This document shows positions 1 through 64,000 of a stretch of DNA of 64,000 bases, one piece after another. Source of the DNA: Nitrosopumilus sp. (GTDB lineage: Archaea > Thermoproteota > Nitrososphaeria > Nitrososphaerales > Nitrosopumilaceae); NCBI GenBank assembly GCA_965203315.1, contig OZ241857.1, positions 1,760,001 through 1,824,000 on the forward strand. Reading direction: 5' to 3'. The notes under the pieces are model-generated. The model was not told the origin of the DNA and made no database searches. It saw only the letters and a program-made list of their open reading frames with translations. The position numbers and the translations under genes were made by a program. The first letter of the stretch is position 1. Every line of letters begins with the position of its first letter.

Positions 1-1029
1 GTGATTCAAGCTGAAGACGAGATCTCGGCGATCGGAATGTTGATCGGTGCTGCATTGACCGGTACACGTTCATCCACATCTACATCAGGTCCTGGATTTG
101 CATTGATGTCCGAAGCTCTGGGTTGGGCTGGTATAAACGAAGTTCCTATAGTGATAACACTCTACCAGCGTAGCGGTCCCTCGACAGGCCTGCCAACTCG
201 ACATGGCCAAGACGATCTATTGTTTGCTGTATTTGCAGGGCATGGTGACTTTCCCAAACTCGTCTATGCATCTGGTGATATCGAAGAGAGCTTTTATGAT
301 ACGGGACGTTGCTTCAACTATGCTGATGTATACCAAGTTCCTGTGGTTCACATGATGGACAAGTTTCTATCCAGCTCTGTCGTAACTTGCAATAGATTCG
401 ATCCCACAAAGATTCCGATCAATCGCGGCAAACTACTTACAGAGATGTCTGGTCACTATGAGCGCTTTGCGTTTACTGATGACAATATCTCACCACGTTC
501 GTATCTGGGACTAGATGATGGTATATTCTGGAATACTGGAGACGAGTCAGACGAGTACGGACACATCACAGAAGATCCTCAACTACGTATCAAAATGATG
601 GACAAACGGATGTCTAGACTGGATCTGATGTTAAAAGATATTCCAAAGGATGAACAGCTAGTCTCATTTGGTGTATCAAAGTATACGATAATCTCGTGGG
701 GTTCTACCAAGGGTCCCATACTCGACGCAATTGCCTTACTAAAGAAAGAAGGAATTGATGTAGGATTTATCCAGATAAAATTAATACATCCATTTCCTGC
801 AGAGACTCTTGATCCGTTACTGCGTGCCGCTGATATTATAATTGATATAGAGGCCAACTATTCTGGCCAGTTAGGAAAGATCTTTATGCAGAATATACGT
901 CGTGATATAGACTATTACATCTTAAAGTATACTGGTCGAGGAATGACCAGTACTGAGGTATATGACTCGTTAAAGAAGATCATACAGAACAAGGCCAAGA
1001 AGCGGGAGATTCTAACACATGGCGCTTAA
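1..1029 (+). CDS. 2-oxoacid:ferredoxin oxidoreductase alpha subunit (5'-truncated by window edge)
   Basis: Motifs [19 protein letters not shown] and [11 protein letters not shown]; overlaps the beta subunit gene. Confidence 0.93.
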
Positions 1030-1981
1030 GCTTGCTGACTACAAGACTGGTGTGCACAACGACTGGTGTCCTGGGTGCGGAGACTTTGGGATCGTTAACG
1101 CAATTCAGATGGCGCTAGCTGAGATGAATATACAGCGAGATAAAGCTGCGATCTTTTCTGGAATTGGTTGCTCTGGCAAGACTTCGCACTATATCAACAC
1201 ATATGGGGTTCACACACTACACGGTCGAGTCTTGACGTTTGCTCAAGGTGCAAAACTCGCAAGCCCCGAACTAACAATAGTCGCTGTTGGCGGTGACGGA
1301 GATGGTCTAGGTATAGGAGCTGGTCACTTTGTTGCAGCTGGCAGGCGAAACGTCGACATGACGTATATCATATTTGATAACGGTGTGTATGGACTTACCA
1401 AGGGTCAGGCATCACCTACACTCAAACTCGGTGAAAAGACCAAGTCACTCCCATCCCCAAACACCAACTATAATGTAAATCCTATTGGGCTTGCAGTTGC
1501 TAGTGGTTTTACCTTTGTTGCTCGTGGTTACTCGTATGATGTGCGCCATCTCAAGGACTTGATAGTCGCAGCTGTTAAACACAAAGGACTCTCGTTTCTT
1601 GACGTCTTACAACCCTGTCCTACATACAACGATATCAACACACGAGATTGGTATGCAGGATCTGACATGGCAGATGAATCTATCAAACGTCACTCTCGTA
1701 TATACAAACTAGAAGACTCTCATTATCGTCCAACAGTTAGATATGGTGATGAAGCAGAAGTAAATGAGAAACTCTCTCAAGCCTTGATAAAGTCACTGGA
1801 ATGGGATACAAAGATACCCACTGGTATCTTTTACCAAAATGAACACATATCGTCATATGCTTCAAGAATACAGACAAAGATACACAACTATCTAGAGAAC
1901 CCACCAAACAAGCAAGTTATAGACGAGGATGGACTTCCTACTACAGACGTATCTGCTATCCTCGACTCACTTGGCGTATGA
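1019..1981 (+). CDS. 2-oxoacid:ferredoxin oxidoreductase beta subunit
   Basis: [19 protein letters not shown]-binding GGDGD...N motif and QPCPTYN. Confidence 0.95.
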
Positions 1982-2001
1982 TGCGCCGTGTTGCATGATA
2001 C

Positions 2002-3718
2002 GTAAGCGGTTAGGCTGACAACGATTCTTGCTGTGTGTTGAGCATTTAGGATATTGATGGATTATTTACATGACATACGAACTTACTATCTAGTACGTCT
2101 CTTCAGCAGCCTTTGCCGTGAGAATTCTCAACAATTCGTCTCTAATGCTCAGCCCACGTTTACGACATGTAAAGAAGAACGTAAACAAGATAGACCACGC
2201 ATCCATGCCGCGCTGCGATGTAAAGTGCAGCGAAATGTTGCGATGTATTGCAATTGGCCGCATGTACAGTTCTGTCTCGTTGTTCGTGGGATCCATTCCA
2301 GGATGGTTCACGAATGTAAAGAGATTGGGAGCAGCATTACGCAGCGTCGTCGCAAATTTCTTGTTGCCGAGCTTTTCGTGCTGATCTACAACATCTAATA
2401 CCTGTGCTATTAAATCAGACACATCTCCCGGTGGTCGTCCCTTGGCTATGTGAAATATCTTTTGTAGTCTTTCGTGCAATATTGTAGTTTCATGGCAATA
2501 TAGGGCAGTCTTCATTGCATGTTTTGAATCGATCAATATGTGTGACCAACATCTCTGCGTGTCATCATCCGTCTCGTAACCGCAATATCCATCAACAGTC
2601 TTGCATTTGTTTTTAAACGGTTTGAAATATTCATCTAAAACCCTCGATCCTCGTGTATCTGTTACACGAACGAGAACTGCATCATCTGTGACACATGTCC
2701 ACACATATCCACGTTTGCCTGGTACTTTATGTGGCGTTTCGTCAAATTTGACATTTTCAGAACTTTCAGCTGCTTTCCAGATGCCTGAAACATCGTCTTC
2801 TATTGCGTTAACGAGTGCAAATGTAGCGTTGTTTATGGTTGCTTTAGATGGACGGTAATCAAAAAACTCTAATTGTTTTTGAATCATTCCTTGTGACATG
2901 TTGTTGAATAGTGAAATTCCATGATGGACTAGCATGTTTATGCTCATCTCTGTACCCTTGATCTTGGGAATCTTTTTACTAGTATCCCACTCGTATCCGC
3001 AACCATTACACGTATGTTTATATCCAACATGCGTATTTATCTCGGTTTTTGGCAGAGGTACATCACGAATCCTACACTGATATGATTTGTTGTACGTGAT
3101 ATCTATGCCATGGCAGCCTGGACACGCTGAATCTATGTACGGGACAGTACCTGCTGATTTGTCCGTCTGCGATACTCCTACGTGATTCTCTTTTTGGCCT
3201 ACTTTATTGTAATCCTTTGGATCTATATACGCTGCTATTCTTTCTTGCATTGTAGGTATGCTGTTCTTGGATGATGGATTAAACGGACTCTCATAGTATG
3301 GCATCTTTTGTTGTAACTCTTGATTCTCTTTTGCGTGTGTACATGTCTCTGGTTCACATTGATCTGAATGACCACCTAGTTGTTGTTCAAGTTTACGTTC
3401 CAGTTCTGCAGTTCGCAGTTCTCCTCGTAATATGACGCCTCCCTGCCATTCAATCATATCTAGTGCAATGCGAATTATCTCGTCTTTGTCATCGAGTTGT
3501 GTATGCAACATTGCGATCTCCTCTCGAAGTATCTTCATCTCTGATTGAGGCATGACATTCATAGTTATGTACTAGTATTTACACAGATCAAAAAATAAAG
3601 TTGACACAATGGTAAGCCAAACTAAACACTAATTTTTTCTAATCATGCAGATCGACATGAATTGCATACGTTATCTTGCTCAAAACACCACAAGATCGTT
3701 GTCAGCCTAACCGCTTAC
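2002..3718 (-). mobile_element. IS66-family insertion sequence (single-ORF type), 1717 bp
   Basis: 24-bp perfect TIR GTAAGCGGTTAGGCTGACAACGAT at both ends; 8-bp TSD CATGATAC at 1994-2001 and 3719-3726. Confidence 0.95.
2090..3562 (-). CDS. IS66-family DDE transposase
   Basis: N-terminal coiled coil, CPGC...CNGC zinc ribbon, FDETP, DGY, QRCWSHIL and PTNNETE motifs. Confidence 0.92.
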   Translation of the reverse strand: MNVMPQSEMKILREEIAMLHTQLDDKDEIIRIALDMIEWQGGVILRGELRTAELERKLEQQLGGHSDQCEPETCTHAKENQELQQKMPYYESPFNPSSKNSIPTMQERIAAYIDPKDYNKVGQKENHVGVSQTDKSAGTVPYIDSACPGCHGIDITYNKSYQCRIRDVPLPKTEINTHVGYKHTCNGCGYEWDTSKKIPKIKGTEMSINMLVHHGISLFNNMSQGMIQKQLEFFDYRPSKATINNATFALVNAIEDDVSGIWKAAESSENVKFDETPHKVPGKRGYVWTCVTDDAVLVRVTDTRGSRVLDEYFKPFKNKCKTVDGYCGYETDDDTQRCWSHILIDSKHAMKTALYCHETTILHERLQKIFHIAKGRPPGDVSDLIAQVLDVVDQHEKLGNKKFATTLRNAAPNLFTFVNHPGMDPTNNETELYMRPIAIHRNISLHFTSQRGMDAWSILFTFFFTCRKRGLSIRDELLRILTAKAAEETY

Positions 3719-3766
3719 CATGATACTAACCAACAAGTTATAGACTAGTTTGTAGATATACTACTG

Positions 3767-4198
3767 TTGAATATCACTCAGGCAAATACGATATTTAGAC
3801 AATCGATAATTCGTGGATTCTTTGAACCAGAACTCTTAAAGTTAGATTTTGCAAAGTCACATGTGCGTCACCCTTTAATTAATAGTGATGGCCTTATGAG
3901 GTCTCCTCTACTACACATCTTCTTTGATGTCGAGACAGGTTCAGATTATCCTGACGGTGACGAATGGTTTATAATTGATCTACTCTTTCCATATATGGTT
4001 CAGCTACCAGACTCGCTCAAGGGGACTGATTTTTTTACTACCATACATAATAATGAAGAGACGTTCTGGCATCACCGTGAGCTTGTACGCTACAAGTATG
4101 GTAAGTCAAAAAAGCTTGATGACTCGTTAGAGTTTATCGAGTCCAAGTATTCTCTGTTGTACAAACTGATCGAGCCGTTGGGTAAAGATCTCATGTAA
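3767..4198 (+). CDS. hypothetical protein
   Basis: 143-aa ORF with normal codon usage and an upstream TTATA box. Confidence 0.7.
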   Translation: MNITQANTIFRQSIIRGFFEPELLKLDFAKSHVRHPLINSDGLMRSPLLHIFFDVETGSDYPDGDEWFIIDLLFPYMVQLPDSLKGTDFFTTIHNNEETFWHHRELVRYKYGKSKKLDDSLEFIESKYSLLYKLIEPLGKDLM

Positions 4199-4724
4199 CT
4201 GTATGCCACGAGTCTCCGCGAAACATGTACTGTGCTGTACTCGACGTTGCTACTCCTAAACGCCATCGCGCCGAACTAGTATCGAATTTGTATGTTATCT
4301 CTGTTATGTCTGATGGAATCTTTTCTGGATCGAGGTGATATGGCAACAACTCTAAGACAAAGTCTATCTTTTCTATAGCGTTATCGAACCACTGCTTGTC
4401 TTGACTATCTATTGTGAAGACAATAGTTGGATTCCCTGTAAAACTGATCCTGATCTTTATCGCATTGCTATTTCCTCTACGTCTCTTCATCTCCTTTAGA
4501 ACTGCTTTTACCTTCTCCCATCTCTTAAAGTCGAACCATTGGAAAAACTCTTCATTAAATGCTAACGGGACGTACATGTTGAGTGAGCTTACATAGTTTG
4601 GATCGTCAGCTTGAATCTCTTCTTGAACTATCTTGAAATGTGAGTTTAGAAACCCATACAAGACTTCGATCTCCCATGGTGAGATGCCATAGTATTGAAG
4701 TGTTGTGACTAGTGGCTCTGACAT
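4191..4724 (-). CDS. hypothetical protein
   Basis: 177-aa ORF, convergent with the neighbouring gene. Confidence 0.7.
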   Translation of the reverse strand: MSEPLVTTLQYYGISPWEIEVLYGFLNSHFKIVQEEIQADDPNYVSSLNMYVPLAFNEEFFQWFDFKRWEKVKAVLKEMKRRRGNSNAIKIRISFTGNPTIVFTIDSQDKQWFDNAIEKIDFVLELLPYHLDPEKIPSDITEITYKFDTSSARWRLGVATSSTAQYMFRGDSWHTVT

Positions 4725-5157
4725 GACTCTCTATCCAAGGATAACATATTAAATCTTAAATTAACTTGAGGCTGCGACAATGAATCTTCAAAAGATCTAC
4801 CATGTGACCTAAATCTACACAAGCGTTTCTGTTGTTCCTGTGTTGTCAACCAAAGTCAAACGAACTATGTGCCTGTCATTCATAATGTGTGATTTCTAAA
4901 GGATTTGTGAATATCGCTTTAACGTCCAGATCAACTTTTCAGATCCAATAGAATTAGATGTTAATATTTCTGAAAGACGATTTTTGTAAAGTGATTCAAA
5001 ACCGATATCTGGCTCGAGTCTCTAGAGGCATATCGCATCGTGTCTGTTACGTTACGATCTCAAACCGTGATCATCTGGTTCGTATAAATTCCAACTTTTG
5101 ATGACTTGGTCTTTTGGCATAAATTAAAATTATATTACTAGTTCACATACTATACAT

Positions 5158-5487
5158 ATGAAGAAAGAATTCGTGGTACGTAGTATTGACTCGGCGCCAG
5201 ATGGTGCACCATATGTAGTAGTCTCACTTTCCACACTCAAAGATATTCAAGAAGGTAATGACTCTGCGCCACCTATGGGATCTCAGATGCGAGGATTCAC
5301 CAACATTAATGATATGATGAAAGATATCAACAAGATGCTATCTGGAATGGGTGGATCAGGTATGATGGGAATGCAAGGACAAGTCACTCAACTCAAACTA
5401 GACATGTACGAGTACAAAAAGATGGGAATTGCAGTAGGTGACAAGGTATCTTTAGAGATGACAAAGGTAGAGTCGTTAGGCGTCTAG
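5158..5487 (+). CDS. hypothetical protein (C-terminal AbrB/OB-like GIAVGDKV segment)
   Basis: 109-aa ORF behind a TATA-like box. Confidence 0.65.
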   Translation: MKKEFVVRSIDSAPDGAPYVVVSLSTLKDIQEGNDSAPPMGSQMRGFTNINDMMKDINKMLSGMGGSGMMGMQGQVTQLKLDMYEYKKMGIAVGDKVSLEMTKVESLGV

Positions 5488-5488
5488 C

Positions 5489-6037
5489 CTATATTGTGTT
5501 GATGTACTTCCATCCATACAATGCGCCTATTGTTCCAATAACAAACAGCATTGGCTTCCATGCAAACACTGGTAGACTCGGTGTGGTCAACTTTACTTTA
5601 TAGTTGTCAACTATTCTATGAATGCTCTTTTTAATCTCACTGTGCCATATCTTGTACTCGATCTGATACTTTTTTAGAATCTCCTCTACTTCATATACTA
5701 CTGGTGTTCGCTGTGAGAAGAGATGTTGTAGATAGTCACGTGATACCTCTACTTCGGCATGGATACCGATCAGGCCACGTTTGAGATCAACCATTCTTAT
5801 GTGCATCTCCCACGGCTTTCGCAGTTTCAAGTTTATGCCACTACCAATTTGATCTGGTTGCTTGTGCTCAAACTTTACTTTTGTGAATCCTTCCTTGACA
5901 AAGATCTTCATAAGATCATCGAAACTCTTCTTTACGACAACATGTAGCTGTTCTACTCCGTCTTTGTCTATATCGATCTTATGTGGTCGACCATCTAGAA
6001 ACGAGATAGTCTTGGGATACGTAGTCTGATACTCCAT
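5489..6037 (-). CDS. hypothetical protein with C-terminal membrane anchor
   Basis: 182-aa ORF with hydrophobic tail MLFVIGTIGALYGW. Confidence 0.7.
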   Translation of the reverse strand: MEYQTTYPKTISFLDGRPHKIDIDKDGVEQLHVVVKKSFDDLMKIFVKEGFTKVKFEHKQPDQIGSGINLKLRKPWEMHIRMVDLKRGLIGIHAEVEVSRDYLQHLFSQRTPVVYEVEEILKKYQIEYKIWHSEIKKSIHRIVDNYKVKLTTPSLPVFAWKPMLFVIGTIGALYGWKYINTI

Positions 6038-6220
6038 GTGATAACGACTCGACGGCCTCTATTTAAAATACTACCAATTACAATTTGCAATCTGCTGACC
6101 TATCGACAATTTTTGAGCAAACCCCACTGCATCATCTGTATGTCTATCTAGATAATGTCCGTCACAGCCCTTCTAGATAACAAACGATCTTTTATACTGT
6201 GCAATGTAACATCAGAGACA

Positions 6221-6310
6221 AGCGTTTATTAGACCTAAAAGACGCCATCTCAAATATCGAAATAATGACGGTGGGCGATGAGCTTTCTCGTCATTGCTCA
6301 AGAGAAAGAA
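6221..6310 (+). promoter_or_regulatory. putative structured 5' leader of the DEAD-box helicase gene
   Basis: TTTATA at ~6191; hairpin 6222-6245; competing pairings 6264-6270/6289-6295, 6272-6281/6291-6300 and 6283-6289/6302-6308. Confidence 0.45.
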
Positions 6311-7609
6311 ATGACAAAATTTAAACAACTCGGACTAGGTGATGCAATCCTAAAGGGAATAGATGACTTGGGATTTACAGATGCGTTTCCAATTCAGGAA
6401 GCAGTAATCCCAGTCTTACTCACAGGACGCGATGTGGTGGGACAGGCTCATACTGGATCGGGTAAGACAGCTGCATTCTCGTTATCGATGTTAGACAAGA
6501 TACGACCAAAGAATGGTATTCAAGGACTTGTAATGGTGCCTACAAGAGAACTCGCTATGCAGATCACAACTGAGATTAAAAAGTTTGCCAAGTATACTGA
6601 TATTCGCGTCGCTTCAGTTTATGGTGGTCAAGGGATGGGTACACAACTTGATGCATTAGAACGTGGTGTAGAGATCGTCGTTGCAACTCCTGGTAGACTC
6701 ATCGATCATCTAAAACGCGGTTCTATCGAACTACAAGATGTAACTCACATCGTTCTGGACGAAGCAGATACTATGTTGGATATGGGATTTATAGATGATA
6801 TTCAGTTTATTCTAGATCTAGCTCCAGAGGAGCGAATTATGTCGCTGTTCTCTGCTACGATGCCTATTGAGATTTTGAGACTCTCTGAAGAGTACCTGAA
6901 TAACCCAAAACAGTTTTTGCTTGACGCCGACGACCTAAGTGGCGAGGGCATCGATCAGTCGTATCTGGTAATCAAAGATCGAGACAAGATGAAATATTTG
7001 ATCGATTTTATAAAACAAACTAGTGGTCAATGTATAGTATTCTGTTCCACAAAGTATCGAACTCGTGATGTTGCCAAGTACCTACACAGAGCAAAGTTTG
7101 ACGCAGTTGCAATCGAGGGAGATATGTCGCAGCATCGTAGGGAACAATCTATGTCCAAGTTTCGTAGTGGCAAAGCTAAAATCCTCGTTGCGACAGATGT
7201 TGCGTCGCGAGGGATAGACGTTCCTAGAGTCAGCCTAGTAATCAACTATGATGTTCCCAATCAAGATCTAGCATATTTTCATCGCATAGGTAGAACTGCA
7301 CGTGCAGGAGCCAAAGGTCGAGCGATAACCTTTGTATCCTACTCGTCAGTAGGTGACTGGAATCTGATCAAACGACAGATCAAAGTTCCGATACAAGATC
7401 TCAATGAAGAGATGGGGATCAAGATATCGATCCCTGATCCACTAAAACGCGAAGTACCATCACGTCGATATGGTGGCAACACAAGTTCACGAGGTGGCCG
7501 TTCTAGTAAATATGGCCGACGAGATCACGACTCGAGAGACAATCGAGGTAAGCGATATGGTCGTGGTGGCAATAATCGAGGTCGATACAGAAATCGTAAC
7601 AGATGGTAG
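6311..7609 (+). CDS. DEAD-box RNA helicase
   Basis: Q motif, AHTGSGKT, PTRELA, DEAD, SAT and HRIGRTAR motifs; Arg/Gly-rich tail; start taken as ATG 6311 (MTKFKQLGL). Confidence 0.96.
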   Translation: MTKFKQLGLGDAILKGIDDLGFTDAFPIQEAVIPVLLTGRDVVGQAHTGSGKTAAFSLSMLDKIRPKNGIQGLVMVPTRELAMQITTEIKKFAKYTDIRVASVYGGQGMGTQLDALERGVEIVVATPGRLIDHLKRGSIELQDVTHIVLDEADTMLDMGFIDDIQFILDLAPEERIMSLFSATMPIEILRLSEEYLNNPKQFLLDADDLSGEGIDQSYLVIKDRDKMKYLIDFIKQTSGQCIVFCSTKYRTRDVAKYLHRAKFDAVAIEGDMSQHRREQSMSKFRSGKAKILVATDVASRGIDVPRVSLVINYDVPNQDLAYFHRIGRTARAGAKGRAITFVSYSSVGDWNLIKRQIKVPIQDLNEEMGIKISIPDPLKREVPSRRYGGNTSSRGGRSSKYGRRDHDSRDNRGKRYGRGGNNRGRYRNRNRW

Positions 7610-7767
7610 ACATTTTGATCTTCTATTGGAGATCATCTACATGGGGCCCTAACAGACAAGGCCATTAAATCCCTCATGACTTCCATCTAAGACAAGTGTT
7701 AGATGATACACACAAAGATTAGAAATTATCAAAAACAACAAATGGTACGAATACGCTTCATGTAATA

Positions 7768-7974
7768 ATGTACAAGACCTCTGAGGGATATGTAGCCCAA
7801 TGTACAAACAATCGTGGAATTATTGTAGGTGGAGATATCAAGGCAGAGGTCAAATCTGAATTAAAACAGTTTATCCATGGTTATGCACAAACATTCCCAG
7901 ATGAAAAACATAAATTTTTTAAAAATGACAAGATGGTAAAATTGAGCTTTGAAGATAAACTGGCACCACTTTAA
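7768..7974 (+). CDS. HicB-like antitoxin (putative)
   Basis: Pattern GYVAQC...GIIVGGD..AEVKSELKQFI resembles the HicB RNase H-like N-terminal domain. Confidence 0.5.
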   Translation: MYKTSEGYVAQCTNNRGIIVGGDIKAEVKSELKQFIHGYAQTFPDEKHKFFKNDKMVKLSFEDKLAPL

Positions 7975-8155
7975 AAAAATACTCTTAACTCTTGGATATG
8001 TCGAACGCCCAGATGGTTTGCATGGAATAATATATTTTGAACATTCGACAATGGGTAGGATCGGGATTCAAAAAAGAAACTCGTATCAAACGTTTCAAAT
8101 ACAAAGATATCTTTGCGCGACGAGACCACCCAAGGCGTTTTTTGAACCAATCTAA
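7949..8155 (+). CDS. HicA-like toxin (putative)
   Basis: Small basic ORF overlapping the HicB-like gene; W..FKKILLTLGYVE...G.HG.IYFEH pattern. Confidence 0.45.
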   Translation: MKINWHHFKKILLTLGYVERPDGLHGIIYFEHSTMGRIGIQKRNSYQTFQIQRYLCATRPPKAFFEPI

Positions 8156-8181
8156 AAGAAATGCACGGATCATTGATTGTC

Positions 8182-8355
8182 GGTTTTGTTCAATTGTCTG
8201 GGTTGGCATCTTTTGCACAAAATTCTCGAAAAATTTTGCAAAATATGGAAACGGCCTCATACCATCTATCGTAAATTGTTGCTGTTTTGAGTCAGATATT
8301 GTGCGTTCTTTGAGATGACGTCATAACGATCTCCCCCCGTCAACTGAACAGAACC
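8182..8355. mobile_element. MITE family A, copy 1 (~175 bp)
   Basis: Ends GGTTTTGTTCAATTG...CAACTGAACAGAACC; body homologous to 40804-40980 and, inverted, to 50593-50769. Confidence 0.85.
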
Positions 8356-8608
8356 CTCTCACTGTAAAGATAAACTATCAAAACACAAGTATCGATCTAC
8401 ACTAATTGAGATCAGATCTAACACTACAGTCCAAAGTACAGAGTGATTTAGTCGATGACGCGTTCTAGTAAATACATCCTAGTGTTATAATTCATCAGCT
8501 ATCTGCATCTCTGATTTGTAGACTTGTATCTATGTGATGTACAACATCATGTCAGCATCAATCCGGTTCTAGATTTCTAAAAGTTAAAAAGCAAAGAACA
8601 ATCTATGT

Positions 8609-8863
8609 GTGGTGTTGACTCGCAAAGGATTCATTTTGTTAAACTGTGATTTGGGTGCCGAAGAGTGTGTAGTTGATGAGTTGAAAAAGATCTCAAATAT
8701 TGCTAACGCATATTTGACGTTTGGCGCATATGATGTAATCGCCAATGTCTGTGCAGACGATCAGATCAGCTTTGAGAGAACCATAGCAGAGATCCGTAAA
8801 CTATCTCAAGTTGTAAGTACTGTAACTCTCAATATAGTGGAATCTGGCATGAACAAATCATAG
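8609..8863 (+). CDS. Lrp/AsnC ligand-binding (RAM) domain protein
   Basis: GFILLNC..G.E..VVDELKKI...AYLTFGAYDVIA pattern. Confidence 0.85.
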   Translation: MVLTRKGFILLNCDLGAEECVVDELKKISNIANAYLTFGAYDVIANVCADDQISFERTIAEIRKLSQVVSTVTLNIVESGMNKS

Positions 8864-9005
8864 TCTTAACTCGTGGTTTGTGATGTGCCGTGATCCACAT
8901 CTGGAGTCACATTGGTTACAACAATGAACACGTATGTAGCAGATGCAACAAGGACATTGTAATTAGGAGGTACTCTATTATTAGTAACCAGTCATTATTT
9001 TTACT

Positions 9006-9257
9006 ATGAATCTATTTCGAATAATAGGTTGTGGACTAGTATCTTTATCAATCTATTTTCTATGGCAGTATGTGCTAATCTTGTTCTTCTTGCTATATGA
9101 TGTTTTAAATCTCTTTATCGGTGATGTGAATCTCAGTATAGAGTTTATTGGCGGTATTTCCATTTTTGATAATTTGTTTGGACTCTTGATTGGAATTCCT
9201 ATATTGTTTGCTGGCCTATACATATTCAAACATAGCCAATATGATCGATCAGACTGA
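9006..9257 (+). CDS. small membrane protein
   Basis: 83 aa with two hydrophobic segments. Confidence 0.55.
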   Translation: MNLFRIIGCGLVSLSIYFLWQYVLILFFLLYDVLNLFIGDVNLSIEFIGGISIFDNLFGLLIGIPILFAGLYIFKHSQYDRSD

Positions 9258-9535
9258 TGACGTTCTTGTTACATTATGGGTTCTTTTAATTTGGCGGCGG
9301 TTAGAAATTGAAAAGTTTATCCATGAATTCTAAGTAATAATTCATATGCTGAGATGTAAAGTGATTAAGAACACATACGTAGTTCTTGTTTAATATACAT
9401 ATATAATAAGACAATCAAAAATGCATAACAATTCTAAGTATACAATCGATCAATATGATCACCTTCGCTATGAACTCATAATCTCTCACCATGCGCTCTA
9501 TGGAATAGTTGTTATATTGAGAGATCTAAAATTTA

Positions 9536-9829
9536 TTGTTGCAAAAGATTGAATATGATGCGCCAGTTTGGGTTTTAAACTATAACAATCCTGCTCCCCT
9601 CCTAGATCATGCTATACATATGCTAGAGCGGCATGGTGTAAAGCGTGAGGATATGGAGATTACAGAGACGCCGATTACCAAGGTAGGGGCAATCGTAGTT
9701 GAGATCTGGCCATACGAGCTGGTTGTTGGCAGAGTTCGTTCTGTACGTAATGATTCTTTCATAAGTGGAACCGAATTTACGATAGAGTTAAGACTAGATG
9801 AGAATGGAAACTATGTTGATTACCTTTGA
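9536..9829 (+). CDS. hypothetical protein
   Basis: 97-aa ORF overlapping the next gene (TTGA). Confidence 0.65.
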   Translation: MLQKIEYDAPVWVLNYNNPAPLLDHAIHMLERHGVKREDMEITETPITKVGAIVVEIWPYELVVGRVRSVRNDSFISGTEFTIELRLDENGNYVDYL

Positions 9830-10464
9830 AGCGTAAGATTCAAAATTTGCTAATTGGCGGTATTGCGATAGCAATAGTTGTTGCGATTATATCATACAAC
9901 TATTCGGTTGAGCAGACAAAACAGCGTGGCCTACAATTTGGAATTGAACTAGATCAGATCCAAAATGACATTAAAGATCTCCAGATAAGATTCTACTCTG
10001 AAAAGACAAAGTGGGAAGAAGGCGGTATTACAAAAGCAGATCTATTAGGCTATTATGACACACATTTGATCGAATTTCAATCAATAATATCTAGATACAA
10101 TGATCTCGATCCTCCTCCAACATTTGAATCTTCAGTCGATCTACTCAAACTCTCATCAGAGACGCAATTGAATAGCGATCTCGAGTTTGCGGAATGGATC
10201 AAGACAGATGATGTCGCGGCCAAGATACGTTCAGATACCAAACTCCAACAGTCTCTAAACTACGAACTGATGGGCCTAGTCGAGTTTTATGCAGCAAAGA
10301 CAGGCGTTACGGCACCACAGTCTGATGTGTTATCTGAGATTCGAGAGAAAGCAACTCAAGTATATGACGAGATGGTACTCAACTGTGATCTAATCTCATC
10401 TGAATTTGATAGAGATACTTGCATTATGGATGCGGAGAGATGGAGAGATATACACATTGGATAA
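9826..10464 (+). CDS. hypothetical membrane-anchored protein
   Basis: N-terminal hydrophobic helix followed by a helical domain. Confidence 0.7.
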   Translation: MKRKIQNLLIGGIAIAIVVAIISYNYSVEQTKQRGLQFGIELDQIQNDIKDLQIRFYSEKTKWEEGGITKADLLGYYDTHLIEFQSIISRYNDLDPPPTFESSVDLLKLSSETQLNSDLEFAEWIKTDDVAAKIRSDTKLQQSLNYELMGLVEFYAAKTGVTAPQSDVLSEIREKATQVYDEMVLNCDLISSEFDRDTCIMDAERWRDIHIG

Positions 10465-10941
10465 TTACAACAGGCCAGATTCTTGTAATTGATTCATCAA
10501 AGATTCAAGTTGATTTATCAATTGATCCCGATCTAATGGCGTAGGTTGGGTAAATCTAACTGGGAATGTTATGGTTAACATGTCTTGATCAGTATGCGAT
10601 ATTCTAACTATGTGCTGTTCTTGTTTGATATTGGTAAAGAGTTCCATCCATCTCTTGATATGTAACTGTACTCGTTCAGTATTCTCTCTTACATAATCTA
10701 GTGATGCTTCAAGATCGGTATCAAATAGTTTAAATTTCACTAGCGGAACCATTATCAATCCTCCTGAAACTTTGTCTTGATTCTTTATCATCTTGGCAAT
10801 CATCTCTTCATAGTCTTCATTTGCAATGATGTCCCCATAATCTGGTTCAAAGTATCCTGCAATCCTCTTTTTTGAATCATATATTCTAAAGACATCTTCG
10901 TCGAGATCTAGCTTCCAAGACATAATCTCTTGTATGTTCAT
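10465..10941 (-). CDS. hypothetical protein
   Basis: 158-aa ORF; stop abuts the convergent gene. Confidence 0.7.
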   Translation of the reverse strand: MNIQEIMSWKLDLDEDVFRIYDSKKRIAGYFEPDYGDIIANEDYEEMIAKMIKNQDKVSGGLIMVPLVKFKLFDTDLEASLDYVRENTERVQLHIKRWMELFTNIKQEQHIVRISHTDQDMLTITFPVRFTQPTPLDRDQLINQLESLMNQLQESGLL

Positions 10942-11033
10942 GTAGTTTGAATTTATTTGATACGCATCTTGATATATCTAAAATAGATCAATTGATGACA
11001 GTTAAATAAACTGAAATTATTTGGTACAATGTA

Positions 11034-11402
11034 ATGACAATCTCAAAAGAGACTCGTGAGTTTATCTCTAGTTTGATCGATTATTATGTCGAAGAGGCTG
11101 AGTCGTATAGACAGATTGCTGGCAACTTTTCAGAGATTGAATCCATCTCTGACACTGCATTTGGAATAATTATAGGATGTGTCTATTCAGGATTTCTCCA
11201 AGCATATCAGAGTCAACAACTCTCACCTGGACTCGAAGATATTAGAGAATTCAACAATATGATTCAAGAGCGTGCAACACTTATCAGACGAGCCATAGAT
11301 GCAGAATCAGTCGATGCCGAACCCACCGCCGGTGATCCTAGTAATCATATTGAACTAGATGACGCCATATCATCAGACAACAAAACCAAACAATCTGTCT
11401 GA
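11034..11402 (+). CDS. hypothetical protein
   Basis: 122-aa ORF with upstream TTAAATA box. Confidence 0.7.
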   Translation: MTISKETREFISSLIDYYVEEAESYRQIAGNFSEIESISDTAFGIIIGCVYSGFLQAYQSQQLSPGLEDIREFNNMIQERATLIRRAIDAESVDAEPTAGDPSNHIELDDAISSDNKTKQSV

Positions 11403-11896
11403 TGTGATATTGAGGATTGTGAATGTTTAATACAAAGACATCGAATCTACAGATGGAATATTTTCGATTTACATGGGATAACATTTCACAATGTTTTCCC
11501 ATAACTTTCCCTTGTAGAATATTGTAGTGTTTTCTGTAACCATCCTATCCAATGTGAACTGAAAAGATCCTACAGGTGAATGGATAAAAAAGATCGATTG
11601 TTGATTGGTGTTCTATCTGATCCATTTGATAGTAATTAAACTAGAAACATCAGCAAAGACTAATCGATGACGAAATAGATTTATCGAATTTATGCCCTGA
11701 TCATTAGATTAAACTGATGTAGAATGTGTTTCAGAATATCCATGTATGGCCCGCAAACTCATCTACAAATCCTAGAGTATGATTATTGCTCATCATCATC
11801 GAATCAAAAGAACTCTCTCTACATATCTGACTTGCAAAAAAAGTCTCGATATTGTATCAGATACAATTTAATCCGTGATGTATCGTACAATATATC

Positions 11897-11989
11897 ATGA
11901 ATGTGGACGGTAGCAAGGTGATATTTGGTCTGGGCGTGGCATCTGCTGTTGCAACTGCCGTAATAGCACTGTATTTTGCAATCCGTTAG
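11897..11989 (+). CDS. putative 30-aa single-pass membrane peptide
   Basis: Translates to MNVDGSKVIFGLGVASAVATAVIALYFAIR*; TTTAAT box upstream; not in the ORF track. Confidence 0.55.
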   Translation: MNVDGSKVIFGLGVASAVATAVIALYFAIR

Positions 11990-12018
11990 AGATAAATCAT
12001 ATATCGCTTGTCACACAA

Positions 12019-12336
12019 ATGATGTCTGATACAAACGAGTTCAAGATAACACAGATCGTTGATAATGGACAGATCGTACAGCTAACTCTTGTAGAGAATG
12101 TGTCTACTGAACCAATATCACAAAAGCAGTTGATGATCGATAACGTTTCCAAGAGGCTTGATGAGGATACAAAAGAACACGTCATGCCTTTGTTGGAGGC
12201 ACTCCTTCAGTCACAGCCAACAGTTAACGTAAAATCATATCAACAGACTCAAATCGTGATAACTACTCCCAAAGGAAGATATGATAGGATGGGACGCCCA
12301 CAAGTTGGTCAAACGATACAAATTAACATTAACTAA
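12019..12336 (+). CDS. hypothetical protein
   Basis: 105-aa ORF. Confidence 0.65.
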
Positions 12337-14354
12337 AGATTCTCTTCAATCTCTGATATTGTATGTAATGGAAGAGAACATGTAAAATTTTTACATACAA
12401 AGGTGGTAGTTTCTAAACTAAACTCTTTCCCAGCAAAGAATGGATATCTTGAGAGTTGCCCCAACCAAGCCTCGTCTGATACTGCAACCATTAATGAGTT
12501 TGGAAGATAACGCTTACAGAGTGTTGTATACATATCAGACTTGTCTGGATTAATTACAGTAATCTCTGTAAATCCTTGAAGATACATTCCAATTACGTTT
12601 AGTAAATATCCAAAAGCGAACGGATTCTCGGCAGCTGATTCTCCTTGCGCCTCGATCACATTTGTCACTATATCTTTATAATCATCTCTCTGTAAAATAT
12701 GCGCTAGTCGTAACAAGACATATGTTGCCACCGAATTCCCAGAAGGCAGTGATAAATCATGATCATTTTTTGGGCGTATTATCAACTGCTCATGATTCTT
12801 TGATGTCATAAAAAAGGTACAACTAGTCGGATCCCAGAAATCTTTTACCAGTGTATTGACAAGTAATTGGGACAATTCGAGATATTTTGGATCTGCTTTG
12901 ACTTCAAACAAGTCTAATAGAGCATTGGCAAAATATGCATAATCTTCAAGATATGCGTCGATCTTTGCAGTACCGTTTTTGTATGTACGTACTAGTCTGT
13001 GATTGTACAACATTTTAGTTGTGATAAACTCGACACACTTGATAGCTGTTGTCAAGTATGATGTCTGCTGTGATACACGATATCCTTTGACGAAGGCACT
13101 GATCATCAGCGCATTCCATGAAACCAGTGTTTTGTCATCAAGCCCTGGCATCGGACGTTTGGCCCTAGTTGCGAGTAACAGCTTTGAACATGTCGCAATC
13201 TTTGCTCTAACATCATCTACAGTAAAGCCAAAGTTGAACGCGACTGACGCGATATCGATATTGTTACATAATATGTTAGTCGATTCCCAATTTCCTCCAT
13301 CGCTTACATCATAATACATACAAAATAGATCTGCATCATTGCCTAGAATCTCTTTGATCTCTGACTTGGTCCAAACATAAAATTTGCCCTCTATGCCTTC
13401 CGAGTCTGCATCATATGCAGAGTAGAAACTTCCTTCTTGCGACGTCATCTCGTTTTGAACAAAGTCTAACGTACGTTGAGCAATATCTAGATAAAATGGA
13501 TCTTTTGTTATTTGATATGCCTCGATATAGTTTATTGGAATTAATGCATTATCGTACAACATCTTTTCAAAGTGAGGTACTAACCATTTTGCATCTGTTG
13601 AGTATCTGTGAAATCCCCCTCCTATTTGATCAAATATTCCTCCTTTGGCCATCTTGGTTAGTGTCTTTAATGCAAACTCTGTAAATCTAGTATGGCCAGT
13701 CATGTGTCCATATCGTAGTAGAAACGACACATTTGCTGTACTGGGAAACTTGGGAGCAGAACCAAAACCGCCGTAAACATGATCGCCCAACTGAAACAGA
13801 TTCATTGCAGCTTCGTCTAATAGTATCGGTTCTATCTTTGATTTCTTGTTGGGTTCTTTATTGTATAGTTTATCTACAAAGTTTTTTGCGGCGCGCTGTA
13901 CGTCACTTGGATTTTCTTTCCATGCTTGAGATACTTGTCTACAGACACTCTCAAATCCAGGTCGTCCATATGTATCCATGACTGGAAAATATGTTCCAAC
14001 ATAAAACGGTGCTTGATCTGGGGTTAGAAATATGCTTAATGGCCAACCTCCTTGACCAGTTGCCATCTGACATACTTTTTGATAAATATCGTCTATGTCT
14101 GGTCGTTCTTCTCTATCGACTTTGATATTTACAAAGTTTCCATTCATAAATTCTGCAATCGTATTATTCTCAAACGACTCATGTGCCATAACGTGACACC
14201 AATGACATGAACTATATCCTATACTTAGAAAGATTGGCTTGTTCTCATCTCTAGCTCTTTGTAGTGCTTTATCAGACCATGGATGCCAGTCTACTGGATT
14301 TTCTGCATGTTGTAATAGGTAAGGGCTTGTCTCATTTGCGAGATGGTTTGTCAT
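12333..14354 (-). CDS. thioredoxin-domain protein, YyaL/SPATA20 (DUF255) family
   Basis: [47 protein letters not shown] and [11 protein letters not shown]. Confidence 0.93.
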
Positions 14355-14399
14355 ATATGAAAAGCATATTGGTTGAATATTTGTATCTAGGTATTAGAG

Positions 14400-14651
14400 T
14401 TATTCTGTATCTATTGTTCCGCCTTGACCATACAACACATGCATTGTGTATGTCTTTATGATATCGGGGTGACGACGTAGTCTCTTTACCATCTGCTCTA
14501 CTCCATTTGGATCTATTGTTGAGATTTTGAGAAAAATGTCGTACTTGCCCCAGATCCCATTTATCTCAACTATGTCTTTGACGCTCTTCAACTCATCGAT
14601 CAGCCTTGTCTCTGTTCCTGCGTTACAGTTGACTAGTATGTATGCTTGCAT
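14400..14651 (-). CDS. Lrp/AsnC ligand-binding domain protein
   Basis: AYILVNC..G.E..LIDELK...GIWGKYDIFLKI. Confidence 0.85.
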   Translation of the reverse strand: MQAYILVNCNAGTETRLIDELKSVKDIVEINGIWGKYDIFLKISTIDPNGVEQMVKRLRRHPDIIKTYTMHVLYGQGGTIDTE

Positions 14652-14719
14652 ACATATACTTTGATTCCATAGTAGATAAATCTAATGTTCATGTCTTGCA
14701 TCTTATAAGGAGTCTCTAC

Positions 14720-14835
14720 GGATCTTTACGGTTCACGTGTGATGAATAATTGAAGAAAAAGCGCTACCCGACCCTACAAGTGGAAATTAGAAAAAAGCCT
14801 TGTGAAATGTTATCTCACGTAAATCGAAAAGATCC
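14720..14835. mobile_element. MITE family B, copy 1 (116 bp)
   Basis: Ends GGATCTTTACGGTTCACGTG...CACGTAAATCGAAAAGATCC; homologous to four other copies. Confidence 0.8.
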
Positions 14836-14975
14836 ATGTGATTCCAAATATCTAATGATCGTTGTCTCATCGTTTCTCATATTCACAAGCGACTCTAAAT
14901 CCAACGTTACTTGACACTAAATTCCATCATATTATTCTAGGGCCCCAGGTAGTTAATCGCCTAAAACAATAATCA

Positions 14976-15617
14976 CTAAATTAGAATATCTCTCTTTTCT
15001 GAAACAATCTGATGTTTCAAACTATCTGGTAGATCAGGTATGGTTGATTTAGTTTTGTTTGCGATAACATTCTGAGCTTCATCTAGTATGGCACGTGTCT
15101 CGGAATTCATGCCACTATCCATTGATATCGTTTGACCTTGTACAGAAGAGCTATCCATAATATCGCCTAACATGTTGGACAAGTCTTGCATCGATGCAGT
15201 AGCTGATGGTACTATTCCGTTCAACGATGGTCCTAAATTCTTGATAACTGCCATGCATGGACTAAGTGTTACTACAAGATCGCCAAACTCCGATATCGTC
15301 TCTAGTCTTACCTTCACTCGTTCTAGTGCGGTTTTAGCAGTACTCATCATATTGGCTACCTTTCGAACATGCGCCAACTCGTTAGCATATGCCTGAGCAG
15401 TTGCTGTATTGTCGTTCTTTCGTGCTTCCACAATCTTTGCAAAGTATAGTTCTTCTTTCTTCTTTAGTTTTATTCTGATCTCATCTAGTTTGTTTATCTT
15501 GCCATCTAACTCTGTCTGGGCAACATGAATCTTGTTCTTGAGTGGCGCATCAGGTTTTAGCATGCCTCTCATCTTGTCGGTTATGCTACTCTCTTCCTTA
15601 TTCCAAGACTTGATCAT
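14976..15617 (-). CDS. CdvB/ESCRT-III (Snf7-domain) paralogue
   Basis: AQAYANELAHVRKV...ALERVKVRLETISEFGDLVVTLSPCMAVIK core; ILDEA..A..PDLP tail. Confidence 0.88.
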   Translation of the reverse strand: MIKSWNKEESSITDKMRGMLKPDAPLKNKIHVAQTELDGKINKLDEIRIKLKKKEELYFAKIVEARKNDNTATAQAYANELAHVRKVANMMSTAKTALERVKVRLETISEFGDLVVTLSPCMAVIKNLGPSLNGIVPSATASMQDLSNMLGDIMDSSSVQGQTISMDSGMNSETRAILDEAQNVIANKTKSTIPDLPDSLKHQIVSEKRDILI

Positions 15618-15811
15618 AATGCTTCACTGTCTCTTATCAGCACTAGTTTAAAATCGATTTGTAACTCTGCCATCTGTCACTCTGGTAACAGACATCTCGG
15701 TTACACACTCTGAAGGCAAATCAAATGCTTACATCATGCATCAAGATGGTTTTTGATGATACTCTAGCATCCATGCCTGTGTTGTATTGATGTGTCGTCT
15801 CAAAAAACCGA

Positions 15812-15928
15812 GGATCTTTTCGATTTATGTGGGATTAGTATTTCGCAAGACTTTTTCCATAATTTTCACTCATAGAATCTTGTAGTGCTTTTTTTAACCG
15901 CTCTGTCCCACGTGGACCTAAAAGATCC
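15812..15928. mobile_element. MITE family B, copy 2 (117 bp) with 8-bp TSD
   Basis: TIR GGATCTTTT...AAAAGATCC; TSD AAAACCGA at 15804-15811 and 15929-15936. Confidence 0.9.
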
Positions 15929-15962
15929 AAAACCGATCCCTTAAATACTAATTTATTCAATA

Positions 15963-16880
15963 ATGATTATGGTGTTAGATGAAGAAACCAAGAAATTTGT
16001 GACAGATAATTTATCCGCGTTAAGTCTGTCACTAGAAAGACAGATCGATGTCTCTGGACAAGAACTTCGTAACTCTATTGATGCAATGAAACTACAGTAC
16101 AGTGAAGTTATAGCATCGTTAAAAGAACAGCTTGAGCACCTGAACGATAAAACTAATACACGCACAATATCACTAGAAAGACAGATCGATGTCTCTGGAC
16201 AAGAACTTCGTAACTCTATTGATACAATGAGACTACAGTACAGTGAAGTTATAGGATCGTTAAAAGAACAGTTTGAGCAATTGAATAAGGAAAGTCGTAC
16301 TTACATGAGATCACTAGAAAAGCAAATTGATCTATATAGGCATGAACTTAACCTATATGCTGACTCGTTGAAGCAACAATATAATCAAAGTGTGATATTG
16401 TTAGAAGAACTAATAAAAGCAAATAATAAAAAACTTTATGAAGATCTCGGAATTTGGAAAAAAGACATCAATAATAAAATTGCTGAAAACTCTAAACTTT
16501 TGAAACAAGAGCTACGACAAGAATTCAAAGACACTCTTGCTGAAAACTCTAAACTTTTGAAACAAGAGCTACGACAAGAATTCAAAGACACTCTTGCTGA
16601 AAACTCTAAACTTTTGAAACAAGAGCTACGACAAGAACTCAAAGACACTCTTGCTGAAAACTCTAAACTTTTGAAACAAGAGCTACGACAAGAACTCAAA
16701 GACACTCTTGCTGAAAACTCTAAACTTTTGAAACAAGAGCTACGACAAGAACTCAAAGATGAATTTAAAGCATTTAAAAAGGAATTATTTGTGATGCTCG
16801 AACCAATAATGAGTCTTCCTAAAGATGTTGCGCTGTTAAAGAAAGAAGTAAACATTCTTAAAAATAAGCAAGACAGTTAG
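15963..16880 (+). CDS. coiled-coil / amphipathic-repeat protein
   Basis: 305 aa, all-helical; 141-bp N-terminal duplication and 57-bp tandem repeats. Confidence 0.75.
   Translation: MIMVLDEETKKFVTDNLSALSLSLERQIDVSGQELRNSIDAMKLQYSEVIASLKEQLEHLNDKTNTRTISLERQIDVSGQELRNSIDTMRLQYSEVIGSLKEQFEQLNKESRTYMRSLEKQIDLYRHELNLYADSLKQQYNQSVILLEELIKANNKKLYEDLGIWKKDINNKIAENSKLLKQELRQEFKDTLAENSKLLKQELRQEFKDTLAENSKLLKQELRQELKDTLAENSKLLKQELRQELKDTLAENSKLLKQELRQELKDEFKAFKKELFVMLEPIMSLPKDVALLKKEVNILKNKQDS
16482..16759 (+). repeat. 57-bp coding tandem repeat, ~5 copies (AENSKLLKQELRQE[F/L]KDTL)
   Basis: Units start at 16482, 16539, 16596, 16653 and 16710. Confidence 0.95.
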
Positions 16881-17091
16881 TAATAGTGTACACTTGAGGA
16901 GTTTCGCGAGTAATTCTTTTAGCTTGGATTGATAACGTTGTTAACCCTTGAAAAATTTACTGAAATATCCGAGTAGTGTACTCGTGTAATCTACTATCGT
17001 TTGATCTGTAAACACATGTTTTGGAGATCTATTGTTGTATGGTCTCAACTCTACTGGGCATCATTGGGTCTCAAACCTGAATGTGCACATC

Positions 17092-17325
17092 TTAGCTCCA
17101 GATACCCTTTCCTTCTTCTAGCTCGTATATTCGTACATTGATCTTTGTCAATAATTTCACTTTGGATTTGTGGGCTTTTTTATTGTGAGAATAATCTTTC
17201 TTCTCGATTAATACTTGTAGTCTATACAATTGATCAAGTGAGAGGCGTTTGAATCCGTCCTTTGAATCTGATATCTGCTCAAGTAACTCTACTCGTTCCT
17301 TATCTTCTTCTGTAATCATGTACAT
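17092..17325 (-). CDS. hypothetical protein
   Basis: 77-aa ORF divergent from gatC. Confidence 0.6.
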   Translation of the reverse strand: MYMITEEDKERVELLEQISDSKDGFKRLSLDQLYRLQVLIEKKDYSHNKKAHKSKVKLLTKINVRIYELEEGKGIWS

Positions 17326-17440
17326 ACTCTAAGCCATTGTTATTTATTTCTCTAGTGTGGAAACATTTCACAATTGCACGATGTAATCTGTATGGAATAT
17401 ATGAGGAGCAACACTCGCTCTTTAGATATGGAGATGTGGT

Positions 17441-17707
17441 ATGGTTAGTGAAGAAGAGATAATTAGTATAGCCAATCTGATGCGGATTGAGATTGATGAT
17501 CACAAAGAACATGTAGACAAGGTCTATGCAATGATGAACTATTTTGATATTCTTGACTCGGCTGGGGTTGAAAGTGATGAGCTTGTAATGCATGAGATGC
17601 CTGTAGAAGAGTTACGTACTGATGTGTACATACCATACGAGACAAAATTGATTACCAAATTAAAAAACTATAAAGGAAATTATATACGGGCGCCGTCGAT
17701 GTCCTAA
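17441..17707 (+). CDS. gatC: Asp-tRNA(Asn)/Glu-tRNA(Gln) amidotransferase subunit C
   Basis: Small ORF preceding gatA; EEI..IA.L.RI and LR.D...YIRAP motifs. Confidence 0.85.
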   Translation: MVSEEEIISIANLMRIEIDDHKEHVDKVYAMMNYFDILDSAGVESDELVMHEMPVEELRTDVYIPYETKLITKLKNYKGNYIRAPSMS

Positions 17708-19146
17708 TGAACCTCAAAATCTCAGCTCTGGACTACATACATTGTATACAACAAGGTGAATTTACCGTAGAAGATTTCATATCTGAAACAATTTATCACA
17801 TACAAGCAAAGGATGGTGATATACATGCAATGTTGTCTATAAACGATACAGCGATATCCAAAGCTAGAGAGATAGATAAAAAGATAAAGACGGGTGAAGA
17901 TGTAGGTGCATGTCTTGGTCTCCCAATATCAATAAAAGACAACATATGTGTCAAAGATAGTCCTACAACATGTGCTTCTATGATGTTGAAAGACTTTGTT
18001 GCACCATACGATGCTACTGTTGTGTCTAGACTTAGAGAACAAGATGCAATATTTGTTGGAAAGACAAATCTAGACGAGTTTGCAATGGGATTGACTACAG
18101 AGTTTAGTGCGTTTGGTCCGACCAAAAACCCGTGGCATGTCGATTATGTTCCCGGCGGTTCATCTGGAGGTAGCGCAGCAGCAGTTTGTGCATTTGAGTG
18201 TATTGCATCACTTGGTTCTGACACCGGTGGCTCTGTTAGAAATCCAGCTAGTTTCTGTTCTGTGGTTGGGTACAAACCTACCTATGGACTGTTGAGTCGG
18301 TACGGTTTGATATCTTATGCTAATAGTATAGAACAGATAGGTCCTATCACTAGAACTGTAAAAGATGCTGCATTTCTACTCAATATCATTGCAGGTTATG
18401 ACATCAATGACAACACTACAATTAATCACACTCAAGATTATTTGGAAGATATTGATCAGGGCATAAAAGGTAGAAAGATTGGTATCGTGAAAGAGATGTG
18501 CGATGGATGCGATCCTCGTGTGTCTCAAACGATAGACATTGCAATCGCAAAGCTGCAGTCTTGTGGAGCTATATGTGAATATGTATCATTAGATATGGTT
18601 CGTTACTCGGTTGCTGCATACTATGTCCTAACTGCTGCGGAGGCTGGAAGCAATCTAGCACGATATGACAACATTCGTTATGGATATGATTTTGGAGTTG
18701 AAGGATACGAGTTTAACTCGTATATCAAACAGGCGAGACGAAGATTTGGACCAGAAGTCACACGCAGGATGATACTTGGAGGATTTGTTCCGTCTGTTGG
18801 TTATAAAGGCAAGTATCTTCTAAAGGCACTCAAGATAAAGAAGAGACTTGAACAAGAGGTAAGTGATATCTTTAAACATTATGATCTATTGCTTGGTCCA
18901 ACTGTACCAATGCTGCCATTCCCTATAGGATCCAAAATTGATGACCCTGTAGAGTTGTTCAAAATAGATATCAATACAGTAACTGCTAACCTCACTAATA
19001 GGCCTGCTATATCTGTGCCTTGTGCTATCTGTGATGGACTTCCTGTTGGAATACAACTCATGGCCGACTCTCTACAAGACAAACTTTTATTGCGTGCTGC
19101 TCGCACGCTTGAAAAAACCACAAATCTACAGGAGGTACCCATATGA
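17707..19146 (+). CDS. gatA: amidotransferase subunit A
   Basis: Amidase signature PGGSSGGSAA, GSDTGGSVRNPA, NLARYDNIRYG. Confidence 0.96.
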   Translation: MNLKISALDYIHCIQQGEFTVEDFISETIYHIQAKDGDIHAMLSINDTAISKAREIDKKIKTGEDVGACLGLPISIKDNICVKDSPTTCASMMLKDFVAPYDATVVSRLREQDAIFVGKTNLDEFAMGLTTEFSAFGPTKNPWHVDYVPGGSSGGSAAAVCAFECIASLGSDTGGSVRNPASFCSVVGYKPTYGLLSRYGLISYANSIEQIGPITRTVKDAAFLLNIIAGYDINDNTTINHTQDYLEDIDQGIKGRKIGIVKEMCDGCDPRVSQTIDIAIAKLQSCGAICEYVSLDMVRYSVAAYYVLTAAEAGSNLARYDNIRYGYDFGVEGYEFNSYIKQARRRFGPEVTRRMILGGFVPSVGYKGKYLLKALKIKKRLEQEVSDIFKHYDLLLGPTVPMLPFPIGSKIDDPVELFKIDINTVTANLTNRPAISVPCAICDGLPVGIQLMADSLQDKLLLRAARTLEKTTNLQEVPI

Positions 19147-20543
19147 TAAAGATAGGACTAGAGATTCACTGCCAACTCACAAACCTCAACAGTAAGCTAT
19201 TCTGTCCATGCAAAGCAGATTATCGTAGCTTTGAGGTAAATGAAAATATCTGTCCTATCTGTGTTGGCATTCCTGGTAGTCTTCCTAGACTGAATCAAGC
19301 AGCTGTAAAAAAAGCAGCCATGATTGCAATGTCGCTTGGTTGTAAAGTTCCAGAACGCATCGCATTCTTTCGCAAAAATTACTTTTATCCAGATCTACCA
19401 AAAAACTTTCAAATCACTCAGCTCAACATCTATGGTGATACCTGTATTGGAACTAGCGGTACAATGGTACTAGGTGATGCAACAATACACATAGCTCGAG
19501 TACAGATAGAAGAAGATCCTGGTAGATTGATATACGATGAACAATCAAACACCAAGACCGTCTTGATAGATTATAATCGTGCCGGTGTACCACTAGTTGA
19601 GATTGTAACAGAACCTGATTTTAAAAGTCCAAAGCAAGTACGTGTATTTGTCAACATGCTTGCAGATCTGCTTGAGAATCTAGATGTGGCAGATCCTCAT
19701 CTAGATGGAGCAATGCGTGCTGATGCTAATGTGTCTATACAAGGCGGTAACAAAGTTGAGATAAAGAATATTAACTCATTTCATGATCTAGAAAAAGCAA
19801 TACAGTACGAGTTGACACGTCAGACTAGTTTACACTCTCGTGGAATTGATATCTTACAAGAGACTCGTCATTGGGATGATCGTCGAAGAGTCACGAATCC
19901 TTCTAGGGCAAAGGAAGAGTCATTGGACTATCACTATATTCTTGAATCTGATATACCGTGGATAAAGATATCCTCTATACTCGGTGAACTAGAGCATAAC
20001 ATGCCTGAGAGTATAAACTCTAAACGAGATCGCTATATTGCAGAGTATGGACTACAACGTCAAGTGGCAGACGTTCTTGTGGCAGATAGATTTTATTCCA
20101 GTATGTTTGAAGCAACATGTCCAGACTCTGACGCAATAGAGATTGCAAATATCATAACAACCGATCTGATGGGTCTGGTAGATACGCGCCAAAGACGTAA
20201 CGACTCAAAGATCACACCAAAACATCTCAAGGATCTGGCACATGCTATACTGTCTGGCGCGATATCACGCAATGCCGCAAAGAGTGCATTGTACGAGATG
20301 GTAAATACTGGTCAGAATCTCTCGGAGATTGTGTCGAGATTGGATCTTGCAAGTATTGTAGATCAGAACGAGCTCGATCGTATTGTATCACAAGTGATAG
20401 CAGAAGAACCATCTGTTGTTGAACAGGCAAAGACAAACCCCAAGACTATCAACTATCTCTTGGGTCTGATCATGCGTAAGACAAAAGGTAAAGCTGATCC
20501 AAAGATGACTCTTGAGCTACTTCGCTCAAAGATTGATTCATAA
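19143..20543 (+). CDS. gatB: amidotransferase subunit B
   Basis: IGLEIHCQL, RKNYFYPDLPK, DYNRAGVPLVEIVTEPD. Confidence 0.96.
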   Translation: MIKIGLEIHCQLTNLNSKLFCPCKADYRSFEVNENICPICVGIPGSLPRLNQAAVKKAAMIAMSLGCKVPERIAFFRKNYFYPDLPKNFQITQLNIYGDTCIGTSGTMVLGDATIHIARVQIEEDPGRLIYDEQSNTKTVLIDYNRAGVPLVEIVTEPDFKSPKQVRVFVNMLADLLENLDVADPHLDGAMRADANVSIQGGNKVEIKNINSFHDLEKAIQYELTRQTSLHSRGIDILQETRHWDDRRRVTNPSRAKEESLDYHYILESDIPWIKISSILGELEHNMPESINSKRDRYIAEYGLQRQVADVLVADRFYSSMFEATCPDSDAIEIANIITTDLMGLVDTRQRRNDSKITPKHLKDLAHAILSGAISRNAAKSALYEMVNTGQNLSEIVSRLDLASIVDQNELDRIVSQVIAEEPSVVEQAKTNPKTINYLLGLIMRKTKGKADPKMTLELLRSKIDS

Positions 20544-20654
20544 ATGTTGACTGCATACTCGACTCGAGTCCTAGTTGGTCACTAATGTGTGTGATCTCAT
20601 GTTCTCTAGATGTCAGAATCGTTGAACTAGATATATTTGATCGATATGCACAAT

Positions 20655-21896
20655 TTACGATTTTCTTTTAGATATACGTCGCTTTCGTATATGTTGGGTA
20701 ACCATTGGCAGAAATGCGCCCACATCTGATACTATTCCTAACGCCTGCCATGTGCCACGATCCATGAGCTTTGTAACTGTTGGTTGATTGATATCGACTA
20801 CGATCACTTTGACATCAGCTGGCAACATATTTCCTGTTGCGATGGAATGTAGCATTGTCGAGATCATTATCACCATCTCTGCATCGCGTAGAACTCGTTT
20901 GTATTCACGTTGAGCCTGGACAACATCTGTTATTACGTCAGGTAATGGACCATCATCTCGAATTGAGCCTGCAAGTACAAAAGGAACATTATTTTTAACA
21001 CACTCGTACATTATGCCTCTCGTAAGTTTTTTATCTCGAACCATATTTGGTATAGATCCTGACTTGAATACAGCATTTACGGCATCCATATGATTTCGGT
21101 GTCCGTGATTTGCAAGTGTAGCGTCATGAACGTTCATACCAAGTGATGTTCCAACTGTCGCATACTCAATATCGTGAACTGCTAGAGCGTTTCCTGCTAA
21201 AACTCCATCAATGTATCCAGTTCGTATCAACTCTGCCACAGAATCTGCCGCTCCAGTATGCACTATTGCTGGGCCTCCTACTATGATTATCTTTCCTCCA
21301 TGTTTTTTTGTCTTGTAAATGTCTTCGGCCACCTTTTTTGCGATATGCATTGTAGGTCGTTCACTAGAGCTCGAGCTTGCCATAAACTCAAATACGTTTG
21401 TCCCTTCTCGTGGTCGTTCTGGAGGTATTACTCGTACTCCTTGCTCACCAACTATTATCTGATCACCGCGCTTTACGTCCCTGATCGGAACGCATCTTGC
21501 TCTGTCTCCTTTTACTACAATGCATTTGTCCATCATGGTATTCTCGACTCTTACCCATTGATGTTTATAGAATATTTCAGTCTGGTTGTTAGTTGTGCTG
21601 TAAAAGTTGTCTGGCATCACCGAGTTTTTAGTTGCCTTTTTTAACATAATCTCTTTCTGAGTCTTTGCTGTAGCTCCTTCGCGATATATTATCTTTAGTA
21701 GATCATCTAGATGCTTTTGATTCTTGCCTATGATCAACATTAGTACATATGATGGATCTCGCTTTCGTTTCCCAACATCGATCTCTTTAATTTGAAACTC
21801 GCCGTCTAGATCTATTATCTTGTCAAAGATCTTTGGTAAGATCATAGAGTCGATCAAATGTCCGCGAACTTCAACCTCTTGTACAAATTTGTTCAT
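20655..21896 (-). CDS. TIGR00300 / LOR-SDH-domain protein (ornithine cyclodeaminase-like)
   Basis: GHLIDS, PDNFYSTTN, AGNALAVHDIE, LAGSIRDDGPLPDVI and TMLHSIATGN. Confidence 0.85.
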   Translation of the reverse strand: MNKFVQEVEVRGHLIDSMILPKIFDKIIDLDGEFQIKEIDVGKRKRDPSYVLMLIIGKNQKHLDDLLKIIYREGATAKTQKEIMLKKATKNSVMPDNFYSTTNNQTEIFYKHQWVRVENTMMDKCIVVKGDRARCVPIRDVKRGDQIIVGEQGVRVIPPERPREGTNVFEFMASSSSSERPTMHIAKKVAEDIYKTKKHGGKIIIVGGPAIVHTGAADSVAELIRTGYIDGVLAGNALAVHDIEYATVGTSLGMNVHDATLANHGHRNHMDAVNAVFKSGSIPNMVRDKKLTRGIMYECVKNNVPFVLAGSIRDDGPLPDVITDVVQAQREYKRVLRDAEMVIMISTMLHSIATGNMLPADVKVIVVDINQPTVTKLMDRGTWQALGIVSDVGAFLPMVTQHIRKRRISKRKS

Positions 21897-22103
21897 CGAT
21901 TAGTTTGATATCAGATGATAACTAAAAGGTTTTACTATGAATACTAGATTTGTGTCCAGTTGACGTCTTTGGCTGTTTTGGACTTGACGTAGGAATTCCT
22001 TTGCGAGCCTCTGAGATTTAGATGTATCGTGGTTGAGATTATAGGATCGGTTATTTACACTAGCTCACAATTTACGGTATTACATGCGTCACAAAAACTC
22101 TAG

Positions 22104-22460
22104 TTACACTGGTAGTATAACCTTGCCTGAAAATTTAGGAATATCTGCTGCATGAAACGCCGCCTCTAGAGATGTCTTTTGTTCCGGCGTAACTCCTTGA
22201 ACTATAGTCTTGGACGTTCCTGTTTCGTCAACTAGGGCAAGTATGTATCCGCTGGTATCTGTAAGTACAAATCCTGCTGACTCGTCTACAAATGCATATA
22301 GGTTTTCTTCTCCCACTGGTTCCCAAACACTCGATTGAGTATCCTTTAATGCAAGAGCAGGCATGGCTTTACCATCTGTAAGACTGTTTAGATACTCTCG
22401 TGCTTTGGCAACTCGTTTCTGTCCCATCTTTAGAGCTTGAAAATATTGCACAAATCTCAT
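22104..22460 (-). CDS. hypothetical protein
   Basis: 118-aa ORF with upstream TTTATATA box. Confidence 0.7.
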   Translation of the reverse strand: MRFVQYFQALKMGQKRVAKAREYLNSLTDGKAMPALALKDTQSSVWEPVGEENLYAFVDESAGFVLTDTSGYILALVDETGTSKTIVQGVTPEQKTSLEAAFHAADIPKFSGKVILPV

Positions 22461-22856
22461 ACTGTGTTGTTTATATAAAAATCATCAAAAATCTACATTT
22501 CAGACATGTAGCAAGTCGACTATAGAAAAAAAGTTTACCGGTGTTTGTTGTCTCTTGCTGTGTTGAATGGTCTTATCATTCCCCTTTGATATCCATTGTT
22601 CGCTGGTATTGATCGATAAATGCGAACATGGGCTCATTATCGTTTTCCTTCACTTGATAGTGTAAGAGAATAGTGTATGTGTGATTTGAGATTCTACAAA
22701 AACAAACTCGTGTATTGCAAACCAAATGATCTAGTAATTTACACGAGTACAAAATGAGATCAAATCTTGGTTTCAAAACGAGGAATCGACGGTGCGTTAT
22801 GACCAACTAGATTTCAAACATAAACGATGTCTCGTTTCTAGACTTGTCATCTATGT

Positions 22857-23078
22857 TTAGTCGTCTAACTGCGCTAAGAGTCTTGTAATTGTCTCTGCAT
22901 TATTCTCTCGCTCTTTTAATATCGAGTCGAGCTTACTCTTATCTTCTTGGTTTGTTATGATCTCAAAGTATTCCGAGTCAAGCTCGCTATTTGCTTGGAA
23001 CCTTTTGACTATCTCGAATAGTATTCCAATTACCTGTTTTTGTGCCTCAATCAGCTCATCTCTATCATCCATCGTCAT
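22857..23078 (-). CDS. hypothetical protein
   Basis: 73-aa helical ORF overlapping the HD-domain gene. Confidence 0.65.
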   Translation of the reverse strand: MTMDDRDELIEAQKQVIGILFEIVKRFQANSELDSEYFEIITNQEDKSKLDSILKERENNAETITRLLAQLDD

Positions 23079-23595
23079 ACTTGACGAATATCATTTCAAA
23101 TAACTCTTTTAATTTAGGATCTGTGATAGACTTTTGTGCTGAATCGATCAATACACTAACATCATATCCTGCTAATTGATACTGCCTTGCTTGTAGTGCC
23201 ATCTCCAATTTGTCAAGCTGATGTACAAGTCTAGCTTCTGGGGTTCTACAACTACAGTACTCGTCCCATAAACGCCGATAATCTTGTTCAATCTCAAAAG
23301 GTAGATCACTTGTTATATTATGAAATGCTTTATTCTCCAACTCTAGTTTCTCTTCTGGGGGGATCTGATCTGGAACTAGATCGCCTATCTCAGCTTCTGC
23401 CAAATCATGCAAGAGCGACATCTTGATCACTTTTGTCGTATCATATCCTTGTACATCTGCTAAAACCATTCCCATGACTGACATTACATATGTATGATCA
23501 GCTACTGATTCGGGATATCTGATAGATGATTTTTGAATCCATCCTTGTCTCATGATCTCTTTTAATTTAACTGCAGACTTGAAGAACTCTAGCAT
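23065..23595 (-). CDS. HD-domain phosphohydrolase (YfbR/HDDC2-like)
   Basis: RQGW...ESVADH, LLHDLAEA.IGD, QLDKLEMALQA. Confidence 0.9.
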   Translation of the reverse strand: MLEFFKSAVKLKEIMRQGWIQKSSIRYPESVADHTYVMSVMGMVLADVQGYDTTKVIKMSLLHDLAEAEIGDLVPDQIPPEEKLELENKAFHNITSDLPFEIEQDYRRLWDEYCSCRTPEARLVHQLDKLEMALQARQYQLAGYDVSVLIDSAQKSITDPKLKELFEMIFVKYDDG

Positions 23596-23741
23596 TGTAA
23601 TGATGTTTGATTACTATCAGATAAAGGGTTGTAACTAGTAACTAATGCCGTACCCTCGTTGCATATACTCGTGCATATCAGATCGTATGAATGATAGATT
23701 GTTTCGAACAACATAATAGTAATTCCTACCTGTGATAATAG

Positions 23742-24278
23742 TTGAAAATATACACAAAGACTGGTGACACTGGTGACACTGATATTCAAGGCAAGTTGAG
23801 GATAGCAAAATCGCATCCAAGGATAATGGCATATGGAGCAGTAGATGAGATCAGTTCCGCGTTAGGTATAGTTATCGCGACCCTTAATGATCAACAAATA
23901 TCCAAAATTTTGAGTCAAATTCAACATGATCTATTCATAGTTGGCGCCGATCTATCGAATCCAAATCTCAACGATACCAAAAATCGTACCTCAATCGAGA
24001 TGACAAATCAGCTTGAGCAATGGATCGACACATTTGATATCGAACTTGATCCTCTTACTAACTTTATATTTCCTGGCGGTGTCTTGTCAGCAGCTCAACT
24101 CCACCACGCAAGAACAATAACCCGTAGGGCCGAGACACTTGTTGTTGCATTAACCGAGCGAGATGAGATTAATGCAAGATGTATTGTATATCTTAACAGA
24201 CTCTCTGATCTCTTGTTCGTTCTGAGTAGACTACTCAACAAGAGATCAAAGCGAGAAGATATTGTCTGGAAGGTCTGA
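23742..24278 (+). CDS. pduO: cob(I)alamin adenosyltransferase, PduO type
   Basis: KIYTKTGDTG, AYGAVDE, FIFPGG, ARTITRRAE, YLNRLSDLLF. Confidence 0.93.
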   Translation: MKIYTKTGDTGDTDIQGKLRIAKSHPRIMAYGAVDEISSALGIVIATLNDQQISKILSQIQHDLFIVGADLSNPNLNDTKNRTSIEMTNQLEQWIDTFDIELDPLTNFIFPGGVLSAAQLHHARTITRRAETLVVALTERDEINARCIVYLNRLSDLLFVLSRLLNKRSKREDIVWKV

Positions 24279-24346
24279 AACTACTGCCTAGTCGTGCATA
24301 CAAAAGACAAACTTTAATTCCTTTATAGGATTTTTCTCTTCTAAGT

Positions 24347-24420
24347 GCCGTGGTAGCTCAGCCCGGGAGAGCACTCGGCTGAAGACCGAGCCGTCGCGCG
24401 TTCAAATCCCGCCCGCGGCA
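24347..24420 (+). tRNA. tRNA-Phe (GAA)
   Basis: Cloverleaf with acceptor GCCGTGG/CCGCGGC, anticodon arm CTCGG-CTGAAGA-CCGAG and TTCAAAT T-loop; upstream TTTATA. Confidence 0.95.
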
Positions 24421-24571
24421 CTCTTTTTGTTATTATGCGATCAGATTAACCGATGTGGTCATTCATTGAGCCTCAAAAGGAGACAATCTCGTGTATTTGA
24501 TGTGGAATTCGCATCATGGCTACCAATACAAAATATTTAAAAACAAGGTGATCTCTCTACTTTCAATATTC

Positions 24572-25415
24572 ATGGCTGAAAAAAAGAAGGATATGAAATC
24601 CAAATTGGCAAAGAAACCCAAAGAGACTAAATCTACTGCAAAACCAACAAAGAAAGAGACCAAACCAAAGACCACAAAGAAACCCAAAGAGACTAAATCT
24701 ACTGCAAAACCAACAAAGAAAGAGACCAAACCAAAGACCACAAAGAAACCCAAAGAGACTAAATCTACTGCAAAACCAACAAAGAAAGAGACCAAACCAA
24801 AGACCACAAAGAAACCCAAAGAGACTAAATCTGCTGCAAAACCAACAAAGAAAGAGACCAAACCAAAGACCACAAAGAAACCCAAAGAGACTAAATCTAC
24901 TGCAAAACCAACAAAGAAAGAGACCAAACCAAAGACCACAAAGAAACCCAAAGAGACTAAATCTACTGCAAAACCAACAAAGAAAGAGACCAAACCAAAG
25001 ACCACAAAGAAACCCAAAGAGACTAAATCTGCTGCAAAACCAACAAAGAAAGAGACCAAACCAAAGACCACAAAGAAACCCAAAGAGACTAAATCTACTG
25101 CAAAACCAACAAAGAAAGAGACCAAACCAAAGACCACAAAGAAACCCAAAGAGACTAAATCTAGCAAAACCAACAAAGAAAGAGACCAAACCAAAGACCA
25201 CAAAGAAACCCAAAGAGACTAAATCTACTGCAAAACCAACAAAGAAAGAGACCAAACCAAAAAAGTCAAAATCAACCAAAAGATCACATGACGCACCTGC
25301 AGACGATATAGGATTGATAATAGTGGAAGACGATCTCGAGATAGATCAAGACAAGATCAATGAAGAGAGACGCGCATATCTTGAGGAAGCACGTTCCCAA
25401 GAAGCGTCAGACTAA
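24572..25415 (+). CDS. Lys/Thr/Pro-rich repeat protein with acidic C-terminus; apparent 2-bp frameshift at ~25163
   Basis: MAEKKKDMKSK plus 22-aa repeats; restoring the missing CT in repeat 9 reads through to ...EERRAYLEEARSQEASD* (281 aa). Confidence 0.75.
24611..25259 (+). repeat. 66-bp coding tandem repeat, ~10 copies (KKPKETKS[T/A]AKPTKKETKPKTT)
   Basis: Units at 24611+66n; copies 4 and 7 carry the GCT variant; copy 9 lacks 2 nt. Confidence 0.95.
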
Positions 25416-25447
25416 ATCTTTATCAATTTGTATGATGTAGGATATAC

Positions 25448-25687
25448 ATGCGTGCTTTGTGCCTAATTGCCGTCAAGTCCGGCAAGGTCGATGTGGTAGT
25501 TCAAATTCTACGAAAGAAACGCAAAATAGTCAAACAGATAATGATGGTCACTGGCAGAGCTGACATTTGTGTATTGTTGCAAGGCAATATCAATGAGATA
25601 AACAACATGGTCATAGATTTTAAGAGGATCAAGGAGATTGTGACAACTGAAACGCTTATTGAGGTGGAGGTAAATCTGGGATGGTGA
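25448..25687 (+). CDS. Lrp/AsnC ligand-binding domain protein
   Basis: ALCLIAVKSG...MVTGRADI...IVTTETLI. Confidence 0.8.
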   Translation: MRALCLIAVKSGKVDVVVQILRKKRKIVKQIMMVTGRADICVLLQGNINEINNMVIDFKRIKEIVTTETLIEVEVNLGW

Positions 25688-25899
25688 GAGCAATAGTTTT
25701 AGTAAAATCACCAAAGAAACTGATCGCAGCCAAACTCCGCAAGATCAAATTAGTGTCTGACTCGTTTCCAACTAGTGGACAGTTTGACGCAGTTGCAATA
25801 ATTGATGTCGGAGATCTAGTTGAGATAAAGACTGTAGTAGATCAGATCCAAAAGATCAACGGTGTAGAACGAACTGAGACCATGGTCGAAGTAGTCTGA
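25681..25899 (+). CDS. Lrp/AsnC ligand-binding domain protein
   Basis: TSGQFDAVAII...IQKINGVERTETMV. Confidence 0.8.
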   Translation: MVRAIVLVKSPKKLIAAKLRKIKLVSDSFPTSGQFDAVAIIDVGDLVEIKTVVDQIQKINGVERTETMVEVV

Positions 25900-26130
25900 G
25901 GTTTGAAACCTTGACAACCTTTGTTCATCTTGTAACTATACTTCGACTAGCGACATATCCCAAGATATCAAATAATCCATGTTGATGCTAATTTGCAATC
26001 TTTCGCATTGTTGAGACTGGTATGGCATTGGAATTAGATCAGATTATTATCTTAATTCCACCTGAACGTCTAATCGATCTTTACACTGATCCGTTCAAGA
26101 CTTTATTAAATAGTGAATCCATATATCAAC

Positions 26131-26283
26131 GTGGTGAAGATGAACAAGTTTTATTGTACTCGATGTGATCGAATCTTCTCTAAACGTGAATTTGAGCGCC
26201 ACACATGTGGAGCAAACTGTGACACCTGTCCAATTGACTATCTAACATCTAAAATTGTTGGGGTGTTTAAGCACAACCGATGA
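26131..26283 (+). CDS. putative small zinc-finger protein
   Basis: (MVK)MNKFYCTRCDRIFSKREFERHTCGANCDTCPIDYL...; TTTATTAAATA box upstream; not in the ORF track. Confidence 0.6.
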   Translation: MVKMNKFYCTRCDRIFSKREFERHTCGANCDTCPIDYLTSKIVGVFKHNR

Positions 26284-26360
26284 CTAGTGATCGATCTTGT
26301 ATTTCTTTGGATGATGGCACTATTGTAAACTGATTTAAAGAACCGTACAGTAGAGTATCT

Positions 26361-26774
26361 ATGAACATTAAGAAAGTTGGGAATGTGATCTTGGCAGTAA
26401 AAGATCTAGAAAAGTCTATTGACTTTTATCAAAATATTATAGGTCTGCCAATCAAACACCAACGCCGATCGTGGGTAGACCTAGGTACATCAGGTGCACT
26501 ACTTAGTCTCCATCCAGCATCACTAACTGCTAAACATATCGGTAGTTCTATAGAGAATGGAATAACTATTGGGTTTATCGTCGGTGATGTAAAATCAGCT
26601 GTTGAAGAATTGCGCTCCAAGGGCGTCACGATCTATCGTGATATCATCGAAAAAGATGCTGGCAAGAACGCGGTGATTCAAGATCCAGACGAATATCTGA
26701 TCTCACTGTTTGAACCAAACTTTAATGACAAAGTAGAACAGACTAGTGGCTATCACGGATTTACTCCAGTTTAA
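26361..26774 (+). CDS. VOC/glyoxalase family protein
   Basis: VILAVKDLEKSIDFY...IGFIVGDV..AVEELRSKGV...QDPDE. Confidence 0.9.
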   Translation: MNIKKVGNVILAVKDLEKSIDFYQNIIGLPIKHQRRSWVDLGTSGALLSLHPASLTAKHIGSSIENGITIGFIVGDVKSAVEELRSKGVTIYRDIIEKDAGKNAVIQDPDEYLISLFEPNFNDKVEQTSGYHGFTPV

Positions 26775-26943
26775 TGCGTTAATTGATCACACATTGGACA
26801 CAAAGGCTAGGCTGTTCCAAAATTATACTATATGCATAATTACGAGTTTGTCTGTCTAGATGCCCTCGATATCTTTACCGCTCAACTGTAATACACTCAA
26901 CTGTATGGCATTTTTATGAGTACGTTGACAAGTACATGATATC

Positions 26944-27327
26944 TTAGATGATCTTTTTTATAGAGTCGATAATTTTTGAAACGTCGCTCTCTTTTTTATC
27001 GATCGAGATCCAAAATGTGATGCCACCTTTATGCAAGATCAAGATGGTAATCTTTTGATGCTCTAGTATGACGTGTTCTAGTTTACCAATCTCCTTCATA
27101 GTATTGGTGCGCATAGATATTAGTACAGATGTGATAAAGAACTCATTCTTGAGAGCATCTGGTTTTAGCAAAGGTTTCATTCCTGGACTAAATAGACCTG
27201 TCAATGTTCTACCGTACTCGTTGACCACACCAACGTATCGAATATTATCAGACACATCTAGTATCTTCTGACACTGTTTTCTGTATTGGACAATAACCTT
27301 CTTCCATTTGTCTGCTGGAGTTACCAC
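26944..27327 (-). CDS. Roadblock/LC7-like hypothetical protein
   Basis: CQKILD..DNIRYVGVVNEYGR pattern typical of thaumarchaeal roadblock-like proteins. Confidence 0.6.
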   Translation of the reverse strand: MVTPADKWKKVIVQYRKQCQKILDVSDNIRYVGVVNEYGRTLTGLFSPGMKPLLKPDALKNEFFITSVLISMRTNTMKEIGKLEHVILEHQKITILILHKGGITFWISIDKKESDVSKIIDSIKKII

Positions 27328-27358
27328 AAGTAGCCTAAATGTGACTAGGTAATTAATG

Positions 27359-27715
27359 TTAGTGGTTTGAACTGATCTCGTCTATCTTCTTCCTTAACTC
27401 TGTGTTCTCTTTGGCGAGCTTGTCGTTCTTTGCACGCAGAGTTCGAATCGAGTCTTGTTCTGTGTATAATGGATGATTGGGATGATTTGTATTGGTTCCT
27501 GACAAGAGATCTTCTGATTGCTGCTTGGAAGCATACGTAAATCTGTCCAGTCCTCCGATGGTATCTAGTTGCTTTAGAAACTGTTCACGTATATGATCAA
27601 ATGTCATTGGTCGTGACTGGCTAGGAGGTAGTCTCGGAAACTGAAATGCCATATGTGGTATAAAAGGATCTAGTCCATAGAGCCGTTGCAAGTGCTGCAT
27701 CAATATCGAATCCAT
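27359..27715 (-). CDS. hypothetical protein with C-terminal coiled coil
   Basis: 118-aa ORF. Confidence 0.5.
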   Translation of the reverse strand: MDSILMQHLQRLYGLDPFIPHMAFQFPRLPPSQSRPMTFDHIREQFLKQLDTIGGLDRFTYASKQQSEDLLSGTNTNHPNHPLYTEQDSIRTLRAKNDKLAKENTELRKKIDEISSNH

Positions 27716-27914
27716 TCACTATGCCTAGAATAGATGGTATATTTCTGCTTTTCTTGTATGTTGTTGGATTGATATTAGACATAGTGCTCAGGCACAATCG
27801 AGGTCACGTACTGGGCGTAATCGATTGATACAACTTGGTAAAAAGTTGAACGTCTTTACTCAAATCAAATTGATCGACGATCTTTATAGAATACTGCTTG
27901 ATATTATTAGTATA

Positions 27915-28055
27915 ATGACCGAAAAGAGATGTATGAAATGCAATCAAGAGATAAGATCCAAAGATCTACACAAGATAGTAATGTATGTGATTCGAGAAAA
28001 GTTTACCGAGCACCACTACGAGCATGTTGAGTGTCCAGATCGATTCACTGTATAG
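27915..28055 (+). CDS. putative small zinc-binding protein
   Basis: MTEKRCMKCNQEI...HYEHVECP (CxxC...HxxC); TTTATA upstream. Confidence 0.6.
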   Translation: MTEKRCMKCNQEIRSKDLHKIVMYVIREKFTEHHYEHVECPDRFTV

Positions 28056-28056
28056 T

Positions 28057-28836
28057 TTAATCCACGCATTCGTAAACTCTGTATGTCTCGCCGGTTCGTC
28101 TAGATCTGTACTTCCATTCATTATTCTTCCATATTATTTCTGAAAAGTTTCTTTGAGAGTTGGGATGTAGTCGTTTAAAGACATCTCCTCCAATCAATAT
28201 CTGATTAGGTTTTGCCATCGATTGGATCTTTGCTGCAATATTCATTACTGGTCCAATCAGATCGACTTGAGAGTATTGTACATCTGCGCCATATCTTACA
28301 ACCATGTTCTCACCATAATCTATACCGATCTTTATCCTGAGATCTGGATAGTCGTACTGGTTTAGGATCGGATTGATTCCCTTCTTTATTATGGTGATCA
28401 TTGACTTTGCACAGTTTATTGCATTCTCTACTGCAAGTAGACCGTTATATTCTCCCACAAAGTAACCGATCACAGCATCGCCGACAAACTTTAAGACATA
28501 TCCATGATGCTGTTGTATCACGGATGCCATCTCTTGTGTAAAAGAACTGATGATTATTGCAATTTTTTCTCCTGGCATCTCTAGGGTCATTGTAGTTGAT
28601 CCTACTAGATCGACATAGAGGACAACCATGTCCATCTTTGTAAAGACATTCTTGCGTAGAAATCTGTCGGACTCGTTGGTTACGCCAGAATATTCATATC
28701 CTCGTTTCAATGCAGCCCAGACTCGCTTTTGAGTCTCTAGAATCATGGTCTCAGTGTCTAGTGTCTTTTCCGTACTTGTACCTAACAACATGTCTATTGT
28801 ATTGTTATCTGTATTTTTTGATTGATCTTGATCCAT
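28057..28836 (-). CDS. class III adenylate/guanylate cyclase domain protein
   Basis: VLYVDLVGST, VLKFVGDAVIGYF, IKIGIDYG, DLIGPVMNIAAKIQS. Confidence 0.92.
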   Translation of the reverse strand: MDQDQSKNTDNNTIDMLLGTSTEKTLDTETMILETQKRVWAALKRGYEYSGVTNESDRFLRKNVFTKMDMVVLYVDLVGSTTMTLEMPGEKIAIIISSFTQEMASVIQQHHGYVLKFVGDAVIGYFVGEYNGLLAVENAINCAKSMITIIKKGINPILNQYDYPDLRIKIGIDYGENMVVRYGADVQYSQVDLIGPVMNIAAKIQSMAKPNQILIGGDVFKRLHPNSQRNFSEIIWKNNEWKYRSRRTGETYRVYECVD

Positions 28837-29036
28837 GTATATCTCCTACTCTAATGGAAAATCTATTCCACATCGCTCACATTTACCTCTATCTCCTCGA
28901 TACGTTCTATGATAGTATATGACTATCTTTGTTTTACATAGTTCACAGACAAATGTTCTACCCACACATAGTTTTAGAATACAAACTATTTAGATATTGA
29001 TGAAGATTTAAGGAGGGACTAGACATACTATGTTTT

Positions 29037-29894
29037 ATGAGACTAGGAATTCAAACCCAAGATGAGTTTATCGAACTGTTGAACCGACGTTATCTAGAGA
29101 TCCAAAACGAGTTTCTAGTAAAGGTACAGCATCTGTCTAGTACAGTAACGATCAAGGCTATGATGGGCGACTCGACCGTAACAGAACCCCTTACTTTTGA
29201 TCCCAAAAGAATTGCCGACTTTATTCAACATGTAATCAGGAGCCTAGGTGACTGGTCTGTGCAAGGCGTGACGACATCTAGCGTCGGTGATATTAGACGA
29301 ATATTTGCAAAGTTTGAGATCACGCACGACAACTATATGATATCAGGTCATATGTCTATACAATTTCATGTATTGTTGTACTATAAACCAACTCAACGTG
29401 TACTCGATTGCCAAAAAGAGATTGCAGAGATCATCGATCAAACAAAGGGTAAGGAAGAACGGTTAGCTGATGACAGTGACGATCTTGTTCTAGACAGACT
29501 AAAGGCGCGAGGATACAAAAACCTTGATCACCAAAATCTCTTTGAGATATTATACAAAGATGATAAACTATGTTCATCTATATATGCAGAGATCGAAGAG
29601 TCTCAAGACGTTGACTTTAAACAGCTAGAAGAAAAGAAATCCAAACTCTTTGCAGAATTAGATTCATTATTGATCGAAGCATATCAGATGGAACCTGTTC
29701 TTATAGATGATAATAGATTGATCACTGGCGAAGAGGGATGTCTATGTACAGTCGATCTAGAGTTTGTAAAAGACAACACAAGAGAGGGGCTGTTTGATAC
29801 TGTGTCTATCCCTGCAACCACAAAGGACGCTATTCTCAAGCGTTTGGAAGAGCTGTACAATACTGTAAAATCTTACAACCTACAACATGGTTAA
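29037..29894 (+). CDS. hypothetical protein
   Basis: 285-aa ORF upstream of sucCD. Confidence 0.7.
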   Translation: MRLGIQTQDEFIELLNRRYLEIQNEFLVKVQHLSSTVTIKAMMGDSTVTEPLTFDPKRIADFIQHVIRSLGDWSVQGVTTSSVGDIRRIFAKFEITHDNYMISGHMSIQFHVLLYYKPTQRVLDCQKEIAEIIDQTKGKEERLADDSDDLVLDRLKARGYKNLDHQNLFEILYKDDKLCSSIYAEIEESQDVDFKQLEEKKSKLFAELDSLLIEAYQMEPVLIDDNRLITGEEGCLCTVDLEFVKDNTREGLFDTVSIPATTKDAILKRLEELYNTVKSYNLQHG

Positions 29895-29922
29895 TAAATA
29901 CCGTAGAATGCATACAACTAGA

Positions 29923-31026
29923 TTGCGTTTATTAGAGTTTCAAGCTAAAGAATTGTTTCGAGAGTATGGCATAAATCTTCTTGACGGCAGATCATCTACT
30001 AGTATAGAAACAGCAAGGATGCATGCCAAAGAACTCGGCTATCCCTTTGTCATCAAGATTCAAGTTCCAGTTGGTGGACGTGGTAAGGCTGGCGGGATCA
30101 AGATATGTCACAACGAAGACGAATTTGAACTATGGTACCCTCAAGTGATGGATCTTGTCATAAAGGGAGAACGAGCAAGAGCAATCTTGCTAGAAAAGAT
30201 GGCAGATATCAAAAAAGAACTTTATGTATCTCTGTTCTTGAATCGCTCCAAACGTTGCTATACAGTGATCGCTTCATCCGAAGGTGGTGTTGAGATCGAG
30301 TCGGTTAAAGATCAGATAATAGTTGAAGTTGGCTTGGGCGATGTACCGATCGAGACTGCTTGTGAGATTGCAACCAAGATGGGTCTAGAGGGCAAGATAG
30401 CTGATGGTTTTGTGGATACATTGTCGAAACTATCTAAACTTACAGTAGAACGAGAGGCAGAACTTGCTGAGATAAACCCACTTGCAATAACTACACATGA
30501 TGAGATAATAGCACTAGATGGCAAGTTTGTAACTGATGACAACAGTAACTTTCGACATGCCGAACTACAAAAGTATCAAGAAAAGTCGGCTATTGAAGAA
30601 CGTGCAGAGAAGAGTGGGTTTTCATTGGTTGAGCTAGATGGAGATATTGCTGTAGTGGGAAACGGCGCTGGTCTAGTAATGTCTACCCTAGACATGTTGT
30701 CTGATAATGGTGGCAAACCTGCATGTTTTCTAGATGTTGGCGGTGGCGCAACTATCGAGTCTGTATATGAAGCTCTAGATCTATTGAGCAAGATAGATGG
30801 TGTAAGGGGAATCTTGGTAAACCTCTACGGCGGAATAGTAAAGACAACTGTGGTTGCGCAAGCGTTTCTAAAGGCATATGAGGATAATCTGATAGACCTG
30901 CCAGTCTTTGCACGACTCAAGGGTACCGAGTCTGAGAAGGCACGAGATATGTTACAAGACTCTAGAACAAAGATATTTGGAACTGTTGAAGATGCGATAA
31001 ACGCAGCTGTAATGGAGACGAAATGA
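29923..31026 (+). CDS. sucC: succinyl-CoA synthetase beta subunit
   Basis: RLLEFQAKELF, GGRGKAGG, EINPL, GNGAGL, FLDVGGG; start taken as TTG 29923. Confidence 0.95.
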   Translation: MRLLEFQAKELFREYGINLLDGRSSTSIETARMHAKELGYPFVIKIQVPVGGRGKAGGIKICHNEDEFELWYPQVMDLVIKGERARAILLEKMADIKKELYVSLFLNRSKRCYTVIASSEGGVEIESVKDQIIVEVGLGDVPIETACEIATKMGLEGKIADGFVDTLSKLSKLTVEREAELAEINPLAITTHDEIIALDGKFVTDDNSNFRHAELQKYQEKSAIEERAEKSGFSLVELDGDIAVVGNGAGLVMSTLDMLSDNGGKPACFLDVGGGATIESVYEALDLLSKIDGVRGILVNLYGGIVKTTVVAQAFLKAYEDNLIDLPVFARLKGTESEKARDMLQDSRTKIFGTVEDAINAAVMETK

Positions 31027-31934
31027 TCGATATATTTGAGACCTTGAGAGGTAATCCAGATCAGCCAGACTATAAACACAAGGGCGTTATCGTCCAAGGC
31101 ATTACCGGCGCATATGGTTCATTACACACACGAAATATGATCCAATATGGTACAAATATTGTGGCCGGTGTTACACCAGGCAAAGGTGGACAGAGCTTTG
31201 ATGGAATTCCTATATACGATGATGTCAAATCGGCAGTAGATGCGACCGGATCAAAGATATCGATAGTCTTTGTTCCCGCAAAGTTCTTTCTCTCAGCTGC
31301 TCGTGAAGCATTAGAATCAGGAATCAAACTCTTGATCGCGATTCCTGAACATGTTCCAGTACGCGATACAATGATAGCCCTACAGGTTGCCCAAAGACAC
31401 GGTGCTGTAATAATAGGTCCCAATACCCCAGGTATAATAATTCCAGAGATCATAAAATTAGGAATAATGCCTCCAACTCCATTCAAAGCAGGCAAGATAG
31501 CCGTTCTCTCAAAGAGTGGAACGCTTCTCTATGAGATATCAGACGCTTTGACTAGTGCAGGTTTTGGTCAATCTATCACCATCGGTATTGGAGGTGATCC
31601 GATAAACGGTACTAGACTAGTAGACGCGTTTGAGATGATAAAAGACACTCCAGACCTCGACGGACTTGTTGTTGTGGGTGAGATCGGTGGCGACTCTGAA
31701 GAGATACTTGCACAAAGAATAATCGACTCTGAATTTACTAAACCTACTGTGGCGTACATTGCTGGACGTGCAGCACCAAAAGAGAAGCGCATGGGACATG
31801 CAGGCGCAATTGTAATGGGAACATATGGATCAGCCGAGTCCAAGATATCCATGTTCAACAAGGCAAACATTCCAGTTGCCAAACGACCGTCTGAAGTACC
31901 TGTACTTCTTGCAGGCAAGATGCGATCCGATTAG
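31023..31934 (+). CDS. sucD: succinyl-CoA synthetase alpha subunit
   Basis: VQGITG, GVTPGKGG, IGPNTPG, RMGHAGA. Confidence 0.95.
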   Translation: MIDIFETLRGNPDQPDYKHKGVIVQGITGAYGSLHTRNMIQYGTNIVAGVTPGKGGQSFDGIPIYDDVKSAVDATGSKISIVFVPAKFFLSAAREALESGIKLLIAIPEHVPVRDTMIALQVAQRHGAVIIGPNTPGIIIPEIIKLGIMPPTPFKAGKIAVLSKSGTLLYEISDALTSAGFGQSITIGIGGDPINGTRLVDAFEMIKDTPDLDGLVVVGEIGGDSEEILAQRIIDSEFTKPTVAYIAGRAAPKEKRMGHAGAIVMGTYGSAESKISMFNKANIPVAKRPSEVPVLLAGKMRSD

Positions 31935-31964
31935 AATAAAAGAGAGGCCAATTGAGATTCTGCA

Positions 31965-32132
31965 ATGCCAATTACGGATCCAGAAAAGAAACGAATAGCT
32001 CAAAAGGCTAGATTGGTTATGCGCATCTGCTTTAACTGTGGGTGTAGAAACGACATTGATGCTACACGTTGTCGAAAGTGTAAGAATCCATACCTTCGAA
32101 TCAAGAACCGTAATCTAGGCGTCAAAAAGTAG
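31965..32132 (+). CDS. rpl40e: 50S ribosomal protein L40e
   Basis: MPITDPEKKRIAQKARLVMRICFNCGCRNDIDATRCRKCKNPYLRIKNRNLGVKK; not in the ORF track. Confidence 0.93.
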   Translation: MPITDPEKKRIAQKARLVMRICFNCGCRNDIDATRCRKCKNPYLRIKNRNLGVKK

Positions 32133-32375
32133 CCTGTCTTTATACTGCTTTATTGCATATCTTATGCGATTCTGATATCTGCTCAGCTTTTCAGCATCTT
32201 TGGGATCATCGATCTCTTCTAGTTCTAGTTGTAGATCCTCTGGCAGTTCTTCGTTTATCTGGTATAGTAGATTTGCTGCAGACTCGTACTGTCTCATGTT
32301 TACTGCACCGTCGTATGCTGTAACCATACGTTCTAGTACTTCAAAATCTGGCATGTACTTTATCCTGTATTGCAA
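32115..32375 (-). CDS. hypothetical protein (possible mobile/viral origin)
   Basis: Short acidic helical ORF downstream of the SSAP-like gene, overlapping the rpl40e 3' end. Confidence 0.5.
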   Translation of the reverse strand: MQYRIKYMPDFEVLERMVTAYDGAVNMRQYESAANLLYQINEELPEDLQLELEEIDDPKDAEKLSRYQNRIRYAIKQYKDRLLFDA

Positions 32376-32476
32376 TAAAAAAAGATTGTCGAGACTTTAT
32401 CTAACTGCCGTATTGATCTATGCATATTGGCATTTCTTGTTTGTGTTAAATAAAATAGATGACAGTACGCGTCATC

Positions 32477-33145
32477 TTATTTTGCAACTAGATCGTCTTT
32501 TATCTCTTCGATCAATAATGATGCTCTCTCTTTGGAGGTTGGTTTTGAGCCAGTATAACCTAATGCCTTGAGATATGCCAACTGTCTAGCAGTTGGCGGA
32601 TCTGAGTCTGTATACTCTGTGTCTAGACGTTGCATCTGTTCTTCTGCACAGTTTTTGATCATACTATCGACCTCTAGTGCTGGGATGAGCTGTCGCATTG
32701 CATTACGAACTGCTTTACCATGTGCCTTGGTTCGACCAAACTCATCATAATGTGTATACACTCTCTGTCCGGTACTCTTTTCATAATACCATGCCAAAAA
32801 GGGTGACTCGGAGACTCCGATTACGACTGCTCCTGTCCCCGCATTTCTAACTGTTGCCTTACTGTACCATATCCATTGAGACTTGTCATCTGGATCGTGT
32901 TTGATAAGTTCAATATTTGACTCTACTACCTCTAGTGGTTGACCGTTCTCTCCCATTCTCTGTGCGATCCATTGTATGCCTGTATATGATAACTCGCGGT
33001 TTCCTCTTTTGTTCACATACACTAGCGCTTGAATGAGTTCTTGTGACGCATTGACGATCTGGTTGCTATCTTCTTGTTCATATGCTTTGATATCAGATAT
33101 GTCTGTCAAATTATATCTCTTTGAACACATCTGTCTTTTAATCAT
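32477..33145 (-). CDS. putative Rad52/Sak-like single-strand annealing protein
   Basis: LSYTGI..IA, three predicted beta strands, then helix GRTKAHGKAVRNAMRQLIP; C-terminal PPTARQLAYLKALG...ASLLIEEI tail seen in phage proteins. Confidence 0.5.
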   Translation of the reverse strand: MIKRQMCSKRYNLTDISDIKAYEQEDSNQIVNASQELIQALVYVNKRGNRELSYTGIQWIAQRMGENGQPLEVVESNIELIKHDPDDKSQWIWYSKATVRNAGTGAVVIGVSESPFLAWYYEKSTGQRVYTHYDEFGRTKAHGKAVRNAMRQLIPALEVDSMIKNCAEEQMQRLDTEYTDSDPPTARQLAYLKALGYTGSKPTSKERASLLIEEIKDDLVAK

Positions 33146-33149
33146 CCAT

Positions 33150-33212
33150 CATATACTGTATATACGATATATACAATGTATACTATGGATACTACACATA
33201 TTATACATACTG
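33150..33212. repeat. seven degenerate 9-bp tandem units (core ATAC)
   Basis: catatactg tatatacga tatatacaa tgtatacta tggatacta cacatatta tacatactg. Confidence 0.7.
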
Positions 33213-33528
33213 TTATCAGTTGCTGGGAGCGATCATCTCTGTGTTGGTTATAACACCTCCTGAGCAGTATTGAACGGTCTAATCAAAGACTAGAAAATTT
33301 ACACTATTTAACATGTGCAGGTGTTGCAAATGTTCACAGGAAAAGGTAGGTAGAAGGTCTTTGTTCGTGGATCGGTTCTAGTGGTTCTAATAGCGGTGGT
33401 TTTGGTGAAATCTCTCCAATTAATGACTCAAAGGATCTAGTCATCTTGATGTAACTTGTCAACTCTATCTCGTAATAGTAATGTGATAGTCTACCGATTC
33501 CACACCTTGCTAGAACCTGCAAGATACT

Positions 33529-33553
33529 TTTATAAGATACGGGGGGGGGGGGG
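33529..33553 (+). promoter_or_regulatory. TATA box followed by a G13 homopolymer
   Basis: TTTATA 33529-33534, AGATAC, G13 33541-33553, then 8 nt to the TTG start. Confidence 0.75.
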
Positions 33554-33561
33554 AGTGCTTA

Positions 33562-36500
33562 TTGCTCAAGCGTCGTTTGATCTTTCTGATAGTCTTGTTA
33601 GCAGTTGTCCCATTTTTAATAGTCTATACGCCTGATGCATATGCGACCCCGCTGTACCTACCACCACCTAGTGGTTTTCCTACTTCTCTTACTACAAGTG
33701 AAGCTCCATACATGTCAGCTCAACTAGCTAGCGACAGTGGAACAATTGGTGCTACCAGCGCCAAACGATATCAGATAGACGGTAATCAAAACGTACCGGT
33801 CAAGGCAGGCGATATCTACATACAGGGTACTACAACGATAATATCCAATCCATTCTTTGTAGGAAAGGGTTACACATGTCCTTTTAATGTATTCTCACTC
33901 CCTACTGAACGCACTTTTCATGGAGGTGGTTTTGCTTATCCGACCAATGTACAGCCGACAGGTAATGCAACCAATCCCGCATCACTGACATTTCATGGAG
34001 ACTCTACTTGTGCAAACTGGTCTCCTACACATCCAATGATAACAGACAAAGAGATGCGAATCACTCTAGACAATAAAACAGGCAGTAAAGCTTGGTATGC
34101 ATCACCTCGTCAAAACATAACCGAAGCTCAGCCAATTCCTGCATGTACTGCCGATACCATAAATATCAGTACCGGTAAACTCAAGGGCAACACAAAGATG
34201 TGTTATGGTGTATACCAGGACGATCTGATCATCGTAACCAAGAGATTCTTGGGATACTATGGATCTGCGGATACAATTACGACACCACAGAATCCGGTAG
34301 ACCTTGATTCTGATGGATATTCAATTCCTTCAGGTACACTGTCCATACCACCACCTAGTGGTTTTCCTACTTCTCTTACTACAAGTGAAGCTCCATACAT
34401 GTCAGCTCAACTAGCTAGCGACAGTGGAACAATTGGTGCTACCAGCGCCAAACGATATCAGATAGACGGTAATCAAAACGTACCGGTCAAGGCAGGCGAT
34501 ATCTACATACAGGGTACTACAACGATAATATCCAATCCATTCTTTGTAGGAAAGGGTTACACATGTCCTTTTAATGTATTCTCACTCCCTACTGAACGCA
34601 CTTTTCATGGAGGTGGTTTTGCTTATCCGACCAATGTACAGCCGACAGGTAATGCAACCAATCCCGCATCACTGACATTTCATGGAGACTCTACTTGTGC
34701 AAACTGGTCTCCTACACATCCAATGATAACAGACAAAGAGATGCGAATCACTCTAGACAATAAAACAGGCAGTAAAGCTTGGTATGCATCACCTCGTCAA
34801 AACATAACCGAAGCTCAGCCAATTCCTGCATGTACTGCCGATACCATAAATATCAGTACCGGTAAACTCAAGGGCAACACAAAGATGTGTTATGGTGTAT
34901 ACCAGGACGATCTGATCATCGTAACCAAGAGATTCTTGGGATACTATGGATCTGCGGATACAATTACGACACCACAGAATCCGGTAGACCTTGATTCTGA
35001 TGGATATTCAATTCCTTCAGGTACACTGTCCATACCACCACCTAGTGGTTTTCCTACTTCTCTTACTACAAGTGAAGCTCCATACATGTCAGCTCAACTA
35101 GCTAGCGACAGTGGAACAATTGGTGCTACCAGCGCCAAACGATATCAGATAGACGGTAATCAAAACGTACCGGTCAAGGCAGGCGATATCTACATACAGG
35201 GTACTACAACGATAATATCCAATCCATTCTTTGTAGGAAAGGGTTACACATGTCCTTTTAATGTATTCTCACTCCCTACTGAACGCACTTTTCATGGAGG
35301 TGGTTTTGCTTATCCGACCAATGTACAGCCGACAGGTAATGCAACCAATCCCGCATCACTGACATTTCATGGAGACTCTACTTGTGCAAACTGGTCTCCT
35401 ACACATCCAATGATAACAGACAAAGAGATGCGAATCACTCTAGACAATAAAACAGGCAGTAAAGCTTGGTATGCATCACCTCGTCAAAACATAACCGAAG
35501 CTCAGCCAATTCCTGCATGTACTGCCGATACCATAAATATCAGTACCGGTAAACTCAAGGGCAACACAAAGATGTGTTATGGTGTATACCAGGACGATCT
35601 GATCATCGTAACCAAGAGATTCTTGGGATACTATGGATCTGCGGATACAATTACGACACCACAGAATCCGGTAGACCTTGATTCTGATGGATATTCAATT
35701 CCTTCAGGTACACTGTCCATACCACCACCTAGTGGTTTTCCTACTTCTCTTACTACAAGTGAAGCTCCATACATGTCAGCTCAACTAGCTAGCGACAGTG
35801 GAACAATTGGTGCTACCAGCGCCAAACGATATCAGATAGACGGTAATCAAAACGTACCGGTCAAGGCAGGCGATATCTACATACAGGGTACTACAACGAT
35901 AATATCCAATCCATTCTTTGTAGGAAAGGGTTACACATGTCCTTTTAATGTATTCTCACTCCCTACTGAACGCACTTTTCATGGAGGTGGTTTTGCTTAT
36001 CCGACCAATGTACAGCCGACAGGTAATGCAACCAATCCCGCATCACTGACATTTCATGGAGACTCTACTTGTGCAAACTGGTCTCCTACACATCCAATGA
36101 TAACAGACAAAGAGATGCGAATCACTCTAGACAATAAAACAGGCAGTAAAGCTTGGTATGCATCACCTCGTCAAAACATAACCGAAGCTCAGCCAATTCC
36201 TGCATGTACTGCCGATACCATAAATATCAGTACCGGTAAACTCAAGGGCAACACAAAGATGTGTTATGGTGTATACCAGGACGATCTGATCATCGTAACC
36301 AAGAGATTCTTGGGATACTATGGATCTGCGGATACAATTACGACACCACAGAATCCGGTAGACCTTGATTCTGATGGATATTCAATTCCTTCAGGTACAC
36401 TGTCCATACCACCACCTAGTGGTTTTCCTCCTACACTTACTACAAGTGATGTTCCATACCTGACAACTAGTCTTAATATCGACACTGGAACACTTGGTAC

Positions 36501-39500
36501 AAGTGCAAAGAGATATCAGATAGATGGTACCCAACCTGGTTCACCGGTCAAGGCAGGTGATATCCATATACAAGGTACGACAACAATACTCTCAAATCCG
36601 GTACTCTTTGATCTCTCAACAACATGTGCTTTTAATATCGTATCACTTCCTGCTCTAAGTACTGCTTTTCCAACCAATGTACAACCAGCAGGTAATGCAA
36701 CCAATCCGGCATCGATTGCATTTAGTGGACAATCTTCTTGTGCAAGCTTGTCTCCTACACATCCAATGATAACAGACAAAGAGATGCGAATTACTCTGAC
36801 CAATAAAACAGGCAGTAAAGCTTGGTATGCATCACCTCGTCAAAACATAACCGAAGCTCAGCCGATCCCTGCGTGTACTGCCGATACCATAAATGTCAGT
36901 ACCGGTAAACTCAAGGGCAACACAAAGATGTGTTATGGTGTATATGACGGTGAACTGATCATCATAACCAAGAGATTCTTTGGACAATATGGATCTGCTG
37001 ACACCATTACACCACCACAGAATCCAGTTGATCTCGATTCAGACAAGCCCACATCTGCGACCCCTGTACCTACGACCCCTCCGCCCACACCCGGACAGAC
37101 CCTGACGATAACCATACCTGTACCCAATGATGGTAACATTACCAGTGCGCCCCTCAGTCTCGACCACAATACGCCCAACAAGGCACGATTCATCAATAAT
37201 GAAGTTTCACCAGGATCTGGCACTAGGTATCATGATTTAATTGATGGACAATTAGGCAACATTACGATTCATTACAACACAAATATCACTAGCCAAACGT
37301 TTACTGTACCCTCAAATCCTGTTAATTACTGTTATACTGCCCAGGCAAAGGTGGGGCAATTCACATTCTCTGTGCCAAAGATAAACTCCTATATCGTCCT
37401 AGTATACCTAGATATCTCAAAAAACACTGAACAACGCTGTAGTGATGCTCCTGACATATCATTTAACGGTAAATTAACGCTAGACAAAGAGGTCTACATA
37501 AAACTGACTGGGACAGACGGACAAAATATCTTTTATCATGTGAGCGGTACAGATACGCCAGTAGAGATACCAAAGTGTACCAGTACCAACTTTGATTCTA
37601 CAGACAATACACTAAAGGGCAATACAGAGGTATGTTACGGCAAAGACGGTGCAGATACTGTCATCGTATCCAAGATACTTGCACGCTTTGGAGCCACAAC
37701 GGAGTCTATTCCAAAGTCTAGTACACCAGATCCAAGCAGCCAAGAACTGTTGACCATACCGCCAAAGACCAACTCTACAGTTGACGGTGCAGTACAATTT
37801 AACTCGGACAAATTTAATAGCGGCAAGATATTCTATAGTGGCTCCGATATGAGATTTCTGGACAAGCCAAACCCTACAGGTGATATCTATATAGAATCAA
37901 ATACTGAAACACTCCCGAACTCTCTATTTGTGATTACTGATGATTACGCATGTGATGCAACACTTGATCCTATTAAAAGTCTCAAGAAAAAACAGGTTCC
38001 AAATTTTGCCATACCAGACAATATATCTCCTAAACAAAAGAATAAACTATTTGGATTCGGTCTAGACTTTGAAGCTCCATGTTCCACACCAAGTCCAGAA
38101 ACTCCATCTAACCAAACCATATTCACCGACAAAGAGATGCGAGTTACTCTATACGGCAAGGCAGACAAAAAGCCCTACTATTTCTCACCACGTGACGGAA
38201 TACTAGAAGCACAACCCATACCCGCATGTACCAGTGATATCATCCACACAAGCAACTATACTTTACGAGGCGACAATACCATCTGTTATGGTAAACACGG
38301 AGATGATCTAGTCATTATAACAAAACGATTGGCTGGATTTTATGGTGCGGCCAACAAAGTCACCACACCTACAAATCCGGTAAACCTCAATGCAGATCCT
38401 CCATATCCCTCTCCCAAGGTACCTCGTGAGACCGATCTTTTACGACTGTCACCTCCTGCAAACTTTCCTGCACTGAATACAGATGGCAGATCTCTGTCGG
38501 TGACATCTGATCCGACTACTGCTCCTGGCGCATACTTGGCAGGCAATGATCGTGAGCGATACACTGGTCATCAAAACACTAGAATAGGCGACATGCATAT
38601 AAAAAACGATACAAAGATACTCCCCAACGAGTTTCCAGAGACGAGTACGTGTAGAGCTCAATTCAGAACCGTCAACGTTCTGATTGCCGATGACAATTAT
38701 GGAAATCTCACTCTTAAAGTACCTGCCAATCTAGTAGCAGACTCGGGTTCGTTTGGACCAAACTTTCTTGCAAGCGATACATGTAAGATTGATCTTACCA
38801 AAAACTCTGCCAAACCTCTCCTAACAGACAAAGAGTTGTGGTTTACTCTATACAACAAGGTAAATGAACACCCATACTATTTCTCGCCTCGTGAAAACAT
38901 AACAGATGCTCAACCAATTCCTGCGTGTACAACCGAGACACTTGACAAAAGCGACAATACCCTCAAGGGTGATACTATTATGTGCTTTGCTAAACATACC
39001 AACGACAACGATATCGTCATTATAACAAAACGGCTTAGTGGATTTTATGGAGCAGCTGCTCTGATACTCGAACCTGCAACTCGTGCAACACTCAATCCAG
39101 TTACACCCAGCACACCAGTCCCACCTAGCGGCACAGTTCCAGTTACTGTACCTGTTACTGTACCTGTTACTATTGAGACAGCTTTTCCACTAGTTACTGA
39201 CCCCAAGTCTCACACACGTATGGATATACCAATAAGATCACTGGGTGCAGATGTTGGTGGTCTCTTAACTGAGAACGGCACCTTTAGACACGGATACTTG
39301 GATCTAGGTGATTCTGGCATCGAGTCGGGCTATACCGGACCCATACATGTTGGTTACGTTTACCTTCCACCAAACACAAAACTAGGTCCAAATCCGTCAT
39401 TTGCAGCTGTTGGCAAGAACACTTTTGACGCAAATCTCTTACCTACCTATATTAAACAAACCTTATTCACTGATTCCAACACGTTAGGTGTACCCGCATT

Positions 39501-40797
39501 TGGATTCTTTTACGAGCCGGGAGCCGATTATCTCGAATCTGATGACAAGGCTACAATGTTCAAACCGCACGAAACCAACTCTACTATACGTGTCGTACTG
39601 TACAACCAGACCGGCAAGGCTGGATTCTCTTACTATCCATTAGGACCAGCAAAGACGTTTACACCAGATTTCATGTCAAAATGTACTGCATCTAACTTTG
39701 ACTTTACTACTCTATTACTAAAAGGCGACACCAAAGACTGCTATTATGACAACAATCGTGACATAATCATATTTACAAAGATACTAGAGTGGTATGGTGC
39801 TGGAGATGCCCCCAGTAAATCTATGAATAAAACGACTAAATCGGATAAAAGCGATACTTTTCTGTCCCTTGCACCAACATTTGGCAGATCACAATTCACG
39901 GGTGAACAGTTGGTAACCTGTGGCTATAAAATGGACGACACTTGCCGTGATGTTACTGCATACCATGTCCGGTACGAACGAGATACAATCCAGACAAACA
40001 CAACACACACATTTGCTCTCAAGGCACATGCGCCAAATCTGTTAAACAATGTAATGCTGGCATTCAGTGTACCTACAGTTGGTGCTCCACTGAGTGCAGC
40101 AGAAGCATACATTTCCGTAAATCTTGGAATAAACTATAGCGAACCATCATACCATTACATCACAGATGTTATTATACATGACCCAAACAATATCATCGAC
40201 TATGATATACAAGGTACAACCGTATCCAAGGTATCTTGTTCTGGCGGTACACTAGAGTGTATCCAAGTAATCCTCCCAGATGTACTATTCCGTGATGTAA
40301 TGAATCACGAACCGTTTGCAATACAAGTAACAGACACGTTATCACTGAACGCAATAAACTACATGAACGAAGGCGTCTTTGTTGAAGGTACATCACTAAA
40401 CGCACCACCGACTGTACGACCAGGACTAACACTATCTGGTGACGATGGTAGACCGATAAACTTGGTACTGGTCCGTACAGACAAGGTCTCTGATCTGTGG
40501 GCTGATGCATTTGGAAACACGTGGAGTCGCAACTCGTTTGGCAACTTTGTCATTGTACAATATGCACCATACGCAGGTACCACTCCAGTGTGTACAGACA
40601 TCAATGACAGAATCTGTCCGCCATTCAAGGTCAAACTCGACTGGCACAATCAAAAGATGATAGAACTACGTGACTCGCTATACAATGCATACAAGACAGA
40701 ACCGTACGCAGAGATCGACAATATATTCACATACGAGTTTGGTGACATGGACTCTCGCACTAGAACACTGATGAATCTGGGCTGGCTGACTGAATAG
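33562..40797 (+). CDS. giant secreted/surface repeat protein (2411 aa)
   Basis: Signal peptide ending AYA; ~9 Cys-containing modules; Pro/Thr linkers; many N-x-S/T sequons; distinct C-terminal domain. Confidence 0.88.
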   Translation: MLKRRLIFLIVLLAVVPFLIVYTPDAYATPLYLPPPSGFPTSLTTSEAPYMSAQLASDSGTIGATSAKRYQIDGNQNVPVKAGDIYIQGTTTIISNPFFVGKGYTCPFNVFSLPTERTFHGGGFAYPTNVQPTGNATNPASLTFHGDSTCANWSPTHPMITDKEMRITLDNKTGSKAWYASPRQNITEAQPIPACTADTINISTGKLKGNTKMCYGVYQDDLIIVTKRFLGYYGSADTITTPQNPVDLDSDGYSIPSGTLSIPPPSGFPTSLTTSEAPYMSAQLASDSGTIGATSAKRYQIDGNQNVPVKAGDIYIQGTTTIISNPFFVGKGYTCPFNVFSLPTERTFHGGGFAYPTNVQPTGNATNPASLTFHGDSTCANWSPTHPMITDKEMRITLDNKTGSKAWYASPRQNITEAQPIPACTADTINISTGKLKGNTKMCYGVYQDDLIIVTKRFLGYYGSADTITTPQNPVDLDSDGYSIPSGTLSIPPPSGFPTSLTTSEAPYMSAQLASDSGTIGATSAKRYQIDGNQNVPVKAGDIYIQGTTTIISNPFFVGKGYTCPFNVFSLPTERTFHGGGFAYPTNVQPTGNATNPASLTFHGDSTCANWSPTHPMITDKEMRITLDNKTGSKAWYASPRQNITEAQPIPACTADTINISTGKLKGNTKMCYGVYQDDLIIVTKRFLGYYGSADTITTPQNPVDLDSDGYSIPSGTLSIPPPSGFPTSLTTSEAPYMSAQLASDSGTIGATSAKRYQIDGNQNVPVKAGDIYIQGTTTIISNPFFVGKGYTCPFNVFSLPTERTFHGGGFAYPTNVQPTGNATNPASLTFHGDSTCANWSPTHPMITDKEMRITLDNKTGSKAWYASPRQNITEAQPIPACTADTINISTGKLKGNTKMCYGVYQDDLIIVTKRFLGYYGSADTITTPQNPVDLDSDGYSIPSGTLSIPPPSGFPPTLTTSDVPYLTTSLNIDTGTLGTSAKRYQIDGTQPGSPVKAGDIHIQGTTTILSNPVLFDLSTTCAFNIVSLPALSTAFPTNVQPAGNATNPASIAFSGQSSCASLSPTHPMITDKEMRITLTNKTGSKAWYASPRQNITEAQPIPACTADTINVSTGKLKGNTKMCYGVYDGELIIITKRFFGQYGSADTITPPQNPVDLDSDKPTSATPVPTTPPPTPGQTLTITIPVPNDGNITSAPLSLDHNTPNKARFINNEVSPGSGTRYHDLIDGQLGNITIHYNTNITSQTFTVPSNPVNYCYTAQAKVGQFTFSVPKINSYIVLVYLDISKNTEQRCSDAPDISFNGKLTLDKEVYIKLTGTDGQNIFYHVSGTDTPVEIPKCTSTNFDSTDNTLKGNTEVCYGKDGADTVIVSKILARFGATTESIPKSSTPDPSSQELLTIPPKTNSTVDGAVQFNSDKFNSGKIFYSGSDMRFLDKPNPTGDIYIESNTETLPNSLFVITDDYACDATLDPIKSLKKKQVPNFAIPDNISPKQKNKLFGFGLDFEAPCSTPSPETPSNQTIFTDKEMRVTLYGKADKKPYYFSPRDGILEAQPIPACTSDIIHTSNYTLRGDNTICYGKHGDDLVIITKRLAGFYGAANKVTTPTNPVNLNADPPYPSPKVPRETDLLRLSPPANFPALNTDGRSLSVTSDPTTAPGAYLAGNDRERYTGHQNTRIGDMHIKNDTKILPNEFPETSTCRAQFRTVNVLIADDNYGNLTLKVPANLVADSGSFGPNFLASDTCKIDLTKNSAKPLLTDKELWFTLYNKVNEHPYYFSPRENITDAQPIPACTTETLDKSDNTLKGDTIMCFAKHTNDNDIVIITKRLSGFYGAAALILEPATRATLNPVTPSTPVPPSGTVPVTVPVTVPVTIETAFPLVTDPKSHTRMDIPIRSLGADVGGLLTENGTFRHGYLDLGDSGIESGYTGPIHVGYVYLPPNTKLGPNPSFAAVGKNTFDANLLPTYIKQTLFTDSNTLGVPAFGFFYEPGADYLESDDKATMFKPHETNSTIRVVLYNQTGKAGFSYYPLGPAKTFTPDFMSKCTASNFDFTTLLLKGDTKDCYYDNNRDIIIFTKILEWYGAGDAPSKSMNKTTKSDKSDTFLSLAPTFGRSQFTGEQLVTCGYKMDDTCRDVTAYHVRYERDTIQTNTTHTFALKAHAPNLLNNVMLAFSVPTVGAPLSAAEAYISVNLGINYSEPSYHYITDVIIHDPNNIIDYDIQGTTVSKVSCSGGTLECIQVILPDVLFRDVMNHEPFAIQVTDTLSLNAINYMNEGVFVEGTSLNAPPTVRPGLTLSGDDGRPINLVLVRTDKVSDLWADAFGNTWSRNSFGNFVIVQYAPYAGTTPVCTDINDRICPPFKVKLDWHNQKMIELRDSLYNAYKTEPYAEIDNIFTYEFGDMDSRTRTLMNLGWLTE
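33661..36408 (+). repeat. four apparently identical 687-bp (229-aa) tandem repeats, followed by a divergent fifth
   Basis: Units begin CCACCACCTAGTGGTTTTCCT at 33661, 34348, 35035, 35722 and 36409. Confidence 0.95.
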
Positions 40798-40803
40798 ACT
40801 AAA

Positions 40804-40980
40804 GGTTCTATTCAATTGATGGGGGTTGGCATTTTCTGCACAAAATTCTCGAAAAATTTTATAAAATATGGAAACGGCCTCATATCTGCTATCGTAAATC
40901 GCTGCTGTTTTGAGTCACACACTGTGTGTCTTTTGAGATAACGTCATCACGATCTCAACTGCCGTCAATTGAACAGAACT
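40804..40980. mobile_element. MITE family A, copy 2
   Basis: GGTTCTATTCAATTGA...GTCAATTGAACAGAACT; begins 7 nt after the giant gene's stop codon. Confidence 0.85.
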
Positions 40981-41014
40981 GTTTATTAAAAAACGATGTG
41001 TGCCAACACATTTA

Positions 41015-41272
41015 GGATCTTTTCGATTTACCTGAGACTATGTGCGTATTATTAAGAGTACCCATGCCCAATCATCAAACATGGTAACAATGAATCAATC
41101 TGTCTCTAGAAATTACACTTGTGTTTTATTGTATCTTAAAACGTGAGTATGATGTAAGAAATACGCATATGGTCTCTGGAATGAATGGTTACAAAAAAAG
41201 CACTATGCGATTACATAACAAAATTACAGAAAAACCTTGCGAAACTTGATCCCACGTAAATCGAAGAGATCC
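41015..41272. mobile_element. MITE family B, long variant (258 bp)
   Basis: TIRs GGATCTTTTCGATTTAC / GTAAATCGAAGAGATCC; the right ~100 bp match the other copies. Confidence 0.7.
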
Positions 41273-41354
41273 ATCTATAAAATTGAGTACGCAGTTCTGA
41301 CCATCACGAAATTCAACTCGATTACATAAATTAATGGGTGATTGGGAATGTTTG

Positions 41355-42296
41355 ATGGTGTCTTGTATACAAGCTAGTCATATATCAAAGACATATGGCT
41401 CATTGCTGGCAGTCGATGATCTAAACCTCTTGGTTAAACCTGGTCAAGTCTTTGGATTCTTGGGTCCAAACGGCGCTGGTAAATCTACTACGATCAAACT
41501 ACTCACCACACTTGTGCCTCCAACTAGCGGTTCGCTTGAGATTTTAGGCATTGATGCCATCAATAATCCACTTGATGTTCGTCACAAGATCGGAGTCGTG
41601 TTACAACAACCTAGCTACGAGCCAACTCTCTCTGTTGAAAAAGCTCTCAACAAATATGGTATCATGTGGAATGTACCCAAGGAACAACGTCAACAGCGAC
41701 TCGAACAGTTATTGATCGATTTTGATCTAGTTGAGATACGTAAGAAACGAAACGAAGATCTCTCTATAGGCCAACGTAGACGTGTCCAAGTTGCACGTGA
41801 GTTTATGCATGATATGGATCTCTTGTTTCTGGATGAACCCACTGTGGGACTTGATCCTAATGCTAGACGAAATCTTCTCGATTATCTAAAGAACAAGGTC
41901 CGCTCTGGACTATCTATCTTTTATACAACACACATACTAACTGAAGCCGAATACATGTGTGACGAGATTGCAATAATTGACAAGGGGAGACTCTTGACAG
42001 TCAATACGCCTGATGCATTAAAGTCCAAGTTTGGCAAAGAGAAGACAATAAAGATTCATCTGGTTTCTAGACCCCGTGGTATTGTTGAGCTGTTGTCTAG
42101 TATATCTGATTGCACAGTTGACCCTGACGATGAGACTGAACTAGTTATAAGATCAAACCAGTCAGAGATGGTTCTACTTCAAACTTTGCAGATATTAAAT
42201 GAACATAAAATTGAGATCGAAGATCTCTCTGCCGTACCTACAAACCTAGAAGATGTATTTCTAAAGATGGTGAGGAATAACGCATCCAATAATTAG
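41355..42296 (+). CDS. ABC-2 type transporter ATP-binding protein
   Basis: GPNGAGKST, LSIGQRRR, LFLDEPTVGLD; start taken as ATG 41355. Confidence 0.93.
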   Translation: MVSCIQASHISKTYGSLLAVDDLNLLVKPGQVFGFLGPNGAGKSTTIKLLTTLVPPTSGSLEILGIDAINNPLDVRHKIGVVLQQPSYEPTLSVEKALNKYGIMWNVPKEQRQQRLEQLLIDFDLVEIRKKRNEDLSIGQRRRVQVAREFMHDMDLLFLDEPTVGLDPNARRNLLDYLKNKVRSGLSIFYTTHILTEAEYMCDEIAIIDKGRLLTVNTPDALKSKFGKEKTIKIHLVSRPRGIVELLSSISDCTVDPDDETELVIRSNQSEMVLLQTLQILNEHKIEIEDLSAVPTNLEDVFLKMVRNNASNN

Positions 42297-43041
42297 ACTG
42301 GTTGATAGAAATCTCACAATCTCTCTAAATCCGGGATTTCTGATCTGGCAAGTGATCTTCCCATTGATCTACATATTTGTTGCTGGATTTGCTTATGCAC
42401 CGCTGATTCAAGACATTCCTTTAGGTACAAGAGATCTAGACTATCCTGCATTTTTGGCTTCAGGAATGATCGGATTTAACATAATGAACAGTACACTGAT
42501 ATCTGGAATAATAATCTGGAATGATCGTAGACATGGAATGTTTGAACAGATAATGTCTGGTCCATTTACTCGTAGCCACTATATTCTTAGTAATATCTGT
42601 ACAATCGGAATCATTGGACTGATAAGCGCATCTCTTATTACAGCTGTTGGTTATCCTGTATTCTTTGATTCTGTTTCTTTTTCATTTGTTACCATACCGA
42701 TGATCATATTTGGTTCAGTTGTAGGTTCAGTGTTGTTTGGTTCATTAGCGTCGATAATATCTACTAGACTGAAATCTAGTGAAGGCTTTAATGTTATAAT
42801 AAACACCGTCTTTCTCTTTTTTGCATTTCTCAGTAGCGCATTTTATCCTGCAGAGAGCGCTCCTGAACCACTCCGTACCATATTCTATCTAAATCCGCTC
42901 ACATATTTGGTTGATATTATTAGAGCTGGAATCTTTGGAGTAATAACAGAGTTTGTCTTGTACGAACTAGTGATCCTAGCTAGTCTCGCAACTATATTTT
43001 TCGTGATTGCGTCAAAGTTACTGACAAGACTCGACTTTTAG
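42280..43041 (+). CDS. ABC-2 type transporter permease (start uncertain: ACG 42280 or GTG 42352)
   Basis: Multiple TM helices, SSAFYP and NPLTYLVDIIR; frame open back to a TGA at 42271. Confidence 0.88.
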   Translation, partial: THPIIRLVDRNLTISLNPGFLIWQVIFPLIYIFVAGFAYAPLIQDIPLGTRDLDYPAFLASGMIGFNIMNSTLISGIIIWNDRRHGMFEQIMSGPFTRSHYILSNICTIGIIGLISASLITAVGYPVFFDSVSFSFVTIPMIIFGSVVGSVLFGSLASIISTRLKSSEGFNVIINTVFLFFAFLSSAFYPAESAPEPLRTIFYLNPLTYLVDIIRAGIFGVITEFVLYELVILASLATIFFVIASKLLTRLDF

Positions 43042-43115
43042 AGAATGATGGTACAAATACACGTACAGAATCAAGATATCACAAACTAAGACTGTCTCAA
43101 TCTGATTATGCTAGA

Positions 43116-43188
43116 TAGCCCGGTTCAGATTCGAACTGAAGTCTAGGGCTCCAAAGGCCCTCATGCTTGACCGCTACACTACCGGGCT
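43116..43188 (-). tRNA. tRNA-Gln (TTG)
   Basis: Reverse complement AGCCCGGTAGTGTAGCGGTCAAGCATGAGGGCCTTTGGAGCCCTAGACTTCAGTTCGAATCTGAACCGGGCTA folds as a cloverleaf. Confidence 0.95.
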
Positions 43189-43599
43189 AACAAGATCAAA
43201 TACTGTATCTCCCTTAATGAACTTTAAAGAACTAGTTTGATCTAAATTCGTCTATTTTACATCTCTTCGAGATCTACAAATCTAGAGTTGGAGTTTAGCG
43301 TCTATATTGGATCTTGATATACAAATCCATATTGATTCACATTTTGTATCTTAGATGATTACCACATGTCAACCACAATTGTGATCTGCTAGTACGATCT
43401 GATTGTCACTGCAAAAGTATGATCATTGTCATAACCATTGTTTTTCATAGATCCATTAACACAATCTCGTTATCTTGTGATTGCTTTATTCTACAAGAGA
43501 TCCCAAGTTTAACACCTGCATCCGGATTTCTTGTAGTTTTCGATTTTTGACTATTGTGATTGTTCAATAAGTTTTTCTTACTCTATATCGTGAGTGTAG

Positions 43600-44739
43600 A
43601 TGATGGTCGGAACAAAGGTTGTCATTTATGGTCTCAGTACCGAGGGATATGGACTAGCTGCACAGTTGGCAATAGGCGGAGCTGATGTCTATGTCATCGA
43701 CGAATCCGCATCATCAGCATTCTCACTTAATGTTGAGATAGCCAAAAAATACTCTGTCTCTTCAATTAAAGAGGATGATCTCTTGCTTGACGTAATTCCG
43801 ATCGACATTGTAGTATCTGACGCAAAATATCTCTTCTTTACGCCACGTGTACGAAAGAGTGGTGATGACACCAAGACTGAGATCAATTCTAAGTTCAAAG
43901 ATGCTGTATCTGCACTAAAGAAGGATAGTGCTGTCGTCTTTGGACTACCTACTTGTTTTGGTGGTAGCGTTGAGACTATCACTTTGTTAGAGCACATTAC
44001 GGGATTTGAGGTTGGAAACCAGATATCATACTTTTATTACCCTCTAGAGGATATTGACCAACAACCACATGTTATTGGCTCATTTAACGCTAATCCAGAT
44101 CCTACACTCAATAACTTACTCTCAATTAATGATCAATCCAAAAAATTTGTCACAATTCCATCATCTGAATATTTTCATGGCATGAATGTTTTGTCTAAAT
44201 TCCTAAATCTTTCTAGCATGCTTGAAATAACAAAACATGTACGTGAAGACGCTCATATATCAGACTTTGTGTCTGATGATCTAGGTAATGTCTTTTTAGA
44301 TGATATGTTGGATGGATTGTTTGATCTACGGTTGTTACAATCTTCATTTGAAGGACAAAATACCATGACATTTCTATTTAGTGGCATCAACAAATCTCTA
44401 GACTATTATATCAAACTGCTCATCGATCAAATTCGCTCTACACTCAAAGATTATAAACTCAAAGCTAGTCGTACCAAACTTGTACTGTTGTGGAATATAG
44501 ATCAGTATTCTATACGTAACAATAAAACTATGATGTTACATTCGTTAAGGACTAAACTTCGCGACTATATAGGAGACGTCGAGATACGTGAACGTCTAGA
44601 CTTTGATCCGTTTCATATGGACAAGACAACCATGGTCGTTACTTGCTCTAATGCAGATTTTGATTATATGATGAAGGTACGTGAAGACTATGATATTATA
44701 ATCATCAAAGCAAATCCATTCTGTCAAGTCGTCCGTTAA
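43600..44739 (+). CDS. divergent nucleotide-sugar dehydrogenase-like protein
   Basis: Degenerate Rossmann start KVVIYGLSTEGY; layout resembles UDP-sugar 6-dehydrogenases but catalytic motifs are not clear. Confidence 0.5.
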   Translation: MMVGTKVVIYGLSTEGYGLAAQLAIGGADVYVIDESASSAFSLNVEIAKKYSVSSIKEDDLLLDVIPIDIVVSDAKYLFFTPRVRKSGDDTKTEINSKFKDAVSALKKDSAVVFGLPTCFGGSVETITLLEHITGFEVGNQISYFYYPLEDIDQQPHVIGSFNANPDPTLNNLLSINDQSKKFVTIPSSEYFHGMNVLSKFLNLSSMLEITKHVREDAHISDFVSDDLGNVFLDDMLDGLFDLRLLQSSFEGQNTMTFLFSGINKSLDYYIKLLIDQIRSTLKDYKLKASRTKLVLLWNIDQYSIRNNKTMMLHSLRTKLRDYIGDVEIRERLDFDPFHMDKTTMVVTCSNADFDYMMKVREDYDIIIIKANPFCQVVR

Positions 44740-45200
44740 TCTATCTTGTACACACATACGATGATGATTCAAATATACACATAGAATTATCGATGTCAAC
44801 GCAAATCTGGTCTTAACTAGACAAAAATAGAAAGATCTACAAGAGGTACATAAAATTGGAAGCCCGAATTTGAGGCTAGATTGGCAGACTAGACCTAACA
44901 TATTCTTGCACGATAGATATTCTACAAATGAACAAGTTGTTCACTAGGGTTAAATACAAACTTTTGATGATAATATCAATAACATGTATAATTGTACAGG
45001 TTGTACAAGTGCTTGTAAAGTTATCCGACATGACCTTTTACAGTCTATTGGTCTACGTACCTACTTCACATCTCTTGTATCAAGTATCTTGTGAATGAGT
45101 AATATTGTATAATGCAAGAGTCGAGAATGAAGGAGTAGAGATCAGCGTATGTTGTCATTGACACTGTATGTAGATATCACTATGCATTATTATATCATAT

Positions 45201-45218
45201 AAAAAAAGAAAAAAAAAA
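45201..45218 (-). terminator. oligo(T) terminator of the S-layer gene
   Basis: T10-C-T7 on the minus strand just after the stop codon. Confidence 0.7.
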
Positions 45219-45226
45219 GGTTTGAA

Positions 45227-48200
45227 CTAGTTTACAGTTATTGTTGTTGTCTGTTGTGGAGATAGTGCAGTTGGTATAGTCAACGACTCCCATGCAAATA
45301 CGGTGATTGTGTATTCACCGGATGCAGTTGGTATCCACGACTGAGATGGACTAAACGACTGAGATGGTGTTAGTGAACCATCAATCCAAGACAGAGATAC
45401 TGTAACACCATCGCTATCTTGAATTTGTACCAAGTATGCAAATGGTTGGTCTTTGTCTTGTGTGTTTGTCAAATCTGCAGTGATCTGGACTTGTTGATCT
45501 ATTGATACCGTACTGAGTGTTGTACCTGTAGAGTCTACTATTCTCAACGACTCGATCTTTACTCGTTCTAGAGGAGGTACTATTGTTCCTATTATGGTGG
45601 TTGCAGTGATGTCTTCAGAGTCGCCTGTATTGTACGGAGCAGGTAGAGTGTTGTCGCTGTACTTTGCAGTGACTGTGTCTCCTTCTTCTGTGGATAGTTT
45701 GTGACCGCCTGATTGGACAGAGAGTCCAAAGAATACAGTACCTTCAAAGATACCACTTGCTGGTTGAGTCTCTGTTACTGTAAGGGTTATTCCACTAGGT
45801 GCACTAGAAGACCATACTTTGACCTCAAAGTTGTCTGCAGATTCTGGATTCAAGTTCATGTCGGGATCGATTACACGTAGTACGCCTGTAGCTGTAGCAG
45901 GATAACTTGCTTCTAGCCACTGAACTTCACCAATGTTCCAACGGATTAGAGCAGACTTGCGTACAGTCTCGTCGTCAGAGAACTCGAATGATACCTCGAG
46001 TCCGTCGTCGTTGTCTGTTGGTAATAGTCCATCGGTTGGTCCGTTACATCTATCACATGTACGACCTGTGACGTCTTTACCATTATAGCCTGTAGAGTTA
46101 TCATCATCTACGTCATATGAGAATCCTGTCAGTATTACTTCACCTGTAAAGATACCAGTGTTTGTACCTGTCTCTACGAGTTTGTAGTTTTTAATGTCGT
46201 CGGATCTTGTAGCAACACGTACCGGATATGGATCAGCACCAATCTCGTCTACTTGGTTTGTGTTTAGGTTGTGATCAGGAGCTGTTACAGTAATGAATAC
46301 CTTGTCGGTCCAACTGTATACGCTTTGATCTAGTTCTATTGTAGCACCAAAGTTTGATGTGAATACCGTTCTGTCGATATCTTCTGTATTATCACCTACA
46401 TAGTCTGCACCTGATGGTCCATAGTCTGTGTATTCTAGCTTGATCTCTTCGCCTCGTTCTAGTCTGTCGTTGTCTATGGCCTTGGGAACAGATATGACCA
46501 CTTGGAAGATACCTGTGCTAGGACCAGTCTCTCGTAGAGAGCCTGGTTCTGCATCGAATATACCTTCACTCAGATTCTTGGTACCTGCGTCCGAGTCCCA
46601 TTTGATCAGATCAAGTGTATATGTTTCACGTGTACCGCTGTCTAGATCAAGGTCTGGATCGATGAGTGTTACGATCATGTCCGAGCCTATAACGTATACA
46701 GACTTGTCTGTCTGTAGAGCACCGTTTCGTAGATCAAAGGTAGCAGAGTCTGTGACTGTGCGTGGGTTACCAGAAGCATCTGTTGTGTCGTTGTACTGTA
46801 CGGTGAGGATATCACCTTGTAGGATGCATGTACGGCTTGTCGTACCGTCAGATATTGTTCTACTTGGACAGTCACTACCACTTGGTCCATCTATGTAAGA
46901 TAGATCAAAGCTTACTTCAAAGACTCCAGATTCAGGAGATGTCTCTGTTAGAGCACCCAAATTCTTTGGATCACATGTACCAGTATCTCGAGCATTAGTG
47001 TACCTTAACTCTGCCAAGAGATATTCGGTATATTTTGTAGCCTTTTCAGTAGGATCTGTAGCATCAGCATGTGCCTTTTTTGCGGCATCTCGCTTTCGTT
47101 CCAACTGACTAACCTCGTCGTTTGCCTCTGATGTAGTGCCACCTGCATGACCTATTAAACACTCATCACCACTGCGAGAGACTGTTATCTTGACTGGTCC
47201 GTTTCCAGACATGCCTTCGATCTTGTCCTCGCCTGTAGGATTCAAGTTGTAGTCTGGGTCGTTTACTTGAACATAGACTTTAACTGTACCAAGTGGAAGA
47301 TTCGTTCCGGCCATGTCTAGGGCTCTTGAACCAGTTGTTGTACCCTGACCATACGGAACTGGATATACAGTTCTATCTAGCGATACAGAGCCTGTACTTG
47401 CACCAATCGATGCAGAGTCACCAGCTGTGACTATCTGACCAGATGCATCTCTAAAGTCTAGATATGTTACGCCAATATCTTTGCCGCTTGTAGGTGTGTT
47501 AGGGTTTCTCGTGTTTACTGTATCGTCGTCATTAAAGTTGCATACTTGTTTTGGTATAGAAAATGAACCTGTAAAGACTCCTGTACTGGATCCGGTCTCT
47601 TGTAGAGTGAATCCGGTTTTAGCGAGTCCGTTCTGAATGTTATTATCTAGGTCACATGCGCCAGATTTCCATCTCTCACCACCAATGGTTACTTCGAGTA
47701 GCATTCCTAGTGATTTGCCACCTGGTAGTAGAGACTTGTACTTGATACCAGCTACATTGGTTACACTCATGCCTACTTGATCTCTATCTGTGTCATTGTG
47801 GTTACTGTCCATTACTACTGTATAGGTATCAGCACGATCAGGATCTGTATTCAGATCAGAGTCCTCTAGTGTTATTACGACATTGCTGCCTACACTGTAT
47901 GTCTCTGCATTCAGAGATACCACACCACTAGAGGTTGCGATATCTTGTTGATCAGAGACCACAGCCATGTTGCCGTTCGAGTCTATGTCTGCATAGTTTA
48001 CTCGCGCGTCAGAGCCTGTAATGTCCTCAAAGGCGATGAATTTGACTTCATTGCCTGTTGGTGTGATACTATCGAATATGTATGGAGTCTTTGGGTAGTT
48101 GTTGCCTTCCATATACGAACGATCATTCACTATCATATCGAGTTGGTTTATCATGATGTACTCTAGTGTTCCTGTAAAGGTACTAGTGTTCTCACCAGTC

Positions 48201-50515
48201 TCTTCTACCTCGACTCGTATAATCTGATTTGCAACTCTCTCACTTGCTTGTGCACCATCGTCATAGAATCCATACGAGAAGAAATCTGCGACTATGGGAT
48301 ATTCTTTGCCTTCAGTGATAGTAAATGATGGTGTGGCGTGGCCATTTCCGTCTTTGATTATTATTCCCAGTGTGACTTGAGCGCTAGTACCGACCTTTGA
48401 TAGAAATTCAGAACTAGATAGTGAATATTTTAGTTCATTGTTATTTCTATCTTCGACCATAAAGCCGGTTATGTCTCTAAGGCCGGAACGAGTATCATAT
48501 GCTGAGAGTTCACTTTTGCTATTGTCTAACAGTGTTCCAAAGTAAACAACATCTCCTGTACTGTTGTGTATGTTTAGATCAACACGCATGTTGTTTGTAT
48601 CAAAGACGCCAAAGTCATAGTTGAATAGATTTCGCCCCGTAAAGTTGCCTTTATTTGAACGGTCATCGTTAATCGATCCATGTAGATCTTCTAGCGTACC
48701 TAGAGGAATAGCAATCATCCCTCCAATGAAGAAGCCAGATGCTGGTCCCGCAAGTGAAAGTGGTTCGGTATCGCGAACATCATTTGAACCATTCCATGAC
48801 AGTATGCCTCTATGACTATCATCGACTCTAAAATCTAAGTCACGTATGTATGTCCTATCATCTGGATCTATCGGATATTTCTGCCAAGAAGTACCTGGTT
48901 GTGTATATGCATATGCAGAATTGTCTTTACTGTCCATTAGTGTACGTGGGTCACCTGTCATAAATGTCGGAATTCTTGACATTGGGTCAGATACCTTTTG
49001 ATCGTCTTCTGCATCACTGTCTTTGTTTTGATCTGCATCGACTATGGTTAGGTCGATCTTTTCGCCAGAGTTCCATGTGCCGTCTGCGATATCGAGGTTT
49101 ACTGTAGCAGAGGTGAGTCGTAGGTTTACTGGCACATTATCATCACCGTATGTAATCTGTGCGTTGGTGTTTCGTGGCGCATCAGACTTTGTCATTATTG
49201 AACCACCATCATCGGCAAATTCAAAGACGCCAGTGTTTGGTCCTGTCTCTTCGAATTTGAGTGATTGTATTGTACCAGAAGTGGCAAACACATGAGTTGG
49301 TCTAGTAAATTCTACTACTGGATCATCAGTAATCTTTAGGAGACAATCATTATCACAACCTAATGCACTAGTAGTTGTTACAAATTTAGTAAACTCGTCA
49401 TCACTATATTCAACATAAATTCTAATATGCTCATCGTCTCTAGTGGTGTCATTCACCATAAAATGCATTATATCTTTAGCAGTAGGATCGATATTCAGCA
49501 CATGGTCCGTGATCGTTGGATATATGTTGGCGCCTCGTGGATAATAGTCACGATCTAGCTCAAGTGAGTGATTTGTAGATTGGTCGTATCTCACGGTTAC
49601 AGTTTGTGGATTTCCAGGCTTGTAATAGACAACTTCTACCTCATCCCCATCATCGAGATCAAGATATTTGACCATATCTTCAGATATCTTTGTATCGTTG
49701 TCATTGTCAGCTCTTGTAAGGGGCAATTCACTCAGATATCTATCCCGATAGTGAGTTTGATTATTATTAGGCGATTGCTCATTTCGAGCCCCTAACCAAA
49801 TATGATCAAATTTAGATGTAAGTTTTGATATATTTGATATCTCTTCTTAAGGTGGGAAATGACGTGTATGATGCACGGGTCTTTGATGGATACCAGCGAG
49901 AATCAGTTGATCACCAGAATATCTTTGCTAGGGACGAAGTGCACATCAACGGAATGGAAGGGTTCTGGGGCTTTACAAAATTAAACATGGTGAAGCATCG
50001 TGGGGTGAGCTCAAAGAAATTCTTACTGTATCTCAAAGAGAGGGAGTGGTGATGCAAGAACCGAGAGTGCGATCTGTTTGATTTATTGATGCAATACACG
50101 CTTAGGGGCTCGAAATGAGCAATCGCCTATTATTAATATCGCCCACAGCGCTGCCATCAGTTATATCACCATCACCGTTACCATCTTTTCCAATATCTGC
50201 AAAATAGCCATACCAAGAACCATCTCCTGCATGTTGCATTTTGAGATCTTTACCATCAACTGTGACTCTAGGCATTCCGTCACCCATATCTGTCCGTAAT
50301 GGATCACTTACAATAACCTCCACATACTGGATACCGCCAAAGGTATTGTCGAATCTAGATCCGTATCCGTTTGGATCAGCAGCTGAGACGTATAGGTTTG
50401 GTGTCGACTGGGCATATACTGGCTCCATGCTGGGTATAGCAAAGGTCAGTCCGCCTGCGACCATTATCATCATTAGTATTAAACTAGTTGTTTTTCGTCC
50501 TATTTCGTTATTCAT
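45227..50515 (-). pseudogene. S-layer protein (SlaA-like) interrupted by an IS1595-derived element; 1640 aa if the element is excised
   Basis: N-terminus MNNEIGRKTTSLILMMIMVAGGLTFAIP; repeated ETGxxTGxF Ig-like motifs; C-terminus QPFAYLVQIQD...PTALSP; the two pieces join in frame on removing 49770-50127 plus one TSD. Confidence 0.88.
49770..50127 (+). mobile_element. 358-bp non-autonomous IS1595-family derivative
   Basis: 26-bp perfect TIR GGCGATTGCTCATTTCGAGCCCCTAA; 8-bp TSD TATTATTA (49762-49769, 50128-50135); internal transposase remnant VDHQNIFARDEVHINGMEGFW...YLKEREW (49825-50052). Confidence 0.93.
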
Positions 50516-50528
50516 GTTATTAATTTAT

Positions 50529-50549
50529 CCCCCCCCCGTGCCATATAAA
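50529..50549 (-). promoter_or_regulatory. TATA box followed by a G9 homopolymer (S-layer promoter)
   Basis: Minus strand reads TTTATA-TGGCAC-G9-ATAAATTAATAAC-ATG. Confidence 0.75.
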
Positions 50550-50592
50550 GACTATGAACAATTCGTTCACTGACGTTTACGTGAGAATTATT

Positions 50593-50769
50593 GGCTCTGT
50601 TCAGTTTACGTGAGTTGAGATCGTGATGAGGTTATCTCAAAGAACGTACAATATGAGACTCAAAACAGTAGCAATTTACGATAGACGGTACAAACCCGTT
50701 TCCATATTTTGCAAAATTTTTCGAGAATTTTGTGCAGAGAATGCCAACTCCCGTCAATTGAACAGAACA
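50593..50769. mobile_element. MITE family A, copy 3 (inverted) with TSD
   Basis: GGCTCTGTTCAGTTTACG...CGTCAATTGAACAGAACA; GAATTATT at 50585-50592 and 50770-50777. Confidence 0.88.
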
Positions 50770-51653
50770 GAATTATTCACTGTCCATTTGGTTCACCACT
50801 CAGTGCGTCTCTCATTTCATCTCAATCAACGTTTCACATTACGTTAGAAGACTCGAGTTCGAATCACATCTGTGCATGTTGTTTTGATGTGGTGTATGAC
50901 ACGATCGATTTTCCGATTTTCAATACATCATATACTGCGTAGTGACCGGTATTGAAAACCGTCTGCTTGTAAGAGTTGTACACATCACACATATTCATCT
51001 CAGTCACAGGTTGCGAGTATCCAATTATCTACAGATATTGGTTTGATTTACATGTACACAGATCTCGTTGTGTAGATTGTTCCCACGTATTGTGTCCTAG
51101 ACAGTTTCATCAGATGTAGATACAAAACTGTATTCGGTAACTCGAGATGTTTCTGGACAAATCCTAAACGAATCAATTTACCAAATGTCCATAGAGTAGA
51201 GTATCTAATCCACAAGCATCGTATTCGCAAAGATGTGTAATCTATCAACCATACAACTTTTTTGTATAATCCCCCCAGATATCTCTTTTCTGAATACCTG
51301 TCGTTGGAATTCTTGGCCGGTAAAGAGAACAGCAATCTTTGGTATGATAGTTCATTTGCGATTGATGTATTTTTACGCAATACAGAGTGTCAGAATTGAA
51401 TTTGAACATATCGTTGATCAAGTTATTTATTTTGCTATTGTGTGTATTTCGTCTAGTTCCAATTGAGAGATAATTTACGAACTCTAAATCAATAGATTTA
51501 GTTGTACACACATCAAAATAGATGTACGTTCGATAAATACCAGTCAACATACACGATATCTGAATCACAAACAGTCCTTTACAAAAATACATGTCTCTAG
51601 ATATTACTCGTTATATCTCAAGACTTTAAACTAATGACTAGATATCAATTATC

Positions 51654-52058
51654 ATGTCATCAGATACAGAGATGATCATGAATGTTATCGAGACACTCTT
51701 TGATGCAGGTAAAACAAAAGATCTCTCAAGACTTCGAGAGATACATGTGAATGATCCTAGATTCTCAAGTTTTAGCGATCTGCCACCATACGACTGTAAA
51801 GACTATGCAACCACTATCGAACTAGAAGAGTTACGTTTTGTTAGTATCTCAGATTATACATATGATATTAAAAGCTCCAAGATCAGTATCTGGGGAGATG
51901 CAGCTGTTGTCGCCATCGAACTAACACAACATGGAATGCTAGTAGACAATAAGGCATACACAGGGAGGCAATTGATCATAAACGGACGAGCAACATTTGT
52001 CTTGGTCAGACAGAACACATGGAAGATCGCTCATATTCACCTGTCTCAGATAGACTAG
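51654..52058 (+). CDS. NTF2/SnoaL-like protein
   Basis: GDAAVV...GRATFVLVRQNTWKIAHIHLS. Confidence 0.85.
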   Translation: MSSDTEMIMNVIETLFDAGKTKDLSRLREIHVNDPRFSSFSDLPPYDCKDYATTIELEELRFVSISDYTYDIKSSKISIWGDAAVVAIELTQHGMLVDNKAYTGRQLIINGRATFVLVRQNTWKIAHIHLSQID

Positions 52059-52059
52059 A

Positions 52060-52842
52060 TCACTTTGACAAGTTTTCATACAGTTTCCATGCAGAGTCTA
52101 CATCAAGGTTTCCGTGAACAATTCCCCTAATGGCTCGAATCATCGCTACAGGATGGTCTGACTGCCAAATGTTACGGCCCATATCTACGCCCACGGCACC
52201 ACCACGAATCGCACTATATGTGAGTGTCATGGCATCTCGCTCTGGAATCTTTTTTCCACCAGCAACGATGATCGGTACCGGGCACGACCGGACGACTCGC
52301 TCAAAGTCTTCACAATAGTAAGTTTTTACGATATGTGCGCCTTGTTCTGCAGCTATGCGGCATGCCAATGAGAGATATCTAGCATCCTTGCCCAACTCTT
52401 TGCCAACTGCAGTAACTGCAAGAACCGGTAGCCCATATTGTTGTGCCTCACTTACGAGTTTTCCTAGATTGCTGATAGTCTGATACTCGTACTTTGAGCC
52501 AACGAATATTGACATTGCAAGTGCTGTGGCGTTTAGGCGTATTGCATCGTGGATCGATACTGTAATGTCTTCTTTTGAGAGGTCTTCACCTATTATACTA
52601 GATCCTCCAGACACACGCAAGACCATCGGCGTGTCTGTGGTAGGTACAACTGACGTTCGCATGATTCCACGCGTAAGCATCAACGAGTCACAGTACTTTA
52701 AGAGTGGCGCAATAACTTTGCTTGGATTCTCTAGACGTTCTGTAGGACCAAGAAAATAACCATGATCTACAGCAAGCATTAGAGCACGATTGTTACGTCG
52801 TATTATACGTGATATTCTGTTTGCTAATCCCCAGTCCATCAA
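52060..52842 (-). CDS. lsrF: class I aldolase / LsrF-like thiolase
   Basis: MDWGLANR, MLAVDHGYFLGPT, AHIVKTYY, AGGKK, GVDMGRNIWQS. Confidence 0.85.
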   Translation of the reverse strand: MMDWGLANRISRIIRRNNRALMLAVDHGYFLGPTERLENPSKVIAPLLKYCDSLMLTRGIMRTSVVPTTDTPMVLRVSGGSSIIGEDLSKEDITVSIHDAIRLNATALAMSIFVGSKYEYQTISNLGKLVSEAQQYGLPVLAVTAVGKELGKDARYLSLACRIAAEQGAHIVKTYYCEDFERVVRSCPVPIIVAGGKKIPERDAMTLTYSAIRGGAVGVDMGRNIWQSDHPVAMIRAIRGIVHGNLDVDSAWKLYENLSK

Positions 52843-52873
52843 GAGATCACCGTATCAACCCGACATATACGTC

Positions 52874-53905
52874 TTAAGCCTTTCCAACTATAACGATCTT
52901 TATCGCATCGTTGCCACGTCTTGCATGATTGAACGCCTGCATCGAGTCATCGATACTATACCTGTGAGTTATGAGTGAACTTGCGTCGATACGACGAGTA
53001 CGTATGAGATCGAGTGCCTCTTGTGTGTCCTTGTCTGATGCTGCATAGCTGGTCATCAGCGTAATCTCTTTAGAGTATATCTTGTCCATCTCTGCCTCTA
53101 GTATTGTACCCTTTGATGGAACACCAAACATCATCACTGTGCCGCCAGGTCGCACCACTTGTAGTGCATCATCCAGTGCAGATATACTACTAGTTGAGAC
53201 TATGGCAACATCGACACCATGTACTGTCGCGGTACGAATCTTTGTGTGACGAGACTCTTCTGTTGCCGATATTACGTCTATGCCAAATCGAGATGCAAAG
53301 TCTAAACGAAATTGGTTTACGTCCAAACCAAATATTCTATCAAATCCATTCATACGAGATATCATTGCGTGTAATATTCCTGTCGAGCCCATTCCAAATA
53401 TCGCAACTGAATCACCGTGTCTGTAATCTAGTTTATGCCAAGATCTAAGACAGCATGCCAACGGTTCGATCATCGCTGCTTCCTCAAATGAGATAGTGTC
53501 AGGAATCTTCAAGACGCCTCCATGTTCTACGTTCCATGCAGGTACAACATACTCTTCGGATAGACCACAGGGCGTGAGATTGGTCTCATAATACTTTGGA
53601 CACATGGTCTCACAGCCATGTTCACACAGATGACAGTCATAGCACGGAACATGATGATGTGTAAATACTCGATCTCCAAGTCTAAACTTTTTTACGTTTG
53701 AACCTACACCCACAATTACTCCAGATGGTTCGTGCCCCAATCTCATGGATGGTTGACCATATTGACCAAACACTTTTTCTAGATCTGAACCACATATTCC
53801 ACATGCGTGCATCTCTACCAATATCTCACCTGGATTGAGACTGGGTCGTTGCGCCTCTCTGATCGATACTATTGATGGTTCTCTTACAAATGCTGTCTTC
53901 ATCAT
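52874..53905 (-). CDS. zinc-dependent (MDR) dehydrogenase
   Basis: CGICGSD, LGHEPSG, C..C..C...C zinc site, GMGSTG. Confidence 0.92.
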   Translation of the reverse strand: MMKTAFVREPSIVSIREAQRPSLNPGEILVEMHACGICGSDLEKVFGQYGQPSMRLGHEPSGVIVGVGSNVKKFRLGDRVFTHHHVPCYDCHLCEHGCETMCPKYYETNLTPCGLSEEYVVPAWNVEHGGVLKIPDTISFEEAAMIEPLACCLRSWHKLDYRHGDSVAIFGMGSTGILHAMISRMNGFDRIFGLDVNQFRLDFASRFGIDVISATEESRHTKIRTATVHGVDVAIVSTSSISALDDALQVVRPGGTVMMFGVPSKGTILEAEMDKIYSKEITLMTSYAASDKDTQEALDLIRTRRIDASSLITHRYSIDDSMQAFNHARRGNDAIKIVIVGKA

Positions 53906-53942
53906 ATAGAAAAATTTGAAACATGATATAAAGATGTAAACG

Positions 53943-54236
53943 TCACACACCTAGAATCTTTTTGAGCATTGCCCTATAATCTACGTCAACCTTTGAACTA
54001 CCTGCAGCAGGTAGTCCGAATACAAGTGTCGAGTTTTTCGTACGAAGCTCTGTTAGTTCATCACCTAATGCTTCGGTAATATCATCACTTACAAGAACTA
54101 GACCTACATCAGAGTCGTCAGATAACTGTTTGATCTCATCTAGTGCTTTTTGTGGGGTATCAGATATAATACCAGGAACTCCAGCTAGTTGAAAACTTGT
54201 TACAAATGACTTTGTGCCCACAGTAAAGATCTTCAC
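53943..54236 (-). CDS. atpF: A/V-type ATP synthase subunit F
   Basis: KIFTVG...FQLAGV...DVGLVLV...MLKKILGV. Confidence 0.85.
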   Translation of the reverse strand: MKIFTVGTKSFVTSFQLAGVPGIISDTPQKALDEIKQLSDDSDVGLVLVSDDITEALGDELTELRTKNSTLVFGLPAAGSSKVDVDYRAMLKKILGV

Positions 54237-54310
54237 ATAAACAGATGTAAAAAGTTGTAATTTAACCTTTTAGTCATTTACGAATATGGAATGGGTACAT
54301 GTTATCATTA

Positions 54311-54661
54311 TCATAAAGGACGTGCCTTGCCTACATCTACACCATCATCTTTTTGTTCAAATACTCTATATTCACCAATAACAGAATCACATTTTTTGCA
54401 TGTGTATTGACCTCGTTCGACTAGAATTAGATTATCAGCTACCTCTTCATTCCCGCTCTCTTCTAGACGTATATTTGGCGATTCTGAGAATTCGGTATCG
54501 CAGTTGTTACAATAGTATTTGAGCATATTGCCCTGCTCTAGTTTACCGATAGGAGCAAGAAACAACTTGCCAACACCAAGATCAGCCTTTTTGGCTTGAA
54601 CGTCACTAATATCTGCAACAATATATCCACCAGAACCTTGCAGTTTGGACTCGGTCATCAC
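54311..54661 (-). CDS. hypothetical zinc-ribbon protein
   Basis: YYCNNC...YTCKKC. Confidence 0.75.
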   Translation of the reverse strand: MMTESKLQGSGGYIVADISDVQAKKADLGVGKLFLAPIGKLEQGNMLKYYCNNCDTEFSESPNIRLEESGNEEVADNLILVERGQYTCKKCDSVIGEYRVFEQKDDGVDVGKARPL

Positions 54662-54814
54662 ATAAAGCTCTTTAACGGTATTAAAATATCATTCTAACAG
54701 AGCCTCTGAATAGTTTGATGTATCTGGTATCGTGTGTCCAATATATATGACACAGATACTATCACAGATTATGAATCACTAAGTTATTATCCAATTGTCT
54801 TGAAAAGATAACAA

Positions 54815-55624
54815 ATGGTCAAGATCAAACAAAACTCTGATGTGTTGTTTTATTTCAACAGCTCAAAAAAATGGCTTGTACGAATTACAAAGAGAGAGTC
54901 ACTCCACACGCATATTGGTGTAATACCACATGCAGATGCGATAGGTAAAGAGTACGGATCCAGACTAGTTACCAACAAAGACAAGTATGTGTATCTACTC
55001 AAACCAACCATGTACGATTATACGATGAAGATTCAACATGGAACACAGATAGTCTATCCCAAAGATATTGGATATATTATTGCCCGTGCAGGAATTCAGA
55101 GTGGTCAAAAGATATTAGAGATTGGGACTGGCAGTGGCTCACTGACATCGTTCGTTGCGGGAGTTGTACGACCACGAGGTCATGTGTATACGTTTGATGT
55201 AGATGAAAAATTTATCCAGATTGCAGAAAAGAATATCGCACGAGCTGGTGTCTCAAAGTATGTAACTCTACACAACAAAGATATCAAGAAAATTAAAGAG
55301 ATGCCTCTGCAAGATATGGATGTTGCGCTAATTGATTTAGGTGATCCGTGGACAATAATTCCAAAAGTTCGTGCAATGCTACAAGGTAGTGGTTCACTCT
55401 TTGCAGTATGTCCCACAATGAACCAACTTGAACGACTCACTACAGCTCTAGTTGAAAATGAGTTTACCGACATTGAATCGACTGAACACATTATACGAAA
55501 TATTGAAGCACGTGAGGGCAAGACTAGACACTCTTTTCAAGGAATAGGTCATACAACATACTTGTGTTTCGCAAGAAAGGCGTTCTTTGATCTCAAACCA
55601 AGACGCAGATCTGCATCTCCTTAA
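54815..55624 (+). CDS. trmI: tRNA (adenine-N1)-methyltransferase
   Basis: TQIVYPKD, LEIGTGSGSLT, DLGDPW, GHTTYL. Confidence 0.93.
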   Translation: MVKIKQNSDVLFYFNSSKKWLVRITKRESLHTHIGVIPHADAIGKEYGSRLVTNKDKYVYLLKPTMYDYTMKIQHGTQIVYPKDIGYIIARAGIQSGQKILEIGTGSGSLTSFVAGVVRPRGHVYTFDVDEKFIQIAEKNIARAGVSKYVTLHNKDIKKIKEMPLQDMDVALIDLGDPWTIIPKVRAMLQGSGSLFAVCPTMNQLERLTTALVENEFTDIESTEHIIRNIEAREGKTRHSFQGIGHTTYLCFARKAFFDLKPRRRSASP

Positions 55625-55821
55625 TTTATTACAATGTTAATTTTTCATTTGAATTTCTTTATTATTATAAAATCATGTATAGTACTGATTTTGATCTCCA
55701 TTTGATACAACATAATACCATTTACGCAAATTGTTTCTTTACCACATAGATTTATTGAAAAATATTTTGTATTACAATACCAGATAGAAATCTGCATAAT
55801 CCATATTTGTTGGGTTAGTGT

Positions 55822-56774
55822 TTAGTATTTGGGCTCAAACAATCTATTTCTGTTATAGTCAACAACACACATCTCAAACAATAATCTATACTTATCTTCA
55901 TGGTATTGATGTTTTAGATCGTTCATACATCCAACAAGTTCTTTATTCCTGTATAACACATTATCAAAGTAGAGTCTACTAGGCAACATGTTTATTTTTT
56001 GCTTATTACATCGTTGACAGACTAGTACGCAATTGTATGGCACCGTAGAAAATATATAATTATAAGGTATTACATGATCGACAAACGGCTTGGAAAATTT
56101 TTCTAAACAATAGAAACATTTAGAGTCTTGCGCTTTTTTAAATCGTACTTGTATATCCTTCTTCAACATTTTTGGTGGACTAGTTAGAGTATTAACTTTG
56201 GTTGCAATTTGTGGAGTCAGCTTATTTAGTCTTTCTAAATACGTAGCAATTTTATTATTTAAGCCTTGCTTTAACATAGTTTTGTACTTGTGTAAAAAAT
56301 TGATAAACGATTCATCAAAATATATTGTATTTGAATTATGTTTTTGAAAGAGATTGATCATATCTGTTTTTATATGAAACAACACTTCAGGTTTTATACT
56401 TTTTGTTATTACCTCTTTTCTGAAATCTTGCATATGATCTTCTGCAAGTTCTTGTATGGTTGGGGGTTTTTATGAAGATTATGATACATGTGGATAATCT
56501 TTACAATTCTAGCATCGTGTGGATCTTGGGCTTGTTTTAAATGAAATCCATATTCCATATCCCAATAGAATTTTGCAAATCTAACTGCAATAAAATTTAG
56601 ATCAACATAGAGATTACCATTATTTTGTTCAAGCCATCTTTGACCTACCAAATATTTTTTATCAACAAGATCTCCAATATCTAACAGTGATCTTAAAAAT
56701 ACTGGTTTGTAGGTACTAGCCATGTATCCTTTATCGAACATTTGATCAAACATTGCAAGATAGTTGACTGTCAT
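55822..56774 (-). pseudogene. HNH endonuclease gene split by a 1-nt frameshift at ~56465
   Basis: N-part STYKPVFLRSLLD...FAKFYW; C-part CFYC...VDHVIP...NCVLVCQRCNKQK; AT-rich island. Confidence 0.75.
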
Positions 56775-57007
56775 ATCAAAAGTTGATTCTTCGATATAAA
56801 TATAACTTGCTAAGAGTCTTTCCAAAAAAGATCTTTTAATACAACATTTTGATTGTGTAATGTTTAGTAGTTTTTTATTTGAAAATAACACATGATGAGT
56901 GAGACTGTTTGTTTGAGGTTGACTTGTCAAACATTGCATATGCTGATCAATTTACATATCACAAGATCTTAGCAATCAATATAAGACAAATATAACATAC
57001 ATTGTAT

Positions 57008-57724
57008 ATGACAAAATTTACTCAAGATCAAGTTGAACATCTAAACAACATAATAACAACAGCAGAATCTGCACTAAGATGGGCATCAGATAATCTACAT
57101 CCAAGAGTTGCAAAGGCATCAAGTTTTGGAGCTGAAGATGCAGTTCTCATGCACATGATGATAGAGATCAATCCCAAATTTCGATTCTTTACACTAGATA
57201 CTGGAAGACTCCCTCAAGAGACGTATGATATTATCGACATATGTAGAAAGAGGTACAACATAGAGATCGAAGTACTCTTTCCAGATGCAAGAGAAGTTGA
57301 GACGATGGTCAGAGAGCATGGCATGAATCTCTTTTACAAAAGTGTTGAGAATCGAAAGATGTGCTGTGAGATACGAAAGGTTCACCCCATGAACAATATG
57401 CTGTCCAATCTTGATGGATGGATTACTGGCTTGAGACGAGATCAGACAGATATTCGAAAGGATGCGACCATATTTCAACTAGACAAAGCACACAACATGA
57501 TACTAAAGATCAACCCGATCATCAATTGGACATGGGAAGAGATTCAGAGATACATCAAACAGTATGATCTACCATACAACTCACTACTTGACAAAGGATA
57601 CCCAAGTATTGGCTGTGAGCCATGTACACGCGCGATCAAGCCAGGTGAGGATTTAAGGGCAGGTCGTTGGTGGTGGGAACAAGATCAACATAAAGAGTGT
57701 GGACTTCATATAGAGTCAAGATGA
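57008..57724 (+). CDS. cysH: APS/PAPS reductase
   Basis: [43 protein letters not shown]. Confidence 0.93.
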
Positions 57725-57734
57725 GAGGTACAAC

Positions 57735-58862
57735 ATGATTAAACCACATGGCGGTAAATTGGTAAATCGATACTTTAAAGGAGATACAGGCGATATCTCG
57801 GCGTTTACGATATCGTACGATCTAGCGAACGATGTTGAGAATATCGCAGACGGCATATTCAGTCCGTTAGATGGTTTTTTAGGACGCGATGACTTTGAAT
57901 CAGTTATATCAAGTGGCAGACTCTACAATGACTTAGCATGGACCATTCCAATAGTCTTAGATGTTGATGCTCAAACTGCTACTCAAATGCACGATGCCAA
58001 GACAGTTCTACTACAGACACCAGATAGCAGAGACATTGCCATACTCGATGTAAAAGAGCATTATACATTTGACAAGACAGAGATGTCCAAAGGAGTATAC
58101 GGAACAACAGACCCCACACATCCAGGAGTTGCAAAGACACTATCGATGAAAGATGTTCTAGTAGGAGGTACAATTGAGCTGGTAAACAGACCAACAGAGA
58201 CTACAGTTCGTGCAAATAGAATGACAGCTACTCAAACACGTCAAGCATTCACAGATGCCAAATGGAAGACCATATGTGCATTTCAGACTAGAAATCCACC
58301 ACATGTTGCCCACGAGATGCTACAAAAGACATCCATTACAACTCGTGATGGTGTCTTTGTAAATCCGATCATAGGCAAGAAGAAGTCAGGTGACTTTGTA
58401 GACGATGTAATTGTACAATGTTACAAGACCATGATCGAACTGTACTATCCAAATAATCGTTGTATACTTGGAACGTTGCATACAGAGATGAAGTATGCTG
58501 GACCTAAAGAGGCCATTCATCACGCAATAATGAGACAGAATTATGGATGTACGCACATCATCATAGGACGTGATCATGCTGGAGTAGGTAACTTTTATGA
58601 ACCGTTTGCAGCACAAGAGATCTTTAAAGATTATCCAGAGATAGAGATAGCACCAGTATTCTTTCCTGCATTCTTTTATTGTAATTCATGTATCACATAT
58701 ACAAACCCAAAAGCATGCCCGCACGATGACACAGTAAAGGAACAGATCAGTGGAACAAAACTACGCGCCATGATCCAAGAAGGTAAAGCGCCATCAAAGT
58801 TCATTCTTCGTCCCGAGGTGGCAAAGATAATTCTAGAACATCCAAAACCATTTGTGGAGTAG
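57735..58862 (+). CDS. sat: sulfate adenylyltransferase
   Basis: [34 protein letters not shown]. Confidence 0.95.
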
Positions 58863-58864
58863 AT

Positions 58865-59638
58865 ATGTCTTTGCGTGGTACATGGTATAGATTACATAAC
58901 AGGTTACACAACAAGTTTCAACATAATTTACAGCATAATTTACAATGCGATTTACATTCATCAATGTACTGTGGCATAATAATCGCGTTAGCCATACTGG
59001 CTGTACCTGATATAGCAACGTCAGTATTTGCACAAGATATGAAGAACCCATCACTAATAATTGACACGATTGAGATTCAAGCAGTAGAGTTTAACAACAT
59101 TGTAAGAACAGCAGAGATCATCAAACTAGATGATATCCATGCAGTAAGTTGGCAAGTCACCATAGACAATAATCTAATGTATGCAAATCCAAATGGAAAC
59201 GCAGTCTTGCGCATATATGATGTTGCGACACATGACGAATTTATTGAAGTCGGAATGGGTGCCCAACCCGATCACAAGTTTTGGGTTGCAGTTCAGACTC
59301 CAGAAGAAGGATATGTGGTGATCTGGCGTGATCTAGAACGCGGTTGGAGTCCACAGAGTAAGACCATCGTGTCATATACAGATCGAGCTGGACTTACCGT
59401 AAACAATGGTGCTCGAATAGTAGTGACAAATCTAGATATCGGCGTATTTGGAATAGATGCCTATTCAACATACGGCATGGAAGGATCAACCGATCCCCCT
59501 GCAGTCAACTCGGGCGTAATGATAGTCGAGTTTCTCTCTGGTGATCCATCAGAGAATGTTTTTGCACTATTTCCATTTTATGTAGCAGCTGGTATTGGAG
59601 TAATAGTCGGAGTATTATTCATAACAAAGCGACGCTGA
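58865..59638 (+). CDS. hypothetical exported protein with C-terminal TM anchor
   Basis: Signal-like hydrophobic stretch; C-terminal TM helix plus KRR; true start uncertain. Confidence 0.7.
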   Translation: MSLRGTWYRLHNRLHNKFQHNLQHNLQCDLHSSMYCGIIIALAILAVPDIATSVFAQDMKNPSLIIDTIEIQAVEFNNIVRTAEIIKLDDIHAVSWQVTIDNNLMYANPNGNAVLRIYDVATHDEFIEVGMGAQPDHKFWVAVQTPEEGYVVIWRDLERGWSPQSKTIVSYTDRAGLTVNNGARIVVTNLDIGVFGIDAYSTYGMEGSTDPPAVNSGVMIVEFLSGDPSENVFALFPFYVAAGIGVIVGVLFITKRR

Positions 59639-59752
59639 AAAGTATGCTCAAGTCCATCAAGCATTCAATTAGATCACAAGAGTTGATTTGCGTGTGGGGT
59701 ATTCGCGTGGCCTATAATTTAGTCCACTTGCCAGTTATGAGACTAGTCACTT

Positions 59753-59869
59753 GGATCTCTTCGATTTATGTGAGATGATATTTCACAAGGCTTTTTTCCA
59801 ATCTTCGGTTAGAGAATCTTGTAGTGCTTCCGTCATAACCATTCTACCTCACGCAAACCGAAGAGATCC
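59753..59869. mobile_element. MITE family B, copy 4 (117 bp)
   Basis: GGATCTCTTCGATTTATGTGAG...CTCACGCAAACCGAAGAGATCC. Confidence 0.85.
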
Positions 59870-59909
59870 TCACGGAATATTACAACCATTGCAAATATAT
59901 CGAATATTT

Positions 59910-60524
59910 TCAAAGATCTAATCTGAGTAAACCTCGTTTACCAGCCTCTTTCATCGCTAGGTGTATTGGCATGTCAAGAAATCCTGCAAATCTTGCAAGA
60001 CTCAACTTTTCTTTTGCAAGTAAAGAGAATAAATGCTCCTTAATATCTGGTTTTATTTTTTCATATGTTGCAGAACCTTTTCGCATATCAGGATACAGAC
60101 AGTACATGAAAGATAGCATCTCTGGAACTGTGATATCGTTTATGCCACTCTTGTGCTCAATAAACACATCTGGCATTGTTATGTTAAACATACCAGGAAA
60201 CTTTAGAATCTTGTCTTTTTTATCTACGATCTCTTTGGCGTATGCCACGCTCTTTTCAGTCAATTGTATGGCGTCATCACTCTCAGCTAGCATGCCAGTC
60301 TGTACAAGATGATCTAGAGAATCATCCAATACTGTACTGTATGGACCATTATCGTTTATTGTAAAGTTACACATCTCTCTAATCTCTTCGTATGGATCTC
60401 CCAACATGTACATCAAGACTTGGAGTTTCTGTCTACCTTGTATAGGCTGAGCGTCTACATTTACCAATAAGAGAATATACTCTTCAATCTCGTCGAGTTC
60501 CAATATCCTGTTCTCAGTTGCCAT
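59910..60524 (-). CDS. YwgA/SocA-like winged-helix protein with UPF0175-like C-terminus (putative antitoxin)
   Basis: PIQGRQKLQ.LMY.L...NGPYS..L...LD.L pattern; C-terminal KLSLARFAGFLDMPI. Confidence 0.5.
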   Translation of the reverse strand: MATENRILELDEIEEYILLLVNVDAQPIQGRQKLQVLMYMLGDPYEEIREMCNFTINDNGPYSTVLDDSLDHLVQTGMLAESDDAIQLTEKSVAYAKEIVDKKDKILKFPGMFNITMPDVFIEHKSGINDITVPEMLSFMYCLYPDMRKGSATYEKIKPDIKEHLFSLLAKEKLSLARFAGFLDMPIHLAMKEAGKRGLLRLDL

Positions 60525-60585
60525 ACTGTTTCATTCTCATAACGAGATAAAAATACTCGGAAATTGTAGTCACGGCAACAACACC

Positions 60586-60663
60586 GGATCTCTTTGGTTT
60601 ACGTGTAGAATGGTCACAGAAAAAGCCTTGTAAAATGTCACCCCACACAAATCAAAGAGATCC
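60586..60663. mobile_element. MITE family B, copy 5 (78 bp, internally deleted)
   Basis: GGATCTCTTTGGTTTACGTG...CACACAAATCAAAGAGATCC. Confidence 0.8.
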
Positions 60664-60779
60664 TTATCAAGACATAGACGAATACGAGTACAATAAGTCA
60701 GCAACTAGTTTTTCATACTAGATATCTAATACAAACATGTGTTGTGGTTTTTCAAGATATGATTGTATCAAACAAGTCA

Positions 60780-61055
60780 TCAATACAAGACGTCAAATTT
60801 GGAAAACTTGTTAGTAAATATCATGTCTTGGATATCGATATTTGTAACTCTCGAGTTTGCAGGACCAACACGTGCCCAATCTATCACTGCTGCAACATCT
60901 TTGGTTTTACCTTCCAAAACAGCCTCTACACGACCGTCATCAAGATTTTTGACCCAGCCGTAAACATTGTTCTTCTTTGCAGTAACCTTTAGTGTTTGTC
61001 TAAAGAACACTCCTTGTACTTTACCAGTAACAAGTATCCGCTTACACACAGACAT
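60780..61055 (-). CDS. acyP: acylphosphatase
   Basis: GKVQGVFFR, GWVKNLDDGRVEA. Confidence 0.93.
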   Translation of the reverse strand: MSVCKRILVTGKVQGVFFRQTLKVTAKKNNVYGWVKNLDDGRVEAVLEGKTKDVAAVIDWARVGPANSRVTNIDIQDMIFTNKFSKFDVLY

Positions 61056-61099
61056 TAAATCCAGACATGCGCAAACCTTAATCAGTCTTCGGTTGTAGA

Positions 61100-61834
61100 T
61101 TACCTTCGCTCTTTAATTCTAGCTCGGCCTGTCTTTCTAGCAGCGATACTTCCCACCTTTGCACCAGGCGGAGCATCTCGAGACACAGTAGAGCTCTGTC
61201 CCACATGTTGGTGACGACCACCACCGTGTGGGTGAACAAATGCTGCTTGTGCAACACCTCGAACGATCGGATACTTTTTACCTTTTGAACGAAATCTGCG
61301 CCACTTGCCACCTGCGCTCATGTATGGTCGTTCTCCTACACCACCACCCGCAAGAGTTCCGATCATTGCACGGTTCTTTGGATTTAATGTAGCAAATCGA
61401 CCCGAAGGAAGTTTTACTGTAACGCCATCATCACCATGTGAGAATATCGTTGCATTGGTGCCTGCTGACTTTACGATAGCACCACCGTCTCCAAAGTGTC
61501 TCTCTATATTACATACGACTGTACCGTCAGGAATATTTTGAATACTGATCACGTTTCCTTTCTCAAGTTTTGATTTTAAACCAAATTGTAATTTAGAGCC
61601 AACTCGAGTTCCCAGTACAGATGGAACATACGATATAGAACCATTAGGAAACTGTATCTTTGCCAGAGGAACATCTCGTCCACGTTCATGGACTAGATCT
61701 ATTACCGTACCATCATGCTGTTCAGATAATGCAAAACGCGGATAGATCGCTCTAGTACCGATCTTGCCAGTAGATGTAGATCTGAACTGATTGCCTCCAC
61801 GGCCACGTCTTCTAACTAGCGGTCTCTTACCCAA
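61100..61834 (-). CDS. rpl2: 50S ribosomal protein L2
   Basis: GKRPLVRRRGRG, VRGVAQAAFVHPHGGG, PPGAKVGSIAARKTG; start taken as TTG 61834. Confidence 0.96.
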   Translation of the reverse strand: MGKRPLVRRRGRGGNQFRSTSTGKIGTRAIYPRFALSEQHDGTVIDLVHERGRDVPLAKIQFPNGSISYVPSVLGTRVGSKLQFGLKSKLEKGNVISIQNIPDGTVVCNIERHFGDGGAIVKSAGTNATIFSHGDDGVTVKLPSGRFATLNPKNRAMIGTLAGGGVGERPYMSAGGKWRRFRSKGKKYPIVRGVAQAAFVHPHGGGRHQHVGQSSTVSRDAPPGAKVGSIAARKTGRARIKERR

Positions 61835-61985
61835 GTTAATCGCCTTCAGCATATATTGAATTTTAAGTTTGTTATATTCGCTTGTATCTGATGTGTAGTG
61901 TCAACAGATACAACTCTACATCAACACACCTGTAATCATTGACTAGAATAGACTAGTCGGAGGTTATTGAGATATAGATCAATGA

Positions 61986-64000
<2,015 letters not shown>

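Follow-up and report, generated by a model that had tools for sequence, protein, structure and literature searches.

Two promoters in the window analysed here, a 64-kb stretch of the genome of a Nitrosopumilus sp., are members of a set of long G/C runs spread over the genome, and these vary in length wherever this was tested. The first precedes the gene of a giant secreted-type protein and the second a gene of the S-layer (SlaA) type. These tracts are probably slipped-strand contingency loci, acting for the most part as a graded dial on expression, an effect that is predicted here from promoter geometry. Three observations count toward this reading: long runs recur far above background, they are placed in promoters or reading frames of surface, glycan and methylase genes, and their length differs between samples with identical flanks.

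At the giant gene (33529-33564, plus strand) TTTATA is followed by AGATAC, a run of 13 G (33541-33553), 8 nt and a TTG start, while at the S-layer gene (50549-50513, minus strand) TTTATA is followed by TGGCAC, G9 (50537-50529), 13 nt and ATG (Table 1). A sequence-only reading had described this common TATA-N6-poly(G) layout, and both sites read exactly as it claimed; it was also right that no other G/C run in the window is as long as 7, three further runs reaching 6, and that 21 nt separate the TATA-like box from the start at the comparison promoter at 26334 (TTTAAA, 21 nt, ATG). The combination TTTATA-N6-G9 occurs twice in the window against a mean of 0.00 in 100 dinucleotide shuffles. The 6-nt gap and the preceding AC, to which the same reading drew attention, hold for both window sites but not for the class, in which the gap ranges from 0 to 8 nt and the preceding base varies (21 tract promoters). 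Furthermore, the exact TATA-N6-G9 promoter is absent from 40 relatives (two matches, both T runs beside G), on which ground N6 spacing was rejected as a conserved architecture, and the two window promoters were not found in two metagenome scans. TTTATA-N6-G10 is present in at least 109 stretches over all species genomes, with 3 archaeal among the 80 matches listed; one of the matches listed, a Thermoplasmata contig, reads TTTATA, 6 nt, G10, 13 nt, ATG before a secreted-type protein, which could be chance. An Rfam search over 33000-51500 returned one tRNA and nothing else.

Table 1. Features of the window that bear on the two tract promoters (window coordinates).
Feature	Position	Strand	Basis
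Promoter block conserved in the giant-protein family; TTTATA at 33529-33534 plus 6-nt spacer	33520..33540	+	TATA role inferred from genome-wide hexamer peak
G13 tract, predicted extent about -17 to -5; G on leading strand	33541..33553	+	Sequence, geometry
Giant gene, 2411-aa secreted-type protein, TTG start	33562..40797	+	ORF, N-terminal hydrophobic stretch, paralogs
Four 687-nt tandem repeat units inside giant gene	33661..36408	+	Protein sequence identical among units
S-layer gene, 3' part	45227..49769	-	PDB 8c8k 'Cell surface protein', E=0
358-bp non-autonomous insertion element	49770..50127		Terminal inverted repeats, 8-bp target duplication
S-layer (SlaA-type) gene, 5' part; ORF of 137 aa, ending at 50102 within the insertion	50128..50515	-	ORF
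G9 tract of S-layer promoter; G on lagging strand	50529..50537	-	Run listing; among the two shortest of the set
TTTATA plus 6-nt spacer, S-layer promoter	50538..50549	-	Sequence
Imperfect palindrome, 5 nt upstream of S-layer TATA box	50555..50569	-	Also in relatives' S-layer promoters

The genome (G000; 2.47 Mb, about 39% GC, encoding an archaeal AmoA) contains 38 G/C runs of at least 9, where 0.47 are predicted from the roughly 5-fold drop in counts per base over lengths 4 to 8, and a second mode lies at 11-14; the prediction for runs of exactly 13 is 0.0004. Twenty of the 38 are located in TATA-to-start spacers, 3 others within 20 nt of a start (two before secreted-type genes, one before an adenine-methylase-like gene), 5 inside genes where they break the reading frame and 8 in ends of a small inverted-repeat transposon, with 2 unplaced, so that the spacers hold 20 of the 30 runs outside transposon ends. 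Transposon-end runs can look like promoters (TTTTAA-N6-Gn) and were rejected as such, having no gene behind them. Among 294 promoters found mechanically by a TATA-like hexamer 19-33 nt before a start, all 21 with a run of at least 7 (the 20 with a run of at least 9 and one G7 paralog of the giant gene) encode an N-terminal hydrophobic stretch, compared with 36 of the 273 without a tract, with the secreted-type call based solely on hydropathy. A single ancestor gave rise to fifteen of the 21, the giant-protein paralogs; once these are collapsed, about 5 independent families remain, for which the chance of all being secreted-type is 0.13^5, about 4e-5. Enrichment at exported-protein promoters, a check proposed with the sequence-only reading, is borne out, and among promoters the tracts are confined to that class. 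The 5 in-gene tracts, every one out of frame as assembled, lie in the signal peptide of an S-layer paralog, an adenine-methylase-like gene, two glycosyltransferase-like genes and one without a name (methylase and glycosyltransferase labels follow sequence motifs judged by eye). In the S-layer paralog the run is G12 as assembled, and G11 or G14 would be in frame.

The giant protein consists of an N-terminal hydrophobic stretch followed by repeated units of ~190-230 aa, and it is one of 15 paralogs, each with a G run in its promoter (11-15 in 14 of them, 7 in one) and with retained open frames of 583-3085 aa. No Pfam family above cut-off and no PDB or Atlas match of weight was obtained for this family, and a scan of genome contigs returned no relatives of the C-terminal part. 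The next in-frame Met of the giant gene is residue 51, which lies behind the signal peptide.

Tract length was compared between contigs from natural samples, of which X2 may be the source of the assembly itself. Over window positions 27000-34300, indels in contigs of X2, X4 and X5 are confined to G13, paralogs sharing its flanks and the platform not being on record. The variants at this tract, confounded by paralogs, are -1 (depth 527), -2 (216) and +1 (55) in X2, where single-copy depth is 323, -1 and +1 in X4, and -1 in X5; G11 after AGATAC is absent from all assembled copies. Because the G13 flanks are shared, two sister promoters with unique flanks were chosen. At C1:568990 the run is G11 in X2 (depth 361) and G9 in X4 (317.8 of 317.8) and X5 (56.7 of 56.7); at C1:553358, X2 and X5 both show G11 and X4 has a contig with G10 (depth 243). 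Four X4 contigs, 10.9 kb in total, show zero substitutions and no indel in an A8 run, and the remaining indels fall within multi-copy elements. Both unique-flank tracts therefore vary among samples whose unique DNA otherwise matches. This comparison covers two tracts in three samples of two studies, as contigs, in which minor alleles and rates are invisible; X3 (depth 2-5) and X6 do not cover the tracts. Invariance had been named in advance as what would speak against a switch, and tract length is not fixed at the tested promoters, which are sisters of the window's own.

The same data bear on the suspicion of a sequencing or assembly artefact, in which homopolymers would be inflated. G runs do stand close to contig ends in some fragmented congener assemblies and sequencing platforms are not on record, but three samples from two studies have contigs that agree in placing runs of 9-11 at identical positions. 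In addition, X5 shows 11 at one tract and 9 at the other, so a uniform platform bias is not the cause, and the strand polarity described below follows the replication gene cdc6 and cannot stem from a sequencer. This explanation is largely refuted and hardly credible.

The S-layer gene behind the G9 tract is a different matter. Its 3' part matches PDB entry 8c8k, which we take to be the S-layer of Nitrosopumilus maritimus, and without the 358-bp insertion the frame would be open for 1640 codons; the ends of this element also occur on elements of 907-1091 bp elsewhere. The upstream palindrome marks the site as the homologous S-layer promoter. In relatives (9 starts recovered from 25 loci in 10 genomes) the same palindrome and TATA box are followed by an A/T-rich spacer where the window has G9, so the comparison of slaA promoters that had been suggested reveals no G tract there. 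Within the genome itself 11 S-layer-type starts were counted (two rows share a duplicated contig start), of which 9 are intact and all without a tract, while the two tract-bearing copies, the window G9 and a G11 on contig C6, are both broken, by the 358-bp and a ~900-bp insertion, respectively. The idea that G9 switches the S-layer does not hold: as assembled, the window tract cannot switch a working S-layer, and it is probably a remnant left on a gene that no longer works.

Broken copies of this kind would also be expected if growth to G11-14 were a ratchet which damps or kills the promoters of surplus paralogs, an irreversible step of gene decay. Such one-way silencing would agree with the broken state of both S-layer copies that carry a tract promoter, with the out-of-frame state of all five in-gene tracts of this genome and with its abundance of mobile elements. 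It is improbable nonetheless, as the 15 giant-protein paralogs keep their long open frames, other samples are dominated by shorter alleles, and in congener G153 all 5 classed in-gene tracts are in frame.

Among 1110 ATG-started ORFs the gap between TTTATA or TTTAAA and the start codon has its peak at 21-27 nt with a mode of 23, which fits leaderless genes whose TATA box lies at -27/-28, the position described for haloarchaea along with a WW element at -10/-11 (PMC2151090). At the giant gene the gap equals 14+n for a run of n G, 27 nt for G13, and the lengths seen, G11-G14, yield 25-28 nt, which is level with the upper part of the peak or beyond it. With G13 the run would extend from about -17 to -5 and the TTG would lie near +5 of the predicted start site, the end at about -5 being predicted from the genome-wide TATA-to-start spacing. 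G9 would place the TTG at +1, and only at about G8 or shorter would the predicted start site fall within the codon. An on/off switch through a shifted start site, as originally proposed for the giant gene, is thus unlikely. At C1:568990 the gap is 22 nt with G11 and 20 nt with G9, which crosses the lower edge of the peak.

The graded dial proposed here would operate as follows. Replication slippage, unchecked by MutS or NucS, would lengthen short runs of G to 11-14 where these lie on the leading strand. Transcription would start about 23-24 nt behind the TATA hexamer, and at this fixed distance the run would occupy the region which the polymerase must melt, including the A/T pair at -10/-11. 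Since an A/T peak at -10/-11 is absent from the ordinary promoters of this genome, the argument from melting draws on other archaea. With each G lost, the melting region would be freed and the start codon brought closer to the 5' terminus of an mRNA that is nearly leaderless. The prediction for the giant gene is a graded response over G9-G14, turning off at about G8 or shorter; the G7 paralog (gap 20) is possibly off, and at C1:568990, which is nearer the limit, losing or gaining two bases could act as a genuine switch. The lengths observed in the family suggest, for most copies, a graded effect on melting and leader length. Secreted and surface-protein genes would in this way have their output tuned at random by tract length, the probable benefit being surface diversity against viruses or a host.

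A fixed element whose length is irrelevant, either a Shine-Dalgarno mimic 8 nt before the weak TTG, a protein site or a G-quadruplex, is very improbable. G13 followed by AG does stand at ribosome-binding distance from the TTG, and fixed runs exist in the genus, since a C10-12 run is kept at one intergenic place in 11 of the 16 loci fetched from tract-poor congeners. Nevertheless, transcription is predicted to start downstream of the run, which would thus stay out of the mRNA, and coding-strand C runs occupy the same position in G153 and at C1:644372. A three-tier G-quadruplex needs 15 bases, and most runs are shorter.

The origin of the runs is indicated by their strand. With cdc6 located at C1:1.282 Mb, all 25 runs of at least 11 on C1 are leading-strand for G, as are 15 of 15 within the part flanking cdc6, which is bounded by a second polarity switch (0.70 Mb) picked from the data. 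Runs of G4-G7 show no strand bias, and the three lagging-strand runs of at least 9 are the shortest (9, 9 and 10), the window G9 included. With the terminus set opposite cdc6, the leading-strand counts in congeners are 31/31 (G153), 30/31 (G154), 33/34 (G148) and 17/21 (G135); G147, with 35 tracts, no two clean strand blocks and cdc6 not located, is a possible exception. Transposon ends follow the same rule, G8 or more being found in 8 of 48 on the leading strand vs 0 of 44 on the lagging strand (p=0.006). This points to strand-biased replication slippage as the source of the runs. No literature on strand polarity of G tracts was found in a search that missed most subscription papers. MutS and NucS were not found in this genome, nor in most congeners tested: MutS is missing from 5 of 5 genomes tested, 2 tract-poor ones among them, and NucS_C matches occur in 22 of 89 genomes, unrelated to tract number. 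Loss of mismatch repair as a lineage-specific cause was rejected, since both proteins are also missing in tract-poor congeners.

As the polarity extends to transposon ends, expansion is driven by mutation and need not be adaptive, and a long run is by itself no sign of selection for switching. This is the ground of a serious rival, neutral tolerated expansion, whereby strand-biased slippage grows any leading-strand seed of G5-6 and selection clears the runs from needed genes; they would remain in transposon ends and in the promoters of redundant paralogs, where length is nearly irrelevant. We consider it unlikely, if clearly less so than silencing. In its favour are the leading-strand-only expansion of transposon ends, the polarity of long runs against unbiased G4-7 runs, repeated in four congeners, and the lengths observed at the family promoter, with which the start codon stays behind the point where transcription is predicted to begin. 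Counting against the dial itself are the single ancestor of 15 of the 21 tract promoters, the narrow range of their lengths, the transposon-end expansion and the broken tract-bearing S-layer genes. What neutrality leaves unexplained is the restriction to secreted-type genes in about 5 families, the frameshifting signal-peptide tracts in mixed on/off states, and the repeated placement of tracts at the 5' ends of secreted families in G153, G159, G017 and G154.

This placement emerges from a survey of 150 congeners, of which 68 lack a G10 run, ~110 have 0-2 (hand count) and 16 have at least 17; 11 of these 16 are near-complete assemblies of 1.9-2.8 Mb. For G153, where 30 of 31 tracts were examined, a different secreted family has 9 paralogs with the layout TTATTTA, C11-15, 11-12 nt, start; a further 5 tracts stand before secreted proteins. 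G159 has 8 of 15 examined tracts in the signal-peptide region of giant secreted proteins (5 in frame, 3 out), as well as expanded runs within IS5-like transposase genes, and in G017 9 of 23 tracts fall within the first ~40 codons of giant secreted proteins, 2 of them out of frame. At 8 inspected loci of G154 the run lies 51-65 nt before the starts of giant secreted proteins, and six more tracts are clustered in a 30-kb stretch of glycan-modifying-like genes. Little such placement was seen in G156 (15 of 17 tracts examined). The differing families, strands and positions, from which independence is inferred, speak for tracts having arisen repeatedly where surface genes have their 5' ends.

Repeat-driven phase variation is a textbook trait of bacterial pathogens. 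By analogy, the archaeal G-run promoters would work most like the tpr promoters of Treponema pallidum (tprL, tprE/G/J), in which a variable poly-G ends a few bases before the start site in a paralogous surface-protein family, is no spacer between recognition boxes, and is proposed to target open-complex formation (PMC7864442). At tprL the poly-G lies just upstream of the start site and a longer run lowers promoter activity; in a reporter of the tpr system, 8 G was active and 10 G near background (PMC7864442). The tpr system is bacterial, sigma-70 dependent and has measured effects, while the archaeal promoter is of the TATA/TBP type and its response is predicted from geometry; the nearly leaderless TTG start of the giant gene adds a second constraint. 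The porA and opc genes of Neisseria meningitidis likewise carry a G/C homopolymer of slippage-driven length in a surface-gene promoter, but porA output is described as set by -35/-10 spacing (PMC7864442). Archaeal promoters have no second box downstream. A porA-type spacer switch was rejected: there is no sigma-70 site on the tract strand, and the run lies downstream of the TATA box and not between two polymerase recognition boxes. Without a second downstream box, length can alter only melting and the distance from start site to start codon.

The poly-G contingency repertoire of Campylobacter jejuni and the phase-variable mod methylases concern surface, glycan-modifying and methylase genes. 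As in the present genome, tens of G9-G14 runs stand in an AT-rich background, with a length mode ascribed to slippage bias (PMC4085013, PMC3711429). The C. jejuni runs are mostly in coding frames, whereas two thirds of the archaeon's non-transposon runs are in core promoters and, unlike the C. jejuni repertoire, its runs are polarised to the leading strand. For archaea, a statistical study of 18 genomes describes poly(A/T) tracts at gene 5' ends, with coding runs of 5-8, and G/C runs without 5' bias (PMC2831843); phase variation is also attributed to the adhesion proteins of halovirus phiCh1 (via the citing PMC13437554). As described, these precedents concern coding A/T runs or a virus, and a G run within the promoter of a cellular archaeon is not among them. 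A 2025 review leaves the archaeal distribution of repeat-driven phase variation as future work (PMC11868660), and a preprint asserts archaeal contingency loci with reference to a 1987 article about simple repeats in archaebacteria. No archaeal promoter case of G-run phase variation was found, by a literature search that missed most subscription papers, in line with the original remark that none was known for archaeal S-layer or adhesin genes; random expression dials of this kind have been characterised until now in bacteria.

On a wider scale, it is quite possible, though put forward tentatively, that several lineages of large-genome ammonia-oxidising archaea independently evolved poly-G/C phasomes of Campylobacter scale, including an archaea-specific promoter dial, with leading-strand slippage supplying the runs. 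In such a dial, DNA melting and the presence of the start codon in the mRNA would both depend on a run placed between TATA box and leaderless start codon. If leading-strand-specific slippage supplies the runs, gene orientation would decide which surface genes can turn switchable. The loci named here are testable archaeal ones with length differences between natural samples, and the promoter type would lend itself to asking how open-complex formation and leaderless translation depend on the G content and length of the stretch from TATA box to start site. The polarity of long G runs provides, furthermore, a readout of replication asymmetry in archaea lacking MutS and NucS, and marks origin and terminus in genomes of weak GC skew. 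Sponge-associated ammonia oxidisers, as described in PMC6790972, resemble these genomes in their many insertion elements, methylases and S-layer copies, a likeness of gene content alone.

Nearly every G run of at least 11 is carried by the leading strand, both along the whole of contig C1 of the source genome (G000) and in four congener genomes (G148, G153, G154 and G135), and in all five the strand of these runs flips at cdc6. Leading-strand polarity is absent from short runs and from A/T runs in the same genomes. A second strand flip of the long G runs in G000 lies at 0.70 Mb, not opposite cdc6, a hint of rearrangement, of a second origin or of a misordered contig. Runs of A16, A14 and A13 occur in G000 at C1:1528987, 278293 and 257000, respectively, and these too are leading-strand (4/4 for A runs of at least 11).

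Long tracts also occur within or close to coding regions, including those of two adenine-methylase-like genes (see table). An S-layer paralog has a reading frame of 1768 codons, open apart from the shift introduced by its G12, and is on its sequence a candidate for a classical frameshift switch.

Tracts and inverted-repeat element copies in the source genome (G000)
Feature	Location	Detail
G12 inside signal peptide of S-layer paralog	C1:743037-743048	out of frame
C10 within one adenine-methylase-like gene	C1:697399 / C5:308223 pair	frameshift
G11 at the other adenine-methylase-like gene	C1:697399 / C5:308223 pair	nine bases upstream of TTG start
Copies of ~190-bp inverted-repeat element	window 50693-50768 and 40801-40885

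Contigs C1 and C5 have their first 17.7 kb in common, up to an S-layer start (position 17726 in both), upstream of which their DNA is unlike, and a short inverted repeat, TTGAT..ATCAA, is present at intact S-layer starts in G000. Over its 3' 3.95 kb (window 45188-49138), the broken S-layer gene is 98.8% identical to the stretch C1:1846413-1850364 of an intact copy, which lies 40 kb away in the opposite orientation. A family of ~190-bp inverted-repeat elements, with G4-6 seeds in its ends and about 100 ends across G000, has one copy just upstream of the window S-layer promoter and another immediately 3' of the giant gene. Within the giant gene itself, four repeat units (window 33661-36408) are all identical, and the contig depth over the unit relative to the flanks, confounded by paralogs, is about 4x in X2, 2x in X3 and 6-7x in X4 and X5; this inequality gives a weak hint, subject to the same confounding, that unit number varies among runs.

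Among tract-poor congeners, the sole long run is often one and the same locus (11/16 fetched loci, L318-L333). It has T-rich DNA after C10-12, 71-84 nt upstream of a sufC-like start, and is possibly a terminator for the upstream gene; at the sufC-like locus of G000 the run is absent. The layout of the window S-layer promoter recurs, in a single case, in a distant archaeon, a Thermoplasmata contig (JAFDUB010000064.1, L236) with TTTATA, 6 nt, G10, 13 nt and ATG ahead of a secreted-type protein. In the congener G154, six tracts of G10-12 (L025, L030, L035, L040, L045 and L050) fall within 30 kb (C1:303-333 kb), surrounded by glycosyltransferase-like and sulfotransferase-like genes.

Follow-up and report, generated by a model that had tools for sequence, protein, structure and literature searches.

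A probably one-way IS1595-type insertion in one of twelve S-layer gene loci of a Nitrosopumilus genome with putatively invertible S-layer cassettes

An S-layer gene that is split by a small mobile element, and whose reading frame would be whole again once that element were precisely lost, raises the question whether the element acts as a switch or has broken the gene for good. The gene concerned lies in a stretch of 64,000 nucleotides (the window, to which all coordinates without a contig name refer) from the 2.47-Mb genome of a Nitrosopumilus sp., an ammonia-oxidising archaeon (G000, with contigs such as C1 and C5), and is here called slaA copy W. The answer that we favour, with a probability of roughly two in three, is that a non-autonomous IS1595-type element (a MITE) breaks one of two slaA copies with fixed promoters, that the break is likely one-way, and that the eight intact copies elsewhere in the genome are likely switched by inversion.

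The element is 358 bp long (49770..50127, + strand) and interrupts W at codon 130. Its perfect 26-bp terminal inverted repeats (TIRs) occupy 49770..49795 (+) and 50102..50127 (−), and it is flanked by two copies of an 8-bp target-site duplication (TSD), TATTATTA, at 49762..49769 and 50128..50135. Inverted 14-mers in shuffled windows (0–10 each) are too loose a control for a repeat of 26 bp. Between the TIRs, 49825..50052 (+) encodes the C-terminal remnant of a transposase, which matches Pfam DDE_Tnp_IS1595 (PF12762) at 27.5 bits, with a cut-off of 27, and NCBIfam NF033547 at 33.3 bits, below the cut-off of 75. This remnant keeps the EGFW motif, lacks the zinc finger and the first two acidic motifs, and carries a premature TGA. 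A preliminary description of the window had named the TIRs, the TSD and the remnant, and all three were confirmed on the sequence.

W is read on the − strand. Its 5′ part (50128..50515) supplies codons 1–129 and then runs into the right TIR, which codes for the RRLLISSP-stop tail of a 137-aa truncated product; the RLLISSP-stop is imposed in either orientation, as had been stated, the same tail being translated from both ends of the element. The 3′ part (45227..49769, −) is a homologue of the N. maritimus S-layer protein (PDB 8c8k_A, 1068 bits) and contains no internal stop. When the element and one TSD are removed, a single frame of 1640 aa from 50515 to 45227 results, with the junction peptide that had been claimed and a single stop. 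The target being a TAT repeat, several removal lengths keep the frame (the element plus 8, 5 or 2 nt); it is lost when the element alone, or the element plus 7 nt, is taken out. A frame regained after removal of element and TSD is no evidence of a switch, since any insertion gives that result. The target itself belongs to the most AT-rich class of 12-mers in the gene (top 0.1%), and that of a second interrupted copy, j, lies in the top 2.6%.

The element has close kin in the genome. Copies 100% and 99.7% identical to it lie at C1:503053 and C1:1251392, respectively, the former interrupting another ORF and adding the same RLLISSP tail, and two older copies are 84–87% identical. The full-length IS1595 with the same TIR, for which the preliminary description had proposed a search, exists as four intact 907-bp elements, plus one that is interrupted. 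Each partner has a single DDE transposase of 280 aa with N-terminal zinc-finger motifs, whose score against NF033547 (148.2 bits, cut-off 75) places it in the IS1595 family. Compared with its partners, the MITE has an internal deletion of ~550 bp; because it is internally only 85–87% identical to the four of them, it comes from a sister lineage of the present partners. It is a MITE in that it has no functional transposase, three copies at 99.7–100% identity and four intact partners with the same ends. An exact TSD of 8 bp was found at one of ten elements and one of 7 bp at five, with no exact TSD at the other four, and the insertion targets are 65–90% AT at all eight sites. In the IS1595 family, TIRs of ~25 bp and TSDs of 7–8 bp in AT-rich targets are the norm. 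The element in W resembles IS1595-family insertion sequences and their MITE derivatives in its ~900-bp partner, its 26-bp TIRs, its AT-rich 7–8-bp TSDs and its nature as a short deletion derivative, and has no trait that is unusual among IS1595-family MITEs. Very probably, a 907-bp partner acted in trans to move it into the 12-mer of the gene that is richest in AT.

Sequencing runs were used to follow the insertion beyond the assembly. Fifteen runs are listed for the locus, none of which is an RNA run covering the stretch; four of them (X1, X3, X4 and X5), from three studies, were examined in the form of Logan contigs, which drop rare variants. X1 may be the source sample, and X3 and X4 belong to two other studies. 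The insertion is present in the contigs of all four. A 1010-bp contig of X5 (49116–50125) spans the left junction and extends past it by more than 31 letters either way; the slaA contigs of X1, X3 and X4 enter the TIR by 21–28 letters, under the 31-letter rule for bridging. In X1 the junction contigs are at single-copy depth (219.7 and 218.3 vs 222.2 and 215.1). In X5 the depth over 49116–50125 is 1250, about six-fold that of the flanks (204–218), and in X4 it is 204.9 at the left junction vs 11.4 at the right one. An empty-site joint, seen as a skip of 366 bp, is not among the four joints listed for these four runs; as contigs lose rare variants, excision at a low rate may escape notice.

These data bear on two alternative readings. 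That the insertion is an artefact of assembly is hardly credible: the genome is rich in repeats, C1 and C5 diverge where an slaA starts, and the flank exchange between W and paralogue d described below may itself be a misjoin, but the X5 contig bridges slaA and element in one piece, junction contigs occur in X1, X3 and X4, and the TSD is perfect. The preliminary description had also suggested an excision switch, whereby the partner transposase would precisely excise the MITE and W would toggle between the truncated and the 1640-aa protein. Such a switch could draw on the regained frame, on the intact promoter and terminator of W, on the four intact transposases with identical TIRs and on the rarity of the right junction in X4. 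It is nevertheless very improbable, as the contigs of all four runs hold no empty-site joint, both junctions in X1 are single-copy, the frame is lost when only the element is taken out, and at C1:503053 the identical copy disrupts another ORF in the same way. Cut-and-paste excision by DDE transposases usually leaves a footprint. According to PMC11868660, IS events are typically low-frequency and one-way. We thus regard the knockout of W as very likely not reversed at a useful rate. The notion of a very recent loss keeps one support, the element being still 100% identical to another copy, and is weakened by the presence of the insertion in runs of three studies.

Phase variation through precise excision is reportedly mediated by IS492, IS256 and IS1301. 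What these cases share with W is an IS in a gene for a surface structure that precise loss would restore; they differ in that W has no empty allele in the contigs and that its target gene is redundant. An interrupted gene that sets the surface phenotype is thus not what is found here, eight intact paralogues being present. In the open-access literature searched, IS1595 together with precise excision and phase variation appeared as single mentions in one paper.

The redundancy is extensive. By tblastn, G000 has 12 distinct slaA loci, one of which is represented on two contigs. Eight ORFs are intact (a, b, c, d, e, f, h and i; 1591–1675 aa) and four are broken (W, j, k and g), k by an IS66. An N-terminal query gives 14 matches in this genome, compared with 0–6 in 149 of 150 genus genomes and 11 in the remaining one. 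With 12 loci, eight of them intact, W is dispensable, and G000 does not depend on it for its S-layer. The preliminary description had considered a silenced paralogue and proposed a search for a second intact slaA; eight such copies answer to this. Its other suggestion, that the main envelope protein had been lost, is wrong, because three intact copies (e, h and i) face a promoter. In W and j the breaks, made by different IS1595 elements, fall no more than five codons apart (129–133). Targeting of a common site was considered and rejected, as both the elements and the target sequences differ. Target bias can explain the break position in W and j.

The copies are conserved at their ends and diverge between them. 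Codons 1–50 are 96% identical and the part after codon 1120 is 94–100% identical, while codons ~100–650 are hypervariable, stretches of 17–46% identity alternating with stretches of 60–72%. The nearest neighbour shifts along the gene, so the copies are mosaic, and intact copy a is 42% identical to the slaA of a single-locus relative. W belongs to the same family as NmSLP of N. maritimus (Nmar_1547, PDB 8C8K), with homology over the full length, the 1068 bits being spread over three stretches. An acidic composition (D+E 15–16%) and 7–12 sequons are further traits in common with NmSLP. According to PMC11153153, N. maritimus also has a second SLP gene, 91% identical and less expressed, and most glycans of NmSLP sit in its outermost N-terminal domains. 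The variable zone of the slaA copies may correspond to the exposed part. In contrast to N. maritimus, G000 has 12 loci rather than two, a hypervariable region at codons ~100–650, cassette sites, and no copy at the ancestral position.

The surroundings of W tie it to this larger family. Its promoter (50516..50569, −) consists of a palindrome (50555–50569), a TATA-like box (50542–50549) and a G9 tract (50529–50537); it contains no site of recombination type and is in this sense fixed, and the only other copy with this type of promoter is j, which has a G11 tract in place of G9. A T-rich terminator-like tract follows the stop codon (45199..45224, −), so that the promoter and terminator of W are intact, as had been said. 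The poly-G tract was considered as a W-specific switch and rejected, G/C runs of at least 9 occurring 38 times genome-wide, many behind TATA-like boxes. Beyond the terminator lies a conserved non-coding cassette tail, X, which is common to the cassette copies (44987..45198, from terminator to downstream site), followed by the site S2 (44964..44986, +), which reads TTGAT, a 6-bp spacer GATAAT, and ATCAATAACATG. An ancestral-type slaA promoter (44929..44957, +), with a palindrome at 44929–44943 and a TATA-like box at 44950–44957, faces the tail of the gene. S2 and this second promoter (44929–44986) had been overlooked in the first reading, and they link the W locus to a genome-wide cassette system.

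The site that precedes paralogue d (C1:1845277) has the same spacer as S2. W and d lie ~40 kb apart. They show 21 differing positions after nt 1105, and codons 368–957 are 100% identical (47279..49044, −, as converted from nucleotide positions). The S2-side flank of W adjoins the upstream flank of d, which we take from its sequence to be grpE–dnaK, in all five relatives compared for synteny, and the genes upstream of W neighbour the gene downstream of d in three of the five; each of the two genes is joined to the other's ancestral flank. Because the flanks of each adjoin those of the other in relatives, W and d are likely to have swapped their 3′ halves within the identical block, through either a real inversion or a misjoin. 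In both cases the element sits in the fixed-promoter gene. The clean 3′ part cannot date the loss of W, since it is identical to that of the intact d over codons 368–957 and was likely exchanged with it.

Each intact slaA starts at a 23-bp palindromic site, TTGAT-N6-ATCAATAACATG, placed between the TATA box and the ATG, with the ATG inside its right arm. In seven intact copies a second site lies on the opposite strand ~250–400 bp past the stop. By contrast, the starts of W and j have no such site and carry the G9 or G11 tract between TATA box and ATG. The site pattern has 18 matches in G000 and none for a reversed control; in relatives it has 17 matches over 15 of 150 genomes, one or two in each, which is about the control rate. 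Four relatives have a plain slaA whose leader differs from the site at no more than one position, so that the palindrome by itself says little. The same cassette design was not found in relatives: for the slaA starts recovered from 21 stretches of nine genomes, other than three on short G120 contigs, the best inverted downstream copy has 8–12 mismatches in 25. The 17 distinct sites are conserved and have locus-specific spacers, which match within a, b, c, f and i and mismatch in e and h and in f as it stands on C5. Decayed IS1595 ends adjoin the promoterless sites b and f5 above the level of shuffles. IS1595 remnants as cassette ends in general were rejected, being clear at two of nine promoterless and one of eight promoter flanks and marginal or absent at the rest.

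One outer flank of a cassette carries a palindrome and a TATA-like box, which are homologous to the promoter before slaA in relatives with a single locus, and the other flank carries none. This outer element is presumably a promoter, and, being present on one flank only, it would make expression depend on orientation. Copies e, h and i face it; a, b, c, d and f face away. The flank genes are adjacent in relatives at h (5/5), i (5/5) and c (3/5), and the cassettes are thus insertions. In 5/5 relatives the flank of e that has the promoter adjoins the promoterless C5 flank; both have the spacer TGGAAT, and at this locus a promoter-to-start (ON) and a promoterless-to-start (OFF) junction are found on different contigs of the assembly. 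One cassette in a single orientation cannot give both joins. C1 and C5 share 17,756 bp and part inside the TGGAAT site at the slaA start. In 4/5 relatives the flank of b that has the promoter adjoins the promoterless flank of f, as ancestral neighbours, so that flanks have been shuffled between loci, and this shuffling, or errors of assembly in repeats, could account for the two TGGAAT junctions; spacers nevertheless match in b and f despite their non-ancestral flank pairs. No ancestral neighbour was found in the relatives for the flank of f that has the promoter. A simulation yielded contig-end signatures of orientation for loci other than S2; at S2, contigs of k=31 are uninformative on orientation, as 35 nt are common to this site and that of d. 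Taken together, the arrangement of sites, spacers and flanks makes it probable that the slaA cassettes invert, in which case whole genes would be turned over and intact slaA copies switched on or off.

Which enzyme would carry out such inversions? G000 has two Pfam integrase matches, both intact and both keeping R-K-H-R-H-Y. The candidate at C1:1467141 is a 542-aa tyrosine recombinase with the invariant residues R265, K311, H393, R396, H419 and Y425; the second lies at C1:412064-413701. A serine resolvase or a canonical XerA was rejected as invertase, as no serine resolvase was found in G000 and XerA had no match over cut-off there. In four of five relatives, slaA follows the counterpart of the gene at C1:1464250-1465560; in G000 there is no slaA at that position, and 1.5 kb beyond this gene a degenerate site and an slaA-type promoter precede the 542-aa recombinase by 40 nt. 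The degenerate site resembles that of cassette c, and its reciprocal partner was not found at ≤3 mismatches.

The family of this recombinase is mobile and occurs in 43 of 150 relatives, generally at a distance from slaA, which lies within 1.5 kb at one of the 25 best loci; in G073 a member adjoins a putative tRNA gene, as judged by eye. In G142 and G146 a member lies divergently beside the promoterless slaA of a convergent pair, and the loci contain a reverse copy of the species' own slaA leader (0/300 shuffles). Among ten integrases tested for such a copy, four, from two lineages, beat all 300 shuffles and six did not; the three positives from outside G000 form one clade and the G000 enzyme falls outside it in a quick, unfinished tree. 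In G146, one promoter flank is found with different slaA on two contigs. An att-like palindrome shared upstream of the family was dismissed, the pattern being found at only 3 of 28 integrase loci. The evidence argues for a link between recombinase and slaA without proving one, and we would give even odds that the 542-aa enzyme, behind its slaA-type promoter, is the one that inverts the cassettes.

How, then, did the fixed-promoter copies come to be broken, and is the family switched at all? IS insertions have broken both fixed-promoter copies and none of the eight cassette copies (p=0.022, post hoc); when k is counted as a cassette copy the latter figure becomes 1/9 (p=0.055, also post hoc). 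Since a constantly made subunit would cancel variation of the coat, loss of the non-flippable W and j may have been favoured, a tentative view to which neutral loss under redundancy is an equally likely alternative. A broader alternative takes the whole family to be static and decaying neutrally: it would have spread by duplication and IS activity, the orientations would be relics, the ON and OFF forms would reflect misjoins or homologous recombination, and redundancy together with an AT-rich spot would be all that led to the loss of W and j. This agrees with the target bias that explains the insertion site, with the breakage of k (IS66) and g, with mismatched spacers and shuffled flanks, with the decayed IS1595 ends beside the promoterless sites b and f5, and with other Nitrosopumilus-like genomes that have several slaA and no inverted downstream leader copy. 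We consider it unlikely, however, given the conservation of 17 distinct sites with locus-specific spacers, the retention of an ATG-containing arm copy in non-coding DNA 3′ of seven genes, the intactness of all five promoterless copies, and the matching spacers of b and f despite their non-ancestral flanks.

Still less likely, and improbable in our view, is a reading in which W and j, with their poly-G promoters, act as master expression loci that are blocked at present; the element would be lost from them by 5′ gene conversion from another paralogue, a new variant then being expressed constitutively. Such conversion is suggested by the 96% identity of codons 1–50 at the border of the hypervariable zone, by the mosaic genes, by the right junction of W being much rarer than the left in X4 and the ~six-fold depth on 49116–50125 in X5, and by the same promoter flank with different slaA on two contigs of G146. 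Yet both loci are broken in the assembly, three cassette copies each have an ancestral-type promoter of their own before them, and the junctions of W are single-copy in X1. Under the favoured reading, with its one-way break in W and its inverting cassettes, the role left to W would chiefly be to supply sequence to mosaic variants.

The W insertion itself is an ordinary IS knockout of a redundant paralogue, and the cassette system around it would be a variant of known S-layer and inverton switches. Mpi of Bacteroides fragilis is said to be a serine recombinase that acts in trans on many invertons. With Mpi and with tyrosine invertases like FimB, the putative system of G000 would share many dispersed invertible units that control surface structure, one candidate master enzyme and inverted sites with locus-specific cores. 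Unlike Mpi, the G000 candidate would flip a whole 5-kb gene while the promoter stays in place; no serine recombinase was found in G000, and the host is an archaeon. In the sap locus of Campylobacter fetus, silent S-layer paralogues are reportedly brought behind a promoter by DNA inversion. The same holds for slpA/slpB of Lactobacillus acidophilus (PMC3666127). In both of these, each locus has one promoter, whereas the G000 cassettes are dispersed, have their own promoter and use short palindromic sites. Instead of one promoter serving two convergent genes, as in Lactobacillus, each G000 cassette has one gene and its own promoter; W and d converge across 40 kb, yet the start of W lacks a site. 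The convergent slaA pairs of G142, G146 and G002 look nearer to the Lactobacillus layout. For archaea, chromosomal invertons are described as minimally investigated in a preprint, which gives 12 putative ones from 42 datasets (PMC10028968), and PMC9881135 leaves out archaea by design. A search of the open-access literature gave no report of invertible archaeal S-layer genes.

Put together, the picture would be one of at least seven dispersed invertible S-layer cassettes with the flip site in the slaA leader, a domesticated mobile-element recombinase under an slaA promoter at the ancestral position, W and j silenced by IS1595 elements, and independent recruitment of the same recombinase family in G142 and G146. 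As a whole, this picture is tentative and we hold it at somewhat less than even odds. The defined sites and the named candidate recombinase make inversion testable on a plasmid. If true, the multi-locus S-layer switch would amount to bacterial-style antigenic or phase variation of an entire archaeal coat, and such variation would have consequences for escape from viruses and for host recognition, because the variable N-terminal half probably corresponds to the outermost, glycan-rich domains of NmSLP.

Decayed right ends of IS1595 elements adjoin promoterless sites of the S-layer cassettes, in which slaA lies between inverted palindromic sites with a promoter on only one outer flank, at C1:792660-792770, C5:17780-17870 and C5:55488-55506 of the genome holding the window (G000). 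The likeness to the IS1595 right end exceeds that of shuffled sequences at two intact cassette copies, b and f5 (the C5 form of f), and at a third, h, it consists of a near-exact 19-nt TIR end that does not rise above shuffles. The promoterless cassette ends may have been created by IS insertion. A 907-bp IS1595 copy, its transposase split by a 184-bp insert, is found at C1:226602-227692. Other MITE-like short repeat families, each with dozens of copies across the genome, are represented in the window at 40804-40979, 41035-41175, 50590-50768 and 59753-59869.

Around W, the window slaA copy cut by the 358-bp IS1595-type MITE, depth was uneven. In sequencing run X5 it rose about six-fold over 49116-50125, which comprises the variable region of W and the element, and in run X4 it was 18-fold higher at the left than at the right junction within 49055-50389. 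Two further slaA copies are broken. Copy g (C1:738658-743100) lacks the usual start, carries a G12 run in its signal-peptide region and has a foreign C-terminus; copy k (C4:207-6716) is interrupted by an IS66-like element carrying a 535-aa ORF.

G runs of 9–17 nt occur at 38 sites across G000, many of them immediately 3' of TATA-like boxes. One, at window 33541-33553, lies in the promoter of a gene for a 2411-aa repeat protein (33562-40797). Another belongs to W (G9, 50529-50537), and j, the other copy with a poly-G promoter, has G11. Elsewhere in the window, an HNH endonuclease ORF (55822-56939; Pfam HNH above the cut-off) overlaps a minus-strand ORF of 176 aa that lies upstream of it, and the two are possibly a single split gene.

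The ancestral slaA position in G000 is occupied by an intact tyrosine recombinase gene, immediately 5' of which lie a slaA-type promoter and a degenerate site (C1:1467043-1468769 for the whole arrangement). An additional promoter of this type at C5:289124, also with a degenerate site, precedes a 371-aa gene, whose product is not an S-layer protein and which we take to be radical-SAM-like.

Among the relatives, several slaA copies with promoters are present in G162 (C1:878378, 906859, 914286 and 920329), G157 (C1:1205693 and 1479809), G145 (C1:1014924 and 1035953) and G120, and no inverted downstream leader copy was found at these multi-copy loci. Convergent slaA pairs, in which both copies have 5' coding starts in common, occur in G142 (C1:570334-603120), G146 (C2:31460-48893) and G002 (C1:1049866-1062499). 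In the pairs of G142 and G146, one slaA copy has no promoter and adjoins a recombinase of the same family as that at the ancestral position in G000; G146 also carries a different slaA with the same promoter flank on a second contig, C1. The convergent pairs of all three genomes are possible slpA/slpB-like switches.
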